Shown: positions 1 through 49,798 of the stretch, in pieces
Layout: each line of letters opens with the position of its first letter
How positions within the stretch are numbered: the stretch's first letter is position 1
DNA from: a phage
Length of the DNA: 49,798 nucleotides
Sequence record: NC_101840.1
Reading direction: 5' to 3' (one strand)
Notes under the pieces: model-generated
Told to the model about the DNA's origin: nothing
Database searches by the model: none
Seen by the model: only the letters and a program-made list of their open reading frames with translations
Position numbers and translations under genes: made by a program

Positions 1-78
1 GTTTTTAATTAAAAACGCATAGCCGTTAGAGCGCCTCAATCGCATTCTAACGAGCTATTTTTCTGGTAAGGTGATTTA

Positions 79-207
79 ATGGATGAGTACAAACAACCCT
101 CGCAATGGTGCAAAGAGAAGCAGGAGGAAGCACTTGAGCGCGGAGATGTAGAAGAAGCTATGAACTATTTCAAACTTGCGGAAGAATGGAAGGGGAGAGG
201 ATACTGA
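79..207 (+). CDS. hypothetical small protein (42 aa)
   Basis: ATG with AAGGTGA Shine-Dalgarno 6-7 nt upstream; stop overlaps next start (TGATG); below ORF-track size cutoff. Confidence 0.3.
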   Translation: MDEYKQPSQWCKEKQEEALERGDVEEAMNYFKLAEEWKGRGY

Positions 208-437
208 TGTTCGGCATGAACGAGGCGCAATTCAACGCAGCTAAACGCCAGGCTAAAAAGTGCGGCGAGGCAATGAAAGCGGATGTGGAAAAGCGCGGGA
301 AGTATGTTGATGAAGTAATGAAGGGCATCATTGCAGAACACTACCAGCCAATCGCGCCAATGTTGACGATCACTCAATTCATTTGGCTATGTGGTTACTT
401 GCGCGGACGTTGGGGGAACGCTTTCGACAGGGAATGA
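207..437 (+). CDS. hypothetical protein (76 aa)
   Basis: in-frame ATG of track ORF 186..437, overlapping stop of upstream ORF (translational coupling). Confidence 0.4.
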   Translation: MFGMNEAQFNAAKRQAKKCGEAMKADVEKRGKYVDEVMKGIIAEHYQPIAPMLTITQFIWLCGYLRGRWGNAFDRE

Positions 438-599
438 TTGACAACTCTTTCCTGATTGGTTAGCATGGCGTCGTTTACATAAGAGCGGCTTTGTCCGAAC
501 GCGTGACGCGATAGTCACACAACAACGGCGATATGCAGGAGGTTTTTGCAATGCAAAATAATCCGTAAGACGTATCGCCTTTTTTAATGGAGATCCAAA

Positions 600-833
600 A
601 TGATTAAATACAAATTAACCGTTTCTTTCCGTGATACCGTTATTCATCCTTTCTACAATAGCTTTGTTAACAGCTTTACAGTAGAAGCGACAAGTGATCA
701 GCTTGGCGGTGACGAAACTTGCATTTCTATCGGCAATGTTGCTTATCCGATTCACAACATTACCAGCATTAAGCGTGAGGTTGTCGCTGATGAATTACAA
801 AGTGAAGATGACGATCCGGCGAATGGGGCGTAA
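600..833 (+). CDS. hypothetical protein (77 aa)
   Basis: track ORF; GGAG 8 nt upstream of ATG. Confidence 0.4.
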   Translation: MIKYKLTVSFRDTVIHPFYNSFVNSFTVEATSDQLGGDETCISIGNVAYPIHNITSIKREVVADELQSEDDDPANGA

Positions 834-975
834 CTGCCAATCATGCAAACAGGAATATGAATGCGTAGTTGATGCTCTTGATGAACTGGAAGCAGTAGCA
901 AAAGCAAAAGAGCAATCGGGCGCTAATCCTGAAACACATCAATTTTCAATTAATCTTGTGAGGGCTTTACAATGA
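823..975 (+). CDS. hypothetical small Cys-containing protein; start uncertain (track gives GTG at 694)
   Basis: first ATG in frame of track ORF 694..975; contains CxxC; weak RBS. Confidence 0.2.
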   Translation: MGRNCQSCKQEYECVVDALDELEAVAKAKEQSGANPETHQFSINLVRALQ

Positions 976-1196
976 TCGCATTATCTTTCTGCATTGGTTT
1001 TATCATGGCTATCATTATCTTTTCCGTTGTCATGCGCTTTGCTTATAAGTTCGTGATTAATAAAGGTTGGTACGCTTCTGCCATCTGGAGCGAAAAACAA
1101 AAGAAATGGCTTGTACGTGGTCAATACCTGATGATCGGCAGCAAGATCCTAAATTCCATTCGAGCCAAAGATGGAAAAGTAAAATATACAGCTTAA
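972..1196 (+). CDS. small membrane protein (74 aa)
   Basis: track ORF; hydrophobic N-terminal helix; ATGA overlap with upstream stop. Confidence 0.45.
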   Translation: MIALSFCIGFIMAIIIFSVVMRFAYKFVINKGWYASAIWSEKQKKWLVRGQYLMIGSKILNSIRAKDGKVKYTA

Positions 1197-1201
1197 AAAT
1201 T

Positions 1202-1226
1202 ACCCGCCGCACGGCGGGTTTTTTAT
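1202..1226 (+). terminator. rho-independent terminator
   Basis: GC hairpin CCCGCCG-CACG-CGGCGGG followed by T-run. Confidence 0.55.
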
Positions 1227-1237
1227 TGCCCGTTGTT

Positions 1238-1246
1238 TGGTATAAT
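1238..1246 (+). promoter_or_regulatory. extended -10 promoter element TGGTATAAT
   Basis: TGnTATAAT about 30 nt upstream of terminase small subunit start; no clear -35. Confidence 0.3.
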
Positions 1247-1274
1247 CAGGCATCTAACCAAAGGAGGATTAACA

Positions 1275-1802
1275 ATGGCTAAAAACGTTGAGCCTGCTGT
1301 AAAGGCATTAAATTTCAAAGAGTTATATAATAAAACTTATGGCGATATTGTCACGCTAAACAACCGCCACAAGTACACGCCGGAACAGGTTTTTGATATG
1401 GCGATCCGCTATTTCACTTGGGCCGAAGAGAATCACATCCAGGCGGCTGAAACTGCTTCCTTTCAGGGTGACGTGTACGAGAGCAGAGTTTACAAGCCTC
1501 GCGTTTTCACGGTTAACGGATTCAGCTTGTATCTCGGCGTGACTGAGGCTGCCGTAAGCAAATGGCGTAAAGAGCCTGGATTCTGCGATGTGATGGAGTT
1601 TGTTGATAAAGTAATTTACGAGCAAAAATTCCAGCTTGCGGCAAATAACATGATTAATGCTGGATTTATCGGTAAAGAGATCGGCGTAGAGAAGCCAGCA
1701 ACAGTGAGCGTTGAAGCTAGCGCGGCAGCTAATGCAAGCATTGACGCAGTAACTGCCGATGAGGTGAAAGAGGCTGTTATTGATATTCTGGAGCAACTTT
1801 AA
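1275..1802 (+). CDS. terminase small subunit (175 aa)
   Basis: AAGGAGG RBS before ATG 1275 (track ORF 1233..1802 uses an upstream alternative start); immediately precedes and is coupled to large terminase. Confidence 0.55.
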   Translation: MAKNVEPAVKALNFKELYNKTYGDIVTLNNRHKYTPEQVFDMAIRYFTWAEENHIQAAETASFQGDVYESRVYKPRVFTVNGFSLYLGVTEAAVSKWRKEPGFCDVMEFVDKVIYEQKFQLAANNMINAGFIGKEIGVEKPATVSVEASAAANASIDAVTADEVKEAVIDILEQL

Positions 1803-3370
1803 TGATCATATGGGAAGATTTGACGGCGGCGCAAAAGCGAGCCATTAAAGAAATCAGTGAGCATTCATTCGAAAAGATGATCAGAATCTGGTTTCAGTTA
1901 TTGCAGGGGCAAAAATTCCAGAGCAACTGGCATTTTAGCTTATTGTGCAGTGAGGTAGAGAAGATCATCAATGGAGAGTCGCAGAATGTGATTTTCAACA
2001 TTACGCCAGGTAGCGGTAAGACTGAGATTTTCTCAATCCACATGTCACCCTACGCGTCATTGAAAAGTCGGAAGGTGAGAAACCTTAACCTTTCGTTTAG
2101 TGATGGACTTGTCCAGCAAAACAGCAACAGGATAAAGGAGATTATCGGTTCTCCTGAGTGGCAAGAGCTATGGCCAGGAAAACTGGCAAAGGCGAGCGCA
2201 AAAGATCTCATAGTTACGGATGGCGGCAAGGTTAAATTGCAAGTTAACTCACGTTCTATTGGCGGACAGGTAACAGGTTTGCGTGGCGGCTATATGGACG
2301 ATGGTTTTACTGGTATGCTGGTTCTGGACGATCCAGACAAGCCGGATGATATGCTTTCTAAGGTCAAGCGTGAGGCGATCCACATGCGGTTAAAAAACAC
2401 AGTGCGATCGCGTCGAATGAAAGACACTACGCCGATTGTTATGGTGCAACAGCGACTACACGTTAATGATTCCACCTGGTTTATGCTTAATGGCGGGATG
2501 GGTGGTATTGAGTTTAAAGTTGTGAGTATTCCGGCGCTGGTTACGAAAGAATACCGCGAAACGCTTCCTGATTGGTTGAAGCCTGAATTTGATCGTGATG
2601 TGTTGTCAAGTAAGCCAGTGATGATAGATGGCGTTGCTCATTATTCATTTTGGCCTGCGAAGGAAAGCGCGGAGGAATTGCTTGCATTGCGCAATGCAGA
2701 TCCTTATACGTTCGCCAGTCAGTACCAACAGCAACCCATCGCGCTTGGCGGCAACGTGTTTAAAACAGAGTGGTTCCAGTATTACGGCAGCGGCGAAAAA
2801 TGCGCACTTCCTAAACCGGATCGCTTTGAATACACATTTATTACTGGTGATACCGCGCAGAAGGCCGGAGAGCTTAACGACTATTCAGTTTTTTGTTATT
2901 GGGGGATGTATAAGAATCGCGTTTACTTCATTGATGGCATTCGCGGAAAGTGGGAAGCGCCGGATCTTGAATTAAATTTTATTGCCTTCGTTAATCAGTG
3001 CTGGAAGCGCAATAAGGAGTGTGGCAGCTTGCGACGTATCCACATTGAGGATAAGGCCAGCGGCACGGGTTTGATTCAGGGGGCCAAAAAGAAGATCCCG
3101 ATTGATATAAATCCCGTTCAGCGAAGCAACGACAAGGTAACGCGAGCAATGGACGCCGCGCCAGTGATGAGGGCCGGACGTGTGGCACTGCCAGAAAATC
3201 ACCCCATGCTGCCTGAGATACTGGCAGAGGTTGCAGCATTCACTTTTGATGATTCTCATCCCCATGATGATATTGTCGATAATATAGTTGATGCTGTTAA
3301 CGTAGAAATGAATTTGGCAGATGATCCGGTGGCAAGGATGAAAAAGCTGGCAGGTCTACGCAATAAATAG
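1802..3370 (+). CDS. terminase large subunit (522 aa)
   Basis: size, position before portal, Walker-A-like PGSGKTE and C-terminal nuclease-like acidic motifs. Confidence 0.85.
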   Translation: MIIWEDLTAAQKRAIKEISEHSFEKMIRIWFQLLQGQKFQSNWHFSLLCSEVEKIINGESQNVIFNITPGSGKTEIFSIHMSPYASLKSRKVRNLNLSFSDGLVQQNSNRIKEIIGSPEWQELWPGKLAKASAKDLIVTDGGKVKLQVNSRSIGGQVTGLRGGYMDDGFTGMLVLDDPDKPDDMLSKVKREAIHMRLKNTVRSRRMKDTTPIVMVQQRLHVNDSTWFMLNGGMGGIEFKVVSIPALVTKEYRETLPDWLKPEFDRDVLSSKPVMIDGVAHYSFWPAKESAEELLALRNADPYTFASQYQQQPIALGGNVFKTEWFQYYGSGEKCALPKPDRFEYTFITGDTAQKAGELNDYSVFCYWGMYKNRVYFIDGIRGKWEAPDLELNFIAFVNQCWKRNKECGSLRRIHIEDKASGTGLIQGAKKKIPIDINPVQRSNDKVTRAMDAAPVMRAGRVALPENHPMLPEILAEVAAFTFDDSHPHDDIVDNIVDAVNVEMNLADDPVARMKKLAGLRNK

Positions 3371-3386
3371 CACTAATTGCTAAAAA
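3365..3386 (+). promoter_or_regulatory. conserved junction box (variant AAATAGCACTAATTGCTAAAAA), sense to downstream gene
   Basis: one of 18 copies of the box; its TAG is the terminase stop codon; followed by TATAAT (3391-3396) and a hairpin. Confidence 0.5.
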
Positions 3387-3399
3387 GTTATATAATCAA

Positions 3400-3424
3400 G
3401 GCTGGATTTTTCCAGCCTTTTTTA
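3400..3424 (+). terminator. hairpin plus T-run (terminator or RNA stabiliser)
   Basis: GGCTGGA-TTTT-TCCAGCC followed by TTTTTT. Confidence 0.5.
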
Positions 3425-3440
3425 TTATGGAGATTTGACG

Positions 3441-4733
3441 ATGAGTGAAAAAACAAGGCTAGTTAAGGCCGATGGATACAACGAGATTTTCAAGGGCAGC
3501 AATGGCGATGGGCGTGTGGAGTCGCCTTTCTTTATGCAAGGGTTCGAATACACCACGCACGCTGATTTTTACATTCGCGACGGCCTAGCAAAACGAATCA
3601 TCGACGTTGTTCCAGAAGAAATGGTGACGCCTGGATTTAATATTGACGGCGTGGAAGATGAGGAAAGTTTTAGATCTTTGTGGGATGAGAAGCGACTAAA
3701 CGATAAAATCATTGATGCGCTTTGCTGGTCGCGTCTTTTTGGTGGCGCGGCAATTGTGGCAATCGTTCAGGATGGCAGGGCGTTAAAGTCACCTGTAGCG
3801 CCTGGTGCAATCCTTGAAGATGTTCGCGTTTACGATCGCTTTCAAGTTCGCGTAGAAAAGCGCGAAACTAATCCACGTAAGGTGCGATATGGTGAGCCAT
3901 TAATTTACACCATTTCACCTGGTGCGGACTTGCCAGAATATCAGGTTCACTATTCGCGAGTCTGTATTATCGACGGTGAGCGGCTACCAAATCAGCGACG
4001 TCAGTCAAATGATGGTTGGGGTGAGTCAATCCTGAATAAGCGATTGGTTGAGGCTATTTGTGATTACAACTACTGTGAAAACTTAGCAACTCAATTGTTG
4101 CGACGTAAGCAACAGGCAGTATGGAAAGCTAAAGGGCTTGCCGATCTTTGTGATGATGATGATGGTGTTAACGCCGCACGTTTGCGCCTTGCTCAAGTTG
4201 ATGATGAGGGTGGCGTAGGTCGTGCGATCGGCATTGATGCGGAAGATGAGGAATATGATGTTTTAAATTCTGATATTTCCGGCGTCGATTCATTCCTGGA
4301 AAAGAAGATGGATCGCATTGTATCTCTTTCCGGCATCCATGAAATCATCCTCAAAAACAAGAACGTTGGCGGTGTTAGCGCGAGCCAAAATACGGCGCTT
4401 GAAACATTCTACAAGCTGATCGATCGAAAGCGAAAGGAAGAATACAAACCAATCCTTGAATTTCTGATCCCGTTCCTGATTCAAGAGGAAGAATGGAGTA
4501 TTCAGTTTGCGCCGTTAAGCGTTCCCAGCGAAAAGGACCAGGCCGAGATCTTGAACAAGAATATTGATTCTTTGAGCAAGGCTATTGACGGTCAATTCAT
4601 GGATACAGAGGAGGCGCGCGACACATTGCGAGCCATTGCGCCTAACGTTAAACTAAAGGACGGCAATAACATTAAATTACCTGAGCAGGACGTAGAGCCG
4701 GAGCCAGGAACAACCGAGGGTAACAATCAATGA
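3441..4733 (+). CDS. portal protein (431 aa)
   Basis: position directly after large terminase, size; GGAG RBS before ATG 3441 (track start 3435 is TTG). Confidence 0.7.
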   Translation: MSEKTRLVKADGYNEIFKGSNGDGRVESPFFMQGFEYTTHADFYIRDGLAKRIIDVVPEEMVTPGFNIDGVEDEESFRSLWDEKRLNDKIIDALCWSRLFGGAAIVAIVQDGRALKSPVAPGAILEDVRVYDRFQVRVEKRETNPRKVRYGEPLIYTISPGADLPEYQVHYSRVCIIDGERLPNQRRQSNDGWGESILNKRLVEAICDYNYCENLATQLLRRKQQAVWKAKGLADLCDDDDGVNAARLRLAQVDDEGGVGRAIGIDAEDEEYDVLNSDISGVDSFLEKKMDRIVSLSGIHEIILKNKNVGGVSASQNTALETFYKLIDRKRKEEYKPILEFLIPFLIQEEEWSIQFAPLSVPSEKDQAEILNKNIDSLSKAIDGQFMDTEEARDTLRAIAPNVKLKDGNNIKLPEQDVEPEPGTTEGNNQ

Positions 4734-5485
4734 TAGTGAAAGGCGTCGTTAAACAATGGCGCTTTCCTGAAGCAAGCGAGCGGCAATTGCGCCGCTCAAT
4801 TCAGGAGGCGATAAGGGATCTTGTTGTGCTGATGCGCAGCAAAACAAAGGAAATGAAATTTGACGCGGACACCGAAGAAATCAACGCCGCAGAGGATGAG
4901 ATTAGTAGCTTCGCGTTAAAGCTAATAGCTGGCATCGCCGCATCACTTCCGGTTATCGGCCTTGCTGTTTATAAATTCAACGCAAAGCAATTTATTAACG
5001 TAGCGAAATCAACGGGAGGCACGTCAAATTCCGCCGTTATCATCCTTATGGCTATTGGGGCCAATGCGAATGAGAGTTGGTATAGGACGCTATACGGTCA
5101 ATGGCATGACATGACGATCGCATCTCTTCAAAAACTATTTGGAAACATTGTGTCTGACTGGTCAACCAATATCAGATCGGCAAACTTTCGCGGAATGAGA
5201 GATAGTCAGGTTAATGAATTGGCTGGTAAGAGGTTCGCAGTTTATAGCTCTTGGGGTAAGACAAGGGCGGAAAACATCATAGGCGCTTGGAATAGTAGAC
5301 TCATGCGCCAGCGTCTGTATGATGCAAAAGTAACTCATTATTTTTGGCATGGTATGCTTGATGACAGAGAGCGATTGCAGCATGTACAATGGGAAGGTAA
5401 GCGCATTGCGCTAGATTCTGAACATGATTTTCCTGGTGAGCCTTTCGGTTGTCGTTGTTGGGCCATACCAGATTGGAACAGTTAA
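4730..5485 (+). CDS. head morphogenesis protein (Mu F / SPP1 gp7-like minor head protein)
   Basis: synteny after portal; start overlaps portal stop. Confidence 0.5.
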   Translation: MIVKGVVKQWRFPEASERQLRRSIQEAIRDLVVLMRSKTKEMKFDADTEEINAAEDEISSFALKLIAGIAASLPVIGLAVYKFNAKQFINVAKSTGGTSNSAVIILMAIGANANESWYRTLYGQWHDMTIASLQKLFGNIVSDWSTNIRSANFRGMRDSQVNELAGKRFAVYSSWGKTRAENIIGAWNSRLMRQRLYDAKVTHYFWHGMLDDRERLQHVQWEGKRIALDSEHDFPGEPFGCRCWAIPDWNS

Positions 5486-5495
5486 GAGGTATTAA

Positions 5496-6611
5496 ATGAA
5501 AGCAAAACAAAGATTTGATAGCGCCAAAGTAAAGGCGCACTTTGATGATAACGGGTTTTTAGTTGATCGCCCTATCGTGGCGCGAATTGGTTTACAAGTC
5601 TATCAGACTCCTTTCGGTGAGCGTAGAGAATTTCGTCCTGCGTCCGAAGTATTCAAGGCCGACTCACTCGCCACCTTCGCAGGGAAGCCAGTCACGGTTG
5701 GTCACGTTACGGTAACTCCAGAAAACGCCGAAAAGGTTGTGGTTGGTTCTTGTGCTGGTGCTGGTGTGCCGAACGGGATCGGCGTAGAGGTTCCGTTAAG
5801 CATTTACTCAAAACGAGCAATCGAAAGCGCGAAGAAGCGAGACACGGCGGAGATTTCAGTTGGTTATACATCAGTTGATATTGATAAACCAGGCTGGGGC
5901 AATAATAAAACCGGTGAGTACGTTTTCGATGAGGATGTTAGCGAAGACTGGAAACCGGATTCTCCTGATTGGGTTAAGTTTGATGCAATCCAGACTGAAA
6001 TCAAGGTAAACCACATCGCTTTAGTCTTCCGAGGTCGTGCTGGTATTGCAAAATTAAACCTTGATAGTCAGCAAGATTTTCCGTATAGTGACGAAGTTAT
6101 TAACAACAAAGAGGATCAAACCATGACTGTAAAAATTAAACTGGATGGCGCTGTAGAATTTGATGTTCCGAAAGCAGTTGCGGATCACATTGAATCACTG
6201 AAAGCTGATGCCAAAGCACAGAAAGAAAAGGCGGACAGCCTGGAAGCTGAGCGAGATGCACTGCAAACCAAAGTAGATGGCATTCAGGATCAGATTGATG
6301 CCGCAGTCAAGAAAGCCAAAGAAGATGCCGCGCAACATGCTCAATTAGTAGCAGACGCTAAAGAGTTAGGAATCAAGTGCGACGGCCTGGATGCGAAAGC
6401 AATCAAGGTTGCATACATCAAAGAAGTTATGGGCAATGACGTTTCCGATAAAACTGATGCCTATATCGAAACAGCTTTCGACATCGCCAAAAACTCTGAT
6501 AAAATGGCGGCGCAGCGTAAGAGCATTAAGGGTGACTCTTTCGCGAATGAAAAACAGGATGAAGCAGGTTCTAAGCTGAATCCTAACGCTCGTTTTGAGA
6601 AACTGAAATAA
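5496..6611 (+). CDS. putative scaffolding protein with C-terminal coiled coil
   Basis: position between head morphogenesis and capsid genes; Lys/Ala/Glu-rich predicted coiled coil in C-terminal third. Confidence 0.45.
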   Translation: MKAKQRFDSAKVKAHFDDNGFLVDRPIVARIGLQVYQTPFGERREFRPASEVFKADSLATFAGKPVTVGHVTVTPENAEKVVVGSCAGAGVPNGIGVEVPLSIYSKRAIESAKKRDTAEISVGYTSVDIDKPGWGNNKTGEYVFDEDVSEDWKPDSPDWVKFDAIQTEIKVNHIALVFRGRAGIAKLNLDSQQDFPYSDEVINNKEDQTMTVKIKLDGAVEFDVPKAVADHIESLKADAKAQKEKADSLEAERDALQTKVDGIQDQIDAAVKKAKEDAAQHAQLVADAKELGIKCDGLDAKAIKVAYIKEVMGNDVSDKTDAYIETAFDIAKNSDKMAAQRKSIKGDSFANEKQDEAGSKLNPNARFEKLK

Positions 6612-6623
6612 GGAGTAATTAAA

Positions 6624-7133
6624 ATGGCTAAAATTGGAGCAAGTTATTTTGACACTATGGCGCGTGCGCTTCCTGGTCAGGTATCCGACACGTCAGCATA
6701 TAACATCGACGGCGCTTGCGTTCTTGACAAGGAAGACGGCATCCCAATCCTGGTTGGCGTGGCTGTTAAGCTAAAAGGCGTTGACTCAATGGGTAATAAG
6801 CTGATCGACGCTATTTCTGGTGGTGGTAATGTTCCTTATGGCGTTGGCGTTCGTTCGCACTTTCAAACTACGGCTGATAATGGTCGAATGGTTTATGAGG
6901 CTGGCGGCGGAATCAACGTTATGACTGAGGGCCGTGTCTGGATGATTGGCGATGATTCCGATAAAAGCAAAAAGCCAGAATATCGTGAGCCTGTAAAAAT
7001 TGATGAAAACTCTGGCAAGGTGAAAAGTGCTGGATCTATCAATACAAATTGGGTTTACACTGGCGATAAAACCACTTTTGGAACTGGCAATAATATGTTG
7101 ACTTTGTTTGAAGTTCAGGTCTTCCCAAGCTAA
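6624..7133 (+). CDS. putative head decoration/structural protein (paralogue A)
   Basis: shares YNIDG...GRVW motifs with ORF 7184..7972; strong RBS. Confidence 0.4.
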   Translation: MAKIGASYFDTMARALPGQVSDTSAYNIDGACVLDKEDGIPILVGVAVKLKGVDSMGNKLIDAISGGGNVPYGVGVRSHFQTTADNGRMVYEAGGGINVMTEGRVWMIGDDSDKSKKPEYREPVKIDENSGKVKSAGSINTNWVYTGDKTTFGTGNNMLTLFEVQVFPS

Positions 7134-7139
7134 AATCAA

Positions 7140-7164
7140 GGCGCTCGCTTGAGCGCCTTTTTTA
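7140..7164 (+). terminator. rho-independent terminator
   Basis: GGCGCTCGC-TT-GAGCGCC hairpin followed by TTTTTT. Confidence 0.55.
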
Positions 7165-7183
7165 TTATGTAAGGAGAAATGAA

Positions 7184-7972
7184 ATGGCTAAAGACTATTC
7201 ATCTGTTATGGGCCTTTCTTGCCCTGGTTGTTTGGTTGATTCTACTCGCTACAATATTGATGGTACTGGCGTTTGTGGTTCTGAATCGATCATTGCTGGT
7301 AAGGTTGTTTTCTTCAAAGAGAGAGTAGAAGGTTATAACATATTTGTTGATCAAAAAGAGGCTGATTCAGTAGTTGCTGGTATTGCGCTAAGGAGCAACA
7401 TAACAACAACAGTTAACGAGGAGGACGGGTACTCTGACTACAAAGAAGGTGATCCTATTAGCGTTGTAACTCGTGGTCGCGTGTGGGTGTTAACTGAAAG
7501 TATTGATGAAGCTCCTTCACACGGTGAAAAAGTATATGTTAATAACGATGGATTTGTTGGTAAGTCCGGCGACCAGGTTGTTGATGGGTGGATTTTTACA
7601 GGTGATTTTATGAAATTTGACAGTAGCATTAACATTGTAGGGATTCATATCAAACCTGTAATAGTACATGTTCAAAAGTTAACAGCGGCTATTATTGAAG
7701 ATGTTGATGGTAACAAGCCTGATGGAAACAGACCAAACAATGAGCCTGTTAATCTCAAGGTTACTGTAGAGCCTGAATATGCAACAGATAAAACTGGAAC
7801 ATGGGAGATTTCATTAGGAGGAGAATACGCATCAATTTCGCCAAGTGGTGAAACGGCGCAAGTAACGCCATCAAGCAATGGTGATGTATATGTAAACTGG
7901 ATGGCAAATGACGGATCTGGTGTATCTGACACATTTATCATCAACTTTGTAGATCCAGATCCTGGTCCTTAA
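7184..7972 (+). CDS. putative head decoration/structural protein with C-terminal Ig-like domain (paralogue B)
   Basis: N-terminal similarity to 6624..7133; C-terminal beta-rich Ig-like (Big_2-type) segment. Confidence 0.45.
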   Translation: MAKDYSSVMGLSCPGCLVDSTRYNIDGTGVCGSESIIAGKVVFFKERVEGYNIFVDQKEADSVVAGIALRSNITTTVNEEDGYSDYKEGDPISVVTRGRVWVLTESIDEAPSHGEKVYVNNDGFVGKSGDQVVDGWIFTGDFMKFDSSINIVGIHIKPVIVHVQKLTAAIIEDVDGNKPDGNRPNNEPVNLKVTVEPEYATDKTGTWEISLGGEYASISPSGETAQVTPSSNGDVYVNWMANDGSGVSDTFIINFVDPDPGP

Positions 7973-7990
7973 CATAAAAACATCTTGCAC

Positions 7991-8010
7991 GTTTAACAAA
8001 AAGTGCTATC
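7991..8010 (-). promoter_or_regulatory. conserved junction box, inverted relative to downstream capsid gene
   Basis: GTTTAACAAAAAGTGCTATC on + strand; followed by hairpin GGCCGTT...AACGGCC. Confidence 0.45.
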
Positions 8011-8053
8011 ATCTAGGCCGTTACATTTAACGGCCTTTTATGGAGGAAACAAA

Positions 8054-9025
8054 ATGGCTAAAAAATATGATGAACTAGATGCTACGATTGTAGCAAATCA
8101 TTTGCAGGTTCAGGGCGTTAAGGGTGATGCTTCTGATATGGGTATTTGGACCGCTCAAGAGCTACACAAGATCCGCTCTACCGCATACGAGAAAGAATAT
8201 CCGGCAGGTTCCGCGCTTCGCGTATTCCCTGTAACAAACGAGCTTTCTGATACTGATAAGACTTTTGAGTATCAGACTTTTGACAAGGTTGGCTACGCGA
8301 AAATTATCGCCGACTACACAGACGATCTGCCGACCGTGGACGCGCTGATGACTTCTGAGTTTGGCAAGGTGTTCCGCATGGGTAACGCTTTTCTGATCTC
8401 CATTGATGAGATTAAAGCAGGTCAGCGAACTGGCAAGAGCCTGTCAACTCGCAAGGCTAACGCTGCGCAAAATGCACATGATCAGCTGATTAACTTCCTG
8501 GTCTTCAAAGGTTCCAAGCCTCATAAGATCGTTGCCGTTTTCGATCACCCTAACCTTACGAAAATTGTTTCTAAAGGATGGATGAGCAAGGATGGAAACA
8601 CCAAGTTCCCTGATGTGGCAAGCGATGAACTGGAGGCTGCAATCGAGACTATCGAGGAAGTAACTAAAGGTCAGCACCGCGCGACTAACATCCTGATCCC
8701 GCCGTCCATGCGCAAAGTCCTGACGGTTCGAATGGAAAATACAACTGAAAGTTATCTGGAATACTTCCAGAAGCAAAACGGCGGTATCACTATCGACTCT
8801 ATCGCAGAGCTTGAGGATATTGACGGCAAAGGTACGAAAGGTTGCTTGGTTTACGAAAAAGATCCAATGAACATGAGCATTGAGATTCCAGAAGCGTTTA
8901 ACATGCTTCCGGCGCAGCCAAAAGACCTTCACTTCAAGGTTCCTTGCACTTCCAAGTGTACTGGCCTTACGATTTACCGTCCGTTTACGATGGTGCTTAT
9001 TACTGGCTTGAAAAAGGCTGTGTAA
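8054..9025 (+). CDS. major capsid protein (323 aa)
   Basis: GGAGGAAACAAAATG initiation region, size, position, strong terminator downstream; track ORF 8003 uses upstream alternative start. Confidence 0.65.
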   Translation: MAKKYDELDATIVANHLQVQGVKGDASDMGIWTAQELHKIRSTAYEKEYPAGSALRVFPVTNELSDTDKTFEYQTFDKVGYAKIIADYTDDLPTVDALMTSEFGKVFRMGNAFLISIDEIKAGQRTGKSLSTRKANAAQNAHDQLINFLVFKGSKPHKIVAVFDHPNLTKIVSKGWMSKDGNTKFPDVASDELEAAIETIEEVTKGQHRATNILIPPSMRKVLTVRMENTTESYLEYFQKQNGGITIDSIAELEDIDGKGTKGCLVYEKDPMNMSIEIPEAFNMLPAQPKDLHFKVPCTSKCTGLTIYRPFTMVLITGLKKAV

Positions 9026-9036
9026 TTAGATAACAT

Positions 9037-9064
9037 GGGGAGCCTTAATGGTTCCCCTTTTTTA
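9037..9064 (+). terminator. rho-independent terminator
   Basis: GGGGAGCC...GGTTCCCC hairpin followed by TTTTTTT. Confidence 0.55.
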
Positions 9065-9081
9065 TTTATGGAGCACACAAA

Positions 9082-9348
9082 ATGAGCAAAAATTTAAAAC
9101 TTAAAGTAACTGGCGTTTGCATGATTGTTATGGACGGCAAGCGTTATCATCCTGGTGATGAAATTGAAATTGAATCCGATCGCATTAATGACTCCGCAAT
9201 TGAATACCTGATCGCTCGCGGCGATGTGGAAGTTAAAGACAATTCCGAAATTAACGAGCAAATCAAGGAGAAAGCTGAGAAGAAGCGCAAAAAAGATCCT
9301 ACCGAGGGTAAGAGCCGCAAAGAACTAGAGGATGGCGGCGAATATTAA
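9082..9348 (+). CDS. hypothetical protein (88 aa), Lys/Glu-rich C-terminus
   Basis: track ORF with RBS. Confidence 0.45.
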
Positions 9349-9394
9349 TAATTGGGGCGCTTATGCGCCCCTTGTCACATCTGGAGAAAACAAA

Positions 9395-9814
9395 ATGGTA
9401 GATGAATTTTACACAGACGCTGAAATCGTTCAGCAAATCGTAAAGTTAGCGCCGCCAATGCAACAAGTTGATCCCGATTTAATTGTGGCATGGATTGAGC
9501 TTGCTAAAGAGTTTGTTTGCAAAAAGCGGTTTAAAAACTCATACCCGAAAGCGGTTGCGCTTTACACTCTTCACCTTATGACCTTAGACGGGGCAATGAA
9601 ACAGGAAGGTGAAAGCGTAGAAAGCTATTCCCGCCGCGTCGCCTCGTTCACTCTGACTGGTGAGTTTAGTCAGACGTTTGATCGAATTTCTTCCGATACA
9701 AGCGGAAAGCAGATCCGACAAACGCCGTGGGGCAAAATGTACGAAGTGTTAAACCGTAAGCACGGTGGCGGCTTTGGACTTGTAACTGGATTGCGCCGGA
9801 GATGTTGCCGATGA
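9395..9814 (+). CDS. putative head-tail connector protein
   Basis: GGAGAAAACAAAATG initiation region identical to the SSB gene; position after capsid gene. Confidence 0.4.
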
Positions 9815-10185
9815 ATTACAATGAGATTGCAAGAATGGCTACTGCTGGGATTAACTTTTTCAGCGACGCTAACGGTATGTTTAAGTGCATCACGCAGCAG
9901 GGATGGGTTGAGATTATCGGCGGAGAGGAAGTTACCAAGCCTGAGATTTCAGTGATGATAAAGGGGCTTGTTAGATCTCCGAGGACTAGAGAGGTTGACG
10001 GTGAAACGATCCGAGTAACCGACAAGTTGGGGGTATTCACCAATGAAACTGAGATCAAAAATGGTTATCAGATTGAAATTGATGGCGATCGTTATGTTGT
10101 CGTTGAAGCAAGACCAGTCAGACAGACTAACATCACGGCAGCTTATCGTCCGATATTAAGGAGGATTGCAGTGCATGGCGGATAA
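9811..10185 (+). CDS. putative head-tail connector / head completion protein
   Basis: ATGA overlap with upstream gene; GGAG 9 nt upstream of ATG 9811. Confidence 0.4.
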
Positions 10186-10618
10186 TTATAAGATCAGGGA
10201 ATTTCACGGTGATATAAGCAGGTGGATTGATTCAGTAAGCAGCGGCCTTGTTGATTGCGTTGAAATGTTCGCGACAAACGTCCACGAGGATCTTGTAAAG
10301 CGTTCGCCAGTTGATACGGGCCGATATAAAGCTAACTGGCAGGTAACAGCAAACAAGCCGCCGCTATATGCTCTCAATCAATACGATCGCGATGGTAGTA
10401 AAACCATTGCAGAAGGCAAGCGAACAATATATGCAATCATGCGGGGCGGTGGCGCGGTGCGGTCAATCTATTTTTCAAACATGCTTATTTACGCCAATGC
10501 GCTTGAATACGGGCATTCAAAACAAGCGCCGTCCGGCGTGCTGGGAATCGTGGCGGTAAAGCTGCGATCCTATATGACTAAGGCAATAAAGGATTCGAGG
10601 GCAAAAAATGCACTATGA
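10175..10618 (+). CDS. HK97 gp10-like neck/tail component
   Basis: RSPVDTGRYKANW motif typical of the HK97 gp10 family; AAGGAGG RBS. Confidence 0.5.
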   Translation: MADNYKIREFHGDISRWIDSVSSGLVDCVEMFATNVHEDLVKRSPVDTGRYKANWQVTANKPPLYALNQYDRDGSKTIAEGKRTIYAIMRGGGAVRSIYFSNMLIYANALEYGHSKQAPSGVLGIVAVKLRSYMTKAIKDSRAKNAL

Positions 10619-11009
10619 TTTAATGTTAGCGGCAAGAAAGGCGCTGGCGGCGGAATATGAATCACGATTCAAGATCGCCTATGAAAACGTTGATTTTGTT
10701 CCGCCTGGTGATGGTTCGATGTGGTTAAAATTTGACTACATGGAAGCCGACACAGATCGCATATCTCTTGATAGAAAATGCGTTTCTTATATCGGATTGG
10801 TTCAGGTTGGAATTGTTATGCCTCCTGGCGGCGGCACTGATAAAGCGCGTTTGCTGGCTAAAGAGATTGCGAGATTTTTCTATGATGGTAGAATGTTTGA
10901 AACTGGCTATATTAGCGATGGGGCAAAGGTCCACACATTACTAAAAAGTGAAACAGGTTGGTTCTTACCGATCCGTTTCAGTGTTAGGCTTGACACAAAG
11001 GAGGAATAA
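10608..11009 (+). CDS. putative tail terminator / tail completion protein
   Basis: position immediately upstream of major tail gene. Confidence 0.35.
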   Translation: MHYDLMLAARKALAAEYESRFKIAYENVDFVPPGDGSMWLKFDYMEADTDRISLDRKCVSYIGLVQVGIVMPPGGGTDKARLLAKEIARFFYDGRMFETGYISDGAKVHTLLKSETGWFLPIRFSVRLDTKEE

Positions 11010-11011
11010 TC

Positions 11012-11674
11012 ATGCACTTGCCTAATGGTTCTCAAATTTTCATCGGCGTTAATATGGGTGAGCCAATTAGCGCGACTCAAATCAGCAATGCTGATAATCC
11101 TGTTTTTACAACCGAAAACACTCAAAGCATCAAAAAAGGCGCTTATGTTCTTATTGAAACATCTTCTTGGGGCAAACTTGTTAGTCGAGTGCTTCGAGTT
11201 AAGGAAGTATCAGATAATGCAAGTGTTACTCTTGAGGGTGTTAGCACTAAAGATACAAACGTATTTCCAGAAGGACAGAACACAGCAACTTTCCGAGAAG
11301 TGAAATCTTGGGTAGAGGTTCCTTGCGTACAGGATCTTGCGCAGGACGGCGGCGAGCAACAGTATTACACTTATCAGTGTTTGGCTGATGACCAGGAGCA
11401 GCAGTTGCCGACCTACAAGAGCGCGGTTTCTCTTACCTACACTTTCGCTCATGAATATGATAACCCGATTTATCCGATCTTGCGCGAGGCTGAGGAATCC
11501 GGCGACGTAACCGCTTTGCGTATGTACGTGCCGAAAGCTAAAGAGATGCGTTGCTGGGCTGGCGTATTGTCTTTTAATGACATTCCGCAAACAACTATGA
11601 ACGAAATGGAAACTGTTTCCCTTTCTGTATCTCTGAAAGGCCGATTCACGTTCTTACCTTCCGACGTTAAGTAA
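11012..11674 (+). CDS. major tail protein (220 aa)
   Basis: AAGGAGG RBS, strong terminator after gene, position directly before G/GT chaperone and tape measure. Confidence 0.55.
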   Translation: MHLPNGSQIFIGVNMGEPISATQISNADNPVFTTENTQSIKKGAYVLIETSSWGKLVSRVLRVKEVSDNASVTLEGVSTKDTNVFPEGQNTATFREVKSWVEVPCVQDLAQDGGEQQYYTYQCLADDQEQQLPTYKSAVSLTYTFAHEYDNPIYPILREAEESGDVTALRMYVPKAKEMRCWAGVLSFNDIPQTTMNEMETVSLSVSLKGRFTFLPSDVK

Positions 11675-11679
11675 AACAA

Positions 11680-11701
11680 GGGGCGTTGCGCCCCTTTTTT
11701 C
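11680..11701 (+). terminator. rho-independent terminator
   Basis: GGGGCG-TT-GCGCCCC hairpin followed by TTTTTT. Confidence 0.6.
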
Positions 11702-11740
11702 ATTCCTGTAAAATCAATCTATCAAATAAATTAATTCCAC

Positions 11741-11760
11741 TTTTAACAAAAAGTGCTATA
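11741..11760 (-). promoter_or_regulatory. conserved junction box, inverted relative to downstream gene
   Basis: TTTTAACAAAAAGTGCTATA directly abutting the RBS of the chaperone gene. Confidence 0.45.
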
Positions 11761-11773
11761 AGGAGATCTTAAG

Positions 11774-12091
11774 ATGGCAAAGATGAAACTAACGTTAGGC
11801 CCACTGCCTGATTTTAAGCTGCCTGTTTCTTTCGTGCTTCCAAATGGTGATGAGCAAGTTATTGTTTTTACCGTGCGCCACAAGAAGGCAAGCGAAATTC
11901 ACGAACGATACACAGCAGAAAAGCCGATGAGCGACGTAGAAATGATCACCTTCCTTGCTTCCGGTTGGGATCTGGAAGATGAATTTAACGAGGAAAACGT
12001 TGCTAAATTGCTGGATTATTACCCGTCTGCGTCATTATCGCTGACTGGTCATTATATGAAAGCACTTGCGGGGCAGCGGGTAAAAAACTAA
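11774..12091 (+). CDS. tail assembly chaperone (lambda G-like, 105 aa)
   Basis: position between major tail and tape measure genes; ends just after slippery heptamer. Confidence 0.6.
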   Translation: MAKMKLTLGPLPDFKLPVSFVLPNGDEQVIVFTVRHKKASEIHERYTAEKPMSDVEMITFLASGWDLEDEFNEENVAKLLDYYPSASLSLTGHYMKALAGQRVKN

Positions 12092-12408
12092 AGCGGGCGG
12101 TTTACCTGTTTTACCTCAAGCCGCCAACTGACGCACAATTAGAGGCCGTCGGCCTATCCCGTTCAGACTACGAAGGGGAGGAGCCGCCGGAGGTAATTTT
12201 TGATGAATCAATGTTTCAATCTTGGGATCTGTTTTGCGCTATGCAGACGCAATGGAGATCGACTAGCGGCAGTGTGTATGGGTTCGACTATAACGTTTTG
12301 CCTATGCTTTTTGACATTTACAAGATTGAGGATCGGGAGATGGCGCTAAATGATTTGCGCATCATGGAACAAAAGGCGCTAGAAATGATTCATTCAAACA
12401 AAACATAA
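11774..12408 (+). CDS. tail assembly chaperone frameshift product (GT-like), via -1 frameshift near 12082-12088
   Basis: -1 frame stays open from the slippery site to 12408 (track ORF 12211..12408 is its 3' part). Confidence 0.5.
12082..12088 (+). other. slippery heptamer A_AAA_AAC for programmed -1 ribosomal frameshift
   Basis: XXXYYYZ heptamer immediately before G stop codon; conserved G/GT arrangement in siphophages. Confidence 0.5.
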
Positions 12409-12428
12409 GCGCCGCGAGGCGCTTTTTT
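12408..12428 (+). terminator. hairpin plus T-run
   Basis: AGCGCC-GCGA-GGCGCT followed by TTTTTT. Confidence 0.5.
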
Positions 12429-12447
12429 AATATCTGGAGGTTTTAAA

Positions 12448-15129
12448 ATGGCTGAAAAATACGCTGGCCTAACGCTAGGCGTTGACGTGTCGCAGGTCAA
12501 CAATGCTGTTAAATCATTGCAGCAATTCAAGAAGGCAAACGACGACGCAAAAAAAAGCGTTAATGAATTTGTTGATTCTGAGGTTGTGGCCCGACAGCAA
12601 GCAAAACAGCTTGCCGAAGAACTGGCGCGCCAGAAAGCAGAATTTAAGAAAATCCAGGAGTCAATTGATCCCACTGCATCAAAGATGGATAAGCTGCGAA
12701 AGGCAGCGACACAGCTTGATGCGCTATGGAAAAAGGGCGTTGTTCCTGATCAGACTTTTTTTGAGCTTGGGGCAATTCTTGAGACGCAGCAAAACAAGCT
12801 GATCGCAACCAAAAAAGCGATGACAGAGGAAGGCCGCGCGGCGCTTGAGGAATCAAAGAACAAGGCGCGTGCAGCGGAAGAGGCTAAAAAATTCGTCCAG
12901 GCTTTGCGTGAGCAGGAAGAAGCAGCAGGAAAAAGCAAGTCTGAATTGCTGGAAATGAAAGCGGCACAGCTTGGAGTTAGCCAGGAGGCAGCACCTTACA
13001 TCGCAAGGCTGAAAGAGCAGGAAAAGCAGATCCAGAAACTTGGGATTTCTACAGGCCAATACAAACAAGCAATGGCGCAATTGCCAATGCAGATCACAGA
13101 CGTGGTGACTTCACTTGCTTCTGGTATGCCAGTTTGGTTGGTCGCAGTCCAGCAGGGTGGACAGATCAAGGATTCTTTTGGTGGTGCATCCAATGCTTTA
13201 AAAGCGTTGCTATCTTTCCTGAATCCGGTAAACGTGGCGTTTGGCTTGCTTTCCGGCACGCTGGCAATTGCTGCATATAATGCCTACAAAGCACAGACAG
13301 AGCTTGAGGCAATTAAAAAAACCGTTCAGGAAACAACTGGCTTGAGTGGTGAGTTTGCCGAAAAGATTGCTATAGGAATCCAGGAGCTTTCCGACAAGAC
13401 AGGCGAAAGCGCCGAAGATCTGGCAAAGGCTTACATAACAACGAAAGACGGCGCGAGCGAGGCGATTAAAAAACTGGTTGACGTTGGAATGACTTATGAT
13501 GACGCAAAAAAGAAAGTCAACGAGTACAAGGGCGCGTCTAGCTTTGTCAGCTTGAATAACGAAATTGCAAACCACAAAAACAAAGTCCTTGAGTTGGGCG
13601 AGTCGTGGTATGAAGTTTTGAAAGCTAAGCGTGATTACGCTTCCCCGTCCGGCGGCCTGTTAGGTAAAGAGCTTGGCTATGTTAATCCTATGCTTAAGTT
13701 TGCACTTAACACTTATGAAGACATTGGAAAGGTCGTAAAAGATGCGAATAAGGACATGGCGGAACGAGCGGAGCGAATCGACAAAGAAAACCTGGCCTTA
13801 AACAGAGTGCGCGCAGCACAGGAGGCTTTAAACAAAGCCATTAAGGATCAGAAAAATGTGGCGCGTTCGGCTGATGAAGAACTGAAAAAGCGCGCGGCTG
13901 AAAACGTGGAGTTTAGGCGCAAAGAGCTTGAGGAAATCAAGAAGCAGGAGCAGAAAAAGAAAGAGGCTAAAGGGGGAATAGTTCGCGGCCCTACTGAGCA
14001 GCTTGATAAAGAGTTGTACGTTTTAAAGGCGCAACTGGAAACTCTTAAAGAGCATCGCACTGTTAACGATGTTATTTCTCGCCAGCGTAAATCTTTATGG
14101 AGCATCGAAAAGCAGATCGAGATCCTGGAGAATGCGCAGAGCAAGCGTAAATTGACCGGAGCGGAACAGGCGCTACTAAACGAGCAAAAGGCCGTTCTTG
14201 AAATGGCAAGACAAAAAGCTGAGCTAGGGGATCAGATTGTTTTGCAGGAGCGCAAAAACAAGCTGGAGCAAGATAGTCTTAAGTTTATCCGTGAAACTGA
14301 GGCTGCTATTGATGCGATTGGCCTTAAGCAACTTGGATACACTGAAAAGCAGATCGAGCGTGAGCTAGAGTTACGCAAGCTGCGCACCGACTACGAGGCG
14401 CAAGGCGGAAGCGTTAGCGACGAAGTTTTTCAGCAAATGGAGACGAAACTTAAGCTGTATTACCAGGCACAAGACGAGGCGCAAGGCAACTGGTTAGCCG
14501 GAGCAAAGAACGCATGGGAGCTATTCGCGGAAGATGCAAACAATGCCTATGGCAATGTTCAGCAGATCGCAAGCGAGGCGTTAAACGGCCTTACAAACCA
14601 ATTAGCGAATTTTATCGCTACTGGCAAGGCAAACTTTAAAGACTTCTCGACGGCTATCATCAAAATGATTATCCAGATGATCACGAAAATGGTCGTCTTT
14701 AATGCGTTATCTGGCCTGATGGGTGGTCAAACCTGGACGATGGGGAGCTTGCTTAAGAATATTGGCGGATTTGCTGGCGGTGGATACACTGGAGACGGCG
14801 GGAAGTATGAGCCAGCCGGAATTGTCCATAAAGGTGAATTTGTCATGACGAAGGAGGCGACGCAGCGTATCGGAGTAGGCAACTTGTACCGCATGATGCG
14901 AGGCTATGCTAACGGCGGCGTTGTTGGTGGTTCCGGCTATACTGGCGGTGGCACTGTCACTGGTGGAGCACCTCAATTTAACATCGGTGGGATTGATGTT
15001 AGCATCAATAACGGCAATGATCCGAAGGGTATCGAAACTGGTGTTAAGATGATCTTTACTGATATGATTAGACGTTCCTGTATGCAGGGCGGGGAGGTTT
15101 ACGAATTTGTTATGAGCAAGCGAGGTTGA
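12448..15129 (+). CDS. tail tape measure protein (893 aa)
   Basis: length, coiled-coil-rich N-terminal half, Gly-rich C-terminus, position after G/GT. Confidence 0.85.
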   Translation: MAEKYAGLTLGVDVSQVNNAVKSLQQFKKANDDAKKSVNEFVDSEVVARQQAKQLAEELARQKAEFKKIQESIDPTASKMDKLRKAATQLDALWKKGVVPDQTFFELGAILETQQNKLIATKKAMTEEGRAALEESKNKARAAEEAKKFVQALREQEEAAGKSKSELLEMKAAQLGVSQEAAPYIARLKEQEKQIQKLGISTGQYKQAMAQLPMQITDVVTSLASGMPVWLVAVQQGGQIKDSFGGASNALKALLSFLNPVNVAFGLLSGTLAIAAYNAYKAQTELEAIKKTVQETTGLSGEFAEKIAIGIQELSDKTGESAEDLAKAYITTKDGASEAIKKLVDVGMTYDDAKKKVNEYKGASSFVSLNNEIANHKNKVLELGESWYEVLKAKRDYASPSGGLLGKELGYVNPMLKFALNTYEDIGKVVKDANKDMAERAERIDKENLALNRVRAAQEALNKAIKDQKNVARSADEELKKRAAENVEFRRKELEEIKKQEQKKKEAKGGIVRGPTEQLDKELYVLKAQLETLKEHRTVNDVISRQRKSLWSIEKQIEILENAQSKRKLTGAEQALLNEQKAVLEMARQKAELGDQIVLQERKNKLEQDSLKFIRETEAAIDAIGLKQLGYTEKQIERELELRKLRTDYEAQGGSVSDEVFQQMETKLKLYYQAQDEAQGNWLAGAKNAWELFAEDANNAYGNVQQIASEALNGLTNQLANFIATGKANFKDFSTAIIKMIIQMITKMVVFNALSGLMGGQTWTMGSLLKNIGGFAGGGYTGDGGKYEPAGIVHKGEFVMTKEATQRIGVGNLYRMMRGYANGGVVGGSGYTGGGTVTGGAPQFNIGGIDVSINNGNDPKGIETGVKMIFTDMIRRSCMQGGEVYEFVMSKRG

Positions 15130-15131
15130 TA

Positions 15132-15482
15132 ATGAAGCTGGATCAGTTTAAGTGGTGTACGCAGGTTCAGAACGGCGGCGGGGCAATGACGTCATCGAAT
15201 AACGATCGAGAGATTGCATTCGGTAACGGATACACACAGGTAGCATCTGGAGGTTTTAACACAATCCGGCGAGAGTTTAGCATTATTTACGCTGGGCTTG
15301 ATTACAGAGATGTTGTCAAGTTCCTGAATGAGCACAGGCTAAAGCCTTTCTTGTGGATCATGCCTGATGGAAGCCCTGGATTGTTCAGGGTGAAAAGCGG
15401 CAGCGTCGGCCTTACTCCACTGTCGCCAACCGTTCAGGAAGTAAAAGCCACTTTTACGGAGCAATTTACATCAATGCAATAA
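15132..15482 (+). CDS. minor tail protein (lambda M-like)
   Basis: size and position after tape measure in M-L-K-I order; first ATG of track ORF 15126. Confidence 0.6.
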   Translation: MKLDQFKWCTQVQNGGGAMTSSNNDREIAFGNGYTQVASGGFNTIRREFSIIYAGLDYRDVVKFLNEHRLKPFLWIMPDGSPGLFRVKSGSVGLTPLSPTVQEVKATFTEQFTSMQ

Positions 15483-15487
15483 TTTAA

Positions 15488-15511
15488 AGCCGCCTTTGTG
15501 CGGCTTTTTTC
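15488..15511 (+). terminator. hairpin plus T-run
   Basis: GCCGC-CTTTGTG-CGGC followed by TTTTTT. Confidence 0.5.
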
Positions 15512-15544
15512 TTGATGTTACAATGAGCAAAAAGGAGGTAGAAA

Positions 15545-16306
15545 ATGGCTAATAAAGAATCAGGTAGAGTTGAATTTGAGAACTGCCTACAAAGTTTATA
15601 CCCAGGCGAAATTATAACGCTCGTAGAGATTGATGGGACGAAGTTCGGAGCAAATATTTACCGATTTCACAATGAGAACATCTCTTATACTGCCGAGGAA
15701 TTAATGCAAGCGCAGCAAACCGGAATCTTGCCGCCGAAAGATATTATTTTCCAGGGTGAGGTTTACGGAGCGCGACCTTTCGGTGTGAGCGGGATTAACT
15801 TCACAAGTAACGGCAGGGCAGATAAGCCTCAGCTTATAGTGTCAAACCTTGACAGCAGGGTTAGCGCCATGATCAGAAATTACAATGGCATGATGCAAGC
15901 AAAGGTGACTTTCTGGATCACGGCAAAGGAATTTATCGGAGAAGGCGGGGCAATCAAAGATGGCGCTTACAGAAAATTGGTTTATTACATTGAGCGCCCA
16001 AGCCAGTATAATAGAGAGGTGGCGAAATTTGATCTGACGTCGCCTTACGATATGGATGGACTGATGATCCCGCCGCGCATCACTCAAAGCGTTTGCTATT
16101 GGGCGCAAAGGGGGTGGTACAGGAGCGGAAAGGGTTGCTCTTATAACGGATCGGCAATGTTCGATAAAGACAATAAGCCAGTAACAGATCCATCACAAGA
16201 CTATTGCGCCGGAACTGTAACGGCTTGCAAATTGAGGTTCGGTCAGCAAAACGAATTGGATTTCGGCGGTTGCGCGGTTGCTTCACTGCTACGGAGGAAT
16301 CAATAA
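15545..16306 (+). CDS. minor tail protein (lambda L-like)
   Basis: size, position, C-terminal cysteine cluster as in L-family proteins. Confidence 0.65.
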   Translation: MANKESGRVEFENCLQSLYPGEIITLVEIDGTKFGANIYRFHNENISYTAEELMQAQQTGILPPKDIIFQGEVYGARPFGVSGINFTSNGRADKPQLIVSNLDSRVSAMIRNYNGMMQAKVTFWITAKEFIGEGGAIKDGAYRKLVYYIERPSQYNREVAKFDLTSPYDMDGLMIPPRITQSVCYWAQRGWYRSGKGCSYNGSAMFDKDNKPVTDPSQDYCAGTVTACKLRFGQQNELDFGGCAVASLLRRNQ

Positions 16307-17037
16307 TGATTAGTGCAAAAATTAAACTTGAAATAATGCAGCACGTTAAAGAGGAATACCCTAAAGAGGCTTGCGGCGTCATAACTCAAAAGTCACGGGT
16401 ACAGAAATATCACCGCATAACCAACGTGCATGACGATCCAGAAAATCATTTTGAAATGGACGCCGTAGAATACGCTGAATCGCTCGACAAAGGCGAATTA
16501 ATCGCGGTTGTGCATTCCCATTGCGGGGATGGTGCTAGTACGATACCGAGCGCGCACGACTCATGTATGTGCGATGAAATGGGTGTGTCGTGGATTATAG
16601 TATCATGGCCCGAAGGTGATATGAGAATTGTCGAGCCGCAGGAGAGGCCGCTTATCGGTCGCCCGTGGTCGCTGGGGTCGTTCGATTGCTGGGGTCTTAT
16701 CATGGCATGGCATAAACAGCACGGAGTAGTATTGAATGACTTCCGAAAGCCTTACGAGTGGTGGAAGTCAGAATATGGTGAAAATCTTTACCAGGATAAT
16801 TATTTGAAAGAGGGATTTGTTGAAACTAACGAGCCTCCAAAACCTGGTGATATGGTGATTATGCAGCTATCATCGCCAGTCTGGAATCATGCGGGGATTT
16901 ATTTGGGTAACAATCAGCTATTACATCATGCGTTTGGAAAGCTATCTCGCATTGACTTGTATTCTGGATGGTATCAGGAGCACACTGTAAAAATTTGCCG
17001 ACATAAGGATCTGAAATATGACATTGAAAGTAATTAA
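16306..17037 (+). CDS. tail assembly protein (lambda K-like; JAB/MPN plus NlpC/P60 domains)
   Basis: JAMM-like HSHCGDGASTIPSAHD motif, downstream Cys/His of NlpC/P60 type; RBS GGAGG; start from internal ATG of track ORF 16204. Confidence 0.75.
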   Translation: MISAKIKLEIMQHVKEEYPKEACGVITQKSRVQKYHRITNVHDDPENHFEMDAVEYAESLDKGELIAVVHSHCGDGASTIPSAHDSCMCDEMGVSWIIVSWPEGDMRIVEPQERPLIGRPWSLGSFDCWGLIMAWHKQHGVVLNDFRKPYEWWKSEYGENLYQDNYLKEGFVETNEPPKPGDMVIMQLSSPVWNHAGIYLGNNQLLHHAFGKLSRIDLYSGWYQEHTVKICRHKDLKYDIESN

Positions 17038-17614
17038 GCTATCTGGTTCCCTGGGGCGTAGATTTGGCGTCTTTCACAAAATGGCGGTTGACTCATACCC
17101 CGAAGCAATACGCGCGTTATCTTCCCAGGTTGAAGGGTTCAAGGACTACATGCAAAGCGAAGTAGGATCGCGAATGAAGTATGCTGTATTCGTTGATGGA
17201 AAAAACGTTGGTCAGCATGATGAAAAATCATGGAAGTGCGCGCGAGAGGTTCGAATAGTTCCTGTTCCAACTGGTTCTAAGTCCGGCGGCCTGTTCAATG
17301 TTGTTTTTGGTGCTGTAATTATGGCTACTGCTTTCATTACTGGCGGTGCAAGCCTGGCGGCTATGGGCGCTTTTGCATCTTCCGCATTTATGATGGGTGG
17401 TGCTATCGCGCTTGGCGGTGTCATGCAAATGATCTCGCCGCAGCAGGGAGGAATGAAACTGCAAAGCCAGTCAGCAGAAAACAAGCCTTCTTACGCTTTC
17501 GGCGGCGCAGTAAATACCACGGCGGCAGGCTATCCGGTTCCTTTGCCATATGGATATAGGACAGTAGGCGGCGCGATCTGGTCGGCTGGCAGCTACGCAG
17601 AGGACAAAGCATAA
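17018..17614 (+). CDS. tail assembly protein (lambda I-like)
   Basis: position after K-like gene; Gly/Ala-rich hydrophobic C-terminal half. Confidence 0.55.
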   Translation: MTLKVIKLSGSLGRRFGVFHKMAVDSYPEAIRALSSQVEGFKDYMQSEVGSRMKYAVFVDGKNVGQHDEKSWKCAREVRIVPVPTGSKSGGLFNVVFGAVIMATAFITGGASLAAMGAFASSAFMMGGAIALGGVMQMISPQQGGMKLQSQSAENKPSYAFGGAVNTTAAGYPVPLPYGYRTVGGAIWSAGSYAEDKA

Positions 17615-17634
17615 ATAGCACAATATGTTAAAGC
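17613..17634 (+). promoter_or_regulatory. conserved junction box variant (AAATAGCACAATATGTTAAAGC)
   Basis: degenerate copy; follows TAA stop of I-like gene; followed by hairpin GCGAAAACGGATTTTCGC. Confidence 0.4.
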
Positions 17635-17675
17635 GAAAACGGATTTTCGCTTTACAATTAATTAAGGAGGTGATC

Positions 17676-18152
17676 ATGTGGCGTGATATTTTTTATTATA
17701 ATGACGGTAAGTTATTTTGGGCTGTAGACGTAGGAAGAAGGATAAAGAAAGGAAGTGAGGCAGGAAGCGTAAGCAAAAGCAAGAAGAGTGGAGAAAGGGT
17801 TAGAATATCAATTGATGGAGAAAGATACTACAGGAGCAGGATAGTTTGGGAAATTCATAATGGAGAAATACCGCATGGAATGCAAGTTGATCACATAGAT
17901 CACAACACAATGAACGACAATATTTCAAACTTAAGACTTGTTAGAATGAGTGTTAACAACAAGAATAAGTCGCTTTACAGGAACAGCAAGACGGGAATTA
18001 CTGGGGTAAACTTTAGTCGCGGAAAATGGATTGCAAGAGCAAAGATTGATGGTGTTAGGCATGAATTTTACTTTGATTCATTTCAGGATGCGGCAGAAAA
18101 GAGGATAGAGATTGAAGTTTTAAACAAATTCCACATAAACCACGGAAAGTAG
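17676..18152 (+). CDS. HNH homing endonuclease with AP2-like DNA-binding domain
   Basis: HIDHNTMNDNISNLRL (HNH) motif and C-terminal GVNF...W...I AP2-like segment; AAGGAGG RBS; start from internal ATG of track ORF 17625. Confidence 0.75.
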   Translation: MWRDIFYYNDGKLFWAVDVGRRIKKGSEAGSVSKSKKSGERVRISIDGERYYRSRIVWEIHNGEIPHGMQVDHIDHNTMNDNISNLRLVRMSVNNKNKSLYRNSKTGITGVNFSRGKWIARAKIDGVRHEFYFDSFQDAAEKRIEIEVLNKFHINHGK

Positions 18153-18158
18153 ACTTAA

Positions 18159-18181
18159 CCAGCATTGCGCTGGTTTTTTTG
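18159..18181 (+). terminator. rho-independent terminator
   Basis: CCAGC-ATTGC-GCTGG hairpin followed by TTTTTTT. Confidence 0.6.
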
Positions 18182-18229
18182 TGCCTTTATAATGTGCAAA
18201 CCAAGAAACAGCACAAAAGGTTAAAAGTA

Positions 18230-21200
18230 ATGGCTAAATATATGATAAGCGGCAGTAAGGGAGGCGGTCAAAAGCCCTACGTGCCAAAAGAGATGGAAGA
18301 TAACCTGATCTCGATAAACAAGATTAAAGTTTTGCTGGCTGTATCTGATGGCGAGTGCGATCCAGATTTTACGTTGCGTGATCTTTATCTTGATGATGTT
18401 CCGGTTATTGCCAGCGATGGCACTGTTAACTACGAGGGAGTTACGGCTGAATATCGACCAGGCACGCAGACGCAAGATTACATCCAGGGTTTTACTGACA
18501 CATCAAGTGAGGTTACAGTTGCCAGAGATATTACCGGAGACAATCCTTATGTTATTTCTGTTACAAATAAAAATCTATCTGCGGTAAGAATAAAGATCCT
18601 GATGCCAGTAGGCATTAAAACAGAGGATAACGGCGATCTTGTTGGCGTAAGGGTTGAGTATGCCGTAGATATGGCTGTTGATGGCGGTTCTTATAGCGAG
18701 GTTATGAGAGATGTAATTGACGGCAAGACAAGATCAGGATACGACCGCAGCAGAAGGATTGATCTTCCTAAGTTTGATGAGCGCGTTTTAATCCGAGTAA
18801 AGCGACTGACTCCAGACAGCACATCTTCAAAGGTGACTGATAAAATCAAGCTGCAAAGTTACGCTGAGGTTGTTGATGCAAAATTCCGCTATCCTCTGAC
18901 TGGACTTGTATTCGTAGAATTTGACAGCGAATTGTTTCCTACGCAAATCCCTAACATTTCTATAAAAAAGAAATGGAAGATTATTAATGTGCCAAGCAAC
19001 TATGATCCAATATCAAGAGAATATCACGGGTCATGGGATGGGACTTTTAAAAAAGCGTGGTCAAATAATCCTGCTTGGGTTCTTTATGATCTGGTGACAA
19101 ATCAGCGTTATGGACTTGATCAGCGAGAGTTAGGAATACAGATCGACAAGTGGAGCTTATACGAGGCGGGCGTTTACTGCGATCAGAAAGTTCCAGACGG
19201 TAAAGGCGGCACTGAGCCTCGCTACCTATGCGATGTGGTGATTCAGAATCAAGTTGAGGCTTATCAGCTAATCCGTGACATTTGCTCAATCTTTCGCGGA
19301 ATGAGTTTTTGGAATGGTGAGAGCTTATCAATCGTGATTGATAAGCCGCGCGATCCATCATACGTGTTTACTAATGAAAACGTCATCAACGGTGATTTTC
19401 AGTACACAAACGCAAGCGAAAAAAGCATGTACACGCAGTGTAACGTGACGTTTGACGACGAACAAAACATGTATCAGCAGGACGTAGAGGGGGTTTTTGA
19501 TACTGAGGCGGCATTACGATTTGGATACAACCCAACAAGCATTACAGCGATCGGGTGTACGCGCAGGAGCGAAGCGAATCGTCGCGGTCGTTGGGTTTTG
19601 AAAACAAACCTTAGAAGCACTACTGTAAACTTTGCTACCGGACTAGAGGGGATGATTCCATCAATAGGTGATGTTATTGCTATCGCTGATAATTTTCAGA
19701 GTAGCAACCTAACGTTAAACCTATCGGGCCGAGTAATGGAAGTTTCAGGGCTGCAGGTTTTCGTTCCGTTTAAGGTTGATGCTCGCCCTGGTGATTTTAT
19801 TATCATCAACAAGCCGGACGGCAAGCCAGTTAAGCGCACGATCTCAAAGGTTAGCGCAGACGGAAAAACCATTGAGTTAAATATTGGATTTGGTTTTGAT
19901 GTTAAGCCTGATACTGTTTTTGCGATTGACCGTACTGATCTTGCGTTGCAGCAATACGTTGTGACAACCATCAGCAAGGGTGATGACGAAAACGAGTTTA
20001 CCTATTCAATCACGGCTGTAGAGTACGATCCGAACAAATACGACGAGATTGATTATGGAGTAAACATTGATGACAGACCGACTTCAATTGTTCAGCCTGA
20101 CGTGATGGCAGCGCCTGAGAACGTTAAGATCTCATCTTATTCTCGCGTCGTGCAGGGTGTTAGCGTTGAGACTATGGTTGTTTCATGGGATAAGGTTCCT
20201 TACGCATCGCTTTATGAAATGCAGTGGCGAAAAGGTGATGGTAACTGGCTGAATACGCCGCAGACCGCTAACAAAGAGATAGAGGTAGAAGGGATTTACT
20301 CTGGCAACTACCAAGTAAGGGTGAGATCCGTTTCTGCAAGCGGTAACGCTTCCCCGTGGTCAAAGATTGCAACCGCCACTCTGACAGGTAAAGTTGGCGA
20401 GCCAGGAGCGCCGATTAATCTTACGGCTTCTGATAATGAAGTTTTTGGCATTCGTGTCAAATGGGGTATGCCGGAAGGATCAGGCGATACGGCTTACATT
20501 GAGCTTCACCAATCGCCAGACGGAACGGTTGAAAACTCAAGTCTGCTTACGCTGATTCCATATCCTCAATATGAGTATTGGCATAGCACGTTACCAGCGG
20601 GGCAAGTTGTATGGTATAGAATCCGCAGCGTTGACAGAATAGGCAACGTTTCAAGCTGGACTGACTTTGTTCGCGGCATGGCGTCAGATGACGTTGAATC
20701 TGTTTTGGGCGACATTCTGGACAAGATTTTTGATACAGAAGCTGGTCAAGAAATCAAAGAGAACGCCATAGACAGTGCCAATAAAATCAAAGACCAGGCG
20801 CAATCAATCATACAGAACGCGTTGGCAAATGATGCAGATGTGAAGTGGACGCGAGTGCAAAACGGAAAGCGCAAGGCTGAATATGGTCATGCTCTTGAGC
20901 TTATCGCCAATGAAACAGAAGCGCGCGTAACTCAAATCGAAGAGTTAAGGGCTTCAATTGATGGCGAGATAACATCAAGCATCAAGACAGTGCAGGAGGC
21001 AATTGCCACTGAATCAGAGACGCGAGCGACTCAAATTCAGCAGCTTGATTCTAAATTCACAAAAGAAATCGACGGCGTGCGCAAGGATACTTCTGCAAGC
21101 ATTAGCGATGTAAGGCAGACAATCACTAACGAGTCAGAAGCGCGCGCTCAGGCCGTTCAGCAGCTTGACGCTAAGTTCACGAAAGAGATAAACGACCTTG

Positions 21201-21808
21201 ACGGAGTTATCAAAACAGAAGTCGAGGCTAACATCTCAGAAGTGAAACAGGCGATCGCCAATGAGACAGAGGCAAGGGTTCAGGCTGACCAGGCATTAAC
21301 AGCACGATTTGGCGACGTTGAATCTGCATTGGTTGAAAAGTTGGATTCTTGGGCGAGCGTTGATTCAGTTGGCGCTAAATACGCTATGAAACTTGGCCTT
21401 ACTTACAAAGGCCAGCAATACAGCGCAGGAATGGTGATGCAGCTTTCGCAGGGTTCATCCGGCCTTATCTCGCAAATTTTGTTTGATGCTAACAGGTTCG
21501 CCATTATGACTAGCTCTACTGGAGGGACTTTTACTTTGCCTTTCGTGGTTGAGAATAATCAGGTTTTCATTAATAGTCTTTTGGTGAAGAACGGTTCAAT
21601 CACTAATGCGATGATTGGTAATGTGATTCAGTCAAACAACTTTGTTCAAAACCAGCAAGGATGGAGGCTTGATAAAAACGGAATCTTTGAGAATTACGGA
21701 TCAACGCCAGGAGAAGGAGCTACTAAATTCACCAATGAGGGATTGAAGGTAAAAGATGCAAACGGAGTATTGAGGGTTGAAGTCGGAAGGATTACCGGAA
21801 GCTGGTAA
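18230..21808 (+). CDS. central tail fibre / host specificity protein (lambda J-like, about 1190 aa)
   Basis: length, position after I-like gene, fibronectin-III-like middle region, repeat-rich C-terminus; start from internal ATG of track ORF 18179. Confidence 0.85.
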   Translation: MAKYMISGSKGGGQKPYVPKEMEDNLISINKIKVLLAVSDGECDPDFTLRDLYLDDVPVIASDGTVNYEGVTAEYRPGTQTQDYIQGFTDTSSEVTVARDITGDNPYVISVTNKNLSAVRIKILMPVGIKTEDNGDLVGVRVEYAVDMAVDGGSYSEVMRDVIDGKTRSGYDRSRRIDLPKFDERVLIRVKRLTPDSTSSKVTDKIKLQSYAEVVDAKFRYPLTGLVFVEFDSELFPTQIPNISIKKKWKIINVPSNYDPISREYHGSWDGTFKKAWSNNPAWVLYDLVTNQRYGLDQRELGIQIDKWSLYEAGVYCDQKVPDGKGGTEPRYLCDVVIQNQVEAYQLIRDICSIFRGMSFWNGESLSIVIDKPRDPSYVFTNENVINGDFQYTNASEKSMYTQCNVTFDDEQNMYQQDVEGVFDTEAALRFGYNPTSITAIGCTRRSEANRRGRWVLKTNLRSTTVNFATGLEGMIPSIGDVIAIADNFQSSNLTLNLSGRVMEVSGLQVFVPFKVDARPGDFIIINKPDGKPVKRTISKVSADGKTIELNIGFGFDVKPDTVFAIDRTDLALQQYVVTTISKGDDENEFTYSITAVEYDPNKYDEIDYGVNIDDRPTSIVQPDVMAAPENVKISSYSRVVQGVSVETMVVSWDKVPYASLYEMQWRKGDGNWLNTPQTANKEIEVEGIYSGNYQVRVRSVSASGNASPWSKIATATLTGKVGEPGAPINLTASDNEVFGIRVKWGMPEGSGDTAYIELHQSPDGTVENSSLLTLIPYPQYEYWHSTLPAGQVVWYRIRSVDRIGNVSSWTDFVRGMASDDVESVLGDILDKIFDTEAGQEIKENAIDSANKIKDQAQSIIQNALANDADVKWTRVQNGKRKAEYGHALELIANETEARVTQIEELRASIDGEITSSIKTVQEAIATESETRATQIQQLDSKFTKEIDGVRKDTSASISDVRQTITNESEARAQAVQQLDAKFTKEINDLDGVIKTEVEANISEVKQAIANETEARVQADQALTARFGDVESALVEKLDSWASVDSVGAKYAMKLGLTYKGQQYSAGMVMQLSQGSSGLISQILFDANRFAIMTSSTGGTFTLPFVVENNQVFINSLLVKNGSITNAMIGNVIQSNNFVQNQQGWRLDKNGIFENYGSTPGEGATKFTNEGLKVKDANGVLRVEVGRITGSW
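20898..21312 (+). repeat. four imperfect roughly 40-codon repeats in the C-terminal part of the J-like gene
   Basis: peptide repeats ETEARV-TQIEEL / ESETRA-TQIQQL-DSKFTKEIDGV / ESEARA-QAVQQL-DAKFTKEINDLDGV / ETEARV-QADQAL. Confidence 0.4.
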
Positions 21809-21836
21809 AAAAGGGGGCATAGCCCCCTTTAATTTT
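21807..21836. terminator. bidirectional terminator between convergent genes
   Basis: A-run, GGGGGC-ATA-GCCCCC hairpin, T-rich tail. Confidence 0.5.
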
Positions 21837-22449
21837 AATCATAGTGTGATGCATTTATAACCAAAACAGATGAAGCGGTGTAAATACCAACAGGTCCAGG
21901 AGTTTGTGCAACCTGCCTAGAAAAAGAGTAGATCCCGTTACCATACGCGGCAGCTTGAGACTCAAAAATCATGAATCCACCTAAAGCCGGATTAGGAACA
22001 GAGTTTAATGCTGTCAGTGATGGCATTATGGCGCAAGGATAGCCCATGTTAACATCAAATGCGATCCCGCTTACGCCTACTTGCTTTGCATCTAGCGGCC
22101 TCATTTTTCCATGATAAACCATTTCACCATGAGCATTATAAAACGCTATGCCGTGACTACCTGGGGGAGTCACCATATTACTAAAAGCATAAACAATAAC
22201 CTCACCCTGATTATCAGATCTATCAAGTCTTATTGCGTGCCTTCCACCATTGTTAAATTGCGTGAATGATATGTATGATTTAGCGGTCAATCTAACAAAG
22301 AAAAAACATACCCTATCAACAGGAATTGACGAAGTAAAAACGGTTCCGGTATTAGCAGATATTACGGCCCGATCAATTAGATTAACTGGAGTGAAATCTG
22401 GACTTAACCATAACGATCCGTCTGATTTTTTTATACTCATCCCGTACAT
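21835..22449 (-). CDS. hypothetical protein (about 204 aa)
   Basis: track ORF 21835..22461; first ATG with GGGGGTG RBS. Confidence 0.45.
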   Translation of the reverse strand: MYGMSIKKSDGSLWLSPDFTPVNLIDRAVISANTGTVFTSSIPVDRVCFFFVRLTAKSYISFTQFNNGGRHAIRLDRSDNQGEVIVYAFSNMVTPPGSHGIAFYNAHGEMVYHGKMRPLDAKQVGVSGIAFDVNMGYPCAIMPSLTALNSVPNPALGGFMIFESQAAAYGNGIYSFSRQVAQTPGPVGIYTASSVLVINASHYD

Positions 22450-22451
22450 TA

Positions 22452-22730
22452 TCACCCCCAAAAAGTATATATATATCTTGAATCAGATCCAGAAAGCCCA
22501 CTCCATGTAACGGTGTCGCCACTTACCCCTAAGTTTGGTGCGCCAGGGTCGCCACCACGCCAGGAATTCATGCCAACATATATTGCTTTCAATGATTTAC
22601 CTGGCGGCCTGTTTTGGTAAGTCTTGCTACCTGATGGCTGAGTGAATTTATCAAGGAAGAAAACAGGCGTTAAAAGTCCTGTAACTTCCCTTCCTCGATC
22701 GTCATATATTGCATAACCATATTGCGCCAT
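22452..22730 (-). CDS. hypothetical protein (92 aa)
   Basis: track ORF; GAGGTG RBS; start overlaps upstream stop. Confidence 0.45.
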   Translation of the reverse strand: MAQYGYAIYDDRGREVTGLLTPVFFLDKFTQPSGSKTYQNRPPGKSLKAIYVGMNSWRGGDPGAPNLGVSGDTVTWSGLSGSDSRYIYTFWG

Positions 22731-23005
22731 TAATTACACCTCAAATCAATAAATTTACTTTCATTTTGCCAACGGTTGATAAATTTAACTTCTTTATTGT
22801 CAACGCTCAACCTGTATTGCTTTTGGCTGAATCTGTTTTCGCGGACTGCATTAATTTTGACTTCATGGAATCCGTTAACAGGGAATGTTTTAACGTTAAA
22901 TTTTGCCGTGCAATCGATCTCCTTGAAGTTGCCAGTAGGCGACGCTGCGCATCCTGTCAGAGCGGCTACAGTGGCGATAACTGCGATTAACTTTTTCATC
23001 TTCAA
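22730..23005 (-). CDS. outer-membrane lipoprotein, candidate superinfection-exclusion (Cor/Llp-like) protein
   Basis: signal peptide with lipobox LTGC; AAGGAG RBS; first gene of leftward operon beside tail genes. Confidence 0.5.
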   Translation of the reverse strand: MKMKKLIAVIATVAALTGCAASPTGNFKEIDCTAKFNVKTFPVNGFHEVKINAVRENRFSQKQYRLSVDNKEVKFINRWQNESKFIDLRCN

Positions 23006-23054
23006 TACTCCTTAGTTGTTGTTGAATGCAACTATACACGATCTTGGGCATCGC

Positions 23055-23076
23055 GTTTAGCAAAAAGTGCTATTTG
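23055..23076 (-). promoter_or_regulatory. conserved junction box, sense to leftward lipoprotein operon
   Basis: GTTTAGCAAAAAGTGCTATTTG on + strand; TATAGT hexamer about 21 nt downstream on minus strand. Confidence 0.5.
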
Positions 23077-23442
23077 TTATTTTTTGTTTTCCGGTGTTAT
23101 CGAATTTAAGACGGCGTAAATTTAGCGCAAAATTTAGACAACATAAGATCAATAAACAATCAATAAAATAGATATATACATATAAAATCAATAGTTTATT
23201 TATGTATGTATGTATATTTGTTTTTTCTTGTTATCTGCGTTTCTTGTGGTTTTGGTTGTTTGTGGTGATTTTTCTTTCTGAGTATCTGTATGTGCCATCA
23301 TTCATGTGTATGTATATAATCCGGCGTATCTGAGAGAGCATGGGAACAAGAAAAATAACACACATTAATCATTAACTTATGAGTCAAATCTGTTTTCTTG
23401 CCATCTGAGAACGTTTAGAAAACAGAAAAAACAAAACAGCTA

Positions 23443-23470
23443 TTGACTAAATCAACCAAATGGCTACAAT
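23443..23470 (+). promoter_or_regulatory. sigma70-type promoter (TTGACT-N16-TACAAT) for recombination operon
   Basis: near-consensus hexamers with 16-nt spacer about 30 nt upstream of ATG 23501. Confidence 0.5.
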
Positions 23471-23500
23471 GCACGCATAAAGCAACAAGGAGCATTAAAG

Positions 23501-24556
23501 ATGAGTGATTTTAACGCCTACACTAGCGAAGAAATGAGCAACGAGCTTTATCATGATCCTAACGCGTGGACGGCTGAATATGTCAGCGGTTCCAGCCTAG
23601 CGGAGATTTACAGCACTTGCCCGGCGTACTGGAAGTACAAGCCGCGCCAGGAAACTAAAGCACTTGTTTTCGGTACGCAGTCGCATACCAACTTTGAAAG
23701 CAAGGAGCTATTCGAAAAAACATATCGCCGCGCACCGTCGCAGGATGATTTTAAAGATCTGATCACTAGTCAAACGGCGTTAGCATCAAAGCTGAAATCT
23801 TTTGGCCTGAAAGGTACAACGGGCAAACAATACCCTGAATTACTGGAAATGCTGTACAAGTGCGGCGAGGATCTCAATGTGTGGTGGCTTATCGAAATGA
23901 TGGCAGAATGCCAGGCCGCAGCGGACGGAGTGCAGTTAATAGACGCTAAAGATTATGATGCCTGTGTAGCGATGCGGCGCGTACTTGAGGCCATACCGGA
24001 GCATAACGCTTGCATGAACAGCCCAACCGCGCAGCGTGAAATGTCAATATTTGGGATCATCAACGGCGTAAAAGTAAAAGTGCGTCTTGATCACGTTGAC
24101 GTAAACAAGGATGTAAAGGCAACAATCATTAACGGTTACGACGAAAAAGGCAGGCCGATTTATGAAGAAGTCACCTATCCAGAAGCGGTGATTATCACTG
24201 ACTACAAAACAACGGTTAGCGCAAATCCGGTTGACTTCCAGCGCCTGGCTTACAATCACGGCTATTATCTTAAAATGGCTTTGCAACATGACTTATTCAA
24301 AAAGGCTTATCCAGACGAGGAAAGGCCAGTAATTGTAAGATTGCTTGCGCAGGAGAAGAAAGAGCCTTACTTGCCGCTTGCTTTCCGCATGAATATTGAG
24401 CAATTGAAGATCGGGCGCATCCAGTACATGAGCGTGATCAACAAGTTCAACGTTTGCCAGCAGTTAGACGAATGGCCTTCGTATGCAAACGGGCAACCGG
24501 AAATTGATCTTGATACTCCTGATTGGGTTCGTGCTCAATTCAGGCATTATCTTTGA
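23501..24556 (+). CDS. PD-(D/E)XK exonuclease (RecE/YqaJ-like recombination exonuclease)
   Basis: RLDHVD ... ITDYKT catalytic-type motifs; precedes Erf-like and SSB genes. Confidence 0.6.
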   Translation: MSDFNAYTSEEMSNELYHDPNAWTAEYVSGSSLAEIYSTCPAYWKYKPRQETKALVFGTQSHTNFESKELFEKTYRRAPSQDDFKDLITSQTALASKLKSFGLKGTTGKQYPELLEMLYKCGEDLNVWWLIEMMAECQAAADGVQLIDAKDYDACVAMRRVLEAIPEHNACMNSPTAQREMSIFGIINGVKVKVRLDHVDVNKDVKATIINGYDEKGRPIYEEVTYPEAVIITDYKTTVSANPVDFQRLAYNHGYYLKMALQHDLFKKAYPDEERPVIVRLLAQEKKEPYLPLAFRMNIEQLKIGRIQYMSVINKFNVCQQLDEWPSYANGQPEIDLDTPDWVRAQFRHYL

Positions 24557-24631
24557 TAAACTAAACAAATAGCTAAACTTTTATAATGGTTGGTGATATA
24601 ATTCGCCAACCAGATAACGGGAGAATGATAA

Positions 24632-24889
24632 ATGACAGACAAAGACAATGCCACATTATTGCATTTAGAACGATTCATTGATCGAGTAACCATTGCAATG
24701 AAAGAATTTATTAAGCCGATGAACATTAAAGAGTCGGAAGAAATGAAGACTTACATCAAGGACGTGGTTGCATCCATTGACAACGTTATCCTTGTTGCAA
24801 CGATGAGCAAGGGAAACAAAGAGCGCGAGAGGTTGGTTGCTGAATCAACAGAAGAATTTATTAAAATGCTTGAAAGCGAGAAGGAATAA
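24632..24889 (+). CDS. hypothetical protein (85 aa)
   Basis: track ORF with RBS, within recombination operon. Confidence 0.45.
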   Translation: MTDKDNATLLHLERFIDRVTIAMKEFIKPMNIKESEEMKTYIKDVVASIDNVILVATMSKGNKERERLVAESTEEFIKMLESEKE

Positions 24890-25546
<657 letters not shown>

Positions 25547-25589
25547 TAAACGGGGCGCTTGCGCCCCTTTTGTCATAGGAGAAAACAAA

Positions 25590-26042
25590 ATGCACGTTAT
25601 TACAGGTGAGATTCGAAAAGAGCCAAAAGTAAAGCAAATGCCTAACGGCAGCACGCTATATGTTATTGAGCTTTCCGAACGATACAAAGACCGAGAAGGA
25701 AATTGGCAGTATACAAACTATGTGTTTTTCTTTAACGCGAAAACAGACGGCCTGAATGGTTGGTATGCTGAGGCGTTCCAGGTGGGCAAGGTTATTTCTG
25801 TTTCCTGCGATACCTTGCGAGTTGAAACGCGAGAATACAACGGAAAGATTTACAGTACCGTGCAGCCTGGCGGATTTGCAAACTTGCTATTTAGCCAGAG
25901 AGGTGAAAGCCAGCAACAATATCAGCAGCGAACGCAAGGAGGATGGGGGCAACCACAACAGCAACAGCAACAAAATACTCAACAGCAGCCGCAGCAAAGC
26001 AATCAGCCTCCGATTGACTTTGACGACGATATACCATTCTGA
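25590..26042 (+). CDS. ssb: single-stranded DNA-binding protein
   Basis: OB-fold-like N-terminus, Gln/Gly-rich linker, acidic C-terminal tail DFDDDIPF; start from internal ATG of track ORF 25539. Confidence 0.8.
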   Translation: MHVITGEIRKEPKVKQMPNGSTLYVIELSERYKDREGNWQYTNYVFFFNAKTDGLNGWYAEAFQVGKVISVSCDTLRVETREYNGKIYSTVQPGGFANLLFSQRGESQQQYQQRTQGGWGQPQQQQQQNTQQQPQQSNQPPIDFDDDIPF

Positions 26043-26045
26043 TAA

Positions 26046-26076
26046 CAAAAAGCCCCGCGTATGCGGGGCATTTTTT
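26046..26076. terminator. bidirectional rho-independent terminator
   Basis: A-run, GCCCCGC-GTAT-GCGGGGC hairpin, T-run, between convergent operons. Confidence 0.6.
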
Positions 26077-26581
26077 AGTCTAACGTGGTTGGTTTGTTTA
26101 CCAGTGCCGCTACAACCGCTTTTAGCTCGTCAATTTCTTTTCTCATCTCATCGTTTTCCGCTTTCAGTTTCTTAACGTGGTGAATCAGTGGAACAGTGAG
26201 GCGCTCATACATAACGCCTTCCGCCACCATGCCATTACTTGAAGCAATGGCAGGATCTTCTCCTTCTTGCAGCGGTCGCCAGTGAACGTACTCCGGCGCA
26301 ATTTCTCCAACCTCTTCCGCGATTAGCCCGTACCATCCCCAATCTTTACGGTCGCTTTCACAGGTTGACCGATACCACACAGGACGCATTTCAAGCATCA
26401 GATCCGCATATTCATCAATAACCGATTCTACGCTGCTCTTATAACGAGAAGAGGAAGTGGAGCGTAAAACTTGCGACACTCCAGCATTTGGATCAAGCCA
26501 TAAGTTTGCTGATTGAGCGGTTGTGTTAATATTAAATAAATAAAATGCATCGTTACCAGTTAGGGGGGTAAAAACTCCCAC
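26075..26581 (-). CDS. tail-fibre C-terminal intramolecular chaperone domain (peptidase S74-like); probably the 3' part of a frameshifted fibre gene
   Basis: SSSRYK, MRPVWYR and GLIAEEVGEIAPE motifs of self-cleaving fibre chaperone domains; GTG start and overlap with upstream ORF. Confidence 0.55.
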   Translation of the reverse strand: MGVFTPLTGNDAFYLFNINTTAQSANLWLDPNAGVSQVLRSTSSSRYKSSVESVIDEYADLMLEMRPVWYRSTCESDRKDWGWYGLIAEEVGEIAPEYVHWRPLQEGEDPAIASSNGMVAEGVMYERLTVPLIHHVKKLKAENDEMRKEIDELKAVVAALVNKPTTLD

Positions 26582-26813
26582 TATACCTTCCGCTACCCAA
26601 CTCGGATGATAGATCAGTTTGTTTTAGATACGGTTTCAACTTATTGTCAACATCAGCAGTTGATGCTTTTCCTGCAACATCCTGTTTTAGTGTCGAAACG
26701 TCATTTTTCAGCTTCGTTATATCACCAGGAATAGTAGCAACATCCTGTTTTAGTGTTGAAACGTCATTTTTCAGCTTCGTTATATCACTAGGTATAACAG
26801 TGACTGTAGCCAT
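26553..26813 (-). CDS. tail-fibre segment with perfect 20-aa tandem repeat (86 aa); likely 5' part of the same fibre gene
   Basis: AAGGAG RBS; IPxDITKLKNDVSTLKQDVA repeated twice; ends at stop just after a T5/C6 homopolymer. Confidence 0.5.
   Translation of the reverse strand: MATVTVIPSDITKLKNDVSTLKQDVATIPGDITKLKNDVSTLKQDVAGKASTADVDNKLKPYLKQTDLSSELGSGRYSGSFYPPNW
26676..26795. repeat. two tandem 60-bp direct repeats inside the fibre ORF
   Basis: near-identical 60-mers on the + strand with 2 mismatches. Confidence 0.7.
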
Positions 26814-26825
26814 TTTCCTAACTCC

Positions 26826-27104
26826 TTAAGCCCATTCTCTAATAGGCTGATCTAACTCAACCACGTATCCATTAAAAATTACGGCATCAAACTTATCATC
26901 AATGATTCGCACATTAACGAAATAGCCGTCGTTCTTTCGCGCAATCTCCTCGCCATCGTCAGATCGTGCAATTACTGTATAAGTATTGCCGATTACATCG
27001 AGCAGGATTGCATCCTGAATGGATTCGTTATCATCCCAATTAATTTTTCCTAAAAAGGCCGAAAACTCGGCCTTGTCTGAAAATTTTAATGTTAAATCAC
27101 GCAT
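26826..27104 (-). CDS. hypothetical tail-fibre-associated protein (92 aa)
   Basis: ATGA coupling to fibre gene; GGGGGAA RBS; start from internal ATG of track ORF 26826..27149. Confidence 0.45.
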   Translation of the reverse strand: MRDLTLKFSDKAEFSAFLGKINWDDNESIQDAILLDVIGNTYTVIARSDDGEEIARKNDGYFVNVRIIDDKFDAVIFNGYVVELDQPIREWA

Positions 27105-29059
27105 TAAACAATTTCCCCCAATTGATGATCTGTTAGCGCCTTGTGCCATATACGGAAGTTTCTAACGTGCCCGAAAAGATGGCGTTCGCCTGTACTTGTT
27201 TGTCCGCCAATCCTTATAGTAGCCGTTGATACTATATATCTCCATTCCGTTTTTGTTTCGCTTGACATTCTGGCATTACTTACACAACAAGTATTGTAAT
27301 CACTCTTTACTCTCATTCCTATGATCATCTTTTTTAGTTTCGCATTCTCGTTAACCCTTCTGTTTGATTTACCTATATCGCAATAAGGGAATCCATCAGC
27401 ATCGCCTTCGGCAGACCCGAAAGCAAGAATAATTCCCGCACCAGATTGATGACCTCCAGTATCGAAAACACGAGGCGCAGCGTTTGGCGTTATACTCCAG
27501 TTTTTATGAGCTTCCACAAGCACTGTAAACGGCAAATTGTAAAGGTTGTTTTTTATTGGCAATGTAACCATATCGCTTGCCCTTGTTGTCGGACTTTTAT
27601 TAGTTATAATGAATGATGAAGCGCAAGATCCAACCTCTACTTGAGGAGTTGTTAAATCCATAAAGCTATTTTCATCAAAAACTTCTCCTTGTTTATTAAC
27701 GACCTGTATTACCCCCCTAATGTAAGTTGATTCATCAGTAACTTTGTAAACTATTTCTGCAAAAATCCATTCCCCGTCTATGGTAGCGTTCTTTAGCACT
27801 ATGTTTTTTGCGTCAACTCCAGAAGTTGCCACCCCTAAGTTATCGCAATCAATAATAGCAGAAGCAACAGAAGATAAAGGATCTCCCTTGTCAAATCTTG
27901 CTGCAAATCTTACATTTTTCCCCTTAGCCCTAAAAGATATTGTAACTCCATCACCCTTTACAACTGCAATCTTATTTGCAGTAGGTCCAGCTATAACAGT
28001 GTAAGAGCCTACGCCACCTAAATATTCCCCTGGTTTAAATGTTGCATACTTAAACCCCCTTTCATCAGTCTTAGTTTCACCTCTTTCTAATCCTGGATTT
28101 GGATTCCATGATTCAGGCTTATTTGAATTTACAAAATAGTTTGTTCTCTGCCCTTCAATCAAAAGACCATCCTTTTCAAATCTAGGTTCATCAATAGCAG
28201 CATCAGTAAGCAACCCAGACTTATTAATGTAAGTAGCGGTTGATGCACGTTTAAACTTAACAATCTTGTCACCTGGCATCGTGATCTCATCATCACCTAT
28301 GACAATCTTTTTGTATGACGGCGAGAATCCGGTGATCATATCCAGGGAATCATTAAATGGTATCCACACGTCAGGTAGAGGCTGCAATAAATCTTTGTAA
28401 GGTTCTGCGGCCTGTTTTGCGTATTCCTCCGCTTGATCTCGCGCACTTTCAGCGCCTGCCTTTGCGGTGTTCGCAGCATCACGCGCAGTTTCAGCGCCTT
28501 TTCTTGCAGTTTCAGCGCCAGTCTTTGCAGTGTTTGCAGCGTCGCGCGCGGATTCAGCGGCAGCCTTTGCAGTGTCAGCACCTTTCTTGCTATTCTTTGC
28601 ATTTGTTGCGCTTGTCTTTGCGTTATTCTCGCTAGTTTTAGCTGCCTTCTGGCTTGCTGCGGCTGCGTCAGCATTTGTCTTTACGTCTTCCTGGATCTTC
28701 TGTAGCTTATCCCAATCAAAATCCTTGATGATCTCAATAAATCCAGCAAACTCCGATTCCTTCCCCTGGTAATAACGCAACGTTTCCGCTACGTCTTGCG
28801 CAAGACCGTCAACCGTTAACGAGTCATGAAGCAAGATCAGGTAATTTGTCTTCTGTACTACCGCGCCTCCAGTAGTAATTGCGCGAATGCTTGTATCGCT
28901 AATCACTTCTGTAATCACAGCAGCTTGCAAAGGTTGAGCAAGAAAGAAAATAGTTGCACCTGGGCGAATCAAGGTTAATTGCTCACGCCATTTTGTACCG
29001 TAACCAGTTACATAACCTTGCGCGTCCATAGACGCTTGGCCTTGTCTGTAAATCGCCAT
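27104..29059 (-). CDS. side tail fibre protein (about 651 aa)
   Basis: N-terminal Ala/Thr/Lys-rich fibre repeats; GGAGG RBS before ATG 29059 (track start 29083 is GTG). Confidence 0.7.
   Translation of the reverse strand: MAIYRQGQASMDAQGYVTGYGTKWREQLTLIRPGATIFFLAQPLQAAVITEVISDTSIRAITTGGAVVQKTNYLILLHDSLTVDGLAQDVAETLRYYQGKESEFAGFIEIIKDFDWDKLQKIQEDVKTNADAAAASQKAAKTSENNAKTSATNAKNSKKGADTAKAAAESARDAANTAKTGAETARKGAETARDAANTAKAGAESARDQAEEYAKQAAEPYKDLLQPLPDVWIPFNDSLDMITGFSPSYKKIVIGDDEITMPGDKIVKFKRASTATYINKSGLLTDAAIDEPRFEKDGLLIEGQRTNYFVNSNKPESWNPNPGLERGETKTDERGFKYATFKPGEYLGGVGSYTVIAGPTANKIAVVKGDGVTISFRAKGKNVRFAARFDKGDPLSSVASAIIDCDNLGVATSGVDAKNIVLKNATIDGEWIFAEIVYKVTDESTYIRGVIQVVNKQGEVFDENSFMDLTTPQVEVGSCASSFIITNKSPTTRASDMVTLPIKNNLYNLPFTVLVEAHKNWSITPNAAPRVFDTGGHQSGAGIILAFGSAEGDADGFPYCDIGKSNRRVNENAKLKKMIIGMRVKSDYNTCCVSNARMSSETKTEWRYIVSTATIRIGGQTSTGERHLFGHVRNFRIWHKALTDHQLGEIV
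28430..28640. repeat. degenerate short repeats encoding Ala/Thr/Lys-rich fibre segment
   Basis: reiterated GCNGAA/ACNGCNAAA-type codon blocks. Confidence 0.4.
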
Positions 29060-29074
29060 TTGTAAAATCCTCCT

Positions 29075-29096
29075 AAATAGCACTTTTTGCTAATGA
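29075..29096 (+). promoter_or_regulatory. conserved junction box, inverted relative to the leftward fibre gene
   Basis: AAATAGCACTTTTTGCTAATGA about 16 nt upstream of the fibre gene start on the opposite strand. Confidence 0.45.
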
Positions 29097-29123
29097 CAAT
29101 GCAGATAATAGCATTTTCAAGTG

Positions 29124-29149
29124 CAAAAAAAAACCCCGCATAAGCGGGG
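29124..29149 (-). terminator. rho-independent terminator after primase gene
   Basis: on minus strand: CCCCGC-TTAT-GCGGGG hairpin followed by T8. Confidence 0.6.
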
Positions 29150-29165
29150 CAATACTAGCGGAGTT

Positions 29166-30095
29166 TTATAGCAGTGATTCGGGCTTGTAGAGTTTTCTTT
29201 CTACTCCCTGTTTAAAATTATCGTTAACAGGCATCATTATGTCAAGCCCTCTTTCCTCTGCCGCGATTATCACATCACGATCATCTTTCCGGCAGACTAC
29301 GCGCATTCTTCTTTCTCCTTTATATCTATGCGCAACCATTTCAAGATTTGAAGGAGTAAAACAGGCCCACACCTCTTGACCAGTTGATAAATGAACATGC
29401 TGAGAATCAACCCAATCAAGGCACAAATAGATCGTCTTATCTGTACTACCTGTTTTAACAACAGATCCGCGCGTGTAGTCGCGAGCTAAAAACCAATCCT
29501 TTCCATCCTCATCAATGAAAAGCACGTTACACATTTCATCATCCAGCCCGTCATCATGCACAAGGTGACAAGGTAGCGCGTGAATGTATCGACCATCCTT
29601 GACGCCGCAATCATAATGACAATCTTCCGGCGGATATATCCCCTCATAAACGCTTAAAGGTGTGCGATCGAATTTTAATGTTTTTGCCATCACTTTTTCG
29701 CAACATTCATGACTTGCCTGTTTCCCGAACGAGTAACCAGAAGAGCGCGAAGCGCGTTTGTTTGCTCTGATCCTGTAATCTTGTGGCACTTTTCCGAGGA
29801 AGCGGCCCAAAATGTTGATGGCCTCGCTGTAAGGTTCGCCAGTTAATTTCATTAACCAACCGATCCCCGTGTCGTTGCCGCACACGTTGCAGATCGCGCC
29901 GCCGTCGCCCTCTTCATTTAGCTTATCAGTCCATCTAAAACGATCCTTACCGCCGCAGTGTGGGCAAGGTTGATGCTTTTTGTTGAAAACATCGCTATGC
30001 AGTCCGCAAATGCTTTGTAGTGCTTCACGCCATAACCCCTTCATATATGGCAAAACATCTTCTTTCTGATAGGTCATAAAGTTTTCAGTATTCAT
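29166..30095 (-). CDS. DNA primase (zinc-ribbon plus TOPRIM-like)
   Basis: CPHCGGKDRFRW zinc-ribbon motif, acidic DEDGKD TOPRIM-like motif; GAGG RBS before ATG 30095 (track start 30173). Confidence 0.7.
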   Translation of the reverse strand: MNTENFMTYQKEDVLPYMKGLWREALQSICGLHSDVFNKKHQPCPHCGGKDRFRWTDKLNEEGDGGAICNVCGNDTGIGWLMKLTGEPYSEAINILGRFLGKVPQDYRIRANKRASRSSGYSFGKQASHECCEKVMAKTLKFDRTPLSVYEGIYPPEDCHYDCGVKDGRYIHALPCHLVHDDGLDDEMCNVLFIDEDGKDWFLARDYTRGSVVKTGSTDKTIYLCLDWVDSQHVHLSTGQEVWACFTPSNLEMVAHRYKGERRMRVVCRKDDRDVIIAAEERGLDIMMPVNDNFKQGVERKLYKPESLL

Positions 30096-30106
30096 GGAAA
30101 ACCTCA

Positions 30107-30143
30107 ATAAAAAAGCCCAGCAAATATTATCATTTCGCTGGGC
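30107..30143 (-). terminator. weak terminator-like hairpin
   Basis: on minus strand: GCCCAGC ... GCTGGGC with 15-nt loop followed by T-run. Confidence 0.3.
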
Positions 30144-30150
30144 CTTATCA

Positions 30151-30627
30151 TTAGCTATTCGTGCTGTTATCACCTTTGTAGAATCGTCCGCCTGGTTCGT
30201 AGTCTGAATTTTTGACTACGCGCAACATATCGTATTTGTCGCAACGGGTAGTAAGAGGCTTACCGTTAGAATCAAACCGCAGATCTGGACGACAAAATGA
30301 TGCGCGGTATCCTTTGCATCCATTATATTTGTAGTCGTTATGCACCTTTTGTGCTCCAGCGGCTGAAATCATACCACGCTTTCGCCACTGGTTAACGACT
30401 TGCTGAGATACGCGCAGACGTCGAGCCATAGCAGGAACGCCGCCGTAATACTCGATCAGAATGTCAAGGCGAGATTTCAGGCTTGCTTTTACCTCATCTC
30501 GCAGGATAAGAAATCCGGTTCGGTGTTTTCGTGGTTTTTTGTCTTTACCTCGTCGCGTTCCGTTGTTACCGTTAATAGTGCGCTTGTCGATCTCACCCGT
30601 AGATACTGCAATTCGTGCATCTTTCAT
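30151..30627 (-). CDS. HTH DNA-binding protein (Cro/YdaS-like helix-turn-helix)
   Basis: LRVSQQVVNQWRKRG helix-turn-helix signature, basic N-terminal region; GAGGTGA RBS. Confidence 0.5.
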   Translation of the reverse strand: MKDARIAVSTGEIDKRTINGNNGTRRGKDKKPRKHRTGFLILRDEVKASLKSRLDILIEYYGGVPAMARRLRVSQQVVNQWRKRGMISAAGAQKVHNDYKYNGCKGYRASFCRPDLRFDSNGKPLTTRCDKYDMLRVVKNSDYEPGGRFYKGDNSTNS

Positions 30628-30636
30628 CTAGTCACC

Positions 30637-30658
30637 TCATAGCATTTTTTGTTAAAAC
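30637..30658 (+). promoter_or_regulatory. conserved junction box, sense to helicase gene; overlaps RBS of divergent HTH gene
   Basis: CATAGCATTTTTTGTTAAAAC. Confidence 0.5.
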
Positions 30659-30714
30659 AGTTTATTGTAATTAGTCTATTATATACTCCAAATGGCATTT
30701 TTTAAAGGTTTAAG

Positions 30715-32712
30715 ATGATTCCAAATATCGAAAAACAAATATCAGCATTAGGCGAGGCAGTAATAAAAAGCATCCAAGAGCGATTCACGGTTGGCAATAT
30801 AGTGCCTTATCCTTATCAGTGCGTTGCGTATGCAGAGATCGCAAAGCGCATGAAAAACTATGAGCATCCTTTCTTTGTTAAGGCTTCTGTATCGGCTGGC
30901 AAAACATTGATGTTTGCGATGGTTGCGGCGCAATGCCGCAAAATGGGATTGAAAATGATGGTCCTTGCTCGCCAGGCTGAAATTGTTGATCAGGATTCGG
31001 AAGAGATCAGCAATCTTGGCGTGCCAAACTCAATCTATTGCGCCGGACTGAAAACAAAAAGCGCATACTTTCCGATCGTAGTCGGTTCTGAGGGCACTGT
31101 AGTAAACGGATTGTTTAAGTCGTTAGGTGATTATGTTCCGCACGTTATCGGTATTGATGAATGTCACCAGGTGGATTGGGAGGATCTCGCGGACGCGATA
31201 GAAAATAATGAATCTTACCAGCAGATGACCACTAAGAAGGATTTGCCTGTACTGATTGGAGAAGAACAGCAATTTGATTCCAATGGCGATCCAATGTTCG
31301 GAACAGGGCGCACACAGTACACCGTAATAATCATGGAAATGATGCGTAGGTGTCGCGAGGCATACGGGCACGAATTGCGAATATTCGGCATGACTGGATC
31401 TGAGTTTCGCGGCGTGGTTCCAATACTGGTTGAAGATAAGAACAAAAAGGGATTCTGGCGTGAGCAGGTGACTAACATAGACACAAACTACTTAATCAAA
31501 TTCGGTTCGGTAGTGCCAACAAACTTCGGCGACGTAGGCGACCTGGGTTATGACCTTTCAGAGTTCGAAGCCAGTAGCGAGGATGGCGTTTCAGACTTTG
31601 ACGCTAAAACATTGCGCAAGATGGAAGAAAAGATCCATCAAGACGCAACAATGACACAGAAAATCATGGCTAAAGTCCATGAGATATGCAAAGACAGGAA
31701 CGGAGTTTTAGTTACATGCGCAGGGGAAAGGCACTGCAAGGAGGCCGCCGCCGCACTGCCGCCAGGCGTTGAATACAGGATCATAACTGGCAAGACTGGA
31801 GATAATCAGCGTAAAGAGTGGCTGAGGGAGGCATACGAGGGAAAAGTAAAATACATCTTCCAGGTACAGGCGCTTACCACTGGCGTTAACGTTCCGTTTT
31901 GGGATACTTCTGTAATACTGAGAAAGATAGGATCTCTAACATTGCTTATCCAGCTTTTGGGGCGCGGCATGCGACTGCTTAAGCAATGGCACATTGAGCA
32001 GGGATTCAAGAAAAAAGATCATCTTGTGTTGGATTTTGCAGGTACTATGGATGAGTTAGGTGATTTGTATTTCGATCCAATCCTTGAGCAAGCGCAATTC
32101 CAAAAGAGATTTACAAACGGGAAAGAGCCTAAGACTTGTCCGATATGTGGAACGCTAAACAGCTTTTACGCTCGCCGATGTATGCACGTAGACGATAACG
32201 GGAAGCGATGTGAGCATTTTTGGACTTACAGAATTTGCGAGGACCAGGTAGATCCGAGAACGAAAAAGATAATCAAGCGCGGTTGTGGAACAAAAAACGA
32301 CGTAGTGGCGAGAGTATGCCGTTGTTGCGATATTTCTCTTGTCGATCCTAACGAGAAGTTAAGCGGTAAGCACTACACCAAAAACGATTGGTGCAACGTT
32401 AAATCTTTCCGCGTTGATATGACGAAAAACCAGAAAGGAATTATTTTTTGCTATGAGCTTGAGGCCAACGGCGACACGTTCAAGGCATACGAAAGATTTT
32501 TCCCTGAGTCAGAAAGCAACATTTGCCGGACGATATGGAGAAAAATAGCATTGCAGCACATACCGGATCGCAAGATTGCTGGTATGGTGGCGAGCTATAG
32601 AAATGCTCGTAAAATAATGTCATACGCTCATCACATCATGCCGCCTGTACGCGTAACGCATCGCAAAAACGGCAAAGGTGAGGATAACATTGCAAAACGG
32701 GAGTTTGTTTAA
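30715..32712 (+). CDS. SF2 DNA helicase with C-terminal Cys-rich zinc-finger region
   Basis: Walker A SAGKT, DECH box (GIDECHQ), later helicase motifs, CPICG/CxxC cluster. Confidence 0.8.
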   Translation: MIPNIEKQISALGEAVIKSIQERFTVGNIVPYPYQCVAYAEIAKRMKNYEHPFFVKASVSAGKTLMFAMVAAQCRKMGLKMMVLARQAEIVDQDSEEISNLGVPNSIYCAGLKTKSAYFPIVVGSEGTVVNGLFKSLGDYVPHVIGIDECHQVDWEDLADAIENNESYQQMTTKKDLPVLIGEEQQFDSNGDPMFGTGRTQYTVIIMEMMRRCREAYGHELRIFGMTGSEFRGVVPILVEDKNKKGFWREQVTNIDTNYLIKFGSVVPTNFGDVGDLGYDLSEFEASSEDGVSDFDAKTLRKMEEKIHQDATMTQKIMAKVHEICKDRNGVLVTCAGERHCKEAAAALPPGVEYRIITGKTGDNQRKEWLREAYEGKVKYIFQVQALTTGVNVPFWDTSVILRKIGSLTLLIQLLGRGMRLLKQWHIEQGFKKKDHLVLDFAGTMDELGDLYFDPILEQAQFQKRFTNGKEPKTCPICGTLNSFYARRCMHVDDNGKRCEHFWTYRICEDQVDPRTKKIIKRGCGTKNDVVARVCRCCDISLVDPNEKLSGKHYTKNDWCNVKSFRVDMTKNQKGIIFCYELEANGDTFKAYERFFPESESNICRTIWRKIALQHIPDRKIAGMVASYRNARKIMSYAHHIMPPVRVTHRKNGKGEDNIAKREFV

Positions 32713-33131
32713 TGGCTATAACTGATAAAGGAGATTATCTTGAGTTTTACGAAAGAGATCCAACCGACACGAGAAAGGAAGTTAATCACCAGATAGATAG
32801 CTTTCAGTGGTTGACTTATGCTCATCCTTATTTGCTAGCGTGGCATACGGTAAACGAGAATGAGAAGTCGAAAGTAACGGCGATGATTGATCAGCAGTCC
32901 GGCTTGGTTAAGGGGGTAAGCGATTTCATCATCCTGATTGGTTCAAACGGAAAATACCCCTTTGCAGCGATTGAGATCAAACGAGTTAATAAATCAGGCA
33001 AGGGGAAAGCATCACCAGTCAGCGATGAACAAAAGGCTTTTTTGCGTCGCGTTCGCAGCTTAGGAGGATTCGCTGCGGTCGCCTACGGATTTAATCAGTT
33101 TAAGTTAGCTATTGAATACATGCTTAAATAG
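32712..33131 (+). CDS. VRR-NUC domain nuclease
   Basis: GVSDF...AAIEIK PD-(D/E)XK pattern of VRR-NUC proteins; coupled to helicase. Confidence 0.6.
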   Translation: MAITDKGDYLEFYERDPTDTRKEVNHQIDSFQWLTYAHPYLLAWHTVNENEKSKVTAMIDQQSGLVKGVSDFIILIGSNGKYPFAAIEIKRVNKSGKGKASPVSDEQKAFLRRVRSLGGFAAVAYGFNQFKLAIEYMLK

Positions 33132-33147
33132 CACTTTTTGTTAAAAC
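33126..33147 (+). promoter_or_regulatory. conserved junction box (consensus copy), sense
   Basis: AAATAGCACTTTTTGTTAAAAC; TAG is the stop of the VRR-NUC gene; hairpin TGGCGCG...GCGCCA and CATAAT follow. Confidence 0.55.
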
Positions 33148-33210
33148 TGGCGCGATGGATTGCGCCATAATTCAATAACACGAGATAGCTTTTAATAGCG
33201 GAGAAATGAA

Positions 33211-33936
33211 ATGGCTAAAGATATTTTAGATAAAGACACCCATGACGCATTCGTTAGCTTTGAGCAGTTGGAGAGAGAAACATTTATAGGGAATGCCCTT
33301 GCAACTGGAGGCCATTACCAGGCAGTAAAGCCAAATCAATATTATAAGGTAAGCGGCAACCGATACGCTGGAAGCACTACGCCGGACGTTGTGCGCGATA
33401 TGTGGAGCACGCCTCAAGAGATCGTGGAGTGGATGGAATCAGAATTTGGTGAATACGATCTCGACGCGGCAGCAAGCCATGAAAACGCAGTTTGCGAGAA
33501 GTTCTATAGCAAGGAAACAAACTGCTTAAAGCGTTGGTGGGGTAGCAACAAGCACGTATGGCTTAACCCGCCGTACAGCAACCCAACTCCATTTATCAAG
33601 AAAGCAATTGAGCAAATGGAGCACAACAACCAAATTGATGTTTTGTTGCCATCCGACAACTCTACAGCATGGTTTTATGAGGCGCAGAAAAACGCGGCTG
33701 AAATCATCTGGATCACTGGCGAGGTTTACGAAGAGGGGGGAGTGGAATATTCCCGCACCGGAAGAATCGCCTTTGTGTCTGGATTGACTGGCGAGCCTGT
33801 ACAGGGCAACAATAAGGGAAGCGTGATTTTTGTCATGCGCAAACTTAAAGAAGGCGAGGAGCAGAAAACGCGATACGTTAAGATCAGCGATATTTGCCCC
33901 TCTGTAACCGAACGCCGCGCGCGCAAACGGAGCTAA
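33211..33936 (+). CDS. dam: DNA N6-adenine methyltransferase (phage Dam type)
   Basis: catalytic NPPY motif (WLNPPYSN) and SAM-binding-like region. Confidence 0.8.
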   Translation: MAKDILDKDTHDAFVSFEQLERETFIGNALATGGHYQAVKPNQYYKVSGNRYAGSTTPDVVRDMWSTPQEIVEWMESEFGEYDLDAAASHENAVCEKFYSKETNCLKRWWGSNKHVWLNPPYSNPTPFIKKAIEQMEHNNQIDVLLPSDNSTAWFYEAQKNAAEIIWITGEVYEEGGVEYSRTGRIAFVSGLTGEPVQGNNKGSVIFVMRKLKEGEEQKTRYVKISDICPSVTERRARKRS

Positions 33937-33940
33937 CACG

Positions 33941-34198
33941 ATGAAAAAAGAGAGAAGCGTTTATTTAAATGAAACTGGCGAGTGGTTGTTATTTCGCGCT
34001 ATGGTGTGCGATGCACTTGATAAAAACCCTAACGTGAAAAAGATGATTGATTGCGATCCGTGGGAATTTTCAAGCGCATTAGATATGAGCTTTGATGAGA
34101 CAAGGAAACTCCCTCTTGAAAAATGGCACGAACAAATCAGAAATGATATGCAAGAGTTTGTAGATTCGTGGAATTTTCAGAACGGAATGATCCACTAA
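33941..34198 (+). CDS. hypothetical protein (85 aa)
   Basis: track ORF. Confidence 0.45.
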   Translation: MKKERSVYLNETGEWLLFRAMVCDALDKNPNVKKMIDCDPWEFSSALDMSFDETRKLPLEKWHEQIRNDMQEFVDSWNFQNGMIH

Positions 34199-34218
34199 TA
34201 GCACTTTTTGTTAAAACG
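34197..34218 (+). promoter_or_regulatory. conserved junction box, sense
   Basis: TAATAGCACTTTTTGTTAAAAC; hairpin GCCCGGC...GTCGGGC, ATAATT and leader TTCATCGAAACGAAC follow. Confidence 0.55.
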
Positions 34219-34267
34219 CCCGGCATTTTGTCGGGCATAATTATTTCATCGAAACGAACGTGAGGAA

Positions 34268-34453
34268 ATGAAAATGGTAGTATATAGCAAGAAAGCATTT
34301 GACCAGGCGCAACAAGCCGCACGCGAGGCGGTAAAAGGTGGAACGAAAAACAATATGCAGCTTGATTGGGGCGCTGCAATGATTCTACTTCGCGTTGCAT
34401 ATGGTCACTACCCATTAGAATTTGCGGAGGCATATTATAAGCATGAAGGTTGA
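34268..34453 (+). CDS. hypothetical protein (61 aa)
   Basis: track ORF; GTGAGGAA RBS. Confidence 0.4.
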   Translation: MKMVVYSKKAFDQAQQAAREAVKGGTKNNMQLDWGAAMILLRVAYGHYPLEFAEAYYKHEG

Positions 34454-34685
34454 GCAAGGTAGAGAGGCGGTATGGAATCACGCTAAAGAATGCGGAATAG
34501 CCGACGATATAAAGAAGATCGCGCAATACTTTGATATTGCAGATGTGAGCATAATTAGCGGAGATAAGATGACTTTCCTCAAGGAAAGGCCGCGAAAAAT
34601 GGTAAGAGTTCCAGCAGTTCCAACAAAAATTGATTTCAAAGAGGCAATGGCTAAAATCCGAGAGCCTCGCAAATATTATAAATGA
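34443..34685 (+). CDS. hypothetical protein (80 aa)
   Basis: internal ATG of track ORF 34422..34685 overlapping upstream stop. Confidence 0.4.
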   Translation: MKVEQGREAVWNHAKECGIADDIKKIAQYFDIADVSIISGDKMTFLKERPRKMVRVPAVPTKIDFKEAMAKIREPRKYYK

Positions 34686-34779
34686 GGATAGTTATCATGT
34701 GGCGCTTGTTTGTTCTACCGTTACCCGTTATCATCGCTGTTACAGTTATGTACCATATAGTGATGAGATAGGTAGCAGA

Positions 34780-35895
34780 ATGAAAAATGTAAAAATTACA
34801 GATGAGCAATTCAAGATCGAACGGGCGGCGGGTAAGACATATAAACAGATCGCTCAAGAGTACGGAATGAATGTGAGAAGCGTCGAGCGTCGCGCGGCGC
34901 GACTTGCAAAGCAAGGCCAAGTATCCACAATTGGAGCGCCTGGTTTTGGCGTTCATGGTGAGTCAGTAATGACTGACAAAGAAGGCAACATAATCCTAAA
35001 GTGGACTAAAACCAGCAAGGATAAAGAGCAATTAGAAGCATTAATGCGCGCAGCAATGGAGGCATTTAGCGAGGAAGTGCCGCGATTAGATCCGGTTCCA
35101 TTACAGGAGCGCGACTATAACGAAACGCTTTCCTTGTATCCGATCTTTGACATGCACTTAGGCGCTATGGCCCATAAGCACGAATGCGGCGAAAATTGGG
35201 ATACTGCCACGGCAGAGCGCGTTATGAATAACTTTATTGACTATGCTTTAATGTGCGCACCGGATAGCGAAAAGGCTGTCATCCTGATTGGTGGCGATAT
35301 GCTGCATAGCGACGGCCTGGAGGCGGTTACACCTGCAAGCGGTCACGTACTGGATCAAGATAGTCGATATGCAAAATTGGTTTACGTTGCCATCCGTGCA
35401 ATGCGACGCGCAATCAATAAAATGTTGTTAAAGCATAAACATGTTGAAGTCCAGATCGTAGAGGGCAATCATGACCAATCAGGAATGATTTGGCTGCGCG
35501 CAGCAATGGCGGCAGCATATGAAAACGAGCCGCGCGTTTACGTTGATGTTTCACCTCGCGTTGTGCACCACACGCAATACGGAAAAACTTTCCTTGCGTA
35601 CCATCACGGGCACACAGTGCGTAAACCGGAGACTTTGCTAATGATGTGCGCGTCAGATTGGCGGGAGGACTTCGGAAACTCAAAAACGATGTATGCGCAC
35701 GTAGGGCACTGGCATCACCAGACCGTAACGGAAACGTCGCTTGGCATCGTGGAAGTACATAGCACCCTGGCGGCAAAAGACGCATACGCAGCGCGCGGTG
35801 GCTGGCGATCTCGACGCCGTGCGGCGGTTATCATTTACGACAAAGAGCATGGAGAGGTTGGGCGATTTGTTCACTATCCAGAAATGATGAATTGA
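34780..35895 (+). CDS. calcineurin-like metallophosphoesterase with N-terminal HTH-like domain
   Basis: DxH (FDMHLG), GDxxD (GGDMLHSD), GNHD, GH and GHxH (VGHWHH) motifs; start from internal ATG of track ORF 34630. Confidence 0.6.
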   Translation: MKNVKITDEQFKIERAAGKTYKQIAQEYGMNVRSVERRAARLAKQGQVSTIGAPGFGVHGESVMTDKEGNIILKWTKTSKDKEQLEALMRAAMEAFSEEVPRLDPVPLQERDYNETLSLYPIFDMHLGAMAHKHECGENWDTATAERVMNNFIDYALMCAPDSEKAVILIGGDMLHSDGLEAVTPASGHVLDQDSRYAKLVYVAIRAMRRAINKMLLKHKHVEVQIVEGNHDQSGMIWLRAAMAAAYENEPRVYVDVSPRVVHHTQYGKTFLAYHHGHTVRKPETLLMMCASDWREDFGNSKTMYAHVGHWHHQTVTETSLGIVEVHSTLAAKDAYAARGGWRSRRRAAVIIYDKEHGEVGRFVHYPEMMN

Positions 35896-35941
35896 TGAAT
35901 TTTTATTTAAATCAATGACAAATTAAATCAAAAACTTGCAA

Positions 35942-35971
35942 AGGGGCGGCGTTTGTCGCCTCTTTTTTTTG
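35942..35971 (+). terminator. rho-independent terminator
   Basis: imperfect GC hairpin followed by T8. Confidence 0.5.
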
Positions 35972-36040
35972 TTTAATTTTTTACCATGTACGTTTATCAT
36001 GCGGTCAATATATTGACTTTAATTAATATGGAGAATAAAA

Positions 36041-36256
36041 ATGAAAGATTTTATTAACGCAGCTACCGCTGGATCTGGCGGTTCATCTATCGCAAGCGCC
36101 GCTACAGGGCAGTTAACCATTGCTATTGCCAGCTTTGTTTTAATGGCTGCATTCGGTGCATGGGGCGCTTACCTTCGCTGGCGTGATAGTAAAAAATTCC
36201 ACGAAGCGATCGAAAAAGGTGATATTCAAAAAGCTATTGAAATCAGGGGCAAGTAA
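36041..36256 (+). CDS. holin (pinholin-like, 71 aa)
   Basis: Gly/Ala-rich weakly hydrophobic first segment plus one strong TMD; directly precedes and overlaps endolysin start. Confidence 0.55.
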
Positions 36257-36747
36257 TGAGCATAAAGAACAGGGTAGCGGCTGCGGCCTTTGGCGTTGCG
36301 GTTGCCTTGACTTCTCCACTTCTTGAAGAGATCGAAGGGGTAAGATACAAGCCATACAAAGATATTGCTGGAGTATGGACGGTTTGCGCAGGAATCACCG
36401 GACCAGATGTTATCCTGGGGAAAACGTACACTAAAAAAGAGTGTGATGCTTTGTTGGCTAAACATATCCAGGTTGCTAAAAAAGAAGTTGACAAGCAAGT
36501 TAAGGTTGACATTCCTGATAGTATGCGTGCAGCAATGTACTCATTCACTTACAATGCAGGTGTGGGAGCTTTCAGAAATTCAACAATGCTGAAACTCATA
36601 AACCAGGGGAAATTAAACGAGGCTTGCGATCAGCTTTATCGTTGGGCTTATTACCATAACCCAAAAACAGGAAAGCGCGAGAAGTCTAAAGGCTTACTTA
36701 ACAGGCGCAAGGTCGAATACAAATATTGCACAATGGATCTGAAATGA
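36256..36747 (+). CDS. SAR endolysin (lysozyme-like glycosidase with signal-anchor-release domain)
   Basis: N-terminal hydrophobic Ala/Gly-rich SAR segment; catalytic E-8aa-D-5aa-T spacing ([19 protein letters not shown]). Confidence 0.8.
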
Positions 36748-37139
36748 TGAAGAATTTTTTACTTACACCAATCGCAATGGCGGTGATCTTGTCTGGATGT
36801 TCAAGCGTTACGCCACTGACCGGATTAATCGGCAGTAAGCCGGAAATCACAGCACAGGCTGGATCGGAGAACGTGAAGCAGACAGTTGGCATTACAGCAA
36901 AGCAGGACGCCAGCACAAAACAGGAAACCACAATAAAGGAATCTGCGGTTGACAAGGTGGACACGTCCAGCAAGAAGGATTTCACAACATCAACCATTCA
37001 GGCCAATACCATCAAGGCAGACAAAATTCATGTCGTGCAGGGTAATAACGGTAGATGGTACGATCCAGTAATCATATGCGTGGTTGTGTTAATTGTGCTG
37101 ATTTGTCTTTACTGGAGAGAAAAGAAAAAGGAGGCTTAA
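36744..37139 (+). CDS. unimolecular spanin (u-spanin)
   Basis: N-terminal lipoprotein signal with lipobox ILSGC and C-terminal transmembrane helix in one chain, after endolysin. Confidence 0.65.
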
Positions 37140-37157
37140 TGCCTCCTTTATTTTTAT
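37130..37157 (+). terminator. rho-independent terminator of lysis operon
   Basis: GGAGGC-TTAAT-GCCTCC hairpin followed by T-rich tract. Confidence 0.5.
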
Positions 37158-37378
37158 GCGTCGGGCCACATATGAGTTTCGTTTGTTGGCTTGTTCGATT
37201 CGTCGTACTGCCTTACTTCAATGCTGCAAGTGTCGCCGTACATTTCTGCAATCTTGCGCTCATTTTCAACCGCCGATTGCTCACTCCAGCCTGAATCCTT
37301 ATCGTAAACTGTCGGGATTTCAGAAGAAGATCCATTTGCATGATTGTATACGCGAACTACTAAAAACTTGCTGGACAT
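37154..37378 (-). CDS. hypothetical protein (74 aa)
   Basis: internal ATG of track ORF 37154..37429 with AAAAGGAAAAA RBS. Confidence 0.4.
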   Translation of the reverse strand: MSSKFLVVRVYNHANGSSSEIPTVYDKDSGWSEQSAVENERKIAEMYGDTCSIEVRQYDESNKPTNETHMWPDA

Positions 37379-37439
37379 AATTTTTCCTTTTTGGTTGGTT
37401 CGTTTCGATGAAACAAATATACCCGACACAAGGTCGGGA

Positions 37440-37460
37440 GTTTTAACAAAAAATGCTATT
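37440..37460 (-). promoter_or_regulatory. conserved junction box, sense to leftward gene
   Basis: on minus strand: AATAGCATTTTTTGTTAAAAC, hairpin CCCGACC...GGTCGGG, TATATT, leader TTCATCGAAACGAAC. Confidence 0.55.
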
Positions 37461-37576
37461 CCATACGCTTTACTGTAACCAATAACACACCATCATCATT
37501 GCATAAAACGTGTTCAGTGGTGCTAAAAGCTCGCATATCTGAATAAAGTAGCGTAAGTAAAGCATGAATAAAATCA

Positions 37577-37972
37577 TCATGTGATATTGAATTTACGGCG
37601 CAGTGCTTCAAGATCTTGTCTATTAGCTTTTGCCTGGAACAATTCATCATCGCCCATCTCCCCTATTCTAGCCATATCCCTGATCCAGTCGTTGCGCATA
37701 CCATCCAGGCTATACAATTCGAATCCGAAAGGCCGCTTTGACGATCCTTTGGACCAGTATTTTCCGCAGACTCCATCTATATAACCAGCCGTCATCATTC
37801 TTGCGCAAAATTCCTTAGATGCAAGGCTGGCGAACATTCGCGGCGTAAGTCCGGCGGCCCGTGCGAGCCGCTCACATTCTCTATGCTGATAGATAAATTT
37901 GGCTATGTGCTGCCTGTTAAACCAATCGTATGACTCACACCATTTATACAGATCAAGCAAAAACATAATCAT
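37577..37972 (-). CDS. hypothetical protein (131 aa)
   Basis: track ORF; start overlaps stop of upstream ATPase gene. Confidence 0.45.
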   Translation of the reverse strand: MIMFLLDLYKWCESYDWFNRQHIAKFIYQHRECERLARAAGLTPRMFASLASKEFCARMMTAGYIDGVCGKYWSKGSSKRPFGFELYSLDGMRNDWIRDMARIGEMGDDELFQAKANRQDLEALRRKFNIT

Positions 37973-39549
37973 CCCAGCAGTATTGGATTGACAAAAATAA
38001 CACCATTAATCACACAAACATAATTTCTTTCTTCCAGCATTGGCAGTAAGTGCCCTTCTATCCTTTTCATTACGCCAGCCTGACCAACGAAAGGTTTTAC
38101 CTTTCTCGCTGATTCGTACAGGGCGCGGATATTCAGAATCCCTTTATTAGCCTTGCCGTGCCTCGTGATCAATTCAATCAATTTACCCATTTCAGCATCA
38201 TCACCAGCATAACCAGAAGCATTGGCGGCGCTAATGTATGTTTTGCTCAATTCCTGAAACATGATCAACGCCTCTTGCATTGTTTCCACGTCGATCTCTT
38301 TCGACTTCTGCGGGTATCCGGCAGGATTAAACCAGTTACGGATAACATGCAGGACGGAAGCAAGCCTGATCACCTGTTTATCCATTTTACCCAGCGCACC
38401 GCGTAACATTGTATGAGAATACTTTCCTCCGTCTGCAAGATGCGGTTCCATATCCTGGCGAGCAATGTTGAGCACTCGCATAGCTGAACGGCTTATTTTC
38501 AGCGATATATTTGATTCGCTCATGATGTTATGCACCAATTGATAATATTGGGCTTTCAATTCAGAATCCACCGCCTCATAGGTAGAATCACCATTTTCAT
38601 CAATGAATGAGCGACGGCCTAAGAATGATTCCTCTCGGACCAACAAAAAACGCTCACTAACACCGATGCCTCGCGATCCAGCGTCCATGATTCCGCTTAT
38701 CGTTTCATCCTGGGCTATGACGCTCATACATCCAAGCGCGCGAAAACTCATATTATTGTCAGCATTAGCACGGGCAATTGATACGTGACCATTATCCCAC
38801 GCCTTAAGCACTAACTCACTGTTAGTCTTCCTTTCGCTATTTGCATAGGTCAAGCCTAACAGACTGTTAATACTTGTTGCTTCATCAGATATTACGGCAA
38901 AGTTACCTTGCTTGTTGTTGATTTTCGCCAAGCCTTCTGGAGTTGTATCTGAAACAGGAAAAGTTATATCACACATTTTTTCCAGCTTTTCCTCCAGATC
39001 CTCTTTTTCCTGGTATAGAGATTCCATATCAGCGCCGGATCTTTCGCTTTTCATCTCCTTTGCAAGACCTGCCAGCTTTGCCTGTATTTTCTTTCTTTCC
39101 TTGCGGCGTTGCTCGTTGATCTTCTCAACTTCCGCAATCATCGGAGCAATAGCCATGCTGTTGATCGCAGATTTACCAGTTGACGGCGGCTGGCTTGTAA
39201 CGACGTAAAGCGCAGTCGGCTGATCGGTTCCGTGATAGTCAACCGTAAAGCGTCCAAGCATAGCGGCAGAAATGCAGCCGATAAAGTGCATGTAAGCCGA
39301 TGATTCAGGGAATTGAACGGATCGCGCAATGCTGCGTGATAACTTGCCGACAACATCAATATCATTACCAAGAGAAATAACGGGGTAGCGATCGTGACCG
39401 CTATTCACATCCTTTACGTCGCCCCAAAAGCTGGACGACTGGCGATAGCCGTTAGCCTGAATTGATACGCGAACTGGCGAAAGGTTCTGGCTTTCAGCCA
39501 TAGCGATTATTTGTTGTGGAGTTAATTTGTTCGTTTCTAATGAAAACAT
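37969..39549 (-). CDS. P-loop NTPase, SF3-helicase-like (526 aa)
   Basis: Walker A variant QPPSTGKS and Walker B-like VISDEAT; AAAGGAG RBS. Confidence 0.55.
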   Translation of the reverse strand: MFSLETNKLTPQQIIAMAESQNLSPVRVSIQANGYRQSSSFWGDVKDVNSGHDRYPVISLGNDIDVVGKLSRSIARSVQFPESSAYMHFIGCISAAMLGRFTVDYHGTDQPTALYVVTSQPPSTGKSAINSMAIAPMIAEVEKINEQRRKERKKIQAKLAGLAKEMKSERSGADMESLYQEKEDLEEKLEKMCDITFPVSDTTPEGLAKINNKQGNFAVISDEATSINSLLGLTYANSERKTNSELVLKAWDNGHVSIARANADNNMSFRALGCMSVIAQDETISGIMDAGSRGIGVSERFLLVREESFLGRRSFIDENGDSTYEAVDSELKAQYYQLVHNIMSESNISLKISRSAMRVLNIARQDMEPHLADGGKYSHTMLRGALGKMDKQVIRLASVLHVIRNWFNPAGYPQKSKEIDVETMQEALIMFQELSKTYISAANASGYAGDDAEMGKLIELITRHGKANKGILNIRALYESARKVKPFVGQAGVMKRIEGHLLPMLEERNYVCVINGVIFVNPILLG

Positions 39550-39601
39550 TCGTTAGCTTCTCCTTTGTGGGCCGTAAATTTTAACGGCCCAATACTACCC
39601 C

Positions 39602-39623
39602 GTTTTGTCAAAAAGTGCTATTT
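39602..39623 (-). promoter_or_regulatory. conserved junction box (TTGACA variant), sense to leftward ATPase gene
   Basis: on minus strand: AAATAGCACTTTTTGACAAAAC; TAG is stop of upstream gene; hairpin GGGCCGTTAAAATTTACGGCCC follows. Confidence 0.55.
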
Positions 39624-39839
39624 GATCCGCTCTATTGCAACCAGAAGTCGATCAGGCTGGCGGTCGCTGTAGCATTCTCCTGTAATCCCATCCTTAAACG
39701 TAAAGTAAAGCGCCTTATGATATGAAAAACCAATCAGCCAACCTACCGCCGTTTTTTTGATGGGCCTGACTATATCGCCAGGCTTGAAAGTCTTTGTGGT
39801 AGAATGCGTTACTTTGTAACGGTTTTCACTGTTTATCAC
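39618..39839 (-). CDS. hypothetical protein (73 aa)
   Basis: track ORF, coupled to upstream gene. Confidence 0.4.
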   Translation of the reverse strand: MINSENRYKVTHSTTKTFKPGDIVRPIKKTAVGWLIGFSYHKALYFTFKDGITGECYSDRQPDRLLVAIERIK

Positions 39840-40222
39840 AGATATTTGCCCTCAAACAGACAACAGCCGCCAGCAGAGAATCCGACCTCTTCACGGTACA
39901 GGTTCCAGCGGTCGCCGCACTCATCAAAAACATAACCCGCAACGCTTCCAAGCGGTCGCCCTTTCTCGATCTGGTATCGCTTGCCCTGCTTAAAGTGCTT
40001 TTTGCACGGCATGTTATGATCTACAAACGTGCAAAGAACGGTCTTTGTGTTAATGGCGCGGTAATCATCTCGGTTTGCTGGAAGCCAACGGCTACCCTTA
40101 ACAAGCGTCTTAACCTGGAACTCTTCCACCTCGATCACATCATTACTTCCTGCAATCTTCTGATAAACCGTTTTAAAACGGCCTTTCATCAATACGTTGG
40201 TTTCATTACAGATAACATTCAT
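39836..40222 (-). CDS. hypothetical protein (128 aa)
   Basis: track ORF; AAAGGAG RBS. Confidence 0.45.
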   Translation of the reverse strand: MNVICNETNVLMKGRFKTVYQKIAGSNDVIEVEEFQVKTLVKGSRWLPANRDDYRAINTKTVLCTFVDHNMPCKKHFKQGKRYQIEKGRPLGSVAGYVFDECGDRWNLYREEVGFSAGGCCLFEGKYL

Positions 40223-40275
40223 GATTAGATCTCCTTTGTTTGTTCGATGTGATTATGCCAGGTTTTTACACCTGG

Positions 40276-40297
40276 CTTTTAACAAAAAGTGCTATTT
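40276..40297 (-). promoter_or_regulatory. conserved junction box, sense to leftward genes
   Basis: on minus strand: AAAATAGCACTTTTTGTTAAAAG; TAG is stop of methyltransferase-like gene; hairpin GCCAGGTG...CCTGGC and CATAAT follow. Confidence 0.55.
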
Positions 40298-41002
40298 TGA
40301 GTTTGACTCAAAGACTGCGCGAGCAAAGCCGCGCGGAGTGAGGGAGCGGATCATCTTTGTGCGCGATGACTTGCCGCCAGTTTTGGCCCAGCCTGGATTA
40401 TCTTTGTCTTCCTCTTTCGGCAGGATTAAAGCGCGTGGAGGAATAACAAAGCCGTTGCCAGTCCAGAGGCACGTTTTCTTAAAATAGCGATCACGCGCAG
40501 GAATAATATCAGGGAAGTCGGGATGTTTATCATCTTCCGGCAGATAGCCAGCGTAATCGCACGGATGGAACGTATAATCAGGCTTACGCCATAACGTTGA
40601 CAACTTGCCAACCGGATTTTCGATCATGTAAGGAACACCGAAATAATCAGCTATATCAGCCGCGATTCTGCAAGTGTCGGCGGCCTCATCCTGGAACGAT
40701 GGATTCTCAAGGCGTTTTTTGGCCCAATGGCGAGATCCGCTATTTGCAAGGTCGGTGCACGGCGGAAATGCCATAATAAAATCAGGATTGCCCCACTCAT
40801 TATTGATTGCCTTAACATAAAAAGCATCGTCAATCCAGACGTTAACGTATTCGATATTCTCATGCTGTATGCGCACTGACTGGTAATCACCGTGATCGCC
40901 ACCGTCAGCATTAAAGCAAATGCACTTATATCCATTATCAGCCCAATCTTTAACGGCTTTACCAGATCCATCAAATAGGGAGAATATTAAACCTTTATAC
41001 AT
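40292..41002 (-). CDS. compact DNA cytosine-5 methyltransferase-like protein (about 236 aa)
   Basis: motif I-like LFDGSG, PC-motif FPPCTDLANSG, ENV-like IENPVG, LTPRG near C-terminus; start at second ATG with GAGGT RBS (track 40292..41071). Confidence 0.5.
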   Translation of the reverse strand: MYKGLIFSLFDGSGKAVKDWADNGYKCICFNADGGDHGDYQSVRIQHENIEYVNVWIDDAFYVKAINNEWGNPDFIMAFPPCTDLANSGSRHWAKKRLENPSFQDEAADTCRIAADIADYFGVPYMIENPVGKLSTLWRKPDYTFHPCDYAGYLPEDDKHPDFPDIIPARDRYFKKTCLWTGNGFVIPPRALILPKEEDKDNPGWAKTGGKSSRTKMIRSLTPRGFARAVFESNSK

Positions 41003-41012
41003 CGTCATTACC

Positions 41013-41237
41013 TCAAAACGGAAAACAGCGCGGACAACCAGGATCGAAATCGCATCCACAATCATTAACAATCATAGTGGGATCTGCAAATATTGCGCTT
41101 GATTCAAGATCCATATCCATATCACCTAAAGCCTCATCAAGAGTCTTAATTTTATATGCCACTTCAAGCGCCGCCTCTTTATTTAGTCCGGCATCTTCTG
41201 CCATTTGAAGGCGCTCAAAAAATCCGTCTTGACTCAT
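41013..41237 (-). CDS. hypothetical acidic protein with C-terminal Cys cluster (74 aa)
   Basis: track ORF; CGCDFDPGCPRC motif. Confidence 0.45.
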   Translation of the reverse strand: MSQDGFFERLQMAEDAGLNKEAALEVAYKIKTLDEALGDMDMDLESSAIFADPTMIVNDCGCDFDPGCPRCFPF

Positions 41238-41350
41238 CGCATAATCCCCTTAATAACAGCCAAGATAATAGCCAGGCCAGCAGTAGTAACCAAAAAGCCA
41301 ACCGCGCCAATAATCGAATAAAAAAAGAAATCAATAGCCTTATCTATCAT
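41234..41350 (-). CDS. small hydrophobic membrane peptide (38 aa)
   Basis: ATG with GAGGTGG RBS; single predicted TM helix; ATGA overlap with next gene; below ORF-track size cutoff. Confidence 0.3.
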   Translation of the reverse strand: MIDKAIDFFFYSIIGAVGFLVTTAGLAIILAVIKGIMR

Positions 41351-41391
41351 TTCCACCTCATTTAAAAGGCGGCAAAACGCCGCCATATTAA

Positions 41392-41619
41392 TTAAAGAGC
41401 ACGCCAACTTTGAATATAGAAAGCGTTTTCTTCCAGTAATTCTTTTAACTGATCTTTATTGTATTTGCGCACCTTACCGCCTGGATTGATACCAATAAGA
41501 TAGCCGCCTTTGCCCTCGGTGATAGTGATTTGGCTAATTCCACAAGACTTATCAAGTTTTACAGCCACGCGGTGATGAGCGTCAATAGTTGACATAATGT
41601 TTAAAACTTTTGCTTTCAT
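41392..41619 (-). CDS. hypothetical protein (75 aa)
   Basis: track ORF; GAGGA RBS. Confidence 0.45.
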   Translation of the reverse strand: MKAKVLNIMSTIDAHHRVAVKLDKSCGISQITITEGKGGYLIGINPGGKVRKYNKDQLKELLEENAFYIQSWRAL

Positions 41620-41727
41620 TTAAATATCCTCAATTGAAATATGAATGGCGTCGTGCTCTTTTTCCGTCGCCGCCGTAATGGTCATTTGCAACCGCTACCA
41701 TCCAGGCATTTTTGAAAATAAATAGCC

Positions 41728-41940
41728 TCATTTCTTATTTTTCATCTTAAATTTATGGCCTGGAACACCAGCACCAATATAGCCATCGTTGTATTCCATT
41801 AAATAAAGGTGAAGGCCATTATCTGAAATTACATGAGGATCTTCTTTGAGATTTCCCATTAGCGGGTATTCTTTTCCGCGCGTAAATCTCCAAGTTGAGT
41901 CATAAGTTTCTACGCATTTAAGTTTTAATTGCTTTGCCAT
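41728..41940 (-). CDS. hypothetical protein (70 aa)
   Basis: track ORF; coupled to upstream gene. Confidence 0.45.
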   Translation of the reverse strand: MAKQLKLKCVETYDSTWRFTRGKEYPLMGNLKEDPHVISDNGLHLYLMEYNDGYIGAGVPGHKFKMKNKK

Positions 41941-42137
41941 TAGATGATCTCCATGTATGTTTCAAAGCCATTTAACTTGAACAGGCCGTTTTCACATTTG
42001 CGAACGTTCCAAGTTAGCCCTGAGTGGTACGCCTCCATATCATCAAGGTCAATGGTGATTTCAGCACCTTTCTTAAACAAACCTTTTTCGTGAGACTTGT
42101 CGCGCTTAACAACTTTAACATCAACCTGATTTTCCAT
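41940..42137 (-). CDS. hypothetical protein (65 aa)
   Basis: track ORF; GAGGA RBS. Confidence 0.45.
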   Translation of the reverse strand: MENQVDVKVVKRDKSHEKGLFKKGAEITIDLDDMEAYHSGLTWNVRKCENGLFKLNGFETYMEII

Positions 42138-42192
42138 CTTTAAATCCTCGTTTGTTGTCGATGCGCTTACTATACCAATCAGCAGCGCATCT

Positions 42193-42214
42193 TTTTTAAC
42201 AAAAAGTGCTATTT
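42193..42214 (-). promoter_or_regulatory. conserved junction box, sense to leftward genes
   Basis: on minus strand: AAATAGCACTTTTTGTTAAAAAA preceded by TAA stop; hairpin GATGCGCT...AGCGCATC with TATAGT in loop. Confidence 0.55.
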
Positions 42215-42476
42215 AGTCCAGAAATTCGATTTCACGATCTCCAGTTAACGGATTTACAAGCCAGAATCCGAGCGGTTCGCCGTGAACACCGCCATAGAAT
42301 CCAAGTGCCGTCAGATCTTCACCTTTAACGAATACCAGATTTCCGCTACGGCTTACGTGAGACACGTTAACGATAACCGGAAATGTGCGATCCTTAAATG
42401 CAGGCCGCAGGGCGTAACACCCGTTATTGAGCAAACGTGCTTTGCGCTTAACTGGAATAGGTGCATTAATTTTCAT
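42213..42476 (-). CDS. hypothetical protein (87 aa)
   Basis: track ORF. Confidence 0.45.
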   Translation of the reverse strand: MKINAPIPVKRKARLLNNGCYALRPAFKDRTFPVIVNVSHVSRSGNLVFVKGEDLTALGFYGGVHGEPLGFWLVNPLTGDREIEFLD

Positions 42477-42488
42477 GGTTATTACTCC

Positions 42489-42701
42489 TTATCGTAAAGA
42501 TTTAAAGACGTATAGTTTATTGCGGTAACTATATATCCGCATTGTTATTTCTCGCAGTGCAATATATTCCTTCCTGTTTTCCGGCAGACTGGCGAGCAAC
42601 AACAGGCAGTATTTATAAGCGCGGTCAAGATTCCTTTCCGTGCCCCTGCAATATCCCTTATTGCGCCTGGAGCGGTACAGCCATAACAATTTCTTGAACA
42701 T
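42489..42701 (-). CDS. hypothetical basic protein (about 70 aa); start uncertain
   Basis: internal ATG of track ORF 42489..42791 chosen to avoid overlap with upstream gene. Confidence 0.3.
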   Translation of the reverse strand: MFKKLLWLYRSRRNKGYCRGTERNLDRAYKYCLLLLASLPENRKEYIALREITMRIYSYRNKLYVFKSLR

Positions 42702-42702
42702 T

Positions 42703-42912
42703 TCAGATACGCCCATACAGATCGCAAACTTCGTTGATAAAACAGCGTTGAGAATCTTTATCCTGCTTCTCAAACATCGCACGGCACTCATAGCGGTGAT
42801 TATGTACGATGACTACAACCATATTTTCAGGTGCTGACGGGTGACGCGCGGAAGCGTCGCAGATTGAAACATCCATACCCATCTCATGTGCTTTCTTGAT
42901 CACATCCAACAT
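42703..42912 (-). CDS. hypothetical protein (about 69 aa); start uncertain
   Basis: internal ATG of track ORF 42703..42936. Confidence 0.3.
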   Translation of the reverse strand: MLDVIKKAHEMGMDVSICDASARHPSAPENMVVVIVHNHRYECRAMFEKQDKDSQRCFINEVCDLYGRI

Positions 42913-43166
42913 TTTTTCTTCTCCTGCAATAAGCAAACATCATTGATAAAATCAGCACGGCCCTTAATGTTGCTGATGTGGAACGTCTTTTCAGCGTACA
43001 GGCCATCACCTTCAATCACGATCATTACGCGAGTCGGTTTATTCACGGGCGCACACGAAAAGAGTGGTCGCGCCGGAAGAAATTTAGTGGTCACATCCAG
43101 GTTAGCCCTGGCGGCCCTGCAAAATGCCTCCGCCAGATCCAAATCATTTTCGGTAATCACCGCCAT
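42900..43166 (-). CDS. hypothetical protein (88 aa)
   Basis: track ORF. Confidence 0.35.
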   Translation of the reverse strand: MAVITENDLDLAEAFCRAARANLDVTTKFLPARPLFSCAPVNKPTRVMIVIEGDGLYAEKTFHISNIKGRADFINDVCLLQEKKKCWM

Positions 43167-43438
43167 TACTTTTTGATCTCCTTACTGATAAATTTCAGCA
43201 CCTGGCGCAAGAAAACTTCGTTGTTGATAGTCGCTGGCAATTCTTCTTTCACTTCTTGCGGCAGATAGATATTGCCGTGCCAGGTCAAGCAATCGTAGTT
43301 GATACGATAAGAGCAAAGCCACTCGCAATCGTTATCTGCTTCCCAAATGCAGAGTTGCAGAACATCGCCAAAATCTTCAACAGTCAGTTCCAGACCGTGA
43401 CGCTTAGCGAAATTGAAAGTGGTTTTGCTGATGTTCAT
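43166..43438 (-). CDS. hypothetical protein (90 aa), first gene of leftward early operon
   Basis: AGGAGATAGTAA RBS; preceded by box, TACATT hexamer and conserved leader CATCGAAACGAAC. Confidence 0.5.
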   Translation of the reverse strand: MNISKTTFNFAKRHGLELTVEDFGDVLQLCIWEADNDCEWLCSYRINYDCLTWHGNIYLPQEVKEELPATINNEVFLRQVLKFISKEIKK

Positions 43439-43497
43439 TTACTATCTCCTGAGCGGTTCGTTTCGATGTGTGTAATGTACCCGATCAGGTGGCATGA

Positions 43498-43519
43498 GTT
43501 TTAACAAAAAGTGCTATTT
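43498..43519 (-). promoter_or_regulatory. conserved junction box heading the leftward early operon
   Basis: on minus strand: AAATAGCACTTTTTGTTAAAAC. Confidence 0.55.
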
Positions 43520-44072
43520 GACAGTTAGCACCAGGATTGTGATCGAAATAATCAAAAGTAATCATTCGTAATCAAATCTCATCAAAATGATGATTGCCTT
43601 TGCAAATTTGATGAGAAAAGTAATCACGTTTAATCATTGGTTGCAGGGGAGATAGTGAAACCTTCCCCTCTTGCCTCACTTTTCCGCCTGGCTGTCAGCG
43701 GTTGTTGTCTTTTGTTCACCCCTGTTACCGATTTCAGGCGGCGTGTTTCCGCGCGGTTTTCCGGTGTAGCGAAAACGAAAAAAACAAAAAAATCCCTCTA
43801 TAATACATTGAAAATAAAGATTATTTATTTATATATATCTATAATGTTTTCTTTTTGTTCTCACTGTTACAGTGCTTTTTGTTGGGTGTGGTGTGGTTGT
43901 GTGTTGGTATATATGGATAGTTGCGCGCGCGGCGGATTGCATATGTATATATACTTTTTCCGGCGGATTGCGTTAACAGCGTGAACAGAAAAATAACAGC
44001 CCTGAAATCAATAACTTGCGCATGATTTTGTAGTTTTTTGATATTGGTAACGTTTTGAATACAACAAAAACA

Positions 44073-44100
44073 TTGACACGCACCAAATAGCTTTTATAAT
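44073..44100 (+). promoter_or_regulatory. consensus sigma70 promoter (TTGACA-N16-TATAAT) for rightward early operon
   Basis: perfect -35 and -10 hexamers about 30 nt upstream of ATG 44132. Confidence 0.6.
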
Positions 44101-44131
44101 GCGCCAACAGTCAACAACTGGAGGAAAGGAA

Positions 44132-44596
44132 ATGGAACAGAAGACCACTAAGGACTATTGCGATTGGCTTCGCGAGCTTGGTCGCCGCCTGGCTAGTGGC
44201 GATATTGAAGAGTATAAAATGTCACTAATTGACCTGGCCGGAATGTTAAGCGGTGACGACTGCTACAAGATCACGCGCAGTTCATCCTACAGCCGGACCA
44301 TTATCAACCGCGTTCCAGAAGTAAGGGCCGCAGGTCGGGTAAGCATCAAGGTAGAGGAAACGGAAGATGATAAATTTTACGTTTTCCGCATGGTCCGCGA
44401 ATCGAAAAGGAAAATCATCACACCCGAAGAATTGCCAGCCATCAAGGCGAGGGCGATCAAAAAGTTTGCCGATCGCTTACTGGCAGCAATCCCGAATATC
44501 GTTGACCTGGAAGGGGATAAACTGGCTGGGGCTTGCGAGGGCGTAAGCCGCTACCAGGATATGATCCGCGAAATCATCAAAGAGGAAGAGCAATGA
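44132..44596 (+). CDS. hypothetical early protein (154 aa)
   Basis: internal ATG of track ORF 44099 with GGAGGAAAGGAA RBS. Confidence 0.5.
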   Translation: MEQKTTKDYCDWLRELGRRLASGDIEEYKMSLIDLAGMLSGDDCYKITRSSSYSRTIINRVPEVRAAGRVSIKVEETEDDKFYVFRMVRESKRKIITPEELPAIKARAIKKFADRLLAAIPNIVDLEGDKLAGACEGVSRYQDMIREIIKEEEQ

Positions 44597-44865
44597 AAAA
44601 GGCATTAATCAGCGTTTTGGCGGCAATGGCATTCCTGACCGGATGTAAAGAAGATGGCGCGCATGTTGGCAATGTGCAGATGGCTAACCCTGGCGATGAC
44701 TACAGCGTAAGGGAGCTATTCACCGCTGACGGTTGCACCGTTTACCGATTCTATGACGATCGCACTGTTTACTTCACCAACTGTAAGGGAACGACTAGCT
44801 GGGAAGTGTCGAAAAGCAATGGCAAAGGCACGAAGACAGAACATATGACCGTCGAGACAAAATAG
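44593..44865 (+). CDS. lipoprotein (90 aa), second candidate superinfection-exclusion protein
   Basis: signal peptide with lipobox LTGC; ATGA overlap with upstream gene (track 44533 uses upstream start). Confidence 0.55.
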   Translation: MKKALISVLAAMAFLTGCKEDGAHVGNVQMANPGDDYSVRELFTADGCTVYRFYDDRTVYFTNCKGTTSWEVSKSNGKGTKTEHMTVETK

Positions 44866-44881
44866 CACTTTTTGTTAAAAC
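44860..44881 (+). promoter_or_regulatory. conserved junction box (consensus copy), sense
   Basis: AAATAGCACTTTTTGTTAAAAC; TAG is lipoprotein stop; hairpin GGGGCC-AGGTATAAT-GGCCC follows. Confidence 0.55.
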
Positions 44882-44934
44882 TCAAATGTGGGGCCAGGTA
44901 TAATGGCCCTACTTTCAACGAAGGAGATAAAACG

Positions 44935-45156
44935 ATGTACATTAAAAAGAAGATGAAATGCGTTTCCGTTAACTATGCTTGCTCTGGCATGTTCAAGCCT
45001 GGCGAAATCTATACGGCGCAAAAACTGAAATCATCAACCGGATCTTTTTACGTGAGCAATAGTAAGGGGCATCGCATGTTCCTGAACGGCGGCGAAGGCA
45101 CTAAGGTTATGGCACACGCTATGGTAATGGCTGAATTTGAGGAAGTGAAACAATGA
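44935..45156 (+). CDS. hypothetical protein, paralogue 1 of a tandem pair (73 aa)
   Basis: AAGGAG RBS; shares PG..Y...G.FLNGE.GT...A...AEFEEVK pattern with next ORF. Confidence 0.45.
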   Translation: MYIKKKMKCVSVNYACSGMFKPGEIYTAQKLKSSTGSFYVSNSKGHRMFLNGGEGTKVMAHAMVMAEFEEVKQ

Positions 45157-45398
45157 TCATTGAAAACAATTTTCTTTGCGTTAAGAGCAATAGACCATTC
45201 TTCACGCCTGGCAAGGTGTACCAGGGCAAGAAGGACACAAGAGATGGTCACTCTTATCATGTTCACTGCAACAACGGATACAAGTTTTACCTTAACGGCG
45301 AGAATGGAACAGAGATCGTTGCGTTTGAAAACGTAGTTGCCGAGTTTGAGCAGATTACAGACGCGGAATTTGAGGAAGTGAAAGATGAAAACAAATAA
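45153..45398 (+). CDS. hypothetical protein, paralogue 2 of a tandem pair (81 aa)
   Basis: ATGA coupling; sequence similarity to 44935..45156. Confidence 0.45.
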   Translation: MIIENNFLCVKSNRPFFTPGKVYQGKKDTRDGHSYHVHCNNGYKFYLNGENGTEIVAFENVVAEFEQITDAEFEEVKDENK

Positions 45399-45606
45399 GC
45401 GCGTCAAGCACAGGTTTACTGATAACCACGGCGACGCGATTGATGTATACAAGTTTGGCGATCGAGTTTTTATTGATGGCACGTTTGAAGGTGGGCGTAG
45501 GCCGGATTTTAGGTCGATACTTACCGTTGACCAAGTGCGCAAGCTGGCAGATAAGTTAAATGATCTGGCAGATGAAATAGAATACAAGCAAATCCATTTT
45601 AATTGA
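45385..45606 (+). CDS. hypothetical protein (73 aa)
   Basis: track ORF. Confidence 0.45.
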   Translation: MKTNKRVKHRFTDNHGDAIDVYKFGDRVFIDGTFEGGRRPDFRSILTVDQVRKLADKLNDLADEIEYKQIHFN

Positions 45607-45617
45607 TAGGTTTTATA

Positions 45618-46157
45618 ATGAAAAAATACACTTTCGAACTATGGGGCAAGAAGTACGAATTAATCACCAGCAAGCCGATTGTTATCGTTGACCTGGACGG
45701 CACACTATCGGACGGATCGCATCGTTTGCATTTGCTGCCAACTGAAAACTTGCACCTTACGGAATCGTGGAGCGAATTTAACAGGGCCGCAGCAGGAGAT
45801 TCACCGATTAAAAGCACGATCGCGATTGTTAACGGTTTGTGGGTGTCTGGATTTGCCATCGTCATCTTGACCGGACGCAGCGACGAGGTGCGCTATGAAA
45901 CCTGCAAATGGTTGAATGAGAGCGGCGTGAAGTTTGACGAAATCATCATGCGCCGCCAGGAGGACAACCGAAAGGATACGGTTATTAAAGAAGAAGCCTT
46001 GCGCGCTATTGGCCTGGACAATATTGTTTGCGCCTTTGACGATTCGCCGAACGTTGTTAAGCACTTCCGCAGCCTGGGAATCACAACCTATCAGGTCACG
46101 GAATACGACAAGCCACACGCTCACCTGCAATCTCACGGCGTGGAGTGTTTAAAATGA
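45618..46157 (+). CDS. HAD-superfamily phosphatase (polynucleotide 3'-phosphatase-like)
   Basis: motif I DLDGTL (DxDGT) near N-terminus, downstream conserved Thr/Lys/Asp-type motifs. Confidence 0.6.
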   Translation: MKKYTFELWGKKYELITSKPIVIVDLDGTLSDGSHRLHLLPTENLHLTESWSEFNRAAAGDSPIKSTIAIVNGLWVSGFAIVILTGRSDEVRYETCKWLNESGVKFDEIIMRRQEDNRKDTVIKEEALRAIGLDNIVCAFDDSPNVVKHFRSLGITTYQVTEYDKPHAHLQSHGVECLK

Positions 46158-46315
46158 CTTGGTTGCTTTTAATCTTTGTCACAAGTTACAACTCCGCAGC
46201 TATTGAGTCGCAGGAGTTCCACGGCGAATCAAGATGCCAGGAAGCGCGAAAGCAAGTTATTCTCCACATGTCAGATAGTGGGAAGGATGTAACAGCGTTA
46301 TGCGTTCGTAAATAG
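46154..46315 (+). CDS. hypothetical small protein (53 aa) with hydrophobic N-terminus
   Basis: ATGA overlap with upstream stop; its TAG stop lies inside the next box; below ORF-track size cutoff. Confidence 0.3.
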   Translation: MTWLLLIFVTSYNSAAIESQEFHGESRCQEARKQVILHMSDSGKDVTALCVRK

Positions 46316-46331
46316 CACTTTTTGCAAAAAA
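46310..46331 (+). promoter_or_regulatory. conserved junction box (variant), sense
   Basis: AAATAGCACTTTTTGCAAAAAAC; hairpin GGGCTT-GCTGTATAGT-AAGCCC follows. Confidence 0.5.
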
Positions 46332-46387
46332 CAGATCATCGGGCTTGCTGTATAGTAAGCCCATAAACAACAAACGAGGATTAAATC

Positions 46388-46651
46388 ATGGCTAACAAGA
46401 TCGAGTTTTTTAAAGCTGTAGACATTATCGACGGCGCGCCTAGCTTCTTTGCTATCCATTCTATTGACGGCAAGGATATTGGGTACAACGTTATCCGTCG
46501 AGATGGAATATCAAAAATTAGTGACCTGGTAGGCCATATTGTGTCAAACGGGAAATGCGCATGGCCCGATTCGCCACGAGAGCCGCGCCGCCGCGACATG
46601 GTAGAGCCTGTTCTGCTTTACACTCTGGTAGTAGAGGGAGAAAATAAATGA
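46388..46651 (+). CDS. hypothetical protein (87 aa)
   Basis: track ORF; GAGGA RBS. Confidence 0.45.
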   Translation: MANKIEFFKAVDIIDGAPSFFAIHSIDGKDIGYNVIRRDGISKISDLVGHIVSNGKCAWPDSPREPRRRDMVEPVLLYTLVVEGENK

Positions 46652-46833
46652 TTTTGTTACTTGCTTTTTTGGTTGTTTTTCTTTACATTTCAGGCTTATT
46701 CACGTTCCGCGCGTTTGTGAAATATTCTGGCACGACAGACAAGGACGATAAAATCGTTCTCGCTTTCTGGTTTGTTTGGGTGTGGTTAGCAATTTACGAG
46801 ATCATCAGAGACAAACAGAAATTTGAGTGGTGA
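46648..46833 (+). CDS. small membrane protein (61 aa)
   Basis: two predicted TM helices; ATGA coupling. Confidence 0.45.
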   Translation: MILLLAFLVVFLYISGLFTFRAFVKYSGTTDKDDKIVLAFWFVWVWLAIYEIIRDKQKFEW

Positions 46834-46892
46834 TTCTTGCTATGGCGCATTCATGCAGTGCGCCATGTTGAGAAAACCTAAAGGGGGAGACG

Positions 46893-47042
46893 ATGCGTAA
46901 CTTTGAAAAAATCATTACCAAAAAGAAGCGTCGCGGGTACGATGAGCATGTGGAGCTTGTGAAAAAGCAACGCAAGAAGCGCAACGAAGACAAGAAGCGC
47001 GGGAAAAAATTTAATGCGATTTTTCGCTATGGAGATCATTAA
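46893..47042 (+). CDS. hypothetical small basic protein (49 aa)
   Basis: AGGGGGAGA RBS; Lys/Arg-rich; below ORF-track size cutoff. Confidence 0.3.
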   Translation: MRNFEKIITKKKRRGYDEHVELVKKQRKKRNEDKKRGKKFNAIFRYGDH

Positions 47043-47044
47043 TC

Positions 47045-47635
47045 ATGAAACGAGACATTATCATCCTTAATGGGCCGCCAGGTTGCGGGAAGGACACTAT
47101 TGCAGCTTACCTAACGGGCCATCGTTACCCAGCGGTTAAGGCGTCATTCAAACAGCCGATGTTCGATATTGCGTTTTCCATGCTTGGCCCGACTCGATAT
47201 GATGAGTTTATTGACCTGTACAACGACCGAGAGCAAAAGGAAAAGCCTCAAGTTATCTTAGGCGGCAAGTCACCTCGACAATTCATGATCTGGATTAGCG
47301 AGGATGTAATGAAGCCAGTCTTTGGGGATCACTATTTCGGGCGTCGAATGGTTGAAGAGATTCACGAGATGTACCGAGATTTAGCGGTTGTGATCAGCGA
47401 TGGAGGATTCCCCGAAGAAATCAAGCCGCTCGTTAAGGCGGGGCATGAGGTGCATATTTGCCGATTGCATCGCGACGGCTTCACGTTTGCTGGCGATTCG
47501 AGAGACTACATTGACCTGAGCGGTTATCACTATCGAATCCATCACTATGACTTCCACTTGCAGGACGGCAAGCCGGAACTGGCTGTAAACGAGATCGTCA
47601 ATGCTGTCAAATGGAAGCACACAAAGATTAAATAG
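47045..47635 (+). CDS. P-loop kinase (polynucleotide-kinase-like or nucleotide kinase)
   Basis: Walker A GPPGCGKDT at residues 10-18; size 196 aa. Confidence 0.6.
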   Translation: MKRDIIILNGPPGCGKDTIAAYLTGHRYPAVKASFKQPMFDIAFSMLGPTRYDEFIDLYNDREQKEKPQVILGGKSPRQFMIWISEDVMKPVFGDHYFGRRMVEEIHEMYRDLAVVISDGGFPEEIKPLVKAGHEVHICRLHRDGFTFAGDSRDYIDLSGYHYRIHHYDFHLQDGKPELAVNEIVNAVKWKHTKIK

Positions 47636-47650
47636 CACTAATTGCTAAAC
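47630..47650 (+). promoter_or_regulatory. conserved junction box (variant AAATAGCACTAATTGCTAAAC), sense
   Basis: TAG is kinase stop; TATAAT 22 nt after TTGCTA. Confidence 0.5.
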
Positions 47651-47705
47651 GCGGGGCGCAATGCCTCGCTATAATGCAAACACCAATCAACGAGAGGAAA
47701 CAATC

Positions 47706-48107
47706 ATGGTGGAGTTAAACGACATTCGCGTTGGAACAAAATTTCGCGTAACCTGGGCAGATAAATATTGTGGAGTTAGCAAGGGCCAGGTTGTTGCGGT
47801 GGATAGTATTTATCGTGGTGTTAGTGGTGACTTTTGCCGTCCGCGCATCAATAATGGCTATATCATTACTCGCCGTATTGGCTTTGATAATTATTGCGTA
47901 GTGGCGACTCAAGGAGTTTTGATTGAGCTTAAGAGAATCAGCGATCATCTCGGTCGTCATGTTAAGGCAATGAAAACACCATTTCAGAGAGCGAGATACG
48001 ATGCGCGACGTATGCGCCGACTTGCGCGAAATGCGATCAAGTTCAAAAAGCCTGGCGATGATTTTTACGGCATGTATAAGGGGATTGCGCGCAATGCTGG
48101 GAAATAA
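47706..48107 (+). CDS. hypothetical protein (133 aa)
   Basis: internal ATG of track ORF 47661 with GAGAGGAAA RBS. Confidence 0.45.
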   Translation: MVELNDIRVGTKFRVTWADKYCGVSKGQVVAVDSIYRGVSGDFCRPRINNGYIITRRIGFDNYCVVATQGVLIELKRISDHLGRHVKAMKTPFQRARYDARRMRRLARNAIKFKKPGDDFYGMYKGIARNAGK

Positions 48108-48206
48108 CAATAACGCAACGAATCCTAAGCCACCTTTTGATTTTCATTCCGCAATGATTGCGGTATTATCAATGCTACTTTTTCTTTATAGCATGAGGGC
48201 GCTACT

Positions 48207-48455
48207 ATGGTTTTTAACGCATTGAAACGACTGTTTAAGCCGGAATACCGGATCGTATTTTGCCGCGACTGTTCTACTTATCATGTGCAGCGACGCAGCT
48301 TAGGCGGCAATTGGCACTATGTTACAGACGACTTTTTCGGCATCATTGCCACTGAATTTAAGTATTACAGCGATGCTTATATGTACGTCAAGAAGCGCCA
48401 CCGCTTACGCAAGTGTCGTTTTTCCGTGCTGATTCACGTTAATGATTGTTACTGA
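48207..48455 (+). CDS. hypothetical Cys-containing protein (82 aa)
   Basis: track ORF. Confidence 0.4.
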   Translation: MVFNALKRLFKPEYRIVFCRDCSTYHVQRRSLGGNWHYVTDDFFGIIATEFKYYSDAYMYVKKRHRLRKCRFSVLIHVNDCY

Positions 48456-48462
48456 GGTGAAA

Positions 48463-48645
48463 ATGAAAACTGGTATTATTATTCTTTTCCTGATTCTTTT
48501 CGGCAGTCATTTAACCATTAACTATGAGGGCATTATGGCCTTTTGGGGCAACTTGATGATGTTTGCCGCTGGTTCAATTGCTGGCTACTCTGACGGGAAA
48601 AAGGATGGTGTGCGCAAGATGCTGATGGGGCTTAAACAAAAATAA
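48463..48645 (+). CDS. small membrane protein (60 aa)
   Basis: internal ATG of track ORF 48442; two hydrophobic helices. Confidence 0.4.
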   Translation: MKTGIIILFLILFGSHLTINYEGIMAFWGNLMMFAAGSIAGYSDGKKDGVRKMLMGLKQK

Positions 48646-48656
48646 GGGGATATGAA

Positions 48657-48947
48657 ATGGCAAACAAAACTTACCGCAAACTACTGGTTAACGCTTTTGA
48701 AAACATCGCGCAGTGTAACAAGTGGAACGACTCTAAACACTCGCCAATCACAATGAAGCGCGCCGGATTCAAAAATGCTCGTTCATGGGCGCGAGCTTTC
48801 GCAGCTTGCTATATGCCGGATGGCGGACTAGGGGTGATGAACGATTTTTTGATCAACATGATAGAGGAAGCGGCGCGAGAGGATCGACCGCTGACACAGC
48901 GAGATTTTGACGGCTTCGCGCGCGATGAGCTTTACTATCTGAGCTAA
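48657..48947 (+). CDS. hypothetical protein (96 aa)
   Basis: track ORF with RBS. Confidence 0.45.
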   Translation: MANKTYRKLLVNAFENIAQCNKWNDSKHSPITMKRAGFKNARSWARAFAACYMPDGGLGVMNDFLINMIEEAAREDRPLTQRDFDGFARDELYYLS

Positions 48948-48966
48948 TAGCACTTTTTGTTAAAAC
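48945..48966 (+). promoter_or_regulatory. conserved junction box (consensus copy), sense
   Basis: TAATAGCACTTTTTGTTAAAAC; hairpin AAGGGCA-TTTGGTAAAG-TGCCCTT follows. Confidence 0.55.
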
Positions 48967-49022
48967 TTCCGCAAGGGCATTTGGTAAAGTGCCCTTATTG
49001 AAGCGAAACAGAGGAAAGCGCA

Positions 49023-49235
49023 ATGAAAATCAAAATCACCAAAATCGACACTATCAACGGCGACGGATCAATCACTCTTGAGCAATGTGGCTTGGTTGTT
49101 GGTGATGTGCTGGAAGTTGACGGACATTTCAGCGACGGATCTTATTGTGTTATTGCGCCGCGTAACAGCGAGTTTATCAAGGCTGGCGACAATATTAGTG
49201 TTAACCATGACGAATGCGAGGTAGTAGAAGAATGA
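49023..49235 (+). CDS. hypothetical protein (70 aa)
   Basis: track ORF. Confidence 0.45.
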   Translation: MKIKITKIDTINGDGSITLEQCGLVVGDVLEVDGHFSDGSYCVIAPRNSEFIKAGDNISVNHDECEVVEE

Positions 49236-49495
49236 TCACGATTAACCTGTCAGAGCAGCAAGCGCGCATTATGTTAGCGGCCTTTGGCTGGCGAGATGAT
49301 GACGGCATCCAGGCAACGGTTAAAATTCCTGAGACAGTGGCGCGTGAAGTTTTCAGCCAGCTAGAACACGCATTTGATCCTGCTGGCACTGAGCAAGCGG
49401 AAACTGCCGCATGGTTCGGAGAGAACGGATACAGAGATCAGCAAGTCGAAAACTGGAAGCGCATAAACGAGACTATGGAGGAATCAGGTTTATGA
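49232..49495 (+). CDS. hypothetical protein (87 aa)
   Basis: internal ATG of track ORF 49214; coupled to upstream gene. Confidence 0.45.
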   Translation: MITINLSEQQARIMLAAFGWRDDDGIQATVKIPETVAREVFSQLEHAFDPAGTEQAETAAWFGENGYRDQQVENWKRINETMEESGL

Positions 49496-49798
49496 TTTAT
49501 ATTCACTACTACCAAATCGGAACTAACGAGAACAAGAAAGAGCATCGTTTCATCCATGATGATTTGGACAAGGCAAAGGCACAGCAACAGGTTTTAGGCG
49601 GTGTCATTCAGGCTTTTGAGCCTGTAGAAGATATTGAGTACCGCGAGCATTTAAAAGATGTTGTTATTGATGAGATCTCTTGCTTGATTGATGATATGAC
49701 AAATCACGGCCCTGGTTCCCCGTGGGAAGATGCAGGATCTGTAACGTGGGATAAGGCCAAAGTTAAGACGCTAAACAACTTTCGAGAGATTCTCGACG
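49492..49798 (+). CDS. hypothetical protein, 3' end truncated by window edge
   Basis: ATG overlapping upstream stop; frame open to last base of window; not in ORF track because no stop is present. Confidence 0.4.
   Translation, partial: MIYIHYYQIGTNENKKEHRFIHDDLDKAKAQQQVLGGVIQAFEPVEDIEYREHLKDVVIDEISCLIDDMTNHGPGSPWEDAGSVTWDKAKVKTLNNFREILD

What the first reader, a model, noticed from the sequence alone, without database searches (positions are those of the whole stretch)
17613..18181. HNH homing endonuclease cassette inserted between the I-like and J-like tail genes
In lambda-like tail modules the I gene directly abuts J. Here a 158-aa HNH/AP2 endonuclease gene with its own degenerate box, hairpin, strong RBS and terminator lies in between. 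It looks like a self-contained mobile cassette that uses a box as its entry point.
Basis: partly seen in the sequence, partly recalled or inferred. Interest (0 to 1): 0.4.

Follow-up and report, generated by a model that had tools for sequence, protein, structure and literature searches.

The report
Mobile HNH endonuclease gene between tail genes
A small selfish nuclease gene sits between two tail genes of this T1-like coliphage; it is present in some close relatives and cleanly absent from others, an ordinary but very clear case of a homing-type gene spreading among phages.

Summary
A 158-aa ORF (17676-18152, +) with an intact HNH_3 motif lies between the lambda-I-like gene (17018-17614) and the J-like gene (18230-21808). 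Upstream are a degenerate copy of the genome's repeated promoter box, a perfect 11-bp hairpin and a strong RBS; downstream is a terminator. The window is a Warwickvirus (Drexlerviridae).

- Seven GenBank relatives and at least 10 metagenome contigs carry the cassette.
- About 40 records have a clean empty site, as does a Hanrivervirus outgroup.
- Two phages carry a dead remnant with a 323-bp internal deletion.

Evidence for recent spread across 18 occupied genomes:
- The cassette has 7 segregating sites, against 60 and 100 in equal-length flanks.
- The window's J gene is 100% identical to that of cassette-free phages.
- Linkage to flanking SNPs vanishes within 15 bp on the right and about 100-300 bp on the left.
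- Three fixed, structure-preserving substitutions in the terminator hairpin always travel with the cassette. This marks the hairpin as the likely cleavage or immunity site.

The claim that the cassette enters at a box is not supported, because the empty site has no box at the insertion point. This is a new member of a known kind, the free-standing HNH(-AP2) homing endonuclease genes. Nuclease activity and target are inferred, not shown.

The parts
17018..17614 (+). Lambda I-like tail tip assembly gene. Its last ~100 bp (up to ~300 bp in some pairs) are co-inherited with the cassette, forming the left co-conversion tract.
   Evidence: Pfam Lambda_tail_I E=9e-21. Fst between occupied and empty alleles is 0.52 at 17515-17614 and falls to 0.1-0.2 further upstream. 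The synonymous SNPs 17602 G/A and 17605 C/T are almost fixed between the two classes. In the otherwise close pair Phunderstruck/JLBYU16, SNPs cluster at 17311-17605.
17614..17633 (+). Degenerate copy of the phage's repeated promoter box (AATAGCACAATATGTTAAAG; consensus AATAGCACTTTTTGTTAAAA). It is carried inside the cassette.
   Evidence: 18 copies with at most 4 mismatches in the window. About 13 have a -10-like hexamer 18-20 nt after the box end (11 of them at exactly 19 nt) and an RBS plus ORF start 49-64 nt after it. The cassette copy has TACAAT at the same 19-nt offset. The box is absent from empty alleles at this place.
17629..17654 (+). Perfect 11-bp inverted repeat with a 4-nt loop, between the box and the -10-like hexamer TACAAT (17653-17658).
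   Evidence: I6, 100% complementary; RNA fold -11.4 kcal/mol, z=-4.6, 0 of 200 shuffles as stable. Several canonical boxes have a hairpin in the same position.
17676..18152 (+). HNH_3 endonuclease gene, 158 aa, preceded by the RBS AAGGAGG (17665-17671). The C-terminal ~45 aa form an AP2-like three-strand-plus-helix unit. An alternative in-frame start at 17625 gives 175 aa.
   Evidence: - Family: Pfam HNH_3 E=1e-15; PHROG 99.
- Catalytic residues: all invariant family residues are kept (D72, H73, N85, N94, N97).
- Fold: AlphaFold model pLDDT 83.6, best PDB match I-HmuI 1u3e, E=3e-5.
- AP2: Pfam AP2 hits in 6 of 15 relatives but not in this protein; hhalign to the AtERF1 AP2 domain gives probability 71% over residues 116-151.
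- Occurrence: the exact protein is listed in 251 blocks of the public assembly collection.
18157..18181 (+). Intrinsic-terminator-like hairpin plus T-run (AACCAGCATTGCGCTGGTT TTTTTTT). It is the cassette-linked variant of the terminator that follows gene I in empty genomes (ACCCGCCTTGCGCGGG), marks the right edge of the mobile unit, and is the proposed cleavage or immunity site.
   Evidence: Terminator scan; fold -9.8 kcal/mol. Positions 18161 (A vs C), 18164 (A vs C) and 18171 (T vs G) are fixed differences between 20 occupied/remnant and 10 empty aligned alleles. The 5 further empty alleles seen also carry the empty-type hairpin. 18161 and 18171 are compensatory (C-G to A-T). The next polymorphism, 18185, is unlinked.
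18188..18229 (+). Resident J upstream region: TATAAT (18188-18193) and a box-like leader AAACAGCACAAAAGGTTAAA (18206-18225), shared by empty and occupied alleles. It is not part of the mobile unit.
   Evidence: Identical in empty and occupied genomes. It matches the cassette's box at 17 of 20 positions (D3). The Hanrivervirus outgroup has AAATAGCACAAAAGGTGAAAA at the same place.
18230..21808 (+). J-like central tail fibre / host specificity gene, immediately downstream. Its alleles assort independently of the cassette.
   Evidence: Pfam and PHROG 31. Window 18400-20800 is 100% identical to the cassette-free phages tinuso and G3B1. J product lengths of 1141, 1152, 1162 and 1192 aa are found next to the identical HNH protein.

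Best explanation
This is a free-standing homing endonuclease gene (HEG) of the HNH_3 / I-HmuI type, with an AP2-like DNA-binding tail. It has recently invaded the I-J intergenic spacer of Warwickvirus phages.

Proposed mechanism:
1. When a cassette-carrying and a cassette-free phage co-infect a cell, the enzyme nicks or cuts the cassette-free genome at or next to the GC-rich terminator hairpin behind gene I (ACCCGCCTTGCGCGGG).
2. The break is repaired by recombination from the cassette-carrying genome.
3. Repair copies in the ~557-bp unit: box, hairpin, RBS, HNH gene and variant terminator. A short stretch of the 3' end of gene I comes with it.
4. The carrier is protected because its hairpin has three substitutions (CCAGCATTGCGCTGG) that keep the stem, and so the terminator, but change the sequence.
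5. The gene is expressed from its own box-type promoter, by read-through from the tail operon, or both. It sits upstream of the terminator, so the I and J genes stay intact.
6. Once a lineage is immune the gene is dispensable and decays, as in tonn and ityhuna.

Shown: the gene, its intact catalytic motif and fold, the insertion polymorphism, the empty ancestral state, the very low cassette diversity on diverged backgrounds, the sharp linkage boundaries and the remnant.

Inferred: nuclease activity, nicking versus double-strand cutting, the target site, immunity through the hairpin SNPs, and the route of expression.
For: - Family and fold: HNH_3 E=1e-15; all family-invariant residues kept; the model's best PDB match is the homing endonuclease I-HmuI.
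- Relatives: over 2,600 phage records hold relatives, many annotated as homing endonucleases, at many different genomic sites. The nearest outside this lineage are only ~47% identical.
- Polymorphism: 11 GenBank records (7 phages) are occupied, 3 records (2 phages) carry the remnant, and about 40 are empty with an identical junction. The Hanrivervirus outgroup is empty.
- Recent spread: 7 segregating sites in 542 bp of cassette, against 60 and 100 in the adjacent 542-bp flanks, among 18 occupied genomes (Fisher p=8e-22; pi 0.0019 vs 0.032 and 0.058). The identical 158-aa protein lies next to J alleles of four different lengths.
- Near-identical backgrounds differ by the cassette: the window's J (2.4 kb) is 100% identical to the empty phages tinuso and G3B1, and Phunderstruck is 0.04% from the empty phage JK16.
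- Linkage: three fixed differences sit in the hairpin. Linkage is gone 14 bp further right and decays over ~100-300 bp on the left.
- Foreign composition: 36.9% GC against 44.6%.
- Decay: a 323-bp out-of-frame deletion between the repeats CAGGAAGCG and CAGGATGCG removes the HNH motif in tonn and ityhuna but keeps the variant hairpin.
- Literature: HNH-AP2 genes are described as free-standing HEGs sitting at boundaries of genetic exchange next to essential phage genes, and AP2 domains favour GC-rich DNA (PMC10448857).
Against: - No biochemical or genetic evidence of cleavage exists for this protein or any close relative. No solved structure is detectable by sequence.
- These phages are highly mosaic, so ordinary homologous recombination could by itself move a 0.5-kb insertion between backgrounds and erase linkage.
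- The hairpin substitutions could simply be the donor lineage's terminator variant that always falls inside the exchanged segment, rather than an immunity determinant.
- The AP2 domain is not detected by Pfam in this protein itself.
- The cassette's -10-like hexamer would put the transcript start almost on the RBS, so the 'own promoter' is uncertain.
- The cassette is at modest frequency (about one fifth of sequenced relatives), so the drive is not overwhelming.
Confidence: 0.72

Rival explanations
1. Passive accessory gene ('moron'-like indel). The HNH gene was acquired once by illegitimate recombination. It now moves between Warwickvirus genomes only by the general homologous recombination that shuffles all their genes, and the nuclease plays no part in its own spread.
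For: Linkage disequilibrium across the whole 8-kb region is near background (mean r2 ~0.03). J alleles are reshuffled independently, so recombination is pervasive. Olsen et al. note many small insertions and deletions among these phages (PMC7552041). The same spacer in BEK12A holds a different ~107-bp insert, so the site is a general indel hotspot.
Against: A neutral insertion old enough to have been recombined onto backgrounds differing by 3-6% should itself have accumulated diversity, yet it has 7 segregating sites against 60-100 in the flanks. The catalytic residues are all intact in 18 of 20 copies. The three terminator substitutions are perfectly linked while a SNP 14 bp further on is not. 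The family is the classic homing family.
Confidence: 0.15
2. A domesticated nuclease that serves the phage. Possible roles are interference with co-infecting competitor phages or satellites, introduction of site-specific nicks as in T5, or help with DNA packaging as in the HNH-terminase partnerships of HK97-like phages. It would be kept by selection rather than by drive.
For: The protein is 100% conserved at the amino-acid level in most carriers, which fits purifying selection. It has expression signals of the phage's own type. Cutting of cassette-free relatives would also amount to competitor interference, so this reading overlaps with homing.
Against: Most sequenced Warwickviruses, and the outgroup, lack it and are viable. 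Two lineages have lost the catalytic domain. It is not next to a terminase gene but inside the tail module. The low diversity extends to every site in the cassette, not only to replacement sites.
Confidence: 0.08
3. Ancestral gene of the tail module that was precisely deleted once, with the empty allele then spreading.
For: All empty alleles share one identical junction, as a single deletion event would give.
Against: The outgroup genus Hanrivervirus has the empty architecture with its own terminator. Under this model the cassette would be the old allele, but it is the one lacking diversity. GC content is foreign. The only deletion actually observed is imprecise and internal. The empty site has six different bases (AAAAAT) and a different hairpin, not a simple excision scar.
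Confidence: 0.03

Closest known systems
Free-standing HNH-AP2 homing endonuclease genes of phages: the 'IPA-HNH' HEGs of ICP1 and other phages (Barth et al. 2023, PMC10448857), and the HNH-AP2 family first noted by Magnani et al. 2004 (from my own knowledge)
   Same: N-terminal HNH_3 nuclease plus a C-terminal AP2-type unit. An intergenic, free-standing gene next to essential structural genes. It sits at a boundary of genetic exchange, is patchily distributed among close relatives, and decayed copies occur.
   Different: This lineage is under 50% identical to any other phage HNH in the collection. Its AP2 unit is too degenerate for Pfam. It occupies a site (the I-J spacer of a T1-like tail module) for which I found no description. 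It carries a copy of the host phage's own promoter box.
I-HmuI (Bacillus phage SPO1, PDB 1u3e), intron-encoded HNH nicking homing endonuclease
   Same: Best structural match of the model (E=3e-5). Same HNH_3 motif with Asn in place of the last His, and an elongated modular DNA-binding architecture.
   Different: I-HmuI is encoded inside a group I intron in a DNA polymerase gene and has a helix-turn-helix C-terminal domain. Here the gene is free-standing and the C-terminal domain is AP2-like. Sequence identity is 22%, and phmmer against PDB sequences finds nothing.
T4 free-standing HEGs (SegG, SegE, MobE; from my own knowledge, refs 10-11 in PMC10448857)
   Same: Intergenic HEGs that cut HEG-less relatives, spread with co-conversion of flanking markers over tens to hundreds of bp, and are protected by polymorphisms in the carrier's target.
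   Different: Seg enzymes are GIY-YIG, and T4 biology differs (modified DNA, its own recombination machinery). For those enzymes cleavage and marker exclusion are shown experimentally; here they are inferred from population data.
T5 HNH genes (hegI and related; F-TflI/II/IV nickases, from my own knowledge)
   Same: The T5 hegI region gives a 39.5% identity match over 67% of the query. They are free-standing HNH genes in a siphovirus of E. coli.
   Different: Different genomic sites; those tested are characterised as nicking enzymes; no AP2-like tail has been reported for them to my knowledge.

Membership tests
HNH_3 / I-HmuI-type HNH endonucleases | Significant match to the HNH_3 profile above the curated cut-off | tested here: met
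   57.5 bits against a cut-off of 24.8, E=1e-15, profile positions 1-45 of 46
HNH_3 / I-HmuI-type HNH endonucleases | Catalytic D-H dyad and the metal-binding Asn residues conserved | tested here: met
   D72, H73, N85, N94 and N97 are invariant across the 15-member alignment and present in the window protein
HNH_3 / I-HmuI-type HNH endonucleases | beta-beta-alpha-metal fold resembling a solved member | tested here: met
   Model pLDDT 83.6. Foldseek top hit is I-HmuI 1u3e, E=3.2e-5, probability 1.00, though the global TM-score is only 0.41 because the domains are arranged differently
HNH_3 / I-HmuI-type HNH endonucleases | Site-specific DNA nicking or cleavage activity | not testable with these tools
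   Needs purified protein and empty-site DNA
HNH-AP2 homing endonucleases | C-terminal AP2 DNA-binding domain | tested here: inconclusive
   Pfam AP2 is not detected in this protein even at E<=10, but is found in 6 of 15 aligned relatives (best E=2.6e-6). The model has three strands plus a helix at 111-149. Foldseek gives weak local matches to AP2 domains 3igm and 7et4
Free-standing homing endonuclease gene (mobile HEG) | Presence/absence polymorphism at one homologous site among close relatives, with a clean empty allele | tested here: met
   occupied, empty and remnant alleles at the same junction; all 10 metagenome contigs examined have it at I-J
Free-standing homing endonuclease gene (mobile HEG) | Phylogenetic signature of horizontal spread: an element much younger than, and incongruent with, its flanks | tested here: met
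   7 against 60 and 100 segregating sites. For several occupied genomes, including the window, Phunderstruck and atuna, the nearest neighbour in one or both flanks is an empty genome. The outgroup is empty
Free-standing homing endonuclease gene (mobile HEG) | Co-conversion of flanking markers, with target polymorphism in the carrier | tested here: met
   Three fixed hairpin substitutions and near-fixed 17602 and 17605. Fst is 0.52 in the last 100 bp of I and 0.02 beyond the hairpin. This is consistent with homing but does not prove it
Free-standing homing endonuclease gene (mobile HEG) | Nuclease-dependent super-Mendelian inheritance in mixed infection | not testable with these tools
   Requires phage crosses with wild-type and catalytic-mutant cassettes
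HNH proteins that partner with terminase in DNA packaging (HK97-type) | Gene adjacent to the terminase or portal genes and conserved in all relatives | tested here: not met
   It lies in the tail module between I and J and is absent from most relatives

The most novel reading that the evidence does not exclude
The cassette may be adapted to this phage lineage in two ways. First, it targets the intrinsic terminator of the tail-assembly operon, a structured GC-rich element read by an AP2-like domain, and brings a recoded, structure-preserving terminator that makes the carrier immune. Second, it has captured a copy of the phage's own unusual promoter box so that it is expressed on the phage's schedule. 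If so, terminator hairpins would be a recognised class of HEG landing site, and the compensatory C-G to A-T change would be a natural example of target escape constrained by RNA structure.
Probability: 0.3. Interest if true: 0.45.

Novelty: new member of a known kind. Interest (0 to 1): 0.27.

Why it matters
For phage biology this is routine: free-standing HNH homing endonuclease genes are among the commonest accessory genes of lytic phages.

Its value is as an unusually clean natural data set. Three allele states (active, empty, decayed) occur at one site within one genus. The boundaries are mapped to a few bases. There is a concrete 30-bp candidate target, the empty-site terminator, and three candidate immunity substitutions. 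All of this can be tested directly with phages already in collections: swan01, tinuso, atuna, mar001J1 and the BASEL phage FritzSarasin.

It also sits directly upstream of the host-range gene J. HEG-driven recombination here could help shuffle J alleles between co-infecting phages, which matters for host-range evolution and for engineering T1-like phages.

Tried and rejected
- Box as entry site: rejected. Empty alleles from 10 aligned genomes plus 5 others (XY3, FritzSarasin and 3 IMG/VR contigs), and the Hanrivervirus outgroup, have no box between the I stop codon and the terminator.
- The 17/20 direct repeat 17613-17632 / 18206-18225 as a target-site duplication: rejected. The second copy, the terminator and the TATAAT between them are all present in empty alleles too.
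- Paralogues in the window: tblastn of the protein against the window finds only itself.
- A second unprotected target in the window: none within 3 mismatches.
- phmmer against PDB sequences: no hit at E<=1. The relationship to I-HmuI is visible only by fold.
- IMG/VR scan with the protein: only distant (38-41%) relatives, no copy of this lineage. The pattern scan found 3 more empty alleles.
- Literature: no paper combines 'Warwickvirus' and 'HNH'. The papers describing these phages do not mention HNH or homing.
- Fetching MN850586 (phage orkinos), whose published length equals the window's 49,798 bp: not in the collection. The identification rests on length and taxonomy only.
- Choice of start codon: the 175-aa form from ATG 17625 would restore part of the N-terminal helix seen in homologues, but it has no RBS and overlaps the box and hairpin. 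Left unresolved.
Full report
**What is there.** Between a lambda-I-like gene (17018-17614; Pfam Lambda_tail_I, E=9e-21) and a J-like central tail fibre gene (18230-21808) lies a 477-nt ORF (17676-18152, + strand, 158 aa). It matches Pfam HNH_3 (57.5 bits against a cut-off of 24.8, E=1e-15) and PHROG 99 'HNH endonuclease' (E=4e-49).
- a degenerate repeated 'box' at 17614-17633;
- a perfect 11-bp inverted repeat at 17629-17654 (-11.4 kcal/mol as RNA, z=-4.6);
- AAGGAGG 6 nt before the ATG;
- a terminator-like hairpin with a T-run at 18157-18181.

The segment is compositionally foreign: 36.9% GC against 44.6% for the window, in the lowest 1.1% of windows of its size.

**Which genome this is.** The region is 95-98.6% identical to phages of the genus Warwickvirus (Drexlerviridae, Tempevirinae). 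The window's length, 49,798 bp, equals that published for the Warwickvirus phage orkinos (MN850586) in Olsen et al. 2020 (PMC7552041). That record is not in the searchable collection, so the identification is an inference.

**The insertion polymorphism.** A 2.2-kb query across the junction finds three allele classes among close relatives:
- Full length: 11 GenBank records from 7 phages (Phunderstruck, Kalemo, JLBYU01, JLBYU10, mar001J1, brachmannus, atuna).
- Empty: about 40 records in which exactly 537 bp are missing (swan01, tinuso, G3B1, JK16, SECphi27, tunus, tonijn, FritzSarasin and others).
- Intermediate: 3 records from 2 phages (tonn, ityhuna).

Alignments give the junctions to the base:
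- Empty alleles read ...GCATAA|AAAAAT|ACCCGCCTTGCGCGGGTTTTTTTGTGC...
- Occupied alleles read ...GCATAA|ATAGCAC...HNH...TAGAYTTA|ACCAGCATTGCGCTGGTTTTTTTGTGC...

The intermediate allele is the cassette with a 323-bp out-of-frame deletion (window 17767-18089) between the imperfect repeats CAGGAAGCG and CAGGATGCG. It removes residues ~31-138, which include the whole HNH motif, and leaves a 38-codon ORF. A Hanrivervirus outgroup has the empty architecture: I stop, 10 nt, its own terminator, TATAAT, J leader. Empty is therefore the ancestral state. The exact 158-aa protein is listed in 251 blocks of the public assembly collection. All ten ~50-kb contigs examined have it at the same I-J position, next to J genes of four different lengths.

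**Evidence that the cassette is young and has spread horizontally.** I aligned the window with 19 GenBank loci and 10 metagenome contigs: 18 occupied, 2 remnant, 10 empty.
- Diversity: among the 18 occupied genomes the 542-bp cassette has 7 segregating sites (pi=0.0019). The adjacent 542-bp stretches have 60 and 100 (pi=0.032 and 0.058). Fisher p=8e-22.
- Interleaving: occupied genomes are interspersed with empty ones. The window's J region 18400-20800 is 100% identical to that of the empty phages tinuso and G3B1. Phunderstruck differs from empty JK16 by 0.04% there. The left flanks of the window and of atuna are closest to the empty phages tonijn and tonnikala.
- Taxonomy: ityhuna (remnant) and swan01 (empty) are even classified in the same species.
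- Rejected alternative: an old insertion whose linkage had merely been eroded by recombination should be as diverse as its surroundings. It is 15-30 times less diverse.

**Boundaries and the likely target.**
- Overall linkage: association between occupancy and flanking SNPs is at background (mean r2 ~0.03) over most of the 8 kb and rises only next to the cassette.
- Right side: positions 18161 (A vs C), 18164 (A vs C) and 18171 (T vs G) in the terminator hairpin are fixed differences, 20 of 20 against 10 of 10. The empty-type hairpin also appears in XY3, FritzSarasin and three IMG/VR contigs. The next polymorphism, 18185, only 14 bp further, is unlinked, and Fst drops to 0.02.
- Window against tinuso: beyond those three positions they differ at a single base in the next 3 kb.
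- Left side: the synonymous SNPs 17602 and 17605 are nearly fixed. One metagenome contig, L041, joins empty-type GAAGAT directly to the cassette. Fst is 0.52 over the last 100 bp of gene I and 0.1-0.2 over the next ~400 bp. Otherwise close occupied/empty pairs show a cluster of differences at 17311-17605.
- Extent of the unit: it runs from just after the I stop codon to the 3' arm of the hairpin (~17616-18172), with a short variable co-conversion tract into gene I.
- The hairpin substitutions: 18161 and 18171 are compensatory (a C-G pair becomes A-T) and the third lies in the loop, so the stem and T-run are preserved.

My inference is that the enzyme recognises the GC-rich empty-site hairpin. 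Either the break lies at or to the right of it, so that it is always converted, or the substitutions make the carrier's site uncleavable, or both. AP2 domains are reported to prefer GC-rich DNA (PMC10448857), which fits. None of this is demonstrated.

**The protein.**
- Catalytic residues: all residues invariant in a 15-member family alignment, including the D72-H73 dyad and N85, N94 and N97, are present.
- Structure: an AlphaFold model (pLDDT 83.6) has the homing endonuclease I-HmuI (1u3e) as its only significant PDB match (E=3.2e-5). Sequence search of the PDB finds nothing.
- AP2-like tail: the C-terminal 111-149 is predicted as three strands and a helix. Pfam AP2 is not detected in this protein even at E<=10. 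It is detected in 6 of 15 relatives. 'HNH/AP2' is thus right at family level and only weakly supported for this copy.
- Distribution: relatives occur in over 2,600 phage records at many different genomic positions. Nothing between 60% and 99% identity exists in the collection apart from one unlisted record in the 80-90% identity band, which I did not identify. The nearest listed lineages are ~47% identical and sit at other sites, for example next to exonuclease VIII in AHS24.

**The 'box'.** The consensus AATAGCACTTTTTGTTAAAA occurs 18 times in the window with at most 4 mismatches, on both strands. In about 13 copies a -10-like hexamer follows 18-20 nt after the box end (exactly 19 nt in 11 of them). 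An RBS plus ORF start typically follows 49-64 nt after the box, often with a hairpin in the spacer and a conserved CATCGAAACGAAC leader. It is evidently a promoter family of this phage. The cassette's copy has 4 mismatches, TACAAT at the canonical 19-nt offset and its ATG 42 nt after the box. A transcript from it would start almost on the RBS, so read-through from gene I is an equally good route of expression, since the cassette lies upstream of the operon's terminator.

The idea that a box is the entry point fails. Empty alleles have no box at the insertion point. The only resident box-like sequence (18206-18225, in the J leader; AAATAGCACAAAAGGTGAAAA in the outgroup) lies beyond the terminator and the TATAAT, and is unchanged in both allele classes.

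**Comparison with what is known.** The element works like the free-standing HEGs of T-even phages (Seg and Mob enzymes; from my own knowledge). It belongs by domain content to the HNH-AP2 HEGs described for ICP1 and many other phages. Those sit next to essential genes at boundaries of genetic exchange and are often found as decayed copies (PMC10448857). GenBank records already annotate the gene as 'HNH endonuclease'. I found no paper discussing it or its polymorphism. It is a new member of a known kind.

**Verdict.** The box-entry idea is not supported. Homing is the best explanation (~0.7), with passive recombinational spread of an accessory gene as the main rival (~0.15). Interest is modest: the phenomenon is common. 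This instance offers sharply mapped boundaries, a candidate target and immunity changes in a terminator hairpin, and all three stages of the HEG life cycle within one genus.

Noticed in passing
window, 18 sites: 3366, 7991(-), 11741(-), 17614, 23055(-), 29076, 30638, 33127, 34197, 37441(-), 39603(-), 40277(-), 42194(-), 43499(-), 44861, 46311, 47631, 48946: A 20-nt box AATAGCACTTTTTGTTAAAA recurs on both strands. A -10-like hexamer follows at a fixed 19 nt (18-20), often with a GC-rich hairpin in that spacer, and a conserved leader CATCGAAACGAAC precedes the RBS. It looks like a phage-specific promoter family. The distance from TTGTTA to the -10 is 22 nt, too long for a standard sigma-70 -35/-10 pair, which suggests dependence on a phage factor.
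   Followed up: partly
L004 (phage BEK12A, MN158210) 1016-1200; also BEK26: The same I-J spacer holds a different, unrelated ~107-bp extra segment with a TTGACT-17-ATAATA promoter-like site and its own terminator. It is joined to a Hanrivervirus-type J leader and J 5' end. The spacer is a general hotspot for indels and mosaic joints.
   Followed up: partly
L003 (phage vB_EcoS_XY3, MN781674) 419-1142: Gene I is annotated as two overlapping CDS, and the locus is ~127 bp longer inside gene I than in relatives. This is a duplication, a frameshift or an assembly artefact.
   Followed up: no
window 17669-17670 in relatives (mar001J1, tonn, ityhuna: G>T; brachmannus: G>A): Two of the seven polymorphisms in the cassette hit the AAGGAGG ribosome-binding site of the HNH gene. 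The G>T variant is shared by the two remnant-carrying phages and mar001J1. This may be early down-tuning of expression before decay.
   Followed up: no
window 20882-21426 (3' part of J) and 20903-21278: The C-terminal third of J is by far the most divergent part of the region (pi 0.15-0.21 among relatives). It contains a ~100-130-bp periodic repeat (ATCGCCAATGAAACAGAAGCGCGCG-like, D5/D20), which fits a coiled-coil repeat and swapping of the host-range module.
   Followed up: no
window 26674-26796 and 28443-28568: Two 63-bp tandem duplications (95% and 76% identical copies), found by the whole-window repeat scan (D7 and D9).
   Followed up: no
GenBank relatives mar001J1, Kalemo, JLBYU10, brachmannus ('places_in_record' 2-3): Other Warwickviruses carry one or two further HNH paralogues elsewhere in their genomes, whereas the window has only this one. 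The HEG content of the genus is variable at several sites.
   Followed up: no

What the first reader, a model, noticed from the sequence alone, without database searches (positions are those of the whole stretch)
22730..23005. Two lipoprotein genes as candidate receptor-blocking superinfection-exclusion factors
Both 22730-23005 (minus, beside the tail genes) and 44593-44865 (rightward early operon) encode short proteins with signal peptides ending in the lipobox LTGC. T1- and T5-type phages encode Cor/Llp lipoproteins that inactivate their own outer-membrane receptor; having two candidates is unusual and might target two receptors.
Basis: partly seen in the sequence, partly recalled or inferred. 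Interest (0 to 1): 0.4.

Follow-up and report, generated by a model that had tools for sequence, protein, structure and literature searches.

The report
One receptor-blocker lipoprotein, one unknown
This T1-like coliphage encodes two small secreted lipoproteins: one sits in the receptor-recognition cassette and most likely blocks the phage's own receptor (BtuB, not FhuA), which is an ordinary feature, while the other belongs to a widespread, uncharacterised family of phage lipoproteins that does not track receptor type.

Summary
Both genes are real. The window is a Warwickvirus (Drexlerviridae), about 99% identical to phages tuinn, tonn and AV105.

**LP1** (22730-22999, minus strand; the true start is the ATG, not the TTG at 23005) is the first gene of a three-gene cassette just downstream of gpJ.
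- The cassette is 98-99% identical to that of BASEL phage FritzSarasin, which uses BtuB.
- It recurs in the same layout in KarlJaspers and PTXU06, both BtuB-dependent.
- PeterMerian, a FhuA phage of the same genus, carries a T1-type cor cassette instead.
- LP1 is therefore best read as the BtuB-blocking counterpart of Cor/Llp.
- This rests on context. Its mature domain shows no significant sequence or fold match to Cor or Llp, and no experiment exists.

**LP2** (44593-44865, plus strand) is the second gene behind a perfect sigma-70 promoter and belongs to Pfam DUF4884.
- The family has about 1,770 cluster representatives, mostly 80-95-residue proteins, most with a lipobox; every context examined was phage-like.
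- Its allele is uncoupled from the receptor. FritzSarasin (BtuB) and PeterMerian (FhuA) share 97.7% identical LP2, while the window and FritzSarasin share only 48%.
- LP2 is unlikely to block the phage's own receptor. Its function is unknown.

A third lipoprotein is the unimolecular spanin. Overall this is ordinary, with one modestly interesting unknown.

The parts
22730..22999 (-). LP1: 89-aa outer-membrane lipoprotein (lipobox LTGC, +2 Ala; Cys30 and Cys88 bracket the mature domain). Inferred BtuB-blocking superinfection-exclusion protein.
   Evidence: It is 98.9% identical to the FritzSarasin (BtuB) protein and 55.7% to the KarlJaspers (BtuB) protein. The predicted mature domain has pLDDT 79-90.
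23031..23073 (-). Putative promoter of the LP1 cassette: a copy of the 20-nt box ATAGCACTTTTTGCTAAACG, 17 nt of spacer, then TATAGT.
   Evidence: This is one of 14 copies of a box that is always followed by a -10-like hexamer and then a Shine-Dalgarno plus ATG.
22452..22730 (-). 92-aa protein, a distant homologue of T1 gp32. Its start overlaps the LP1 stop (TAATG). Probable receptor-binding module component.
   Evidence: phrog_557, E=4e-20. 98.9% identical to FritzSarasin, 72% to KarlJaspers, and 31% to the PeterMerian 103-aa protein at E=1e-4. No signal peptide or transmembrane-like stretch.
21835..22449 (-). 204-aa protein, a distant homologue of T1 gp31 and last gene of the cassette. Probable receptor-binding protein.
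   Evidence: phrog_425, E=1e-49. 98.1% identical to FritzSarasin, 64% to KarlJaspers, and 25% to the PeterMerian 197-aa protein at E=6e-10. No signal peptide or transmembrane-like stretch.
21810..21830 (.). GC-rich hairpin between the converging gpJ gene and the cassette; a terminator-like site.
18230..21808 (+). gpJ-like tail tip protein; the cassette lies directly downstream of it.
   Evidence: 67% identical to T1 gp33.
44593..44865 (+). LP2: 90-aa outer-membrane lipoprotein (lipobox LTGC, +2 Lys) of Pfam family DUF4884. Conserved core LFTADGCTVYRFYDDRTVYFTNC, with Cys48 and Cys64 invariant.
44132..44596 (+). 154-aa DUF7174 protein, first gene of the early operon. Its TGA stop overlaps the LP2 ATG.
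   Evidence: Pfam DUF7174, E=3e-51.
44073..44100 (+). Consensus sigma-70 promoter (TTGACA, 16-nt spacer, TATAAT) driving the DUF7174-LP2 operon.
   Evidence: 12 of 12 matches.
36747..37139 (+). Third lipoprotein: unimolecular spanin (lipobox LSGC plus a C-terminal transmembrane helix) following the holin and endolysin genes.
   Evidence: The T1 gp11 counterpart sits at the same position in the T1 annotation.

Best explanation
The two lipoproteins are unrelated and do different jobs.

LP1 is the lipoprotein component of the BtuB-type host-recognition cassette that small siphoviruses carry downstream of gpJ. After Sec export, lipidation and Lol sorting (no Asp at +2), it would sit in the inner leaflet of the outer membrane. 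By analogy with T5 Llp on FhuA, it would bind the periplasmic face or plug of the TonB-dependent transporter BtuB, so that the extracellular side no longer accepts this phage's receptor-binding proteins. That would exclude superinfection and stop progeny adsorbing to debris.
- Shown: gene structure, cassette homology and the association with BtuB.
- Inferred: localisation, BtuB binding and exclusion.

LP2 is an immediate-early outer-membrane lipoprotein of the DUF4884 family. It has a small, probably disulfide-bonded beta core. It acts in the periplasm on something other than the phage's terminal receptor, most likely a conserved envelope component. Its precise target is unknown.
For: LP1:
- It lies directly downstream of gpJ and is translationally coupled to homologues of T1 gp32 and gp31.
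- All three cassette proteins are 98-99% identical to FritzSarasin/Bas04, whose terminal receptor is BtuB.
- The same minus-strand arrangement, at 56/72/64% identity, occurs in KarlJaspers/Bas06, a BtuB phage of another genus. It also occurs in the Dhillonvirus PTXU06, reported as BtuB-dependent in PMC10373560.
- PeterMerian/Bas05, of the same genus but using FhuA, has the T1-type layout with a T1-like Cor.
- Near-identical JLBYU warwickviruses do not depend on FhuA alone.
- Warwickvirus Arnold is 97% identical to G3B1, which itself carries a 100% identical LP1, and it requires BtuB.
- LP1 shares its architecture with Llp, Cor and the BF23-type Llp: 58-72 mature residues, with one Cys 7-13 residues after the lipid Cys and one near the C-terminus.
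- BF23/DT57C Llp is an experimental precedent for a lipoprotein that blocks BtuB and is not homologous to T5 Llp.
- The FhuA-Llp structure paper predicts the same mechanism for other TonB-dependent transporters.

LP2:
- Pfam DUF4884 scores above its gathering cutoff.
- It sits behind a 12/12 sigma-70 promoter with an ATGA overlap to the upstream gene.
- FritzSarasin (BtuB) and PeterMerian (FhuA) LP2 are 97.7% identical, while the window and FritzSarasin are only 48% identical despite a 100% identical upstream gene.
- Homologues occur in LptD phages (JeanPiccard, Rtp) and in Serratia, Erwinia, Pantoea, Pseudomonas and Xanthomonas phages. T1 has none.
- There are 1,767 family representatives, and 114 of the top 148 have a lipobox upstream of the core motif.
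Against: LP1:
- No experiment exists for this lipoprotein.
- With the signal peptide removed it has no hit to the Cor PHROG family.
- It scores 19.2 bits against the NCBIfam Cor model, below the cutoff of 31.
- A profile of mature LP1 relatives scores DT57C Llp, T5 Llp and T1 Cor no better than 3-7% of shuffled sequences.
- The co-transcribed 92-aa and 204-aa proteins could mean LP1 has an assembly-related role instead.

LP2:
- Uncoupling from the phage's own receptor does not exclude blocking some other receptor.
- Its allelic mosaicism among close relatives is what one might expect of an exclusion or arms-race gene.
- The structure model is weak (pLDDT 66) and gave no fold match.
Confidence: 0.65

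Rival explanations
1. One reading: both lipoproteins are receptor-blocking exclusion factors, with LP2 inactivating a second outer-membrane receptor (for example FhuA, TolC or LptD) to exclude other phages.
For: LP2 is an early-expressed outer-membrane lipoprotein of the right size, with a conserved Cys pair. Its alleles are swapped among otherwise near-identical phages, as expected for genes under phage-phage or phage-host conflict.
Against: LP2 is not linked to any receptor-binding gene. Its allele does not follow receptor type. Its core is strongly conserved across phages of E. coli, Serratia, Pseudomonas and Xanthomonas, whereas known blockers are receptor-specific and diverge quickly: about 20% identity between Llp and Cor, and none between T5 and BF23 Llp. 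It has no sequence or fold link to Cor or Llp.
Confidence: 0.1
2. LP2 blocks a step after adsorption. Phages of this type need the inner-membrane protein SdaC and the periplasmic protein DcrB as well as BtuB. LP2 could interfere with that periplasmic or inner-membrane entry route and so exclude relatives whatever outer-membrane receptor they use.
For: Warwickvirus Arnold needs BtuB, SdaC and DcrB. The older phages C1 (BtuB) and C6 (FhuA) both need SdaC and DcrB. This parallels FritzSarasin (BtuB) and PeterMerian (FhuA) sharing one LP2 allele. Immediate-early timing also fits exclusion.
Against: This is purely circumstantial. The window and FritzSarasin presumably share the entry route yet differ at LP2 (48%). 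The family extends to Pseudomonas and Xanthomonas phages, for which nothing here indicates use of that entry route. LP2 is predicted to be anchored in the outer membrane, whereas SdaC is in the inner membrane.
Confidence: 0.1
3. LP2 is a general envelope modulator of lytic phages. It might inhibit a conserved periplasmic enzyme or sensor (a muralytic enzyme, an envelope-stress sensor or the outer-membrane biogenesis machinery), protecting the infected cell or tuning lysis rather than excluding phages.
For: The core is very widespread and strongly conserved in early-gene arrays of unrelated lytic phages. This argues for a target conserved among Gram-negative bacteria. T1 lacks it, so it is accessory.
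Against: No homology, fold match, domain fusion or conserved neighbouring gene points to any particular target.
Confidence: 0.3
4. LP1 is not an exclusion protein but an accessory factor needed to produce or assemble the co-transcribed receptor-binding proteins.
For: LP1 is translationally coupled to the 92-aa and 204-aa proteins in one operon. Its mature domain matches no characterised exclusion lipoprotein.
Against: The 92-aa and 204-aa proteins have no export signal, so they are cytoplasmic while LP1 is periplasmic. In T1-type cassettes the lipoprotein is transcribed separately from the opposite strand. In T1, T5 and BF23 the lipoprotein at this position is an exclusion protein.
Confidence: 0.08

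Closest known systems
Cor of phages T1, phi80 and N15 (FhuA-blocking lipoprotein; NCBIfam NF047972, phrog_1119)
   Same: LP1 occupies the equivalent genomic position, between gpJ with the gp32/gp31-like genes on one side and the recE-like exonuclease gene on the other. Both are small outer-membrane lipoproteins with a Cys pair bracketing the mature domain. The neighbouring 92-aa and 204-aa genes are distant homologues of T1 gp32 and gp31.
   Different: The mature domain shows no detectable similarity, and the family hits come from the signal peptide. It is 14 residues longer. The whole cassette is inverted and co-transcribed with the lipoprotein gene first. The associated receptor is BtuB, not FhuA.
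Llp of T5 (PDB 8A60 and 7QJF), which jams FhuA from the periplasmic side
   Same: LP1 has the same presumed mode of action on a TonB-dependent transporter, a similar size, a termini-constraining Cys pair, and a location next to the receptor-binding gene.
BF23/DT57C-type Llp, an experimentally shown blocker of BtuB-dependent phages
   Same: It shares the presumed target (BtuB), is almost the same length (88 vs 89 aa), and has a similar Cys pattern. A full-length profile alignment extends into the mature domain with motifs VK(S/T)F, VK..VR and (D/N)RF.
   Different: Once the signal peptide is removed the similarity is not significant (p about 0.05 by shuffling). It belongs to a T5-like phage with a pb5-type receptor-binding protein rather than a gp31/gp32-type cassette.
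Pfam DUF4884 (PF16225) / phrog_6360, uncharacterised small lipoproteins
   Same: LP2 is a member. It scores 31.8 bits against a cutoff of 30, has the conserved core and the invariant Cys48/Cys64, and carries a lipobox like most relatives.
   Different: The window's allele lacks the second Cys pair (SCGKxC) found in most members and has a longer N-terminal linker.

Membership tests
Cor exclusion lipoprotein family (NF047972 / phrog_1119), for LP1 | Scores above the curated family threshold, with the match covering the mature domain | tested here: not met
   NCBIfam score is 19.2 bits against a cutoff of 31. The PHROG hit at E=9e-8 disappears when the signal peptide is removed. BLASTP and hhalign against T1 Cor align only residues 1-35.
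Cor exclusion lipoprotein family, for LP1 | Small lipoprotein with a lipobox and an intramolecular Cys pair | tested here: met
   Lipobox LTGC. Cys30 and Cys88 are invariant in 19 relatives. T1 Cor has Cys25 and Cys73.
Cor exclusion lipoprotein family, for LP1 | Encoded downstream of gpJ together with gp32-like and gp31-like genes | tested here: met
   phrog_557 and phrog_425 hits, pairwise homology to the PeterMerian proteins, and comparison with the T1 gene map. The orientation is inverted relative to T1.
Cor exclusion lipoprotein family, for LP1 | The phage uses FhuA, and the protein blocks FhuA | tested here: not met
   The cassette matches BtuB phages Bas04, Bas06 and PTXU06. Close relatives do not depend on FhuA alone and need BtuB. 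Blocking itself cannot be tested here.
Llp-type receptor-jamming lipoproteins (T5 Llp; BF23 Llp), for LP1 | Sequence or fold similarity to a characterised Llp | tested here: inconclusive
Llp-type receptor-jamming lipoproteins, for LP1 | Expression confers resistance to phages using the cognate receptor | not testable with these tools
   This needs plating assays. No published test of this lipoprotein turned up in the searched library.
Receptor-blocking exclusion lipoprotein, for LP2 | Genetic linkage to, and co-variation with, the receptor-binding module | tested here: not met
   LP2 lies about 22 kb from the cassette. The LP2 allele is 97.7% identical between a BtuB phage and a FhuA phage, and 48% between two phages with the same cassette.
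Pfam DUF4884, for LP2 | Scores above the Pfam gathering threshold and has the conserved core motif | tested here: met
   31.8 bits against a cutoff of 30. Core DGCTVYRFYDDRTVYFTNC with invariant cysteines. 1,767 representatives matched.
Spanins (o-spanin or u-spanin), for LP1 and LP2 | Located in the lysis cassette; a u-spanin has a C-terminal transmembrane helix | tested here: not met
   Neither gene is near the holin and endolysin genes, and neither has a C-terminal hydrophobic stretch. The real u-spanin is at 36747-37139.

The most novel reading that the evidence does not exclude
DUF4884 lipoproteins such as LP2 are a new, widespread class of immediate-early phage envelope effectors. They might be exclusion factors acting after adsorption on a conserved periplasmic or inner-membrane entry step (here the SdaC/DcrB route), or inhibitors of a conserved envelope machine, independent of the outer-membrane receptor.
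Probability: 0.2. Interest if true: 0.6.

Novelty: new member of a known kind. Interest (0 to 1): 0.3.

Why it matters
LP1 adds little conceptually. The BASEL work already linked allelic cassettes downstream of gpJ, including cognate exclusion proteins, to receptor choice, and the FhuA-Llp structure paper predicted that other TonB-dependent transporters are jammed in the same way.

Its value is practical in two ways:
- It lets one predict BtuB use for this phage.
- It is a compact candidate for the first structural study of a T1-type BtuB blocker.

LP2 matters more as an open question. This lipoprotein family has well over a thousand sequence clusters, is expressed from the strongest early promoter here, and is found across many lytic phages, yet it has no known function. 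Such a family is a reasonable target for a simple expression and deletion screen.

Tried and rejected
1. The PHROG 'Cor' hit for LP1 looked like direct confirmation, but it vanished once the signal peptide was removed. I rejected it as evidence of homology.
2. hhalign of the LP1 family against DT57C Llp gave 91% probability. A shuffle test on mature domains gave p about 0.05, and T5 Llp and T1 Cor scored the same. I treated this as inconclusive.
3. Fold searches gave no specific match:
   - LP2 by Foldseek against the PDB gave nothing.
   - LP1 by Foldseek gave nothing.
4. The DUF4884 profile hit the designer propellers Cake2-10 with E-values down to 2e-16. The alignments show about 6 bits per identical blade summed nine times. 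This is at most a weak resemblance to a propeller blade. No BamB structure appeared among the hits.
5. I looked for informative domain fusions among longer DUF4884 proteins. All have an internal signal peptide and lipobox, so they are probably mis-called starts.
6. I looked for a conserved neighbouring gene in metagenomic contigs and found none, only arrays of small early genes.
7. PADLOC defence models gave no hits.
8. The spanin explanation was rejected for both genes.
9. The Rtp genome paper (PMC1367250) was not available.

Full report
**Identity of the window**

The window is a nearly complete genome of a Warwickvirus (Drexlerviridae, Tempevirinae). The LP1 region is 99.6-99.9% identical to phages tuinn, AV105, tonn and JLBYU01. 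The first 25 kb is about 98% identical to ityhuna and vB_EcoS-G3B1.

**Observation**

Both ORFs are present and encode lipoprotein precursors.
- LP1 on the minus strand reads MKKLIAVIATVAALTGC. The ATG at 22999 lies 8 nt after an AAGGAG, and relatives are annotated from it at 89 aa. The TTG at 23005 is simply the first start codon in the open frame.
- LP2 reads MKKALISVLAAMAFLTGC. Its ATG at 44593 overlaps the TGA stop of the upstream gene.
- A strict signal-peptide plus lipobox pattern finds exactly these two ORFs. Simulated windows give 0.29 on average, and 1.5% reach two or more.
- The lipid cysteine is invariant in both families.
- Neither protein has Asp at +2, so by the established E. 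coli sorting rule both should reach the outer membrane. This is an inference.
- A looser scan finds a third lipoprotein, the unimolecular spanin at 36747-37139. It has a C-terminal transmembrane helix and follows the holin and endolysin genes.

**Anatomy around LP1**

gpJ ends at 21808, followed by a GC-rich hairpin at 21810-21830. Three minus-strand genes then converge on gpJ:
- LP1 (22730-22999).
- A 92-aa gene whose ATG overlaps the LP1 stop (22452-22730).
- A 204-aa gene (21835-22449).

The 92-aa and 204-aa proteins hit the PHROG families that contain T1 gp32 and gp31, at E=4e-20 and 1e-49. [quoted passage not shown]

In T1 the order is gpJ, gp32 (+), gp31 (+), cor (-), recE (+). In the window the whole module is inverted, and the lipoprotein gene comes first in the operon.

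About 55 nt upstream of LP1 is a copy of a 20-nt box, ATAGCACTTTTTGTTAAAAC. This box occurs 14 times in the window, against none expected. Each copy is followed at a fixed distance by a -10-like hexamer and then a Shine-Dalgarno plus ATG. LP1 therefore appears to have a promoter of the phage's own recurring class.

**Which receptor**

The BASEL study matched allelic 'receptor-binding loci' downstream of gpJ, described as carrying cognate exclusion proteins, to each terminal receptor of small siphoviruses (PMC8594841). Its table gives BtuB for Bas04 FritzSarasin and Bas06 KarlJaspers, and FhuA for Bas05 PeterMerian. The comparisons with the window are:

| Phage | Genus | Receptor | Cassette layout | Identity to window (LP1 / 92-aa / 204-aa) |
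|---|---|---|---|---|
| FritzSarasin (Bas04) | Warwickvirus | BtuB | same as window | 98.9 / 98.9 / 98.1% |
| KarlJaspers (Bas06) | Hanrivervirus | BtuB | same as window | 55.7 / 72 / 64% |
| PTXU06 | Dhillonvirus | BtuB-dependent (PMC10373560) | same as window | LP1 54.5%, 204-aa 60.1% |
| PeterMerian (Bas05) | Warwickvirus | FhuA | T1-type | T1-like 75-aa Cor, similar to LP1 only across the signal peptide |

The PeterMerian gp31-like and gp32-like proteins are still distant homologues of the window's proteins: 25% at E=6e-10, and 31% at E=1e-4.

Two further points fit BtuB.
- A preprint shows that Warwickvirus Arnold is 97% identical to G3B1, which carries a 100% identical LP1. Arnold needs BtuB, the inner-membrane protein SdaC, and to a lesser degree the periplasmic protein DcrB.

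The cassette, and hence LP1, therefore goes with BtuB.

**Is LP1 a Cor or an Llp?**

It cannot be shown to be either.
- The PHROG Cor hit (E=9e-8) disappears when the signal peptide is removed.
- The NCBIfam Cor model gives 19.2 bits against a cutoff of 31.
- BLASTP and hhalign against T1 Cor align only residues 1-35.
- DT57C Llp is one residue different from BF23 Llp and was shown experimentally to exclude BtuB phages. Against it, hhalign gives 91% probability with an alignment reaching residue 63.
- However, a profile built from mature LP1 relatives scores mature DT57C Llp, T5 Llp, T1 Cor and PeterMerian Cor no better than 3-7% of shuffled sequences.

What LP1 does share with all three characterised blockers is its architecture. 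Each has a lipid Cys, a second Cys 7-13 residues later, 45-57 residues of beta-rich sequence, and a last Cys close to the C-terminus. In Llp this pair forms the Cys11-Cys58 disulfide that ties the termini together.

T5 Llp and BF23 Llp perform the same function without being homologous. Failing the membership test therefore lowers 'LP1 is a Cor', not 'LP1 works like Llp'.

The mechanism I commit to is the Llp one (PMC9586334). The lipoprotein would sit on the periplasmic face, bind the plug of the TonB-dependent transporter, and allosterically close the extracellular phage-binding site. This is inferred, not shown. I put it at about 0.75.

**LP2**

LP2 is the second gene behind a perfect TTGACA-16-TATAAT promoter at 44073-44100. 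It follows a DUF7174 protein. It passes the Pfam DUF4884 threshold, 31.8 bits against 30.

Relatives share a strongly conserved core, LFT.DGCTVYRFYDDRTVYFTNC.G, with invariant Cys48 and Cys64. Most have a second Cys pair that the window's allele lacks.

An exhaustive profile search finds 1,767 cluster representatives, 746 of them at E of 1e-10 or better. Most listed hits are 80-95 residues long. Of the top 148, 114 have a lipobox upstream of the core motif. The few longer ones have an internal signal peptide, so no informative fusions were found. Contexts are arrays of small early genes in large and small lytic phages, with no constant neighbour.

In the phage collection, homologues occur in:
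- Drexlerviridae using BtuB (FritzSarasin), FhuA (PeterMerian, JakobBernoulli) and LptD (JeanPiccard, Rtp).
- Serratia, Erwinia, Pantoea, Pseudomonas and Xanthomonas phages.

T1 has none.

The key test is whether the LP2 allele follows the receptor. It does not.
- FritzSarasin (BtuB) and PeterMerian (FhuA) LP2 are 97.7% identical.
- The window and FritzSarasin share the receptor cassette and a 100% identical upstream gene, yet their LP2 proteins are only 48% identical.
- DNA identity of 96.6% ends at 44645, the last codon of the signal peptide.

LP2 is thus an exchangeable accessory gene unlinked to the terminal receptor. The structure model is weak (pLDDT 66), a six-strand beta meander, and has no fold match. 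The profile's hits to the designer 'Cake' propellers are about 6 bits per identical blade added up. At most they hint at a propeller-blade-like hairpin motif. PADLOC has nothing.

**What LP2 might do**

The conserved core across phages of different hosts argues for a conserved periplasmic target. The allelic swapping among close relatives argues for some conflict-related role. My estimates are:
- A general envelope effector: about 0.3.
- A block on the post-adsorption entry route, prompted by the SdaC/DcrB requirement that is shared by BtuB-type and FhuA-type relatives: about 0.1.

None of these can be settled with sequence tools.

**Comparison with what is known, and verdict**

LP1 is a new member of a known kind: a receptor-blocking lipoprotein paired with a receptor-binding module. 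This very locus type has already been described for Bas04 and Bas06, though LP1 itself has not been tested experimentally in any paper I could find. LP2 is a member of an uncharacterised family.

Its interpretation is half right: correct for LP1 but with the wrong receptor, and unsupported for LP2. Having two lipoproteins is not unusual for these phages. Overall interest is low to moderate.

Noticed in passing
window 7990, 11740, 23054, 30639, 33128, 34198, 37440, 39602, 40276, 42193, 43498, 44862, 46312, 48947 (20-nt sites): A 20-nt box, ATAGCACTTTTTGTTAAAAC, occurs 14 times against none expected. Each copy is followed 17-19 nt later by a -10-like hexamer and then a Shine-Dalgarno plus ATG, and often has a GC-rich inverted repeat in the spacer. 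This looks like a phage-specific promoter class, possibly activator-dependent. Two copies (7990 and 11740) point antisense inside the structural gene block.
   Followed up: partly
window 44645 (junction) and 44593-44886: DNA identity to FritzSarasin is 96.6% up to the last codon of the LP2 signal peptide and then collapses. The mature LP2 domain is therefore exchanged as a unit, with the conserved signal-peptide sequence serving as the recombination boundary.
   Followed up: partly
window 21835-22730 (minus strand): [quoted passage not shown] They have no signal peptide or transmembrane-like segment, so these inherited names are probably wrong. They are more likely virion receptor-binding proteins.
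   Followed up: partly
window 21835-22449; Stx-converting phages (e.g. NC_049925, NC_004914): The 204-aa protein has about 44% identical homologues in many Stx-converting phages.
   Followed up: no
window 44593-44865 (LP2 residues 36-73): The DUF4884 core shows a weak, repeated resemblance to single blades of PQQ-like beta-propellers (designer Cake proteins; native 3hxj at E=0.009). The family might therefore be a one-blade module that oligomerises.
   Followed up: partly
window 36747-37139: The third lipoprotein of the genome is a unimolecular spanin with a lipobox (LSGC) and a C-terminal transmembrane helix, directly after the holin and endolysin genes.
   Followed up: partly
whole window: A close relative, phage Arnold, needs the inner-membrane serine transporter SdaC and periplasmic DcrB in addition to BtuB, like the old phage C1. 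This window may therefore be a sequenced representative of the C1-type entry route.
   Followed up: no
Proteus phages (e.g. NC_070976) and Cronobacter phage LC519601 (~90 kb): Distant LP1 homologues (about 30% identity, full length) occur in ~90-kb Proteus and Cronobacter phages unrelated to T1. This suggests the lipoprotein type travels beyond small siphoviruses.
   Followed up: no

What the first reader, a model, noticed from the sequence alone, without database searches (positions are those of the whole stretch)
23006..23500. Two long AT-rich intergenic control regions with simple repeats and palindromes at divergent operon boundaries
Region 23006-23500 contains (TATG)n-like runs, GT-rich TGTGG/TTGG repeats, a box copy and a sigma70-like promoter. 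Region 43439-44131 (690 bp) contains GTAATCA repeats, a 9-bp-arm inverted repeat (CTCATCAAA ... TTTGATGAG), a duplicated CGGCGGATTGC, similar GT-rich and TATATA tracts, and a perfect TTGACA-N16-TATAAT promoter. Their size and repeat content are unusual for a compact phage genome and suggest replication origins or multi-operator regulatory hubs.
Basis: partly seen in the sequence, partly recalled or inferred. Interest (0 to 1): 0.5.

Follow-up and report, generated by a model that had tools for sequence, protein, structure and literature searches.

The report
Duplicated origin-like control module, plus pac
The two long gaps in this T1-like coliphage are copies of one conserved 360-base non-coding module, with short protein-binding repeats around the genome's easiest-to-melt DNA and a strong early promoter, so it is the best candidate yet for the unknown replication origin of T1-like phages; the second gap also holds the probable DNA-packaging start site.

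Summary
The window is a Warwickvirus (Drexlerviridae, T1-like).

New here: the two gaps are paralogous. A profile built only from orthologs of 23076-23436 finds 43707-44074 at full length (E=2.5e-37) and nothing else in four whole genomes.

The module is non-coding and shows no convincing RNA structure. It is about as conserved between genera as the neighbouring exonuclease gene.

It carries arrays of short repeats whose sequence differs by lineage (TGTTMNC/GRAACAR here, GTGTAACA in T1). These flank the two least stable duplex stretches of the genome. It also has an IHF-like site and ends in a near-consensus sigma-70 promoter.

The part unique to region B (43545-43640: TAATCA repeats and the inverted repeat) aligns with the genome ends deposited for T1 and TLS. 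TLS's start matches its published restriction map. This is the probable pac site.

The "box" is the known 21-nt Drexlerviridae repeat.

Best reading: a duplicated iteron/unwinding-element module, probably an origin coupled to early promoters (about 0.45). The main rival is a pure early-promoter control region (about 0.3). The protein that binds the repeats was not identified.

The parts
23055..23075 (-). 21-nt Drexlerviridae 'box' (AAATAGCACTTTTTGCTAAAC), about 70 nt upstream of the leftward cor-like gene that starts at 23005
   Evidence: Repeat family. It matches the published consensus aaATAGCACnnnTTGnTAAAA. The flanking gene matches the Cor phrog.
23031..23038 (-). Extended -10-like TGTATAGT downstream of the box (leftward promoter, inferred)
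   Evidence: Read from the sequence. The block AACTATACACGATC is conserved in orthologs.
23076..23436 (.). Module copy A: conserved non-coding, roughly dyad-symmetric iteron / AT-core module
   Evidence: About 70% identical over its full length in other genera. As conserved as exoVIII DNA. No period-3 signal. Profile hit and reverse-strand self-hit.
23083..23101 (+). Left T-block with TGTT-type repeats (TTTGTTTTCCGGTGTTATC); repeated at 23217-23235
   Evidence: Direct repeats D2/D3. Conserved block TTTTGTTc..TGTTc.C in both paralog families.
23129..23228 (.). AT/TATA core of copy A, including (TATG)n at 23197-23215 and a strict IHF core match at 23186-23198
   Evidence: Least stable 100-bp duplex stretch of the genome: -102.9 kcal/mol against a mean of -136.4, sd 7.0. 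TRF. IHF pattern. Imperfect palindrome I1.
23239..23274 (+). GT-rich tract (TGTGG/TTGG repeats)
   Evidence: Kept as a GT-rich block in both paralog families, with TGGTG conserved.
23342..23378 (+). Right-arm AACA-type repeats (GGGAACAAGAAAAATAACAC), followed by the IHF-like AATCATTAACTTA at 23366-23378
   Evidence: WATCA-N5-TTR is kept at this module position in 16 of 18 orthologs.
23417..23439 (+). AGAAAAC x3.3, an A-rich/AACAG repeat directly upstream of the -35 (UP-like, or promoter-proximal repeats)
   Evidence: TRF. T1-type phages carry their own repeat type (TTACA) at the same position.
23443..23470 (+). Sigma-70 promoter TTGACT-16-TACAAT for the exoVIII-Erf-SSB operon (start codon 23501)
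   Evidence: TTGACTAAAyGC...GCTAyAATG is conserved across the family, including T1. Gene identities.
43499..43519 (-). 21-nt box, a perfect consensus copy (AAATAGCACTTTTTGTTAAAA), 81 nt upstream of the leftward gene that starts at 43438
43545..43640 (.). Probable pac (packaging initiation) region. It holds TAATCA at 43549, 43559, 43569, 43621 and 43631 (10-bp phased), TGATTG at 43591, and the inverted repeat 43577-43586/43607-43616.
   Evidence: The T1 and TLS record starts align here, about 30 columns apart. TLS position 1 fits the published restriction map. Hexamer enrichment is 6 against 0.31 expected, with equivalent clusters at the T1/TLS ends. TRF period 10.
43646..43668 (.). Conserved GGGGAGATAGTGAAACCTTCCCC element (imperfect hairpin) between the pac region and the module. 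Its GTGAAAC is replaced by the T1-type repeat GTGTTAC in T1.
   Evidence: Alignment of region B orthologs.
43704..44076 (.). Module copy B, the paralog of 23076-23436 in the same orientation
   Evidence: nhmmer E=2.5e-37 with a profile built only from region A orthologs. Orthologous B copies were found in W011D, TLS, BEBK14, PMBT35, JK16 and vojen. Pairwise score 78 against shuffles at 22 +/- 3 and 35 +/- 8.
43703..43728 (+). Left T-block of copy B (TGTTCAC at 43713, TGTTACC at 43723); repeated at 43845-43870
   Evidence: Direct repeat D2, spacing 142..
43772..43871 (.). AT/TATA core of copy B, including the widely conserved CTATAATACATTGAAAATAAAG...TTATTTATTTATATATATCTATA
   Evidence: Second least stable 100-bp stretch; 43799-43848 is the least stable 50-bp stretch. 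This core is the part that matches the most Drexlerviridae records.
43880..43908 (+). GT-rich tract (TGTTGGTTGTG x2.6)
43930..43971 (+). CGGCGGATTGC x2 bracketing a second TATA block (43941-43954)
   Evidence: The '(TATA)n then CCGGCG' arrangement is conserved in both paralog families.
43972..44018 (+). Right-arm repeats GTTAACAG, GTGAACAG and AATAACAG, followed by a strict IHF core consensus AATCAATAACTTG at 44006-44018
44073..44100 (+). Consensus sigma-70 promoter TTGACA-16-TATAAT for the rightward block of small genes (start codon 44132)
   Evidence: Conserved in B orthologs. The downstream protein matches phrog_4841 from residue 2.

Best explanation
Both gaps are conserved cis-acting control regions built from the same parts.

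Shown:
- Each gap has a leftward promoter marked by the known 21-nt box.
- Each has a rightward near-consensus sigma-70 promoter. One drives the exoVIII/Erf/SSB recombination operon; the other drives the block of small genes that follows the left genome end of T1/TLS.
- Between the two promoters lies one copy of a ~360-bp paralogous, non-coding module.
- The module has arrays of 7-9-nt repeats (TGTTMNC on the left and in the middle, GRAACAR on the right), with a few direct repeats about 10 bp apart.
- These repeats flank a TATA-rich core that is the least stable duplex DNA of the genome. An IHF-like site is also present, and repeats run right up to the -35.

Inferred:
- The repeats are binding sites for a phage-encoded protein, because their sequence changes between phage lineages that share the same host genera.
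- The module is a nucleoprotein assembly site where that protein, helped by IHF bending and by negative supercoiling from the flanking promoters, opens the TATA core.
- The phage's MCM-like helicase (37969-39549) and its primase (29166-30173) can then load there. On this reading it is a duplicated replication origin that also feeds back on the adjacent early promoter.

Region B additionally holds the packaging start site (pac) at about 43545-43640. This assignment rests on orthology with the T1 and TLS genome ends. Phased TAATCA/TGATTR hexamers there would bind small terminase around the cut.
For: Paralogy:
- A profile from region A orthologs hits region B at full length (E=2.5e-37). It also hits B orthologs in six other phages, and nothing else in four whole genomes.
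- The relation is detectable in T1 as well (E=8.5e-5).

Constraint:
- Module identity between genera is 66-74%, against 73-78% for exoVIII DNA.
- It is not coding: period-3 power is 0.21 against 62.9 for the control, and no ORF is conserved.

Repeats:
- 17 against 2.6 expected.
- TGTTMNC: 8 against 1.5 expected.
- T1 uses TGTAACA/GTGTAAC: 5 of 6 genome copies lie in its two regions (p about 3e-11).
- TLS and W011D use GTGAACA. Other lineages use GTAATC or GTAAC/TATAC.

Unwinding element: the two cores are the two least stable duplex stretches, 4-5 sd from the genome mean.

Dyad symmetry: reverse-strand self-hits, E=3e-8 in the window and also in vojen, TLS and W011D.

IHF-like sites.

Replication proteins are encoded:
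- An MCM-like DUF3987 helicase with a C-terminal winged helix (pLDDT 88; literature).
- A Zn-ribbon primase.

No origin has been reported for T1-like phages.

pac:
- TLS position 1 (AGATTT), HindIII at 5876 and EcoRV at 2733 fit the published map.
- The T1 record opens at the aligned place and annotates a 2.8-kb terminal repeat.
- PhageTerm placed the end of SU57 in the equivalent untranslated region.
- Hexamer clusters sit at all three ends.
Against: - No experiment or marker-frequency data place initiation here.
- GC skew follows gene orientation and carries no origin signal.
- There are no DnaA boxes. The module cores are GATC-free in a genome that is otherwise enriched in GATC.
- The repeat-binding protein was not identified. 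The recognition helices of the helicase winged-helix domain and of the Cro-like HTH protein do not track the repeat type.
- The module is always fused at fixed distance to a strong promoter, with repeats next to the -35. A purely transcriptional role explains that equally well.
- In this Warwickvirus the repeats are more degenerate than in TLS or T1.
- The pac assignment is by orthology and record coordinates, not data from this phage. The inverted repeat is not conserved in JK16.
Confidence: 0.45

Rival explanations
1. Pure early-promoter control region. The repeats would be operators or enhancer sites for a phage regulator, for example the Cro-like HTH protein at 30151-30627. Together with IHF and the flexible TATA core they would loop the DNA to activate, and later shut off, two of the few consensus sigma-70 promoters. 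Replication would start elsewhere or by recombination.
For: - The module is always attached, at fixed distance and orientation, to a conserved near-consensus promoter, and the duplication included that promoter.
- Repeats lie directly upstream of the -35 in every lineage.
- An IHF-like site sits at about -95 to -105.
- One T1-type repeat lies in the regulator/helicase intergenic region of T1, at 36497.
Against: - Roughly 300 bp of far-upstream sequence kept at coding-level conservation is far more than known promoter-upstream regions need.
- The regulator's own promoter region carries no such repeat in TLS or in this window.
- The HTH recognition helix does not track the repeat type.
- This reading does not explain why the cores are the genome's least stable DNA.
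Confidence: 0.3
2. Packaging element. The shared module would be an extended small-terminase platform flanking pac, in the way bent DNA flanks other pac sites. The copy upstream of exoVIII would be a secondary or vestigial pac.
For: - Module B lies immediately right of the mapped T1/TLS ends.
- An older prediction, cited, took the ATATA repeats of T1 for pac.
- One record (Enterobacter phage BHUENT2) opens about 100 bp from the region A ortholog.
Against: - Region A lacks the TAATCA/TGATTR cluster and the sequences that align with the T1/TLS ends.
- Module A is conserved as strongly as B.
- Rtp-like phages are reported to lack the ATATA repeats while still packaging by headful.
- Copy A keeps its place in front of exoVIII whatever lies to its left.
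Confidence: 0.08
3. The modules encode a non-coding RNA or a small hydrophobic peptide, for example the 43-codon ORF within 23202-23333.
For: - The T/G-rich tracts give hydrophobic ORFs, and some database records annotate small genes here.
- Two of the four folds have z-scores near -2.4.
Against: - No period-3 substitution pattern, and the ORFs differ between genera.
- No Rfam match at the gathering threshold or at E<=1.
- Fold z-scores are weak and fall on opposite strands in the two copies.
- No convincing internal promoter.
Confidence: 0.04

Closest known systems
Two-origin arrangement of Bacillus phage SPP1 (oriL and oriR bound by the G38P replisome organiser), recalled from my own knowledge and not retrieved here
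   Same: A virulent pac-type siphophage with two distant, sequence-related non-coding or partly coding regions. Each combines initiator-binding repeats with an AT-rich stretch.
   Different: No initiator has been identified here. The helicase is MCM-like (DUF3987), not DnaB-type. Each copy is fused to a strong sigma-70 promoter and is roughly dyad-symmetric. No experimental origin data exist.
Satellite phage P4 ori/crr bound by the alpha protein (octamer repeats, which I recall as TGTTCACC), from my own knowledge
   Same: Two separate cis regions carry the same short repeats. The exact word TGTTCACC occurs at 43713, and TGTTCAC/GTGAACA is the repeat of TLS and W011D. The phage primase has the Zn-ribbon shared with P4 alpha and T7 gp4.
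   Different: Primase, helicase and any origin-binding function are separate proteins here. Sequence search of solved structures gave no significant match for the helicase or the primase. A Foldseek search of the helicase model listed only MCM-type chains among its top 50 matches. The repeat match is a single 8-mer and could be coincidence.
pac sites of T1 and TLS as published or deposited (T1 RefSeq record; TLS paper PMC11447400)
   Same: Region B is the ortholog of the gap in which both records open. TLS position 1 fits the mapped pac-HindIII (5.9 kb) and EcoRV (2.7 kb) fragments. ATGATGATTG-like and TGATTR motifs are shared.
   Different: Nothing was measured for this phage. The TLS assignment to AGATTT was made by analogy with P22, and this window reads AAATTT at that place.
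Phage P1 pac (hexamer repeats on both sides of the cut, plus an IHF site), from my own knowledge
   Same: Short hexamers (TAATCA/TGATTR here) lie three on one side and two on the other of a central ~40-bp region, phased at 10 bp.
   Different: The hexamers here carry no GATC, so Dam control as in P1 is not expected. The terminase is P22-like by annotation. pac lies about 7 kb from the terminase genes.
21-nt intergenic repeat of Drexlerviridae (aaATAGCACnnnTTGnTAAAA)
   Same: Both regions hold one copy, oriented with the leftward genes and 70-81 nt upstream of the start codon, as described for TLS.
   Different: None; this part is already described, and its function is still unknown.

Membership tests
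Iteron-type replication origin | Cluster of short repeated binding sites for an initiator | tested here: met
   TGTT/AACA-type words: 17 against 2.6 expected. Lineage-specific variants are concentrated in both regions of T1, TLS and W011D.
Iteron-type replication origin | Adjacent AT-rich DNA unwinding element | tested here: met
   The cores are the two least stable 50-bp and 100-bp duplex stretches of the 49.8-kb genome.
Iteron-type replication origin | Replication actually initiates there, and a cognate initiator binds the repeats | not testable with these tools
   No marker-frequency or binding data exist. Comparison of the candidate proteins (helicase winged helix, Cro-like HTH) with repeat type was uninformative.
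Iteron-type replication origin | Host-factor sites often present (DnaA boxes, IHF, GATC clusters) | tested here: inconclusive
   No DnaA box and no GATC cluster. IHF core consensus is present at conserved positions. None of these is obligatory.
pac site of a headful-packaging phage | The first packaging cut, i.e. the physical genome end, maps to the site | not testable with these tools
   Met only by orthology. The T1 and TLS records open at the aligned position, and the TLS start fits its restriction map. There are no data for this phage.
pac site of a headful-packaging phage | Repeated short motifs for small-terminase binding around the cut | tested here: met
   TAATCA/TGATTR: 6 in 140 bp against 0.31 expected, with 10-bp phasing. 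Equivalent clusters sit at the T1 and TLS ends.
Sigma-70 promoter | -35 and -10 hexamers at 16-18 bp spacing, placed upstream of a gene and conserved | tested here: met
   TTGACT-16-TACAAT and TTGACA-16-TATAAT, conserved in orthologs. Activity was not measured.
21-nt Drexlerviridae intergenic repeat | Match to aaATAGCACnnnTTGnTAAAA, oriented with transcription, about 76 nt before a start codon | tested here: met
   23055-23075 and 43499-43519 on the minus strand, 70 and 81 nt from the start codons.
Structured non-coding RNA | Match to a known family, or a stable conserved fold on one strand | tested here: not met
   No Rfam match. Fold z-scores are -2.3, -1.0, -0.9 and -2.4, inconsistent between the two copies.
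Protein-coding gene | Conserved reading frame with codon-periodic substitution | tested here: not met
   Period-3 power is 0.21 against 62.9 for exoVIII. ORFs are not shared between genera.

The most novel reading that the evidence does not exclude
T1-like phages would replicate from two paralogous, dyad-symmetric repeat/unwinding-element origins about 20 kb apart. Each origin would be fused to one of the genome's few consensus sigma-70 early promoters, and one would abut pac. A single, still unidentified phage protein that reads lineage-specific 7-9-nt repeats would then couple early transcription, origin firing by an MCM-like helicase, and the start of packaging.
Probability: 0.3. Interest if true: 0.65.

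Novelty: new member of a known kind. Interest (0 to 1): 0.5.

Why it matters
T1-like phages are common laboratory and fermentation contaminants and are candidates for phage therapy. Two genome papers nevertheless state that no origin could be found for them.

A precisely delimited two-copy module gives a concrete target for three experiments:
- marker-frequency sequencing;
- plasmid-amplification assays;
- protein pull-downs.

The module also offers defined cis elements (origin, pac, strong early promoters) for engineering these phages.

Finally, it corrects an old guess that the TATA repeats are the pac site. They belong to the duplicated module, while the mapped ends lie in a separate hexamer cluster.

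Tried and rejected
- Rfam at the gathering threshold on the whole window and at E<=1 on both regions gave nothing meaningful.
- RNA folds of both strands of both copies gave weak, inconsistent z-scores.
- Coding potential is absent: no period-3 signal and no shared ORF.
- There are no DnaA boxes. GATC is enriched genome-wide but absent from the module cores.
- Cumulative GC skew only mirrors gene orientation.
- I looked for a satellite, plasmid or prophage carrying region B. None was found in complete E. coli genomes or in PLSDB plasmids.
- I tried to name the repeat-binding protein by comparing repeat type with the helicase winged helix and with the Cro-like HTH across lineages. No correlation emerged. 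Sequence search of solved structures was uninformative.
- Hexamer inspection for extra promoters inside the module found no conserved -35/-10 pair. The family-wide CTnTATAATA has no -35 partner.
- A Chi-like or RecA-loading role for the GT-rich tract was considered and dropped. The orientation is wrong for an end at pac, and T1 lacks the tract.
- The Rtp genome paper (Wietzorrek 2006), which discusses T1 pac, is not in the held library.
- A protein-based search for region B orthologs returned only two loci, because the flanking gene is variable.
Full report
**Identity of the window.** The window is a complete or near-complete genome of a T1-like siphophage. Both regions are 98-99.9% identical to Escherichia phages tuinn, swan01 and relatives. 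JK16, of the genus Warwickvirus (Drexlerviridae, Tempevirinae), matches region A at 99% but diverges in region B (82% over two thirds of it). Region A lies between a leftward Cor-like lipoprotein gene, which starts at 23005, and the rightward exonuclease VIII / Erf / SSB operon, which starts at 23501. Region B lies between two blocks of small genes of unknown function that diverge from 43438 and 44132.

**Check of the observation.** Every listed feature is present at the stated place:
- (TATG)4.8 at 23197-23215;
- the GT-rich tract at 23239-23274;
- a box copy at 23055-23075;
- TTGACT-16-TACAAT at 23443-23470;
- GTAATCA at 43558, 43568 and 43620;
- a perfect 10-bp inverted repeat at 43577-43586 / 43607-43616, and CGGCGGATTGC twice;
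- a 12-of-12 TTGACA-16-TATAAT at 44073-44100.

Promoter-like hexamer pairs as a class are no more frequent than in shuffles, so their weight comes from conservation. The other apparent gaps in the window hold small ORFs, which I read as genes. In T1, TLS and W011D the same two positions are the largest intergenic gaps.

**What was already known.** The box is the 21-nt repeat aaATAGCACnnnTTGnTAAAA described for TLS, T1, Rtp and Rogue1. It is oriented with transcription, lies about 76 nt before start codons, and has no known function. The window holds about 17 copies. The two copies in the finding point leftward, 70 and 81 nt from the leftward start codons. The same paper, and the SU57 paper, state that no replication origin could be recognised in these phages.

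**The two regions are paralogous.**
- A pairwise alignment first suggested it: local score 78, against 22 +/- 3 for mononucleotide shuffles and 35 +/- 8 for shuffles that keep local composition.
- The decisive test used a profile HMM built only from 18 Tempevirinae orthologs of 23076-23436, with the promoter excluded.
- That profile finds window 43707-44074 over its full length at E=2.5e-37.
- It also finds the equivalent region of W011D (2e-33), TLS (3e-28), BEBK14, PMBT35, JK16 and vojen, and nothing else in four whole genomes.
- A profile from T1-group orthologs finds region B of T1 at E=8.5e-5. The duplication therefore predates the split of Tempevirinae and Tunavirinae.
- Both copies have the same orientation, and the duplication includes the downstream promoter.
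- JK16 carries a further partial copy.

**Nature of the module: non-coding and strongly constrained.**
- Between genera it is 66-74% identical, against 73-78% for the adjacent exoVIII coding DNA. It aligns end to end in Hanrivervirus, Changchunvirus and a Hafnia phage in which the left-hand neighbour is a tail gene rather than cor.
- Substitutions show no codon periodicity: power at 1/3 is 0.21 times the mean, against 62.9 for exoVIII. ORFs differ from genus to genus.
- Rfam finds nothing. Single-strand folds give z-scores of -2.3, -1.0, -0.9 and -2.4, with the better strand differing between the copies.

**Anatomy of the module.** A consensus of both paralog families reads as follows:
1. a T-block with two TGTT(C/A) sites about 10 bp apart;
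2. a short GC-containing block;
3. an A-rich block;
4. a TATA-rich core;
5. a second copy of the T-block about 142 bp after the first;
6. a GT-rich tract;
7. a second TATA block followed by CCGGCG;
8. three (G)AACA(G) sites about 10 bp apart;
9. a WATCA-N5-TTR element;
10. TTTTGT and AACGTT;
11. further AACAG repeats abutting the -35.

The left half resembles the reverse complement of the right half. Reverse-strand self-hits have E=3e-8 in the window and recur in vojen, TLS and W011D. The module is therefore roughly dyad-symmetric about the TATA core.

**The repeats are concentrated here and differ by lineage.**
- Counts in this window are 17 against 2.6 expected, and 8 against 1.5 for TGTTMNC.
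- In T1 the word is TGTAACA/GTGTAAC. Five of its six genome copies lie in the two regions (p about 3e-11).
- In TLS and W011D the word is GTGAACA: 4 of 8 and 3 of 7 genome copies (positions).
- Three further lineages use GTAATC, GTAAC(A) or GTAAC/TATAC at the same positions.
- These phages share host genera, so a repeat that changes with the phage argues for a phage-encoded binding protein. This step is inference.

**The cores are the easiest DNA in the genome to melt.** With nearest-neighbour energies, the least stable 50-bp stretches are 43799-43848 (-47.1 kcal/mol) and 23167-23216 (-48.5), against a genome mean of -68.2 (sd 4.6). The same two places lead at 100 bp.

**IHF-like sites.** The strict IHF core consensus WATCAANNNNTTR occurs five times in the window, which is no more than chance. 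Two of the five lie in the modules, at 23186 and 44006. A relaxed form holds a fixed module position in 16 of 18 region A orthologs.

**Region B has an extra part, and it is probably pac.**
- The 160 bp between the box and module B (43545-43640, plus a conserved GGGGAGATAGTGAAACC element at 43646-43668) has no counterpart in region A.
- The T1 RefSeq record opens inside the orthologous gap and annotates 1..2800 as a repeat region.
- The TLS record also opens inside this gap. Its first bases are AGATTT, its first HindIII site is at 5876 and its first EcoRV site is at 2733. These match the published mapping: pac about 5,882 bp from HindIII, a 2.7-kb EcoRV fragment, and pac assigned to AGATTT.
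- In a multiple alignment of eight region B orthologs the two record starts fall about 30 columns apart, opposite window 43590-43615. That is the centre of the inverted repeat: window AAATGATGATTGCCTTTGC|AAATTTGATGAG against TLS AGATGATGATTGATGTGTG|AGATTTTGTGATTG.
- TAATCA/TGATTR hexamers are enriched there, 6 against 0.31 expected, with 10-bp phasing. Equivalent clusters surround the T1 and TLS starts.
- The SU57 authors likewise placed the PhageTerm end in this untranslated region.
- According to a secondary source, an older prediction took the ATATA repeats of T1 for pac. The present analysis puts those repeats in the duplicated module, not in the end-proximal cluster.
- The inverted repeat itself is not kept in JK16, so the hexamers are the better candidates for function.

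**Promoters.** TTGACTAAAyGC...GCTAyAATG in front of exoVIII is conserved across all 28 representative loci, including the T1 group. The region B promoter is conserved in most orthologs. [quoted passage not shown] These are therefore likely the main promoters that unmodified host polymerase recognises early. This is inference; no transcript data were found.

**Trans-acting candidates.**
- The phage encodes a Zn-ribbon primase (29166-30173, minus strand).
- Directly upstream of it lies a Cro/YdaS-like HTH protein (30151-30627, minus strand).
- There is an SNF2/ResIII helicase (30715-32712).
- There is a DUF3987 protein (37969-39549, minus strand).
- A model of the DUF3987 protein (pLDDT 88, pTM 0.86) matches MCM subunits by Foldseek and ends in a helix-strand-helix-helix-hairpin winged helix. 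This agrees with the published assignment of DUF3987 to MCM-like replicative helicases that carry a C-terminal winged helix and with measured 5'-3' helicase activity of a family member.
- Neither the winged helix nor the HTH recognition helix varies in step with the repeat type across lineages. The binder is unidentified.

**Interpretation.** These points are shown:
- two homologous, strongly constrained, non-coding modules;
- repeat arrays;
- the least stable DNA in the genome;
- conserved flanking promoters;
- a separate hexamer cluster at the position of the T1/TLS ends.

Inferred as the most likely mechanism (about 0.45): the module is an iteron-plus-unwinding-element origin present in two copies. 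A phage protein, aided by IHF and by the negative supercoiling behind the flanking promoters, opens it for loading of the MCM-like helicase and the primase. The same protein may also modulate the adjacent promoter through the -35-proximal repeats.

The main rival (about 0.3) is that the module only controls the two early promoters. The fixed linkage to the promoter and the promoter-proximal repeats fit that reading as well. It explains less well the roughly 300 bp of coding-level conservation far upstream and the extreme duplex instability.

A packaging role for the shared module (about 0.08) is unlikely, because region A lacks the end-proximal motifs. RNA or peptide products (about 0.04) are disfavoured by the tests above.

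**Comparison with known systems.** The following resemblances are recalled, not tested. The arrangement works like the paired origins of SPP1 (oriL/oriR) or the ori/crr pair of P4, and like iteron origins in general. The pac part resembles P1 pac in having hexamers on both sides of the cut. Membership in 'iteron origin' is met for repeats and for the unwinding element. It could not be tested for the defining property, which is initiation at the site. The box and the pac location are already in the literature. To my knowledge, and within the literature I could search, three points have not been described: the paralogy of the two gaps, the lineage-specific repeats, and the re-assignment of the TATA repeats.

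**Verdict.** I rate it a new member of a known kind, of moderate interest, because it turns the unknown origin of T1-like phages into a directly testable proposal with exact coordinates.

Noticed in passing
window 3363-3384, 11734-11761, 17611-17632, 29073-29094, 30638-30683, 33124-33172, 34194-34242, 37434-37461, 39596-39623, 40270-40297, 42187-42214, 44858-44880, 46308-46330, 47628-47676, 48935-48991: About 15 further copies of the 21-nt box. Several are followed by a GC-rich hairpin and then (C/T)ATAAT about 21-23 nt after the TTGnTA, which is too far for that hexamer to act as a -35. The copies at 11734 and 29073 point against the local gene direction.
   Followed up: partly
window 23031-23043 and 43474-43486: Both leftward box promoters share GATCG(T/G)G-TA(T/C)A(G/T)T. 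A Dam site therefore sits directly upstream of the -10-like hexamer, and it is conserved in orthologs.
   Followed up: no
window, whole: GATC is strongly over-represented: 305 sites against 180 +/- 12 in shuffles. This fits the phage's own Dam methylase. The two module cores (23151-23554 and 43545-44131) contain none.
   Followed up: partly
window 37969-39549 (-): The DUF3987 protein models confidently (pLDDT 88) as an MCM-like AAA+ helicase. It has a small N-terminal helical domain and a C-terminal winged helix, and is the likely replicative helicase.
   Followed up: yes
window 30628-30714: The 87-bp divergent gap between the Cro-like HTH gene and the SNF2-type helicase gene is the third least stable duplex stretch of the genome. 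It holds a degenerate box.
   Followed up: partly
L057 (Shigella phage JK16) 1480-1695: A third, partial copy of the module (profile positions 11-233, E=7e-18). It overlaps the end of, and extends beyond, a small gene to the right of region B.
   Followed up: no
window 26674-26796: A 63-bp tandem duplication, two copies at 95% identity, inside the 86-codon minus-strand ORF 26553-26813.
   Followed up: no
window 28436-28582 and 20903-21278: In-frame 21/42-bp repeats inside the 659-codon minus-strand ORF (probable tail fibre), and repeats spaced 99-132 bp inside the 1209-codon tail protein gene.
   Followed up: no
Enterobacter phage BHUENT2 record PV844613.1, 111-274: This record opens about 100 bp from its region A ortholog, whereas many other records open in region B. 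It could be an arbitrary start or a different end.
   Followed up: no
window 30151-30627 (-) and orthologs in T1, TLS, W011D: The Cro-like HTH protein has a very conserved basic N-terminal segment (STGEIDKRTINGNNGTRRGKDKKPR), kept nearly intact (22-23 of 25 residues) in T1, TLS and W011D and identical in W011D. TLS has a long lysine/glutamate-rich C-terminal insertion.
   Followed up: no

What the first reader, a model, noticed from the sequence alone, without database searches (positions are those of the whole stretch)
26075..26813. Tail-fibre gene appears split by a +1 frame change at a T5/C6 homopolymer just upstream of its S74 chaperone domain
ORF 26553-26813 (minus; 20-aa tandem repeat) ends 3 codons after a TTTTT-A-CCCCCC tract. 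ORF 26075-26581 is in the +1 frame, begins inside the same tract at a GTG, and encodes a peptidase S74-type intramolecular chaperone domain that normally must be fused to the fibre it folds. One fewer C would fuse the two ORFs into a single fibre of about 250 aa. This is either a sequencing or assembly indel, a phase-variable tract, or programmed +1 frameshifting.
Basis: partly seen in the sequence, partly recalled or inferred. Interest (0 to 1): 0.6.

Follow-up and report, generated by a model that had tools for sequence, protein, structure and literature searches.

The report
Frameshift-broken small tail-fibre gene
One extra C has broken a small tail-fibre gene in this T1-like coliphage, and the same gene is independently broken in about 40% of its sequenced relatives, so it looks like repeated loss of a dispensable fibre rather than a programmed frameshift.

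Summary
On the minus strand, ORF1 (26813-26553, 86 aa) and ORF2 (26581-26075, 168 aa, peptidase S74 chaperone domain) overlap at a T5-A-C6 tract. Deleting one C gives a 245-aa protein that is 98% identical to the intact orthologue of phage tunus.

The window is Escherichia phage orkinos (MN850586, Warwickvirus). Relatives carry C5, or CCCAC, and a single ORF of 224, 231 or 245 aa. The frame change is therefore not conserved, and programmed +1 frameshifting is not supported.

The gene is also broken in about 14 of 35 related phages, by at least 10 different lesions:
- four different nonsense substitutions;
- three different -1 deletions;
- a +2 insertion and a -13 deletion;
- the same +C at this tract, on four different SNP backgrounds.

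In nine such genomes it is the only broken gene among 72-76 shared genes, with one exception. Intact alleles have dN/dS of about 0.15.

The best reading is a real loss-of-function frameshift at a short mutational hot spot. It is one case of recurrent, gene-specific loss of an accessory fibre, comparable to the lambda PaPa stf frameshift. A lone sequencing error, reversible switching and a leaky +1 slip remain minor alternatives.

The parts
26075..26813 (-). Disrupted gene for a small fibre protein: coiled-coil N-terminus plus C-terminal S74 intramolecular chaperone. It is 245 aa when intact. It is the last gene of the lateral-tail-fibre operon.
   Evidence: Deleting one C restores a 245-aa ORF 98% identical to tunus YP_009901138. 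Fused orthologues are shown.
26553..26813 (-). ORF1 (orkinos_36, 86 aa). It is the N-terminal fragment, ends FYPPNW*, and lacks the last 37 residues of the mature fibre and the whole chaperone.
26075..26581 (-). ORF2 (orkinos_35, 168 aa from an internal GTG). It is the out-of-frame remainder and carries the S74 domain.
26563..26568 (-). C6 run (G6 on the plus strand). It is C5, or CCCAC, in relatives. This is the site of the +1C insertion, at codons 82-83.
26570..26574 (-). T5 run immediately upstream of the C run. It does not vary among relatives.
26674..26796 (-). 63-nt (21-aa) tandem repeat in 2.0 copies, forming a coiled-coil heptad-like segment. Copy number varies among alleles.
   Evidence: Weak LPP leucine-zipper match. 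The model puts a helix at residues 10-47.
26078..26455 (-). S74 / intramolecular chaperone auto-processing domain. It runs from the predicted nucleophile Ser (ORF2 S43, fused numbering S120; codon 26455-26453) to the C-terminus. The partner Lys is ORF2 K48 (K125; codon 26440-26438).
   Evidence: S120 and K125 are invariant in 22 homologues. PDB profile hit 8hqz_d, E=1.7e-7. AF2 pLDDT is about 90 over residues 130-240. Foldseek hit to the MyRF ICA domain 7dc3, E=5e-5. T5 pb1 has the same Thr-Ser...Lys(+5) arrangement (PMC4690869).
26052..26069 (.). Bidirectional intrinsic terminator between the fibre gene and the convergent ssb gene.
26826..27104 (-). Upstream 92-aa gene of unknown function (phrog_1361), intact in all genomes compared.
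27104..29083 (-). Upstream 659-aa lateral tail fibre gene, intact in the window and in all 10 genomes compared.

Best explanation
The region is a single gene for a small virion fibre, 245 aa when intact. It has an N-terminal trimeric coiled coil built from 21-aa repeats, a short shaft, and a C-terminal S74 intramolecular chaperone. By homology, that chaperone folds the trimer and then cuts itself off at Thr119-Ser120.

In phage orkinos, one C was inserted into a C5 run at codons 82-83. Translation then stops four codons later, and the chaperone domain is left out of frame. The allele is null, or at best strongly hypomorphic. ORF1 lacks 37 residues of the mature fibre and its folding domain. 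ORF2 is a chaperone with nothing to fold.

This is not a conserved recoding device. It is one of at least a dozen independent, recent knock-outs of the same gene among closely related Warwickvirus isolates. The C5 run is the most frequently hit site. The most likely cause is replication slippage at the run, followed by enrichment of fibre-less variants. The enrichment would happen while phages are amplified on a single host strain that lacks the fibre's ligand, as with the stf frameshift of lambda PaPa.

Shown here:
- the split and its repair by removing one C;
- fused orthologues;
- multiple independent lesions;
- the gene-specificity of the breakage;
- purifying selection on intact alleles.

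Inferred:
- that the C6 in orkinos is real and not a base-calling error;
- that the lesions were selected rather than drifted;
- what the selective agent is.
For: - Relatives have C5 or CCCAC and one ORF of 245, 231 or 224 aa. Intact lengths also dominate among database homologues.
- Census by DNA sequence. The +C lesion is in orkinos, JLBYU19, AV105 and Logan SRR12199279. Nonsense lesions are in tuinn (codon 167), EC195/EC125 and JLBYU07 (TAC>TAA), Phunderstruck (TGA) and JLBYU01 (codon 219). A -1 deletion is in ityhuna, brachmannus and SECphi27. JLBYU10 has +2, KMB46 has -13, and two further Logan assemblies share one +2 lesion.
- Each C6 allele is 4-8 substitutions from a C5 allele but 11-30 from any other C6 allele. 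The insertion therefore arose at least 3-4 times.
- Genome-wide control with 83 annotated tunus genes. In each of nine genomes with a broken fibre gene, it is the only broken gene among 72-76 shared genes, apart from one extra in JLBYU19. The 659-aa fibre gene next door is intact in all 10. Fisher test, 14/35 against 1/730: p=1e-19.
- A G6 run in the methyltransferase gene is conserved and in frame in 10 of the 11 genomes, window included. Run length alone therefore does not produce observed frameshifts.
- Median dN/dS among intact alleles is 0.155.
- orkinos was enriched twice overnight on MG1655 and sequenced on Illumina NextSeq (PMC7552041).
- Precedent: the lambda PaPa stf frameshift, and the non-essential side fibres of T5 on rough laboratory strains (PMC12617516). 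Lateral fibres of Drexlerviridae are thought dispensable on K-12 (PMC8594841).
Against: - Raw reads were not available, so a consensus error at C6 in orkinos itself is not excluded.
- The selective advantage of losing the fibre is untested.
- Null alleles also occur in phages isolated on non-K-12 hosts (AV105 on ESBL128, KMB46 on KMB575). Many isolates from K-12 keep the gene intact. 'Laboratory K-12 selection' is therefore at best part of the story.
- Null alleles could instead pre-exist as short-lived variants in wastewater populations.
- The status of about 4 of the 35 phages rests only on annotation and match length (tunzivis, JLBYU38, and two of Tuinin/ExeQuayColi/MartyMcPhage).
- Some events may be shared by recombination rather than independent. 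TAC>TAA in EC195 and JLBYU07 is the clearest candidate.
Confidence: 0.72

Rival explanations
1. Reversible ON/OFF switch (contingency locus). The C5/C6 run slips during replication, so phage populations always contain fibre-plus and fibre-minus particles. orkinos would simply have been sequenced in the OFF state and could revert by losing a C.
For: The same +C recurs on at least four SNP backgrounds, and two further Logan assemblies have matching ORF1/ORF2 lengths. It is the commonest single lesion. A 2025 preprint argues that phage homopolymers of 6 or more act as contingency loci, and it includes the Warwickvirus SECphi27 (10.1101/2025.10.21.683753). Campylobacter phages use polyG tracts in this way (Sorensen 2021, cited in PMC10877375).
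Against: The ON state is only C5, well below the run lengths of known phase-variable loci. The run is not conserved: tinuso, ityhuna, tonn and JLBYU01 have the synonymous CCCAC, and BabyEgg differs further. Most knock-outs of the gene are irreversible nonsense or deletion lesions elsewhere. No C4 or C7 alleles were seen.
Confidence: 0.12
2. Sequencing or assembly artefact. orkinos really has C5, and the extra C is a consensus error.
For: The lesion lies in a homopolymer. No raw reads or independent assembly of orkinos were available; its two proteins are held only by NCBI, UniRef and nr.
Against: The consensus comes from Illumina NextSeq paired-end data. It is the only broken gene of 76 shared genes in the window. 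A 6-nt G run elsewhere is read in frame. The identical lesion is found in JLBYU19, AV105 and independent Logan assemblies. Relatives carry nonsense substitutions in the same gene, and homopolymer errors cannot explain those.
Confidence: 0.1
3. [quoted passage not shown] The product would be a full-length fibre with exactly the ancestral sequence (...FYPLTGN...).
For: The run allows perfect re-pairing in the +1 frame, and the shifted product equals the wild-type protein. CC[C/U]-[C/U] is a known slippery motif. It gives up to about 1% +1 frameshifting in E. coli at its most shift-prone position (PMC4519876).
Against: The configuration is not conserved, because most orthologues are in frame. By inspection, there is no stop or rare codon in the A site. 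The Shine-Dalgarno-like GGGAG lies 7 nt upstream, not the 3 nt seen in prfB. Expected efficiency is 1% or less. Other alleles inactivate the gene by means that cannot be recoded.
Confidence: 0.04

Closest known systems
Lambda PaPa stf frameshift (Hendrix & Duda 1992; summarised in PMC12617516)
   Same: An accessory side-fibre gene is split into two ORFs by a single-base frameshift. The phage remains fully viable on laboratory E. coli. Intact relatives show the gene is normally one ORF.
   Different: Lambda PaPa is one historical event in one laboratory lineage. Here at least 10 different lesions hit the same gene in independently isolated phages from several countries. The fibre is also much smaller (245 aa) and uses an S74 intramolecular chaperone rather than a separate Tfa assembly protein.
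Tail fibres and tailspikes with a C-terminal S74 intramolecular chaperone (K1F endosialidase 3GW6, T5 pb1 L-shaped fibre, phi29/GA-1 appendages, MyRF ICA domain)
   Same: It has a C-terminal domain with the same fold and the same Thr-Ser...Lys(+5) catalytic arrangement.
   Different: The passenger is very short, about 119 residues and mostly coiled coil. In orkinos the passenger and the chaperone are in different reading frames.
Phage contingency loci: Campylobacter phage polyG tracts (Sorensen 2021) and homopolymers of 6 or more in T2/T4/SECphi27 (preprint 10.1101/2025.10.21.683753)
   Same: A homopolymer inside a phage gene gains or loses a base and switches the gene off. The +C recurs independently here.
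   Different: The run is only 5-6 nt, is replaced by CCCAC in several alleles, and accounts for a minority of the knock-outs. Reversibility and within-population heterogeneity have not been shown.
prfB-type programmed +1 frameshifting and spontaneous CCC-C slippage by tRNA-Pro
   Same: The CCC-C motif allows P-site re-pairing in the +1 frame, and a shift would restore the ancestral protein.
   Different: There is no conserved frameshift configuration among orthologues, no A-site pause codon, and no correctly spaced Shine-Dalgarno stimulator.

Membership tests
Peptidase S74 / intramolecular chaperone auto-processing (ICA) fibre proteins | Sequence match to the S74 family profile | tested here: met
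   PF13884 matches ORF2 aa 43-99 (E=1.6e-4, 22.3 bits against a cutoff of 22). Many homologues carry precomputed PF13884.
Peptidase S74 / intramolecular chaperone auto-processing (ICA) fibre proteins | Fold of solved ICA domains | tested here: met
   Profile A1 against PDB: 8hqz_d L-shaped tail fibre C-terminus, E=1.7e-7, and MyRF ICA 7dc3, E=0.004. The AF2 model has pLDDT of about 90 over residues 130-240. Foldseek: 7dc3 E=5e-5, probability 1.0; 3gw6 and 3gud are weaker.
Peptidase S74 / intramolecular chaperone auto-processing (ICA) fibre proteins | Catalytic Ser with Lys five residues downstream, preceded by Thr | tested here: met
   S120 and K125 are invariant and T119 nearly invariant in 22 homologues. 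T5 pb1 has the same Thr1263-Ser1264...Lys1269 arrangement (PMC4690869).
Peptidase S74 / intramolecular chaperone auto-processing (ICA) fibre proteins | Chaperone translated in cis, at the C-terminus of the fibre it folds | tested here: not met
   In the window the passenger (ORF1) and the chaperone (ORF2) are in different frames. The feature is met in intact orthologues. The gene belongs to the family, but this allele is a broken member.
Peptidase S74 / intramolecular chaperone auto-processing (ICA) fibre proteins | Autoproteolytic release after trimer folding | not testable with these tools
   Requires protein expression.
Programmed +1 ribosomal frameshift site | Frameshift configuration conserved among orthologues | tested here: not met
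   21 of 25 alleles read at DNA level have an in-frame C5, CCCAC or other tract.
Programmed +1 ribosomal frameshift site | Slippery codon allowing P-site re-pairing in the +1 frame | tested here: met
   UAC CCC CCU: CCC re-pairs with the overlapping CCC. The motif is known to be slippery (PMC4519876).
Programmed +1 ribosomal frameshift site | Stimulators: a slow or stop codon in the A site, and a Shine-Dalgarno-like element about 3 nt upstream | tested here: not met
   The A-site codon is CCU. GGGAG lies 7 nt upstream of CCC (sequence).
Phase-variable contingency locus (homopolymer) | Recurrent length change at the same tract among close relatives | tested here: met
   C6 is present on four different backgrounds, each nearest to a C5 allele.
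Phase-variable contingency locus (homopolymer) | Tract long enough to be hypermutable and maintained by selection | tested here: not met
   The ON state is C5. Four alleles have the synonymous CCCAC and BabyEgg lacks the tract. The preprint's own threshold is 6 or more.
Phase-variable contingency locus (homopolymer) | Within-population heterogeneity and reversion | not testable with these tools
   Needs read-level data or reversion experiments.
Loss of an accessory tail fibre in cultured phage (lambda PaPa stf type) | Gene intact and under purifying selection in relatives | tested here: met
   At least 17 alleles are intact. Median dN/dS is 0.155.
Loss of an accessory tail fibre in cultured phage (lambda PaPa stf type) | Lesion destroys the ORF while the phage stays viable on its isolation host | tested here: met
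   About 14 isolates with null or truncated alleles were propagated and deposited as complete genomes.
Loss of an accessory tail fibre in cultured phage (lambda PaPa stf type) | Breakage specific to this gene rather than genome-wide | tested here: met
   It is the only broken gene of 72-76 shared genes in 8 of 9 genomes with a broken fibre gene, and one of two in JLBYU19. p=1e-19.
Loss of an accessory tail fibre in cultured phage (lambda PaPa stf type) | Fitness or plaque advantage of the fibre-less form in culture | not testable with these tools
   Requires competition and adsorption experiments.

The most novel reading that the evidence does not exclude
The small S74 fibre of Warwickvirus phages may be actively counter-selected whenever these phages are amplified on a single host. 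The fibre might slow diffusion, bind non-productively, or be sensed by a host defence. The C5/C6 run would then act as a reversible switch, with a low-level +1 slip at CCC-C that restores the exact wild-type protein. Populations would hedge between fibre-plus and fibre-minus particles. On this reading orkinos is a natural OFF-state variant, not a dead allele.
Probability: 0.15. Interest if true: 0.7.

Novelty: new member of a known kind. Interest (0 to 1): 0.42.

Why it matters
For this record alone the consequence is practical. orkinos_35 and orkinos_36 should be annotated as one disrupted fibre gene, not as two hypothetical proteins. The phage probably lacks this fibre, which matters for host-range work.

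The wider pattern is more useful. About 40% of sequenced isolates of one phage genus carry independent knock-outs of the same 245-aa gene, while the adjacent large fibre gene and about 75 other genes stay intact. That marks the fibre as dispensable, and possibly costly, under isolation conditions.

The pattern warns that culture collections under-represent the natural adsorption apparatus. It also supplies ready-made pairs of near-isogenic phages for finding what the fibre binds and why it is lost. Examples are orkinos and tuinn against tunus, AV105 against EC195, and SRR12199279 against SLUR29.

Tried and rejected
- **IMG/VR scans.** An exact-pattern scan and a protein-guided scan of IMG/VR each found only one relative, which is intact with C5. 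They were too few for statistics.
- **Metagenome scan.** I therefore could not measure how common null alleles are in uncultured samples.
- **Single-sequence PDB search.** It found no S74 structure, only a weak coiled-coil match to P22-type tail needle gp26 and a spurious antibody hit. A 22-sequence profile was needed.
- **First genome-wide control.** It used greedily chosen ORFs and was noisy, because antisense ORFs were scored as broken genes. I replaced it with the 83 annotated tunus CDS.
- **Contingency-loci preprint.** No supplementary tables are held for it. I could not check whether SECphi27 reads vary in this gene.
- **Transcriptional slippage.** I considered it and set it aside. The T5 and C6 runs are, from my own knowledge rather than a test here, shorter than the A/T runs of about 9 or more that give appreciable RNA polymerase slippage. 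It also would not explain the in-frame C5 of relatives.
- **ORF2 as an independent trans-acting chaperone.** I considered and rejected this. Orthologues are fused. The GTG and the GGAAGG upstream of it are coding sequence conserved in intact alleles. ORF1 also lacks 37 residues of the mature fibre.

Full report
**1. What is in the sequence**

Read on the minus strand, the region contains ATG GCT ACA ... AGT TTT TAC CCC CCT AAC TGG TAA. This is ORF1 (26813-26553, 86 aa). A second ORF begins at the GTG at 26581, lies one base forward in frame, and runs to 26075. This is ORF2 (168 aa).

The tract is T5 (26574-26570), A, and C6 (26568-26563). ORF1 contains a 63-nt tandem repeat in 2.0 copies (26674-26796, 21 aa per unit). 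ORF2 matches Pfam Peptidase_S74 just above its gathering score.

Deleting one C gives a 738-nt open gene. Its 245-aa product is identical to the intact tunus protein at 241 of 246 positions, counting the stop.

**2. Identity of the window**

An exact protein look-up shows ORF2 and ORF1 are orkinos_35 (QHR67842.1) and orkinos_36 (QHR67843.1), on a 49,798-bp contig, which is the length of the window.

Escherichia phage orkinos (MN850586) is a Warwickvirus (Drexlerviridae, T1-like). It was isolated from Danish wastewater by two overnight liquid enrichments on E. coli K-12 MG1655. It was sequenced with Nextera XT on an Illumina NextSeq and assembled in CLC. The paper does not mention a frameshift (PMC7552041).

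The window is about 98% identical to many GenBank Warwickvirus genomes.

**3. What the gene encodes**

A 22-sequence alignment of homologues shows an invariant S120 and K125 and a nearly invariant T119, within the motif R-S-T-S-S-x-R-Y-K.

A profile of this alignment finds two solved structures:
- the C-terminus of an L-shaped tail fibre (8hqz_d, E=1.7e-7);
- the MyRF ICA domain (7dc3, E=0.004).

An AlphaFold model has pLDDT of about 90 across residues 130-240, a long N-terminal helix at residues 10-47, and low confidence around residues 75-100. Foldseek places the confident part with the MyRF ICA domain (E=5e-5, probability 1.0), and more weakly with the K1F and GA-1 intramolecular chaperones 3gw6 and 3gud.

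In T5 pb1 the chaperone is released by cleavage of Thr1263-Ser1264, with Lys1269 as partner (PMC4690869). The spacing here is the same. By homology, the mature fibre is residues 1-119 and the chaperone is residues 120-245.

The frameshift at codons 82-83 lies inside the mature part, 37 residues before the predicted cleavage site.

The gene is the last of a three-gene operon:
- a 659-aa lateral tail fibre;
- a 92-aa protein of unknown function;
- this gene, followed by a bidirectional terminator.

In PHROGs the whole protein aligns to the last ~240 positions of a 1385-position tail-fibre family (phrog_3299, E=2e-89). In some phages, therefore, the module is the end of one long fibre protein.

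**4. Orthologues are fused**

The following carry C5, or the synonymous CCCAC, and a single ORF of 245, 231 or 224 aa: tunus, tinuso, JK16, swan01, tonn, SLUR29, JLBYU16, WaterSpirit, BabyEgg and an IMG/VR contig. The three lengths differ only in repeat copy number.

By annotated protein length, these are also intact: G3B1, XY3, a second tunus isolate, BEBK14, PeterMerian, Jahat and MatMar.

They do not. The gene is normally one ORF, and a conserved recoding signal is not present.

**5. The gene is broken again and again**

Reading 25 alleles at DNA level gives these lesions:

| Lesion | Alleles |
|---|---|
| +C in the C5 run | orkinos, JLBYU19, AV105, Logan assembly SRR12199279 |
| GAG>TAG at codon 167 | tuinn |
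| TAC>TAA | EC195 (and its near-twin EC125), JLBYU07 |
| GGA>TGA | Phunderstruck |
| nonsense at codon 219 | JLBYU01 |
| -1, at three different places | ityhuna, brachmannus, SECphi27 |
| +CC | JLBYU10 |
| -13 | KMB46 |
| +2 near codon 21 | Logan assemblies SRR24140660 and SRR24140656 |

Two more Logan contigs carry ORF pairs of 86 or 65 aa plus 168 aa, which imply the same +C.

Among the 35 named phages that hold the gene (plus the window), about 14 are disrupted. Two of these, SECphi27 and JLBYU01, lose only the C-terminal end of the chaperone. About four more were judged intact from annotation and match length only: tunzivis, JLBYU38, and two of Tuinin, ExeQuayColi and MartyMcPhage.

**6. 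The C insertions are independent**

Each C6 allele has a much closer C5 neighbour than any other C6 allele. The other C6 alleles are 11-30 substitutions away.

| C6 allele | Nearest non-C6 allele | Substitutions |
|---|---|---|
| orkinos | tuinn | 6 |
| AV105 | EC195 | 4 |
| SRR12199279 | SLUR29 | 4 |
| JLBYU19 | ityhuna (CCCAC) | 8 |

The SNPs flanking the tract also differ among the four C6 alleles. The run is thus a recurrent target, hit at least 3-4 times.

orkinos and tuinn, from the same study, share an almost identical allele but carry different knock-outs.

**7. The breakage is specific to this gene**

I used the 83 annotated CDS of tunus as references. I scored a gene as broken when its homologous region was present but not in one open frame. 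In each of nine genomes with a broken fibre gene, that gene is the only broken one among 72-76 shared genes. The one exception is a second broken gene in JLBYU19. swan01 has none.

The neighbouring 659-aa fibre gene is a 2.7-fold larger target, yet it is intact in all ten genomes. Comparing 14/35 with 1/730 gives p=1e-19.

A G6 run in the adenine methyltransferase gene (window 33735-33740) is conserved in frame in 10 of the 11 genomes, the window included. A 6-nt G/C run does not by itself yield observed frameshifts.

These controls argue against general sequencing sloppiness. They also argue against a purely mutational explanation.

**8. The gene is functional in nature**

Among ten intact alleles the median pairwise dN/dS is 0.155, over 29 pairs with dS above 0.05. 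Each broken allele carries a single lesion on an otherwise intact background. The knock-outs are therefore recent.

**9. Mechanism and its rivals**

*Best-supported account.* Replication slippage added a C to a short run in a functional accessory-fibre gene. The fibre-less variant then became the majority in the sequenced lysate.

The parallel knock-outs point to selection, or at least strong relaxation, that is specific to this gene during amplification on one host. The known precedent is lambda PaPa, where a frameshift in stf removes side fibres that speed adsorption but are not needed for plaque formation. T5 fibres are likewise dispensable on rough K-12 (PMC12617516). Lateral fibres of Drexlerviridae are thought to bind O-antigen and to be non-essential on K-12 (PMC8594841).

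What selects against the fibre is not known. Null alleles also occur in phages isolated on non-K-12 strains. Many K-12 isolates keep the gene. Short-lived null variants already present in wastewater would also fit the data.

*Rival 1: a reversible contingency switch.* The recurrence of +C supports it. So does a recent preprint that treats phage homopolymers of 6 or more as contingency loci and includes the Warwickvirus SECphi27. Against it:
- the ON state is only C5;
- the run is replaced by CCCAC in four alleles;
- most knock-outs are irreversible.

*Rival 2: a sequencing error.* It is unlikely, for the reasons in sections 5 and 7, but only reads can settle it for this record.

*Rival 3: +1 ribosomal frameshifting.* The chemistry is attractive. 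CCC-C lets tRNA-Pro re-pair perfectly, the shifted product is exactly the ancestral protein, and such motifs give up to about 1% slippage (PMC4519876). However, the site lacks conservation and stimulators. At most it would make the allele slightly leaky.

**10. Verdict**

The finding is real. Its explanation is ordinary in kind: a frameshift-inactivated accessory fibre gene. orkinos_35 and orkinos_36 should be read as one disrupted gene.

What lifts it above routine is the context uncovered here. There is a strong, statistically clear pattern of independent knock-outs of this one small S74 fibre gene across a phage genus, with the C5 run as the favoured site. That pattern is directly testable with existing near-isogenic isolates.

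Noticed in passing
window 26674-26796: The 63-nt (21-aa) tandem repeat varies in copy number among alleles. Orkinos, tunus and SLUR29 have two copies (245 aa). Tinuso, JK16, swan01 and tonn have one (224 aa). JLBYU16, BEBK14, PeterMerian and an IMG/VR contig have a 231-aa variant. Fibre length therefore varies in steps of three coiled-coil heptads.
   Followed up: partly
window 7184-7969 (+), 262-aa ORF between the HtjA-like gene and the major capsid gene: This is the only other gene that scored as broken in the genome-wide control. It is broken in JLBYU19, shortened in ityhuna, and absent or diverged in Phunderstruck and swan01. It may be a second dispensable, variable structural or decoration gene.
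   Followed up: no
window 27712-27717 and 33735-33740: These are the only other G/C runs of 6 or more in the window. The first lies inside the 659-aa lateral tail fibre gene and is specific to the orkinos allele among the genomes compared. The second lies in the adenine methyltransferase gene and is conserved as G6, in frame, in 10 of the 11 genomes, window included.
   Followed up: partly
window 26075-26813 (protein level): The whole 245-aa protein aligns to the last ~240 positions of a 1385-position PHROG tail-fibre family (phrog_3299, E=2e-89). In other phages this module is the C-terminal end of a single long fibre. Homologues of 220-270 aa, at 54-64% identity, are also abundant in E. coli genomes, in clusters of 650 and 2928 members.
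   Followed up: no
L011 (SECphi27 NC_047938, 44620-45327) and L027 (JLBYU01): Both carry lesions that remove only the last 12-27 residues of the chaperone's terminal helix. SECphi27 has a -1 in an A4 run, and JLBYU01 has a nonsense codon at 219. The SECphi27-type 233-aa product occurs on 9 contigs. Whether these alleles still fold the fibre is unknown.
   Followed up: no
window 26052-26069: A perfect 7-bp GC stem with T-runs on both sides forms a bidirectional intrinsic terminator. It is shared by the fibre operon and the convergent ssb gene. A near-identical hairpin lies at 29133-29150, upstream of the fibre operon.
   Followed up: no
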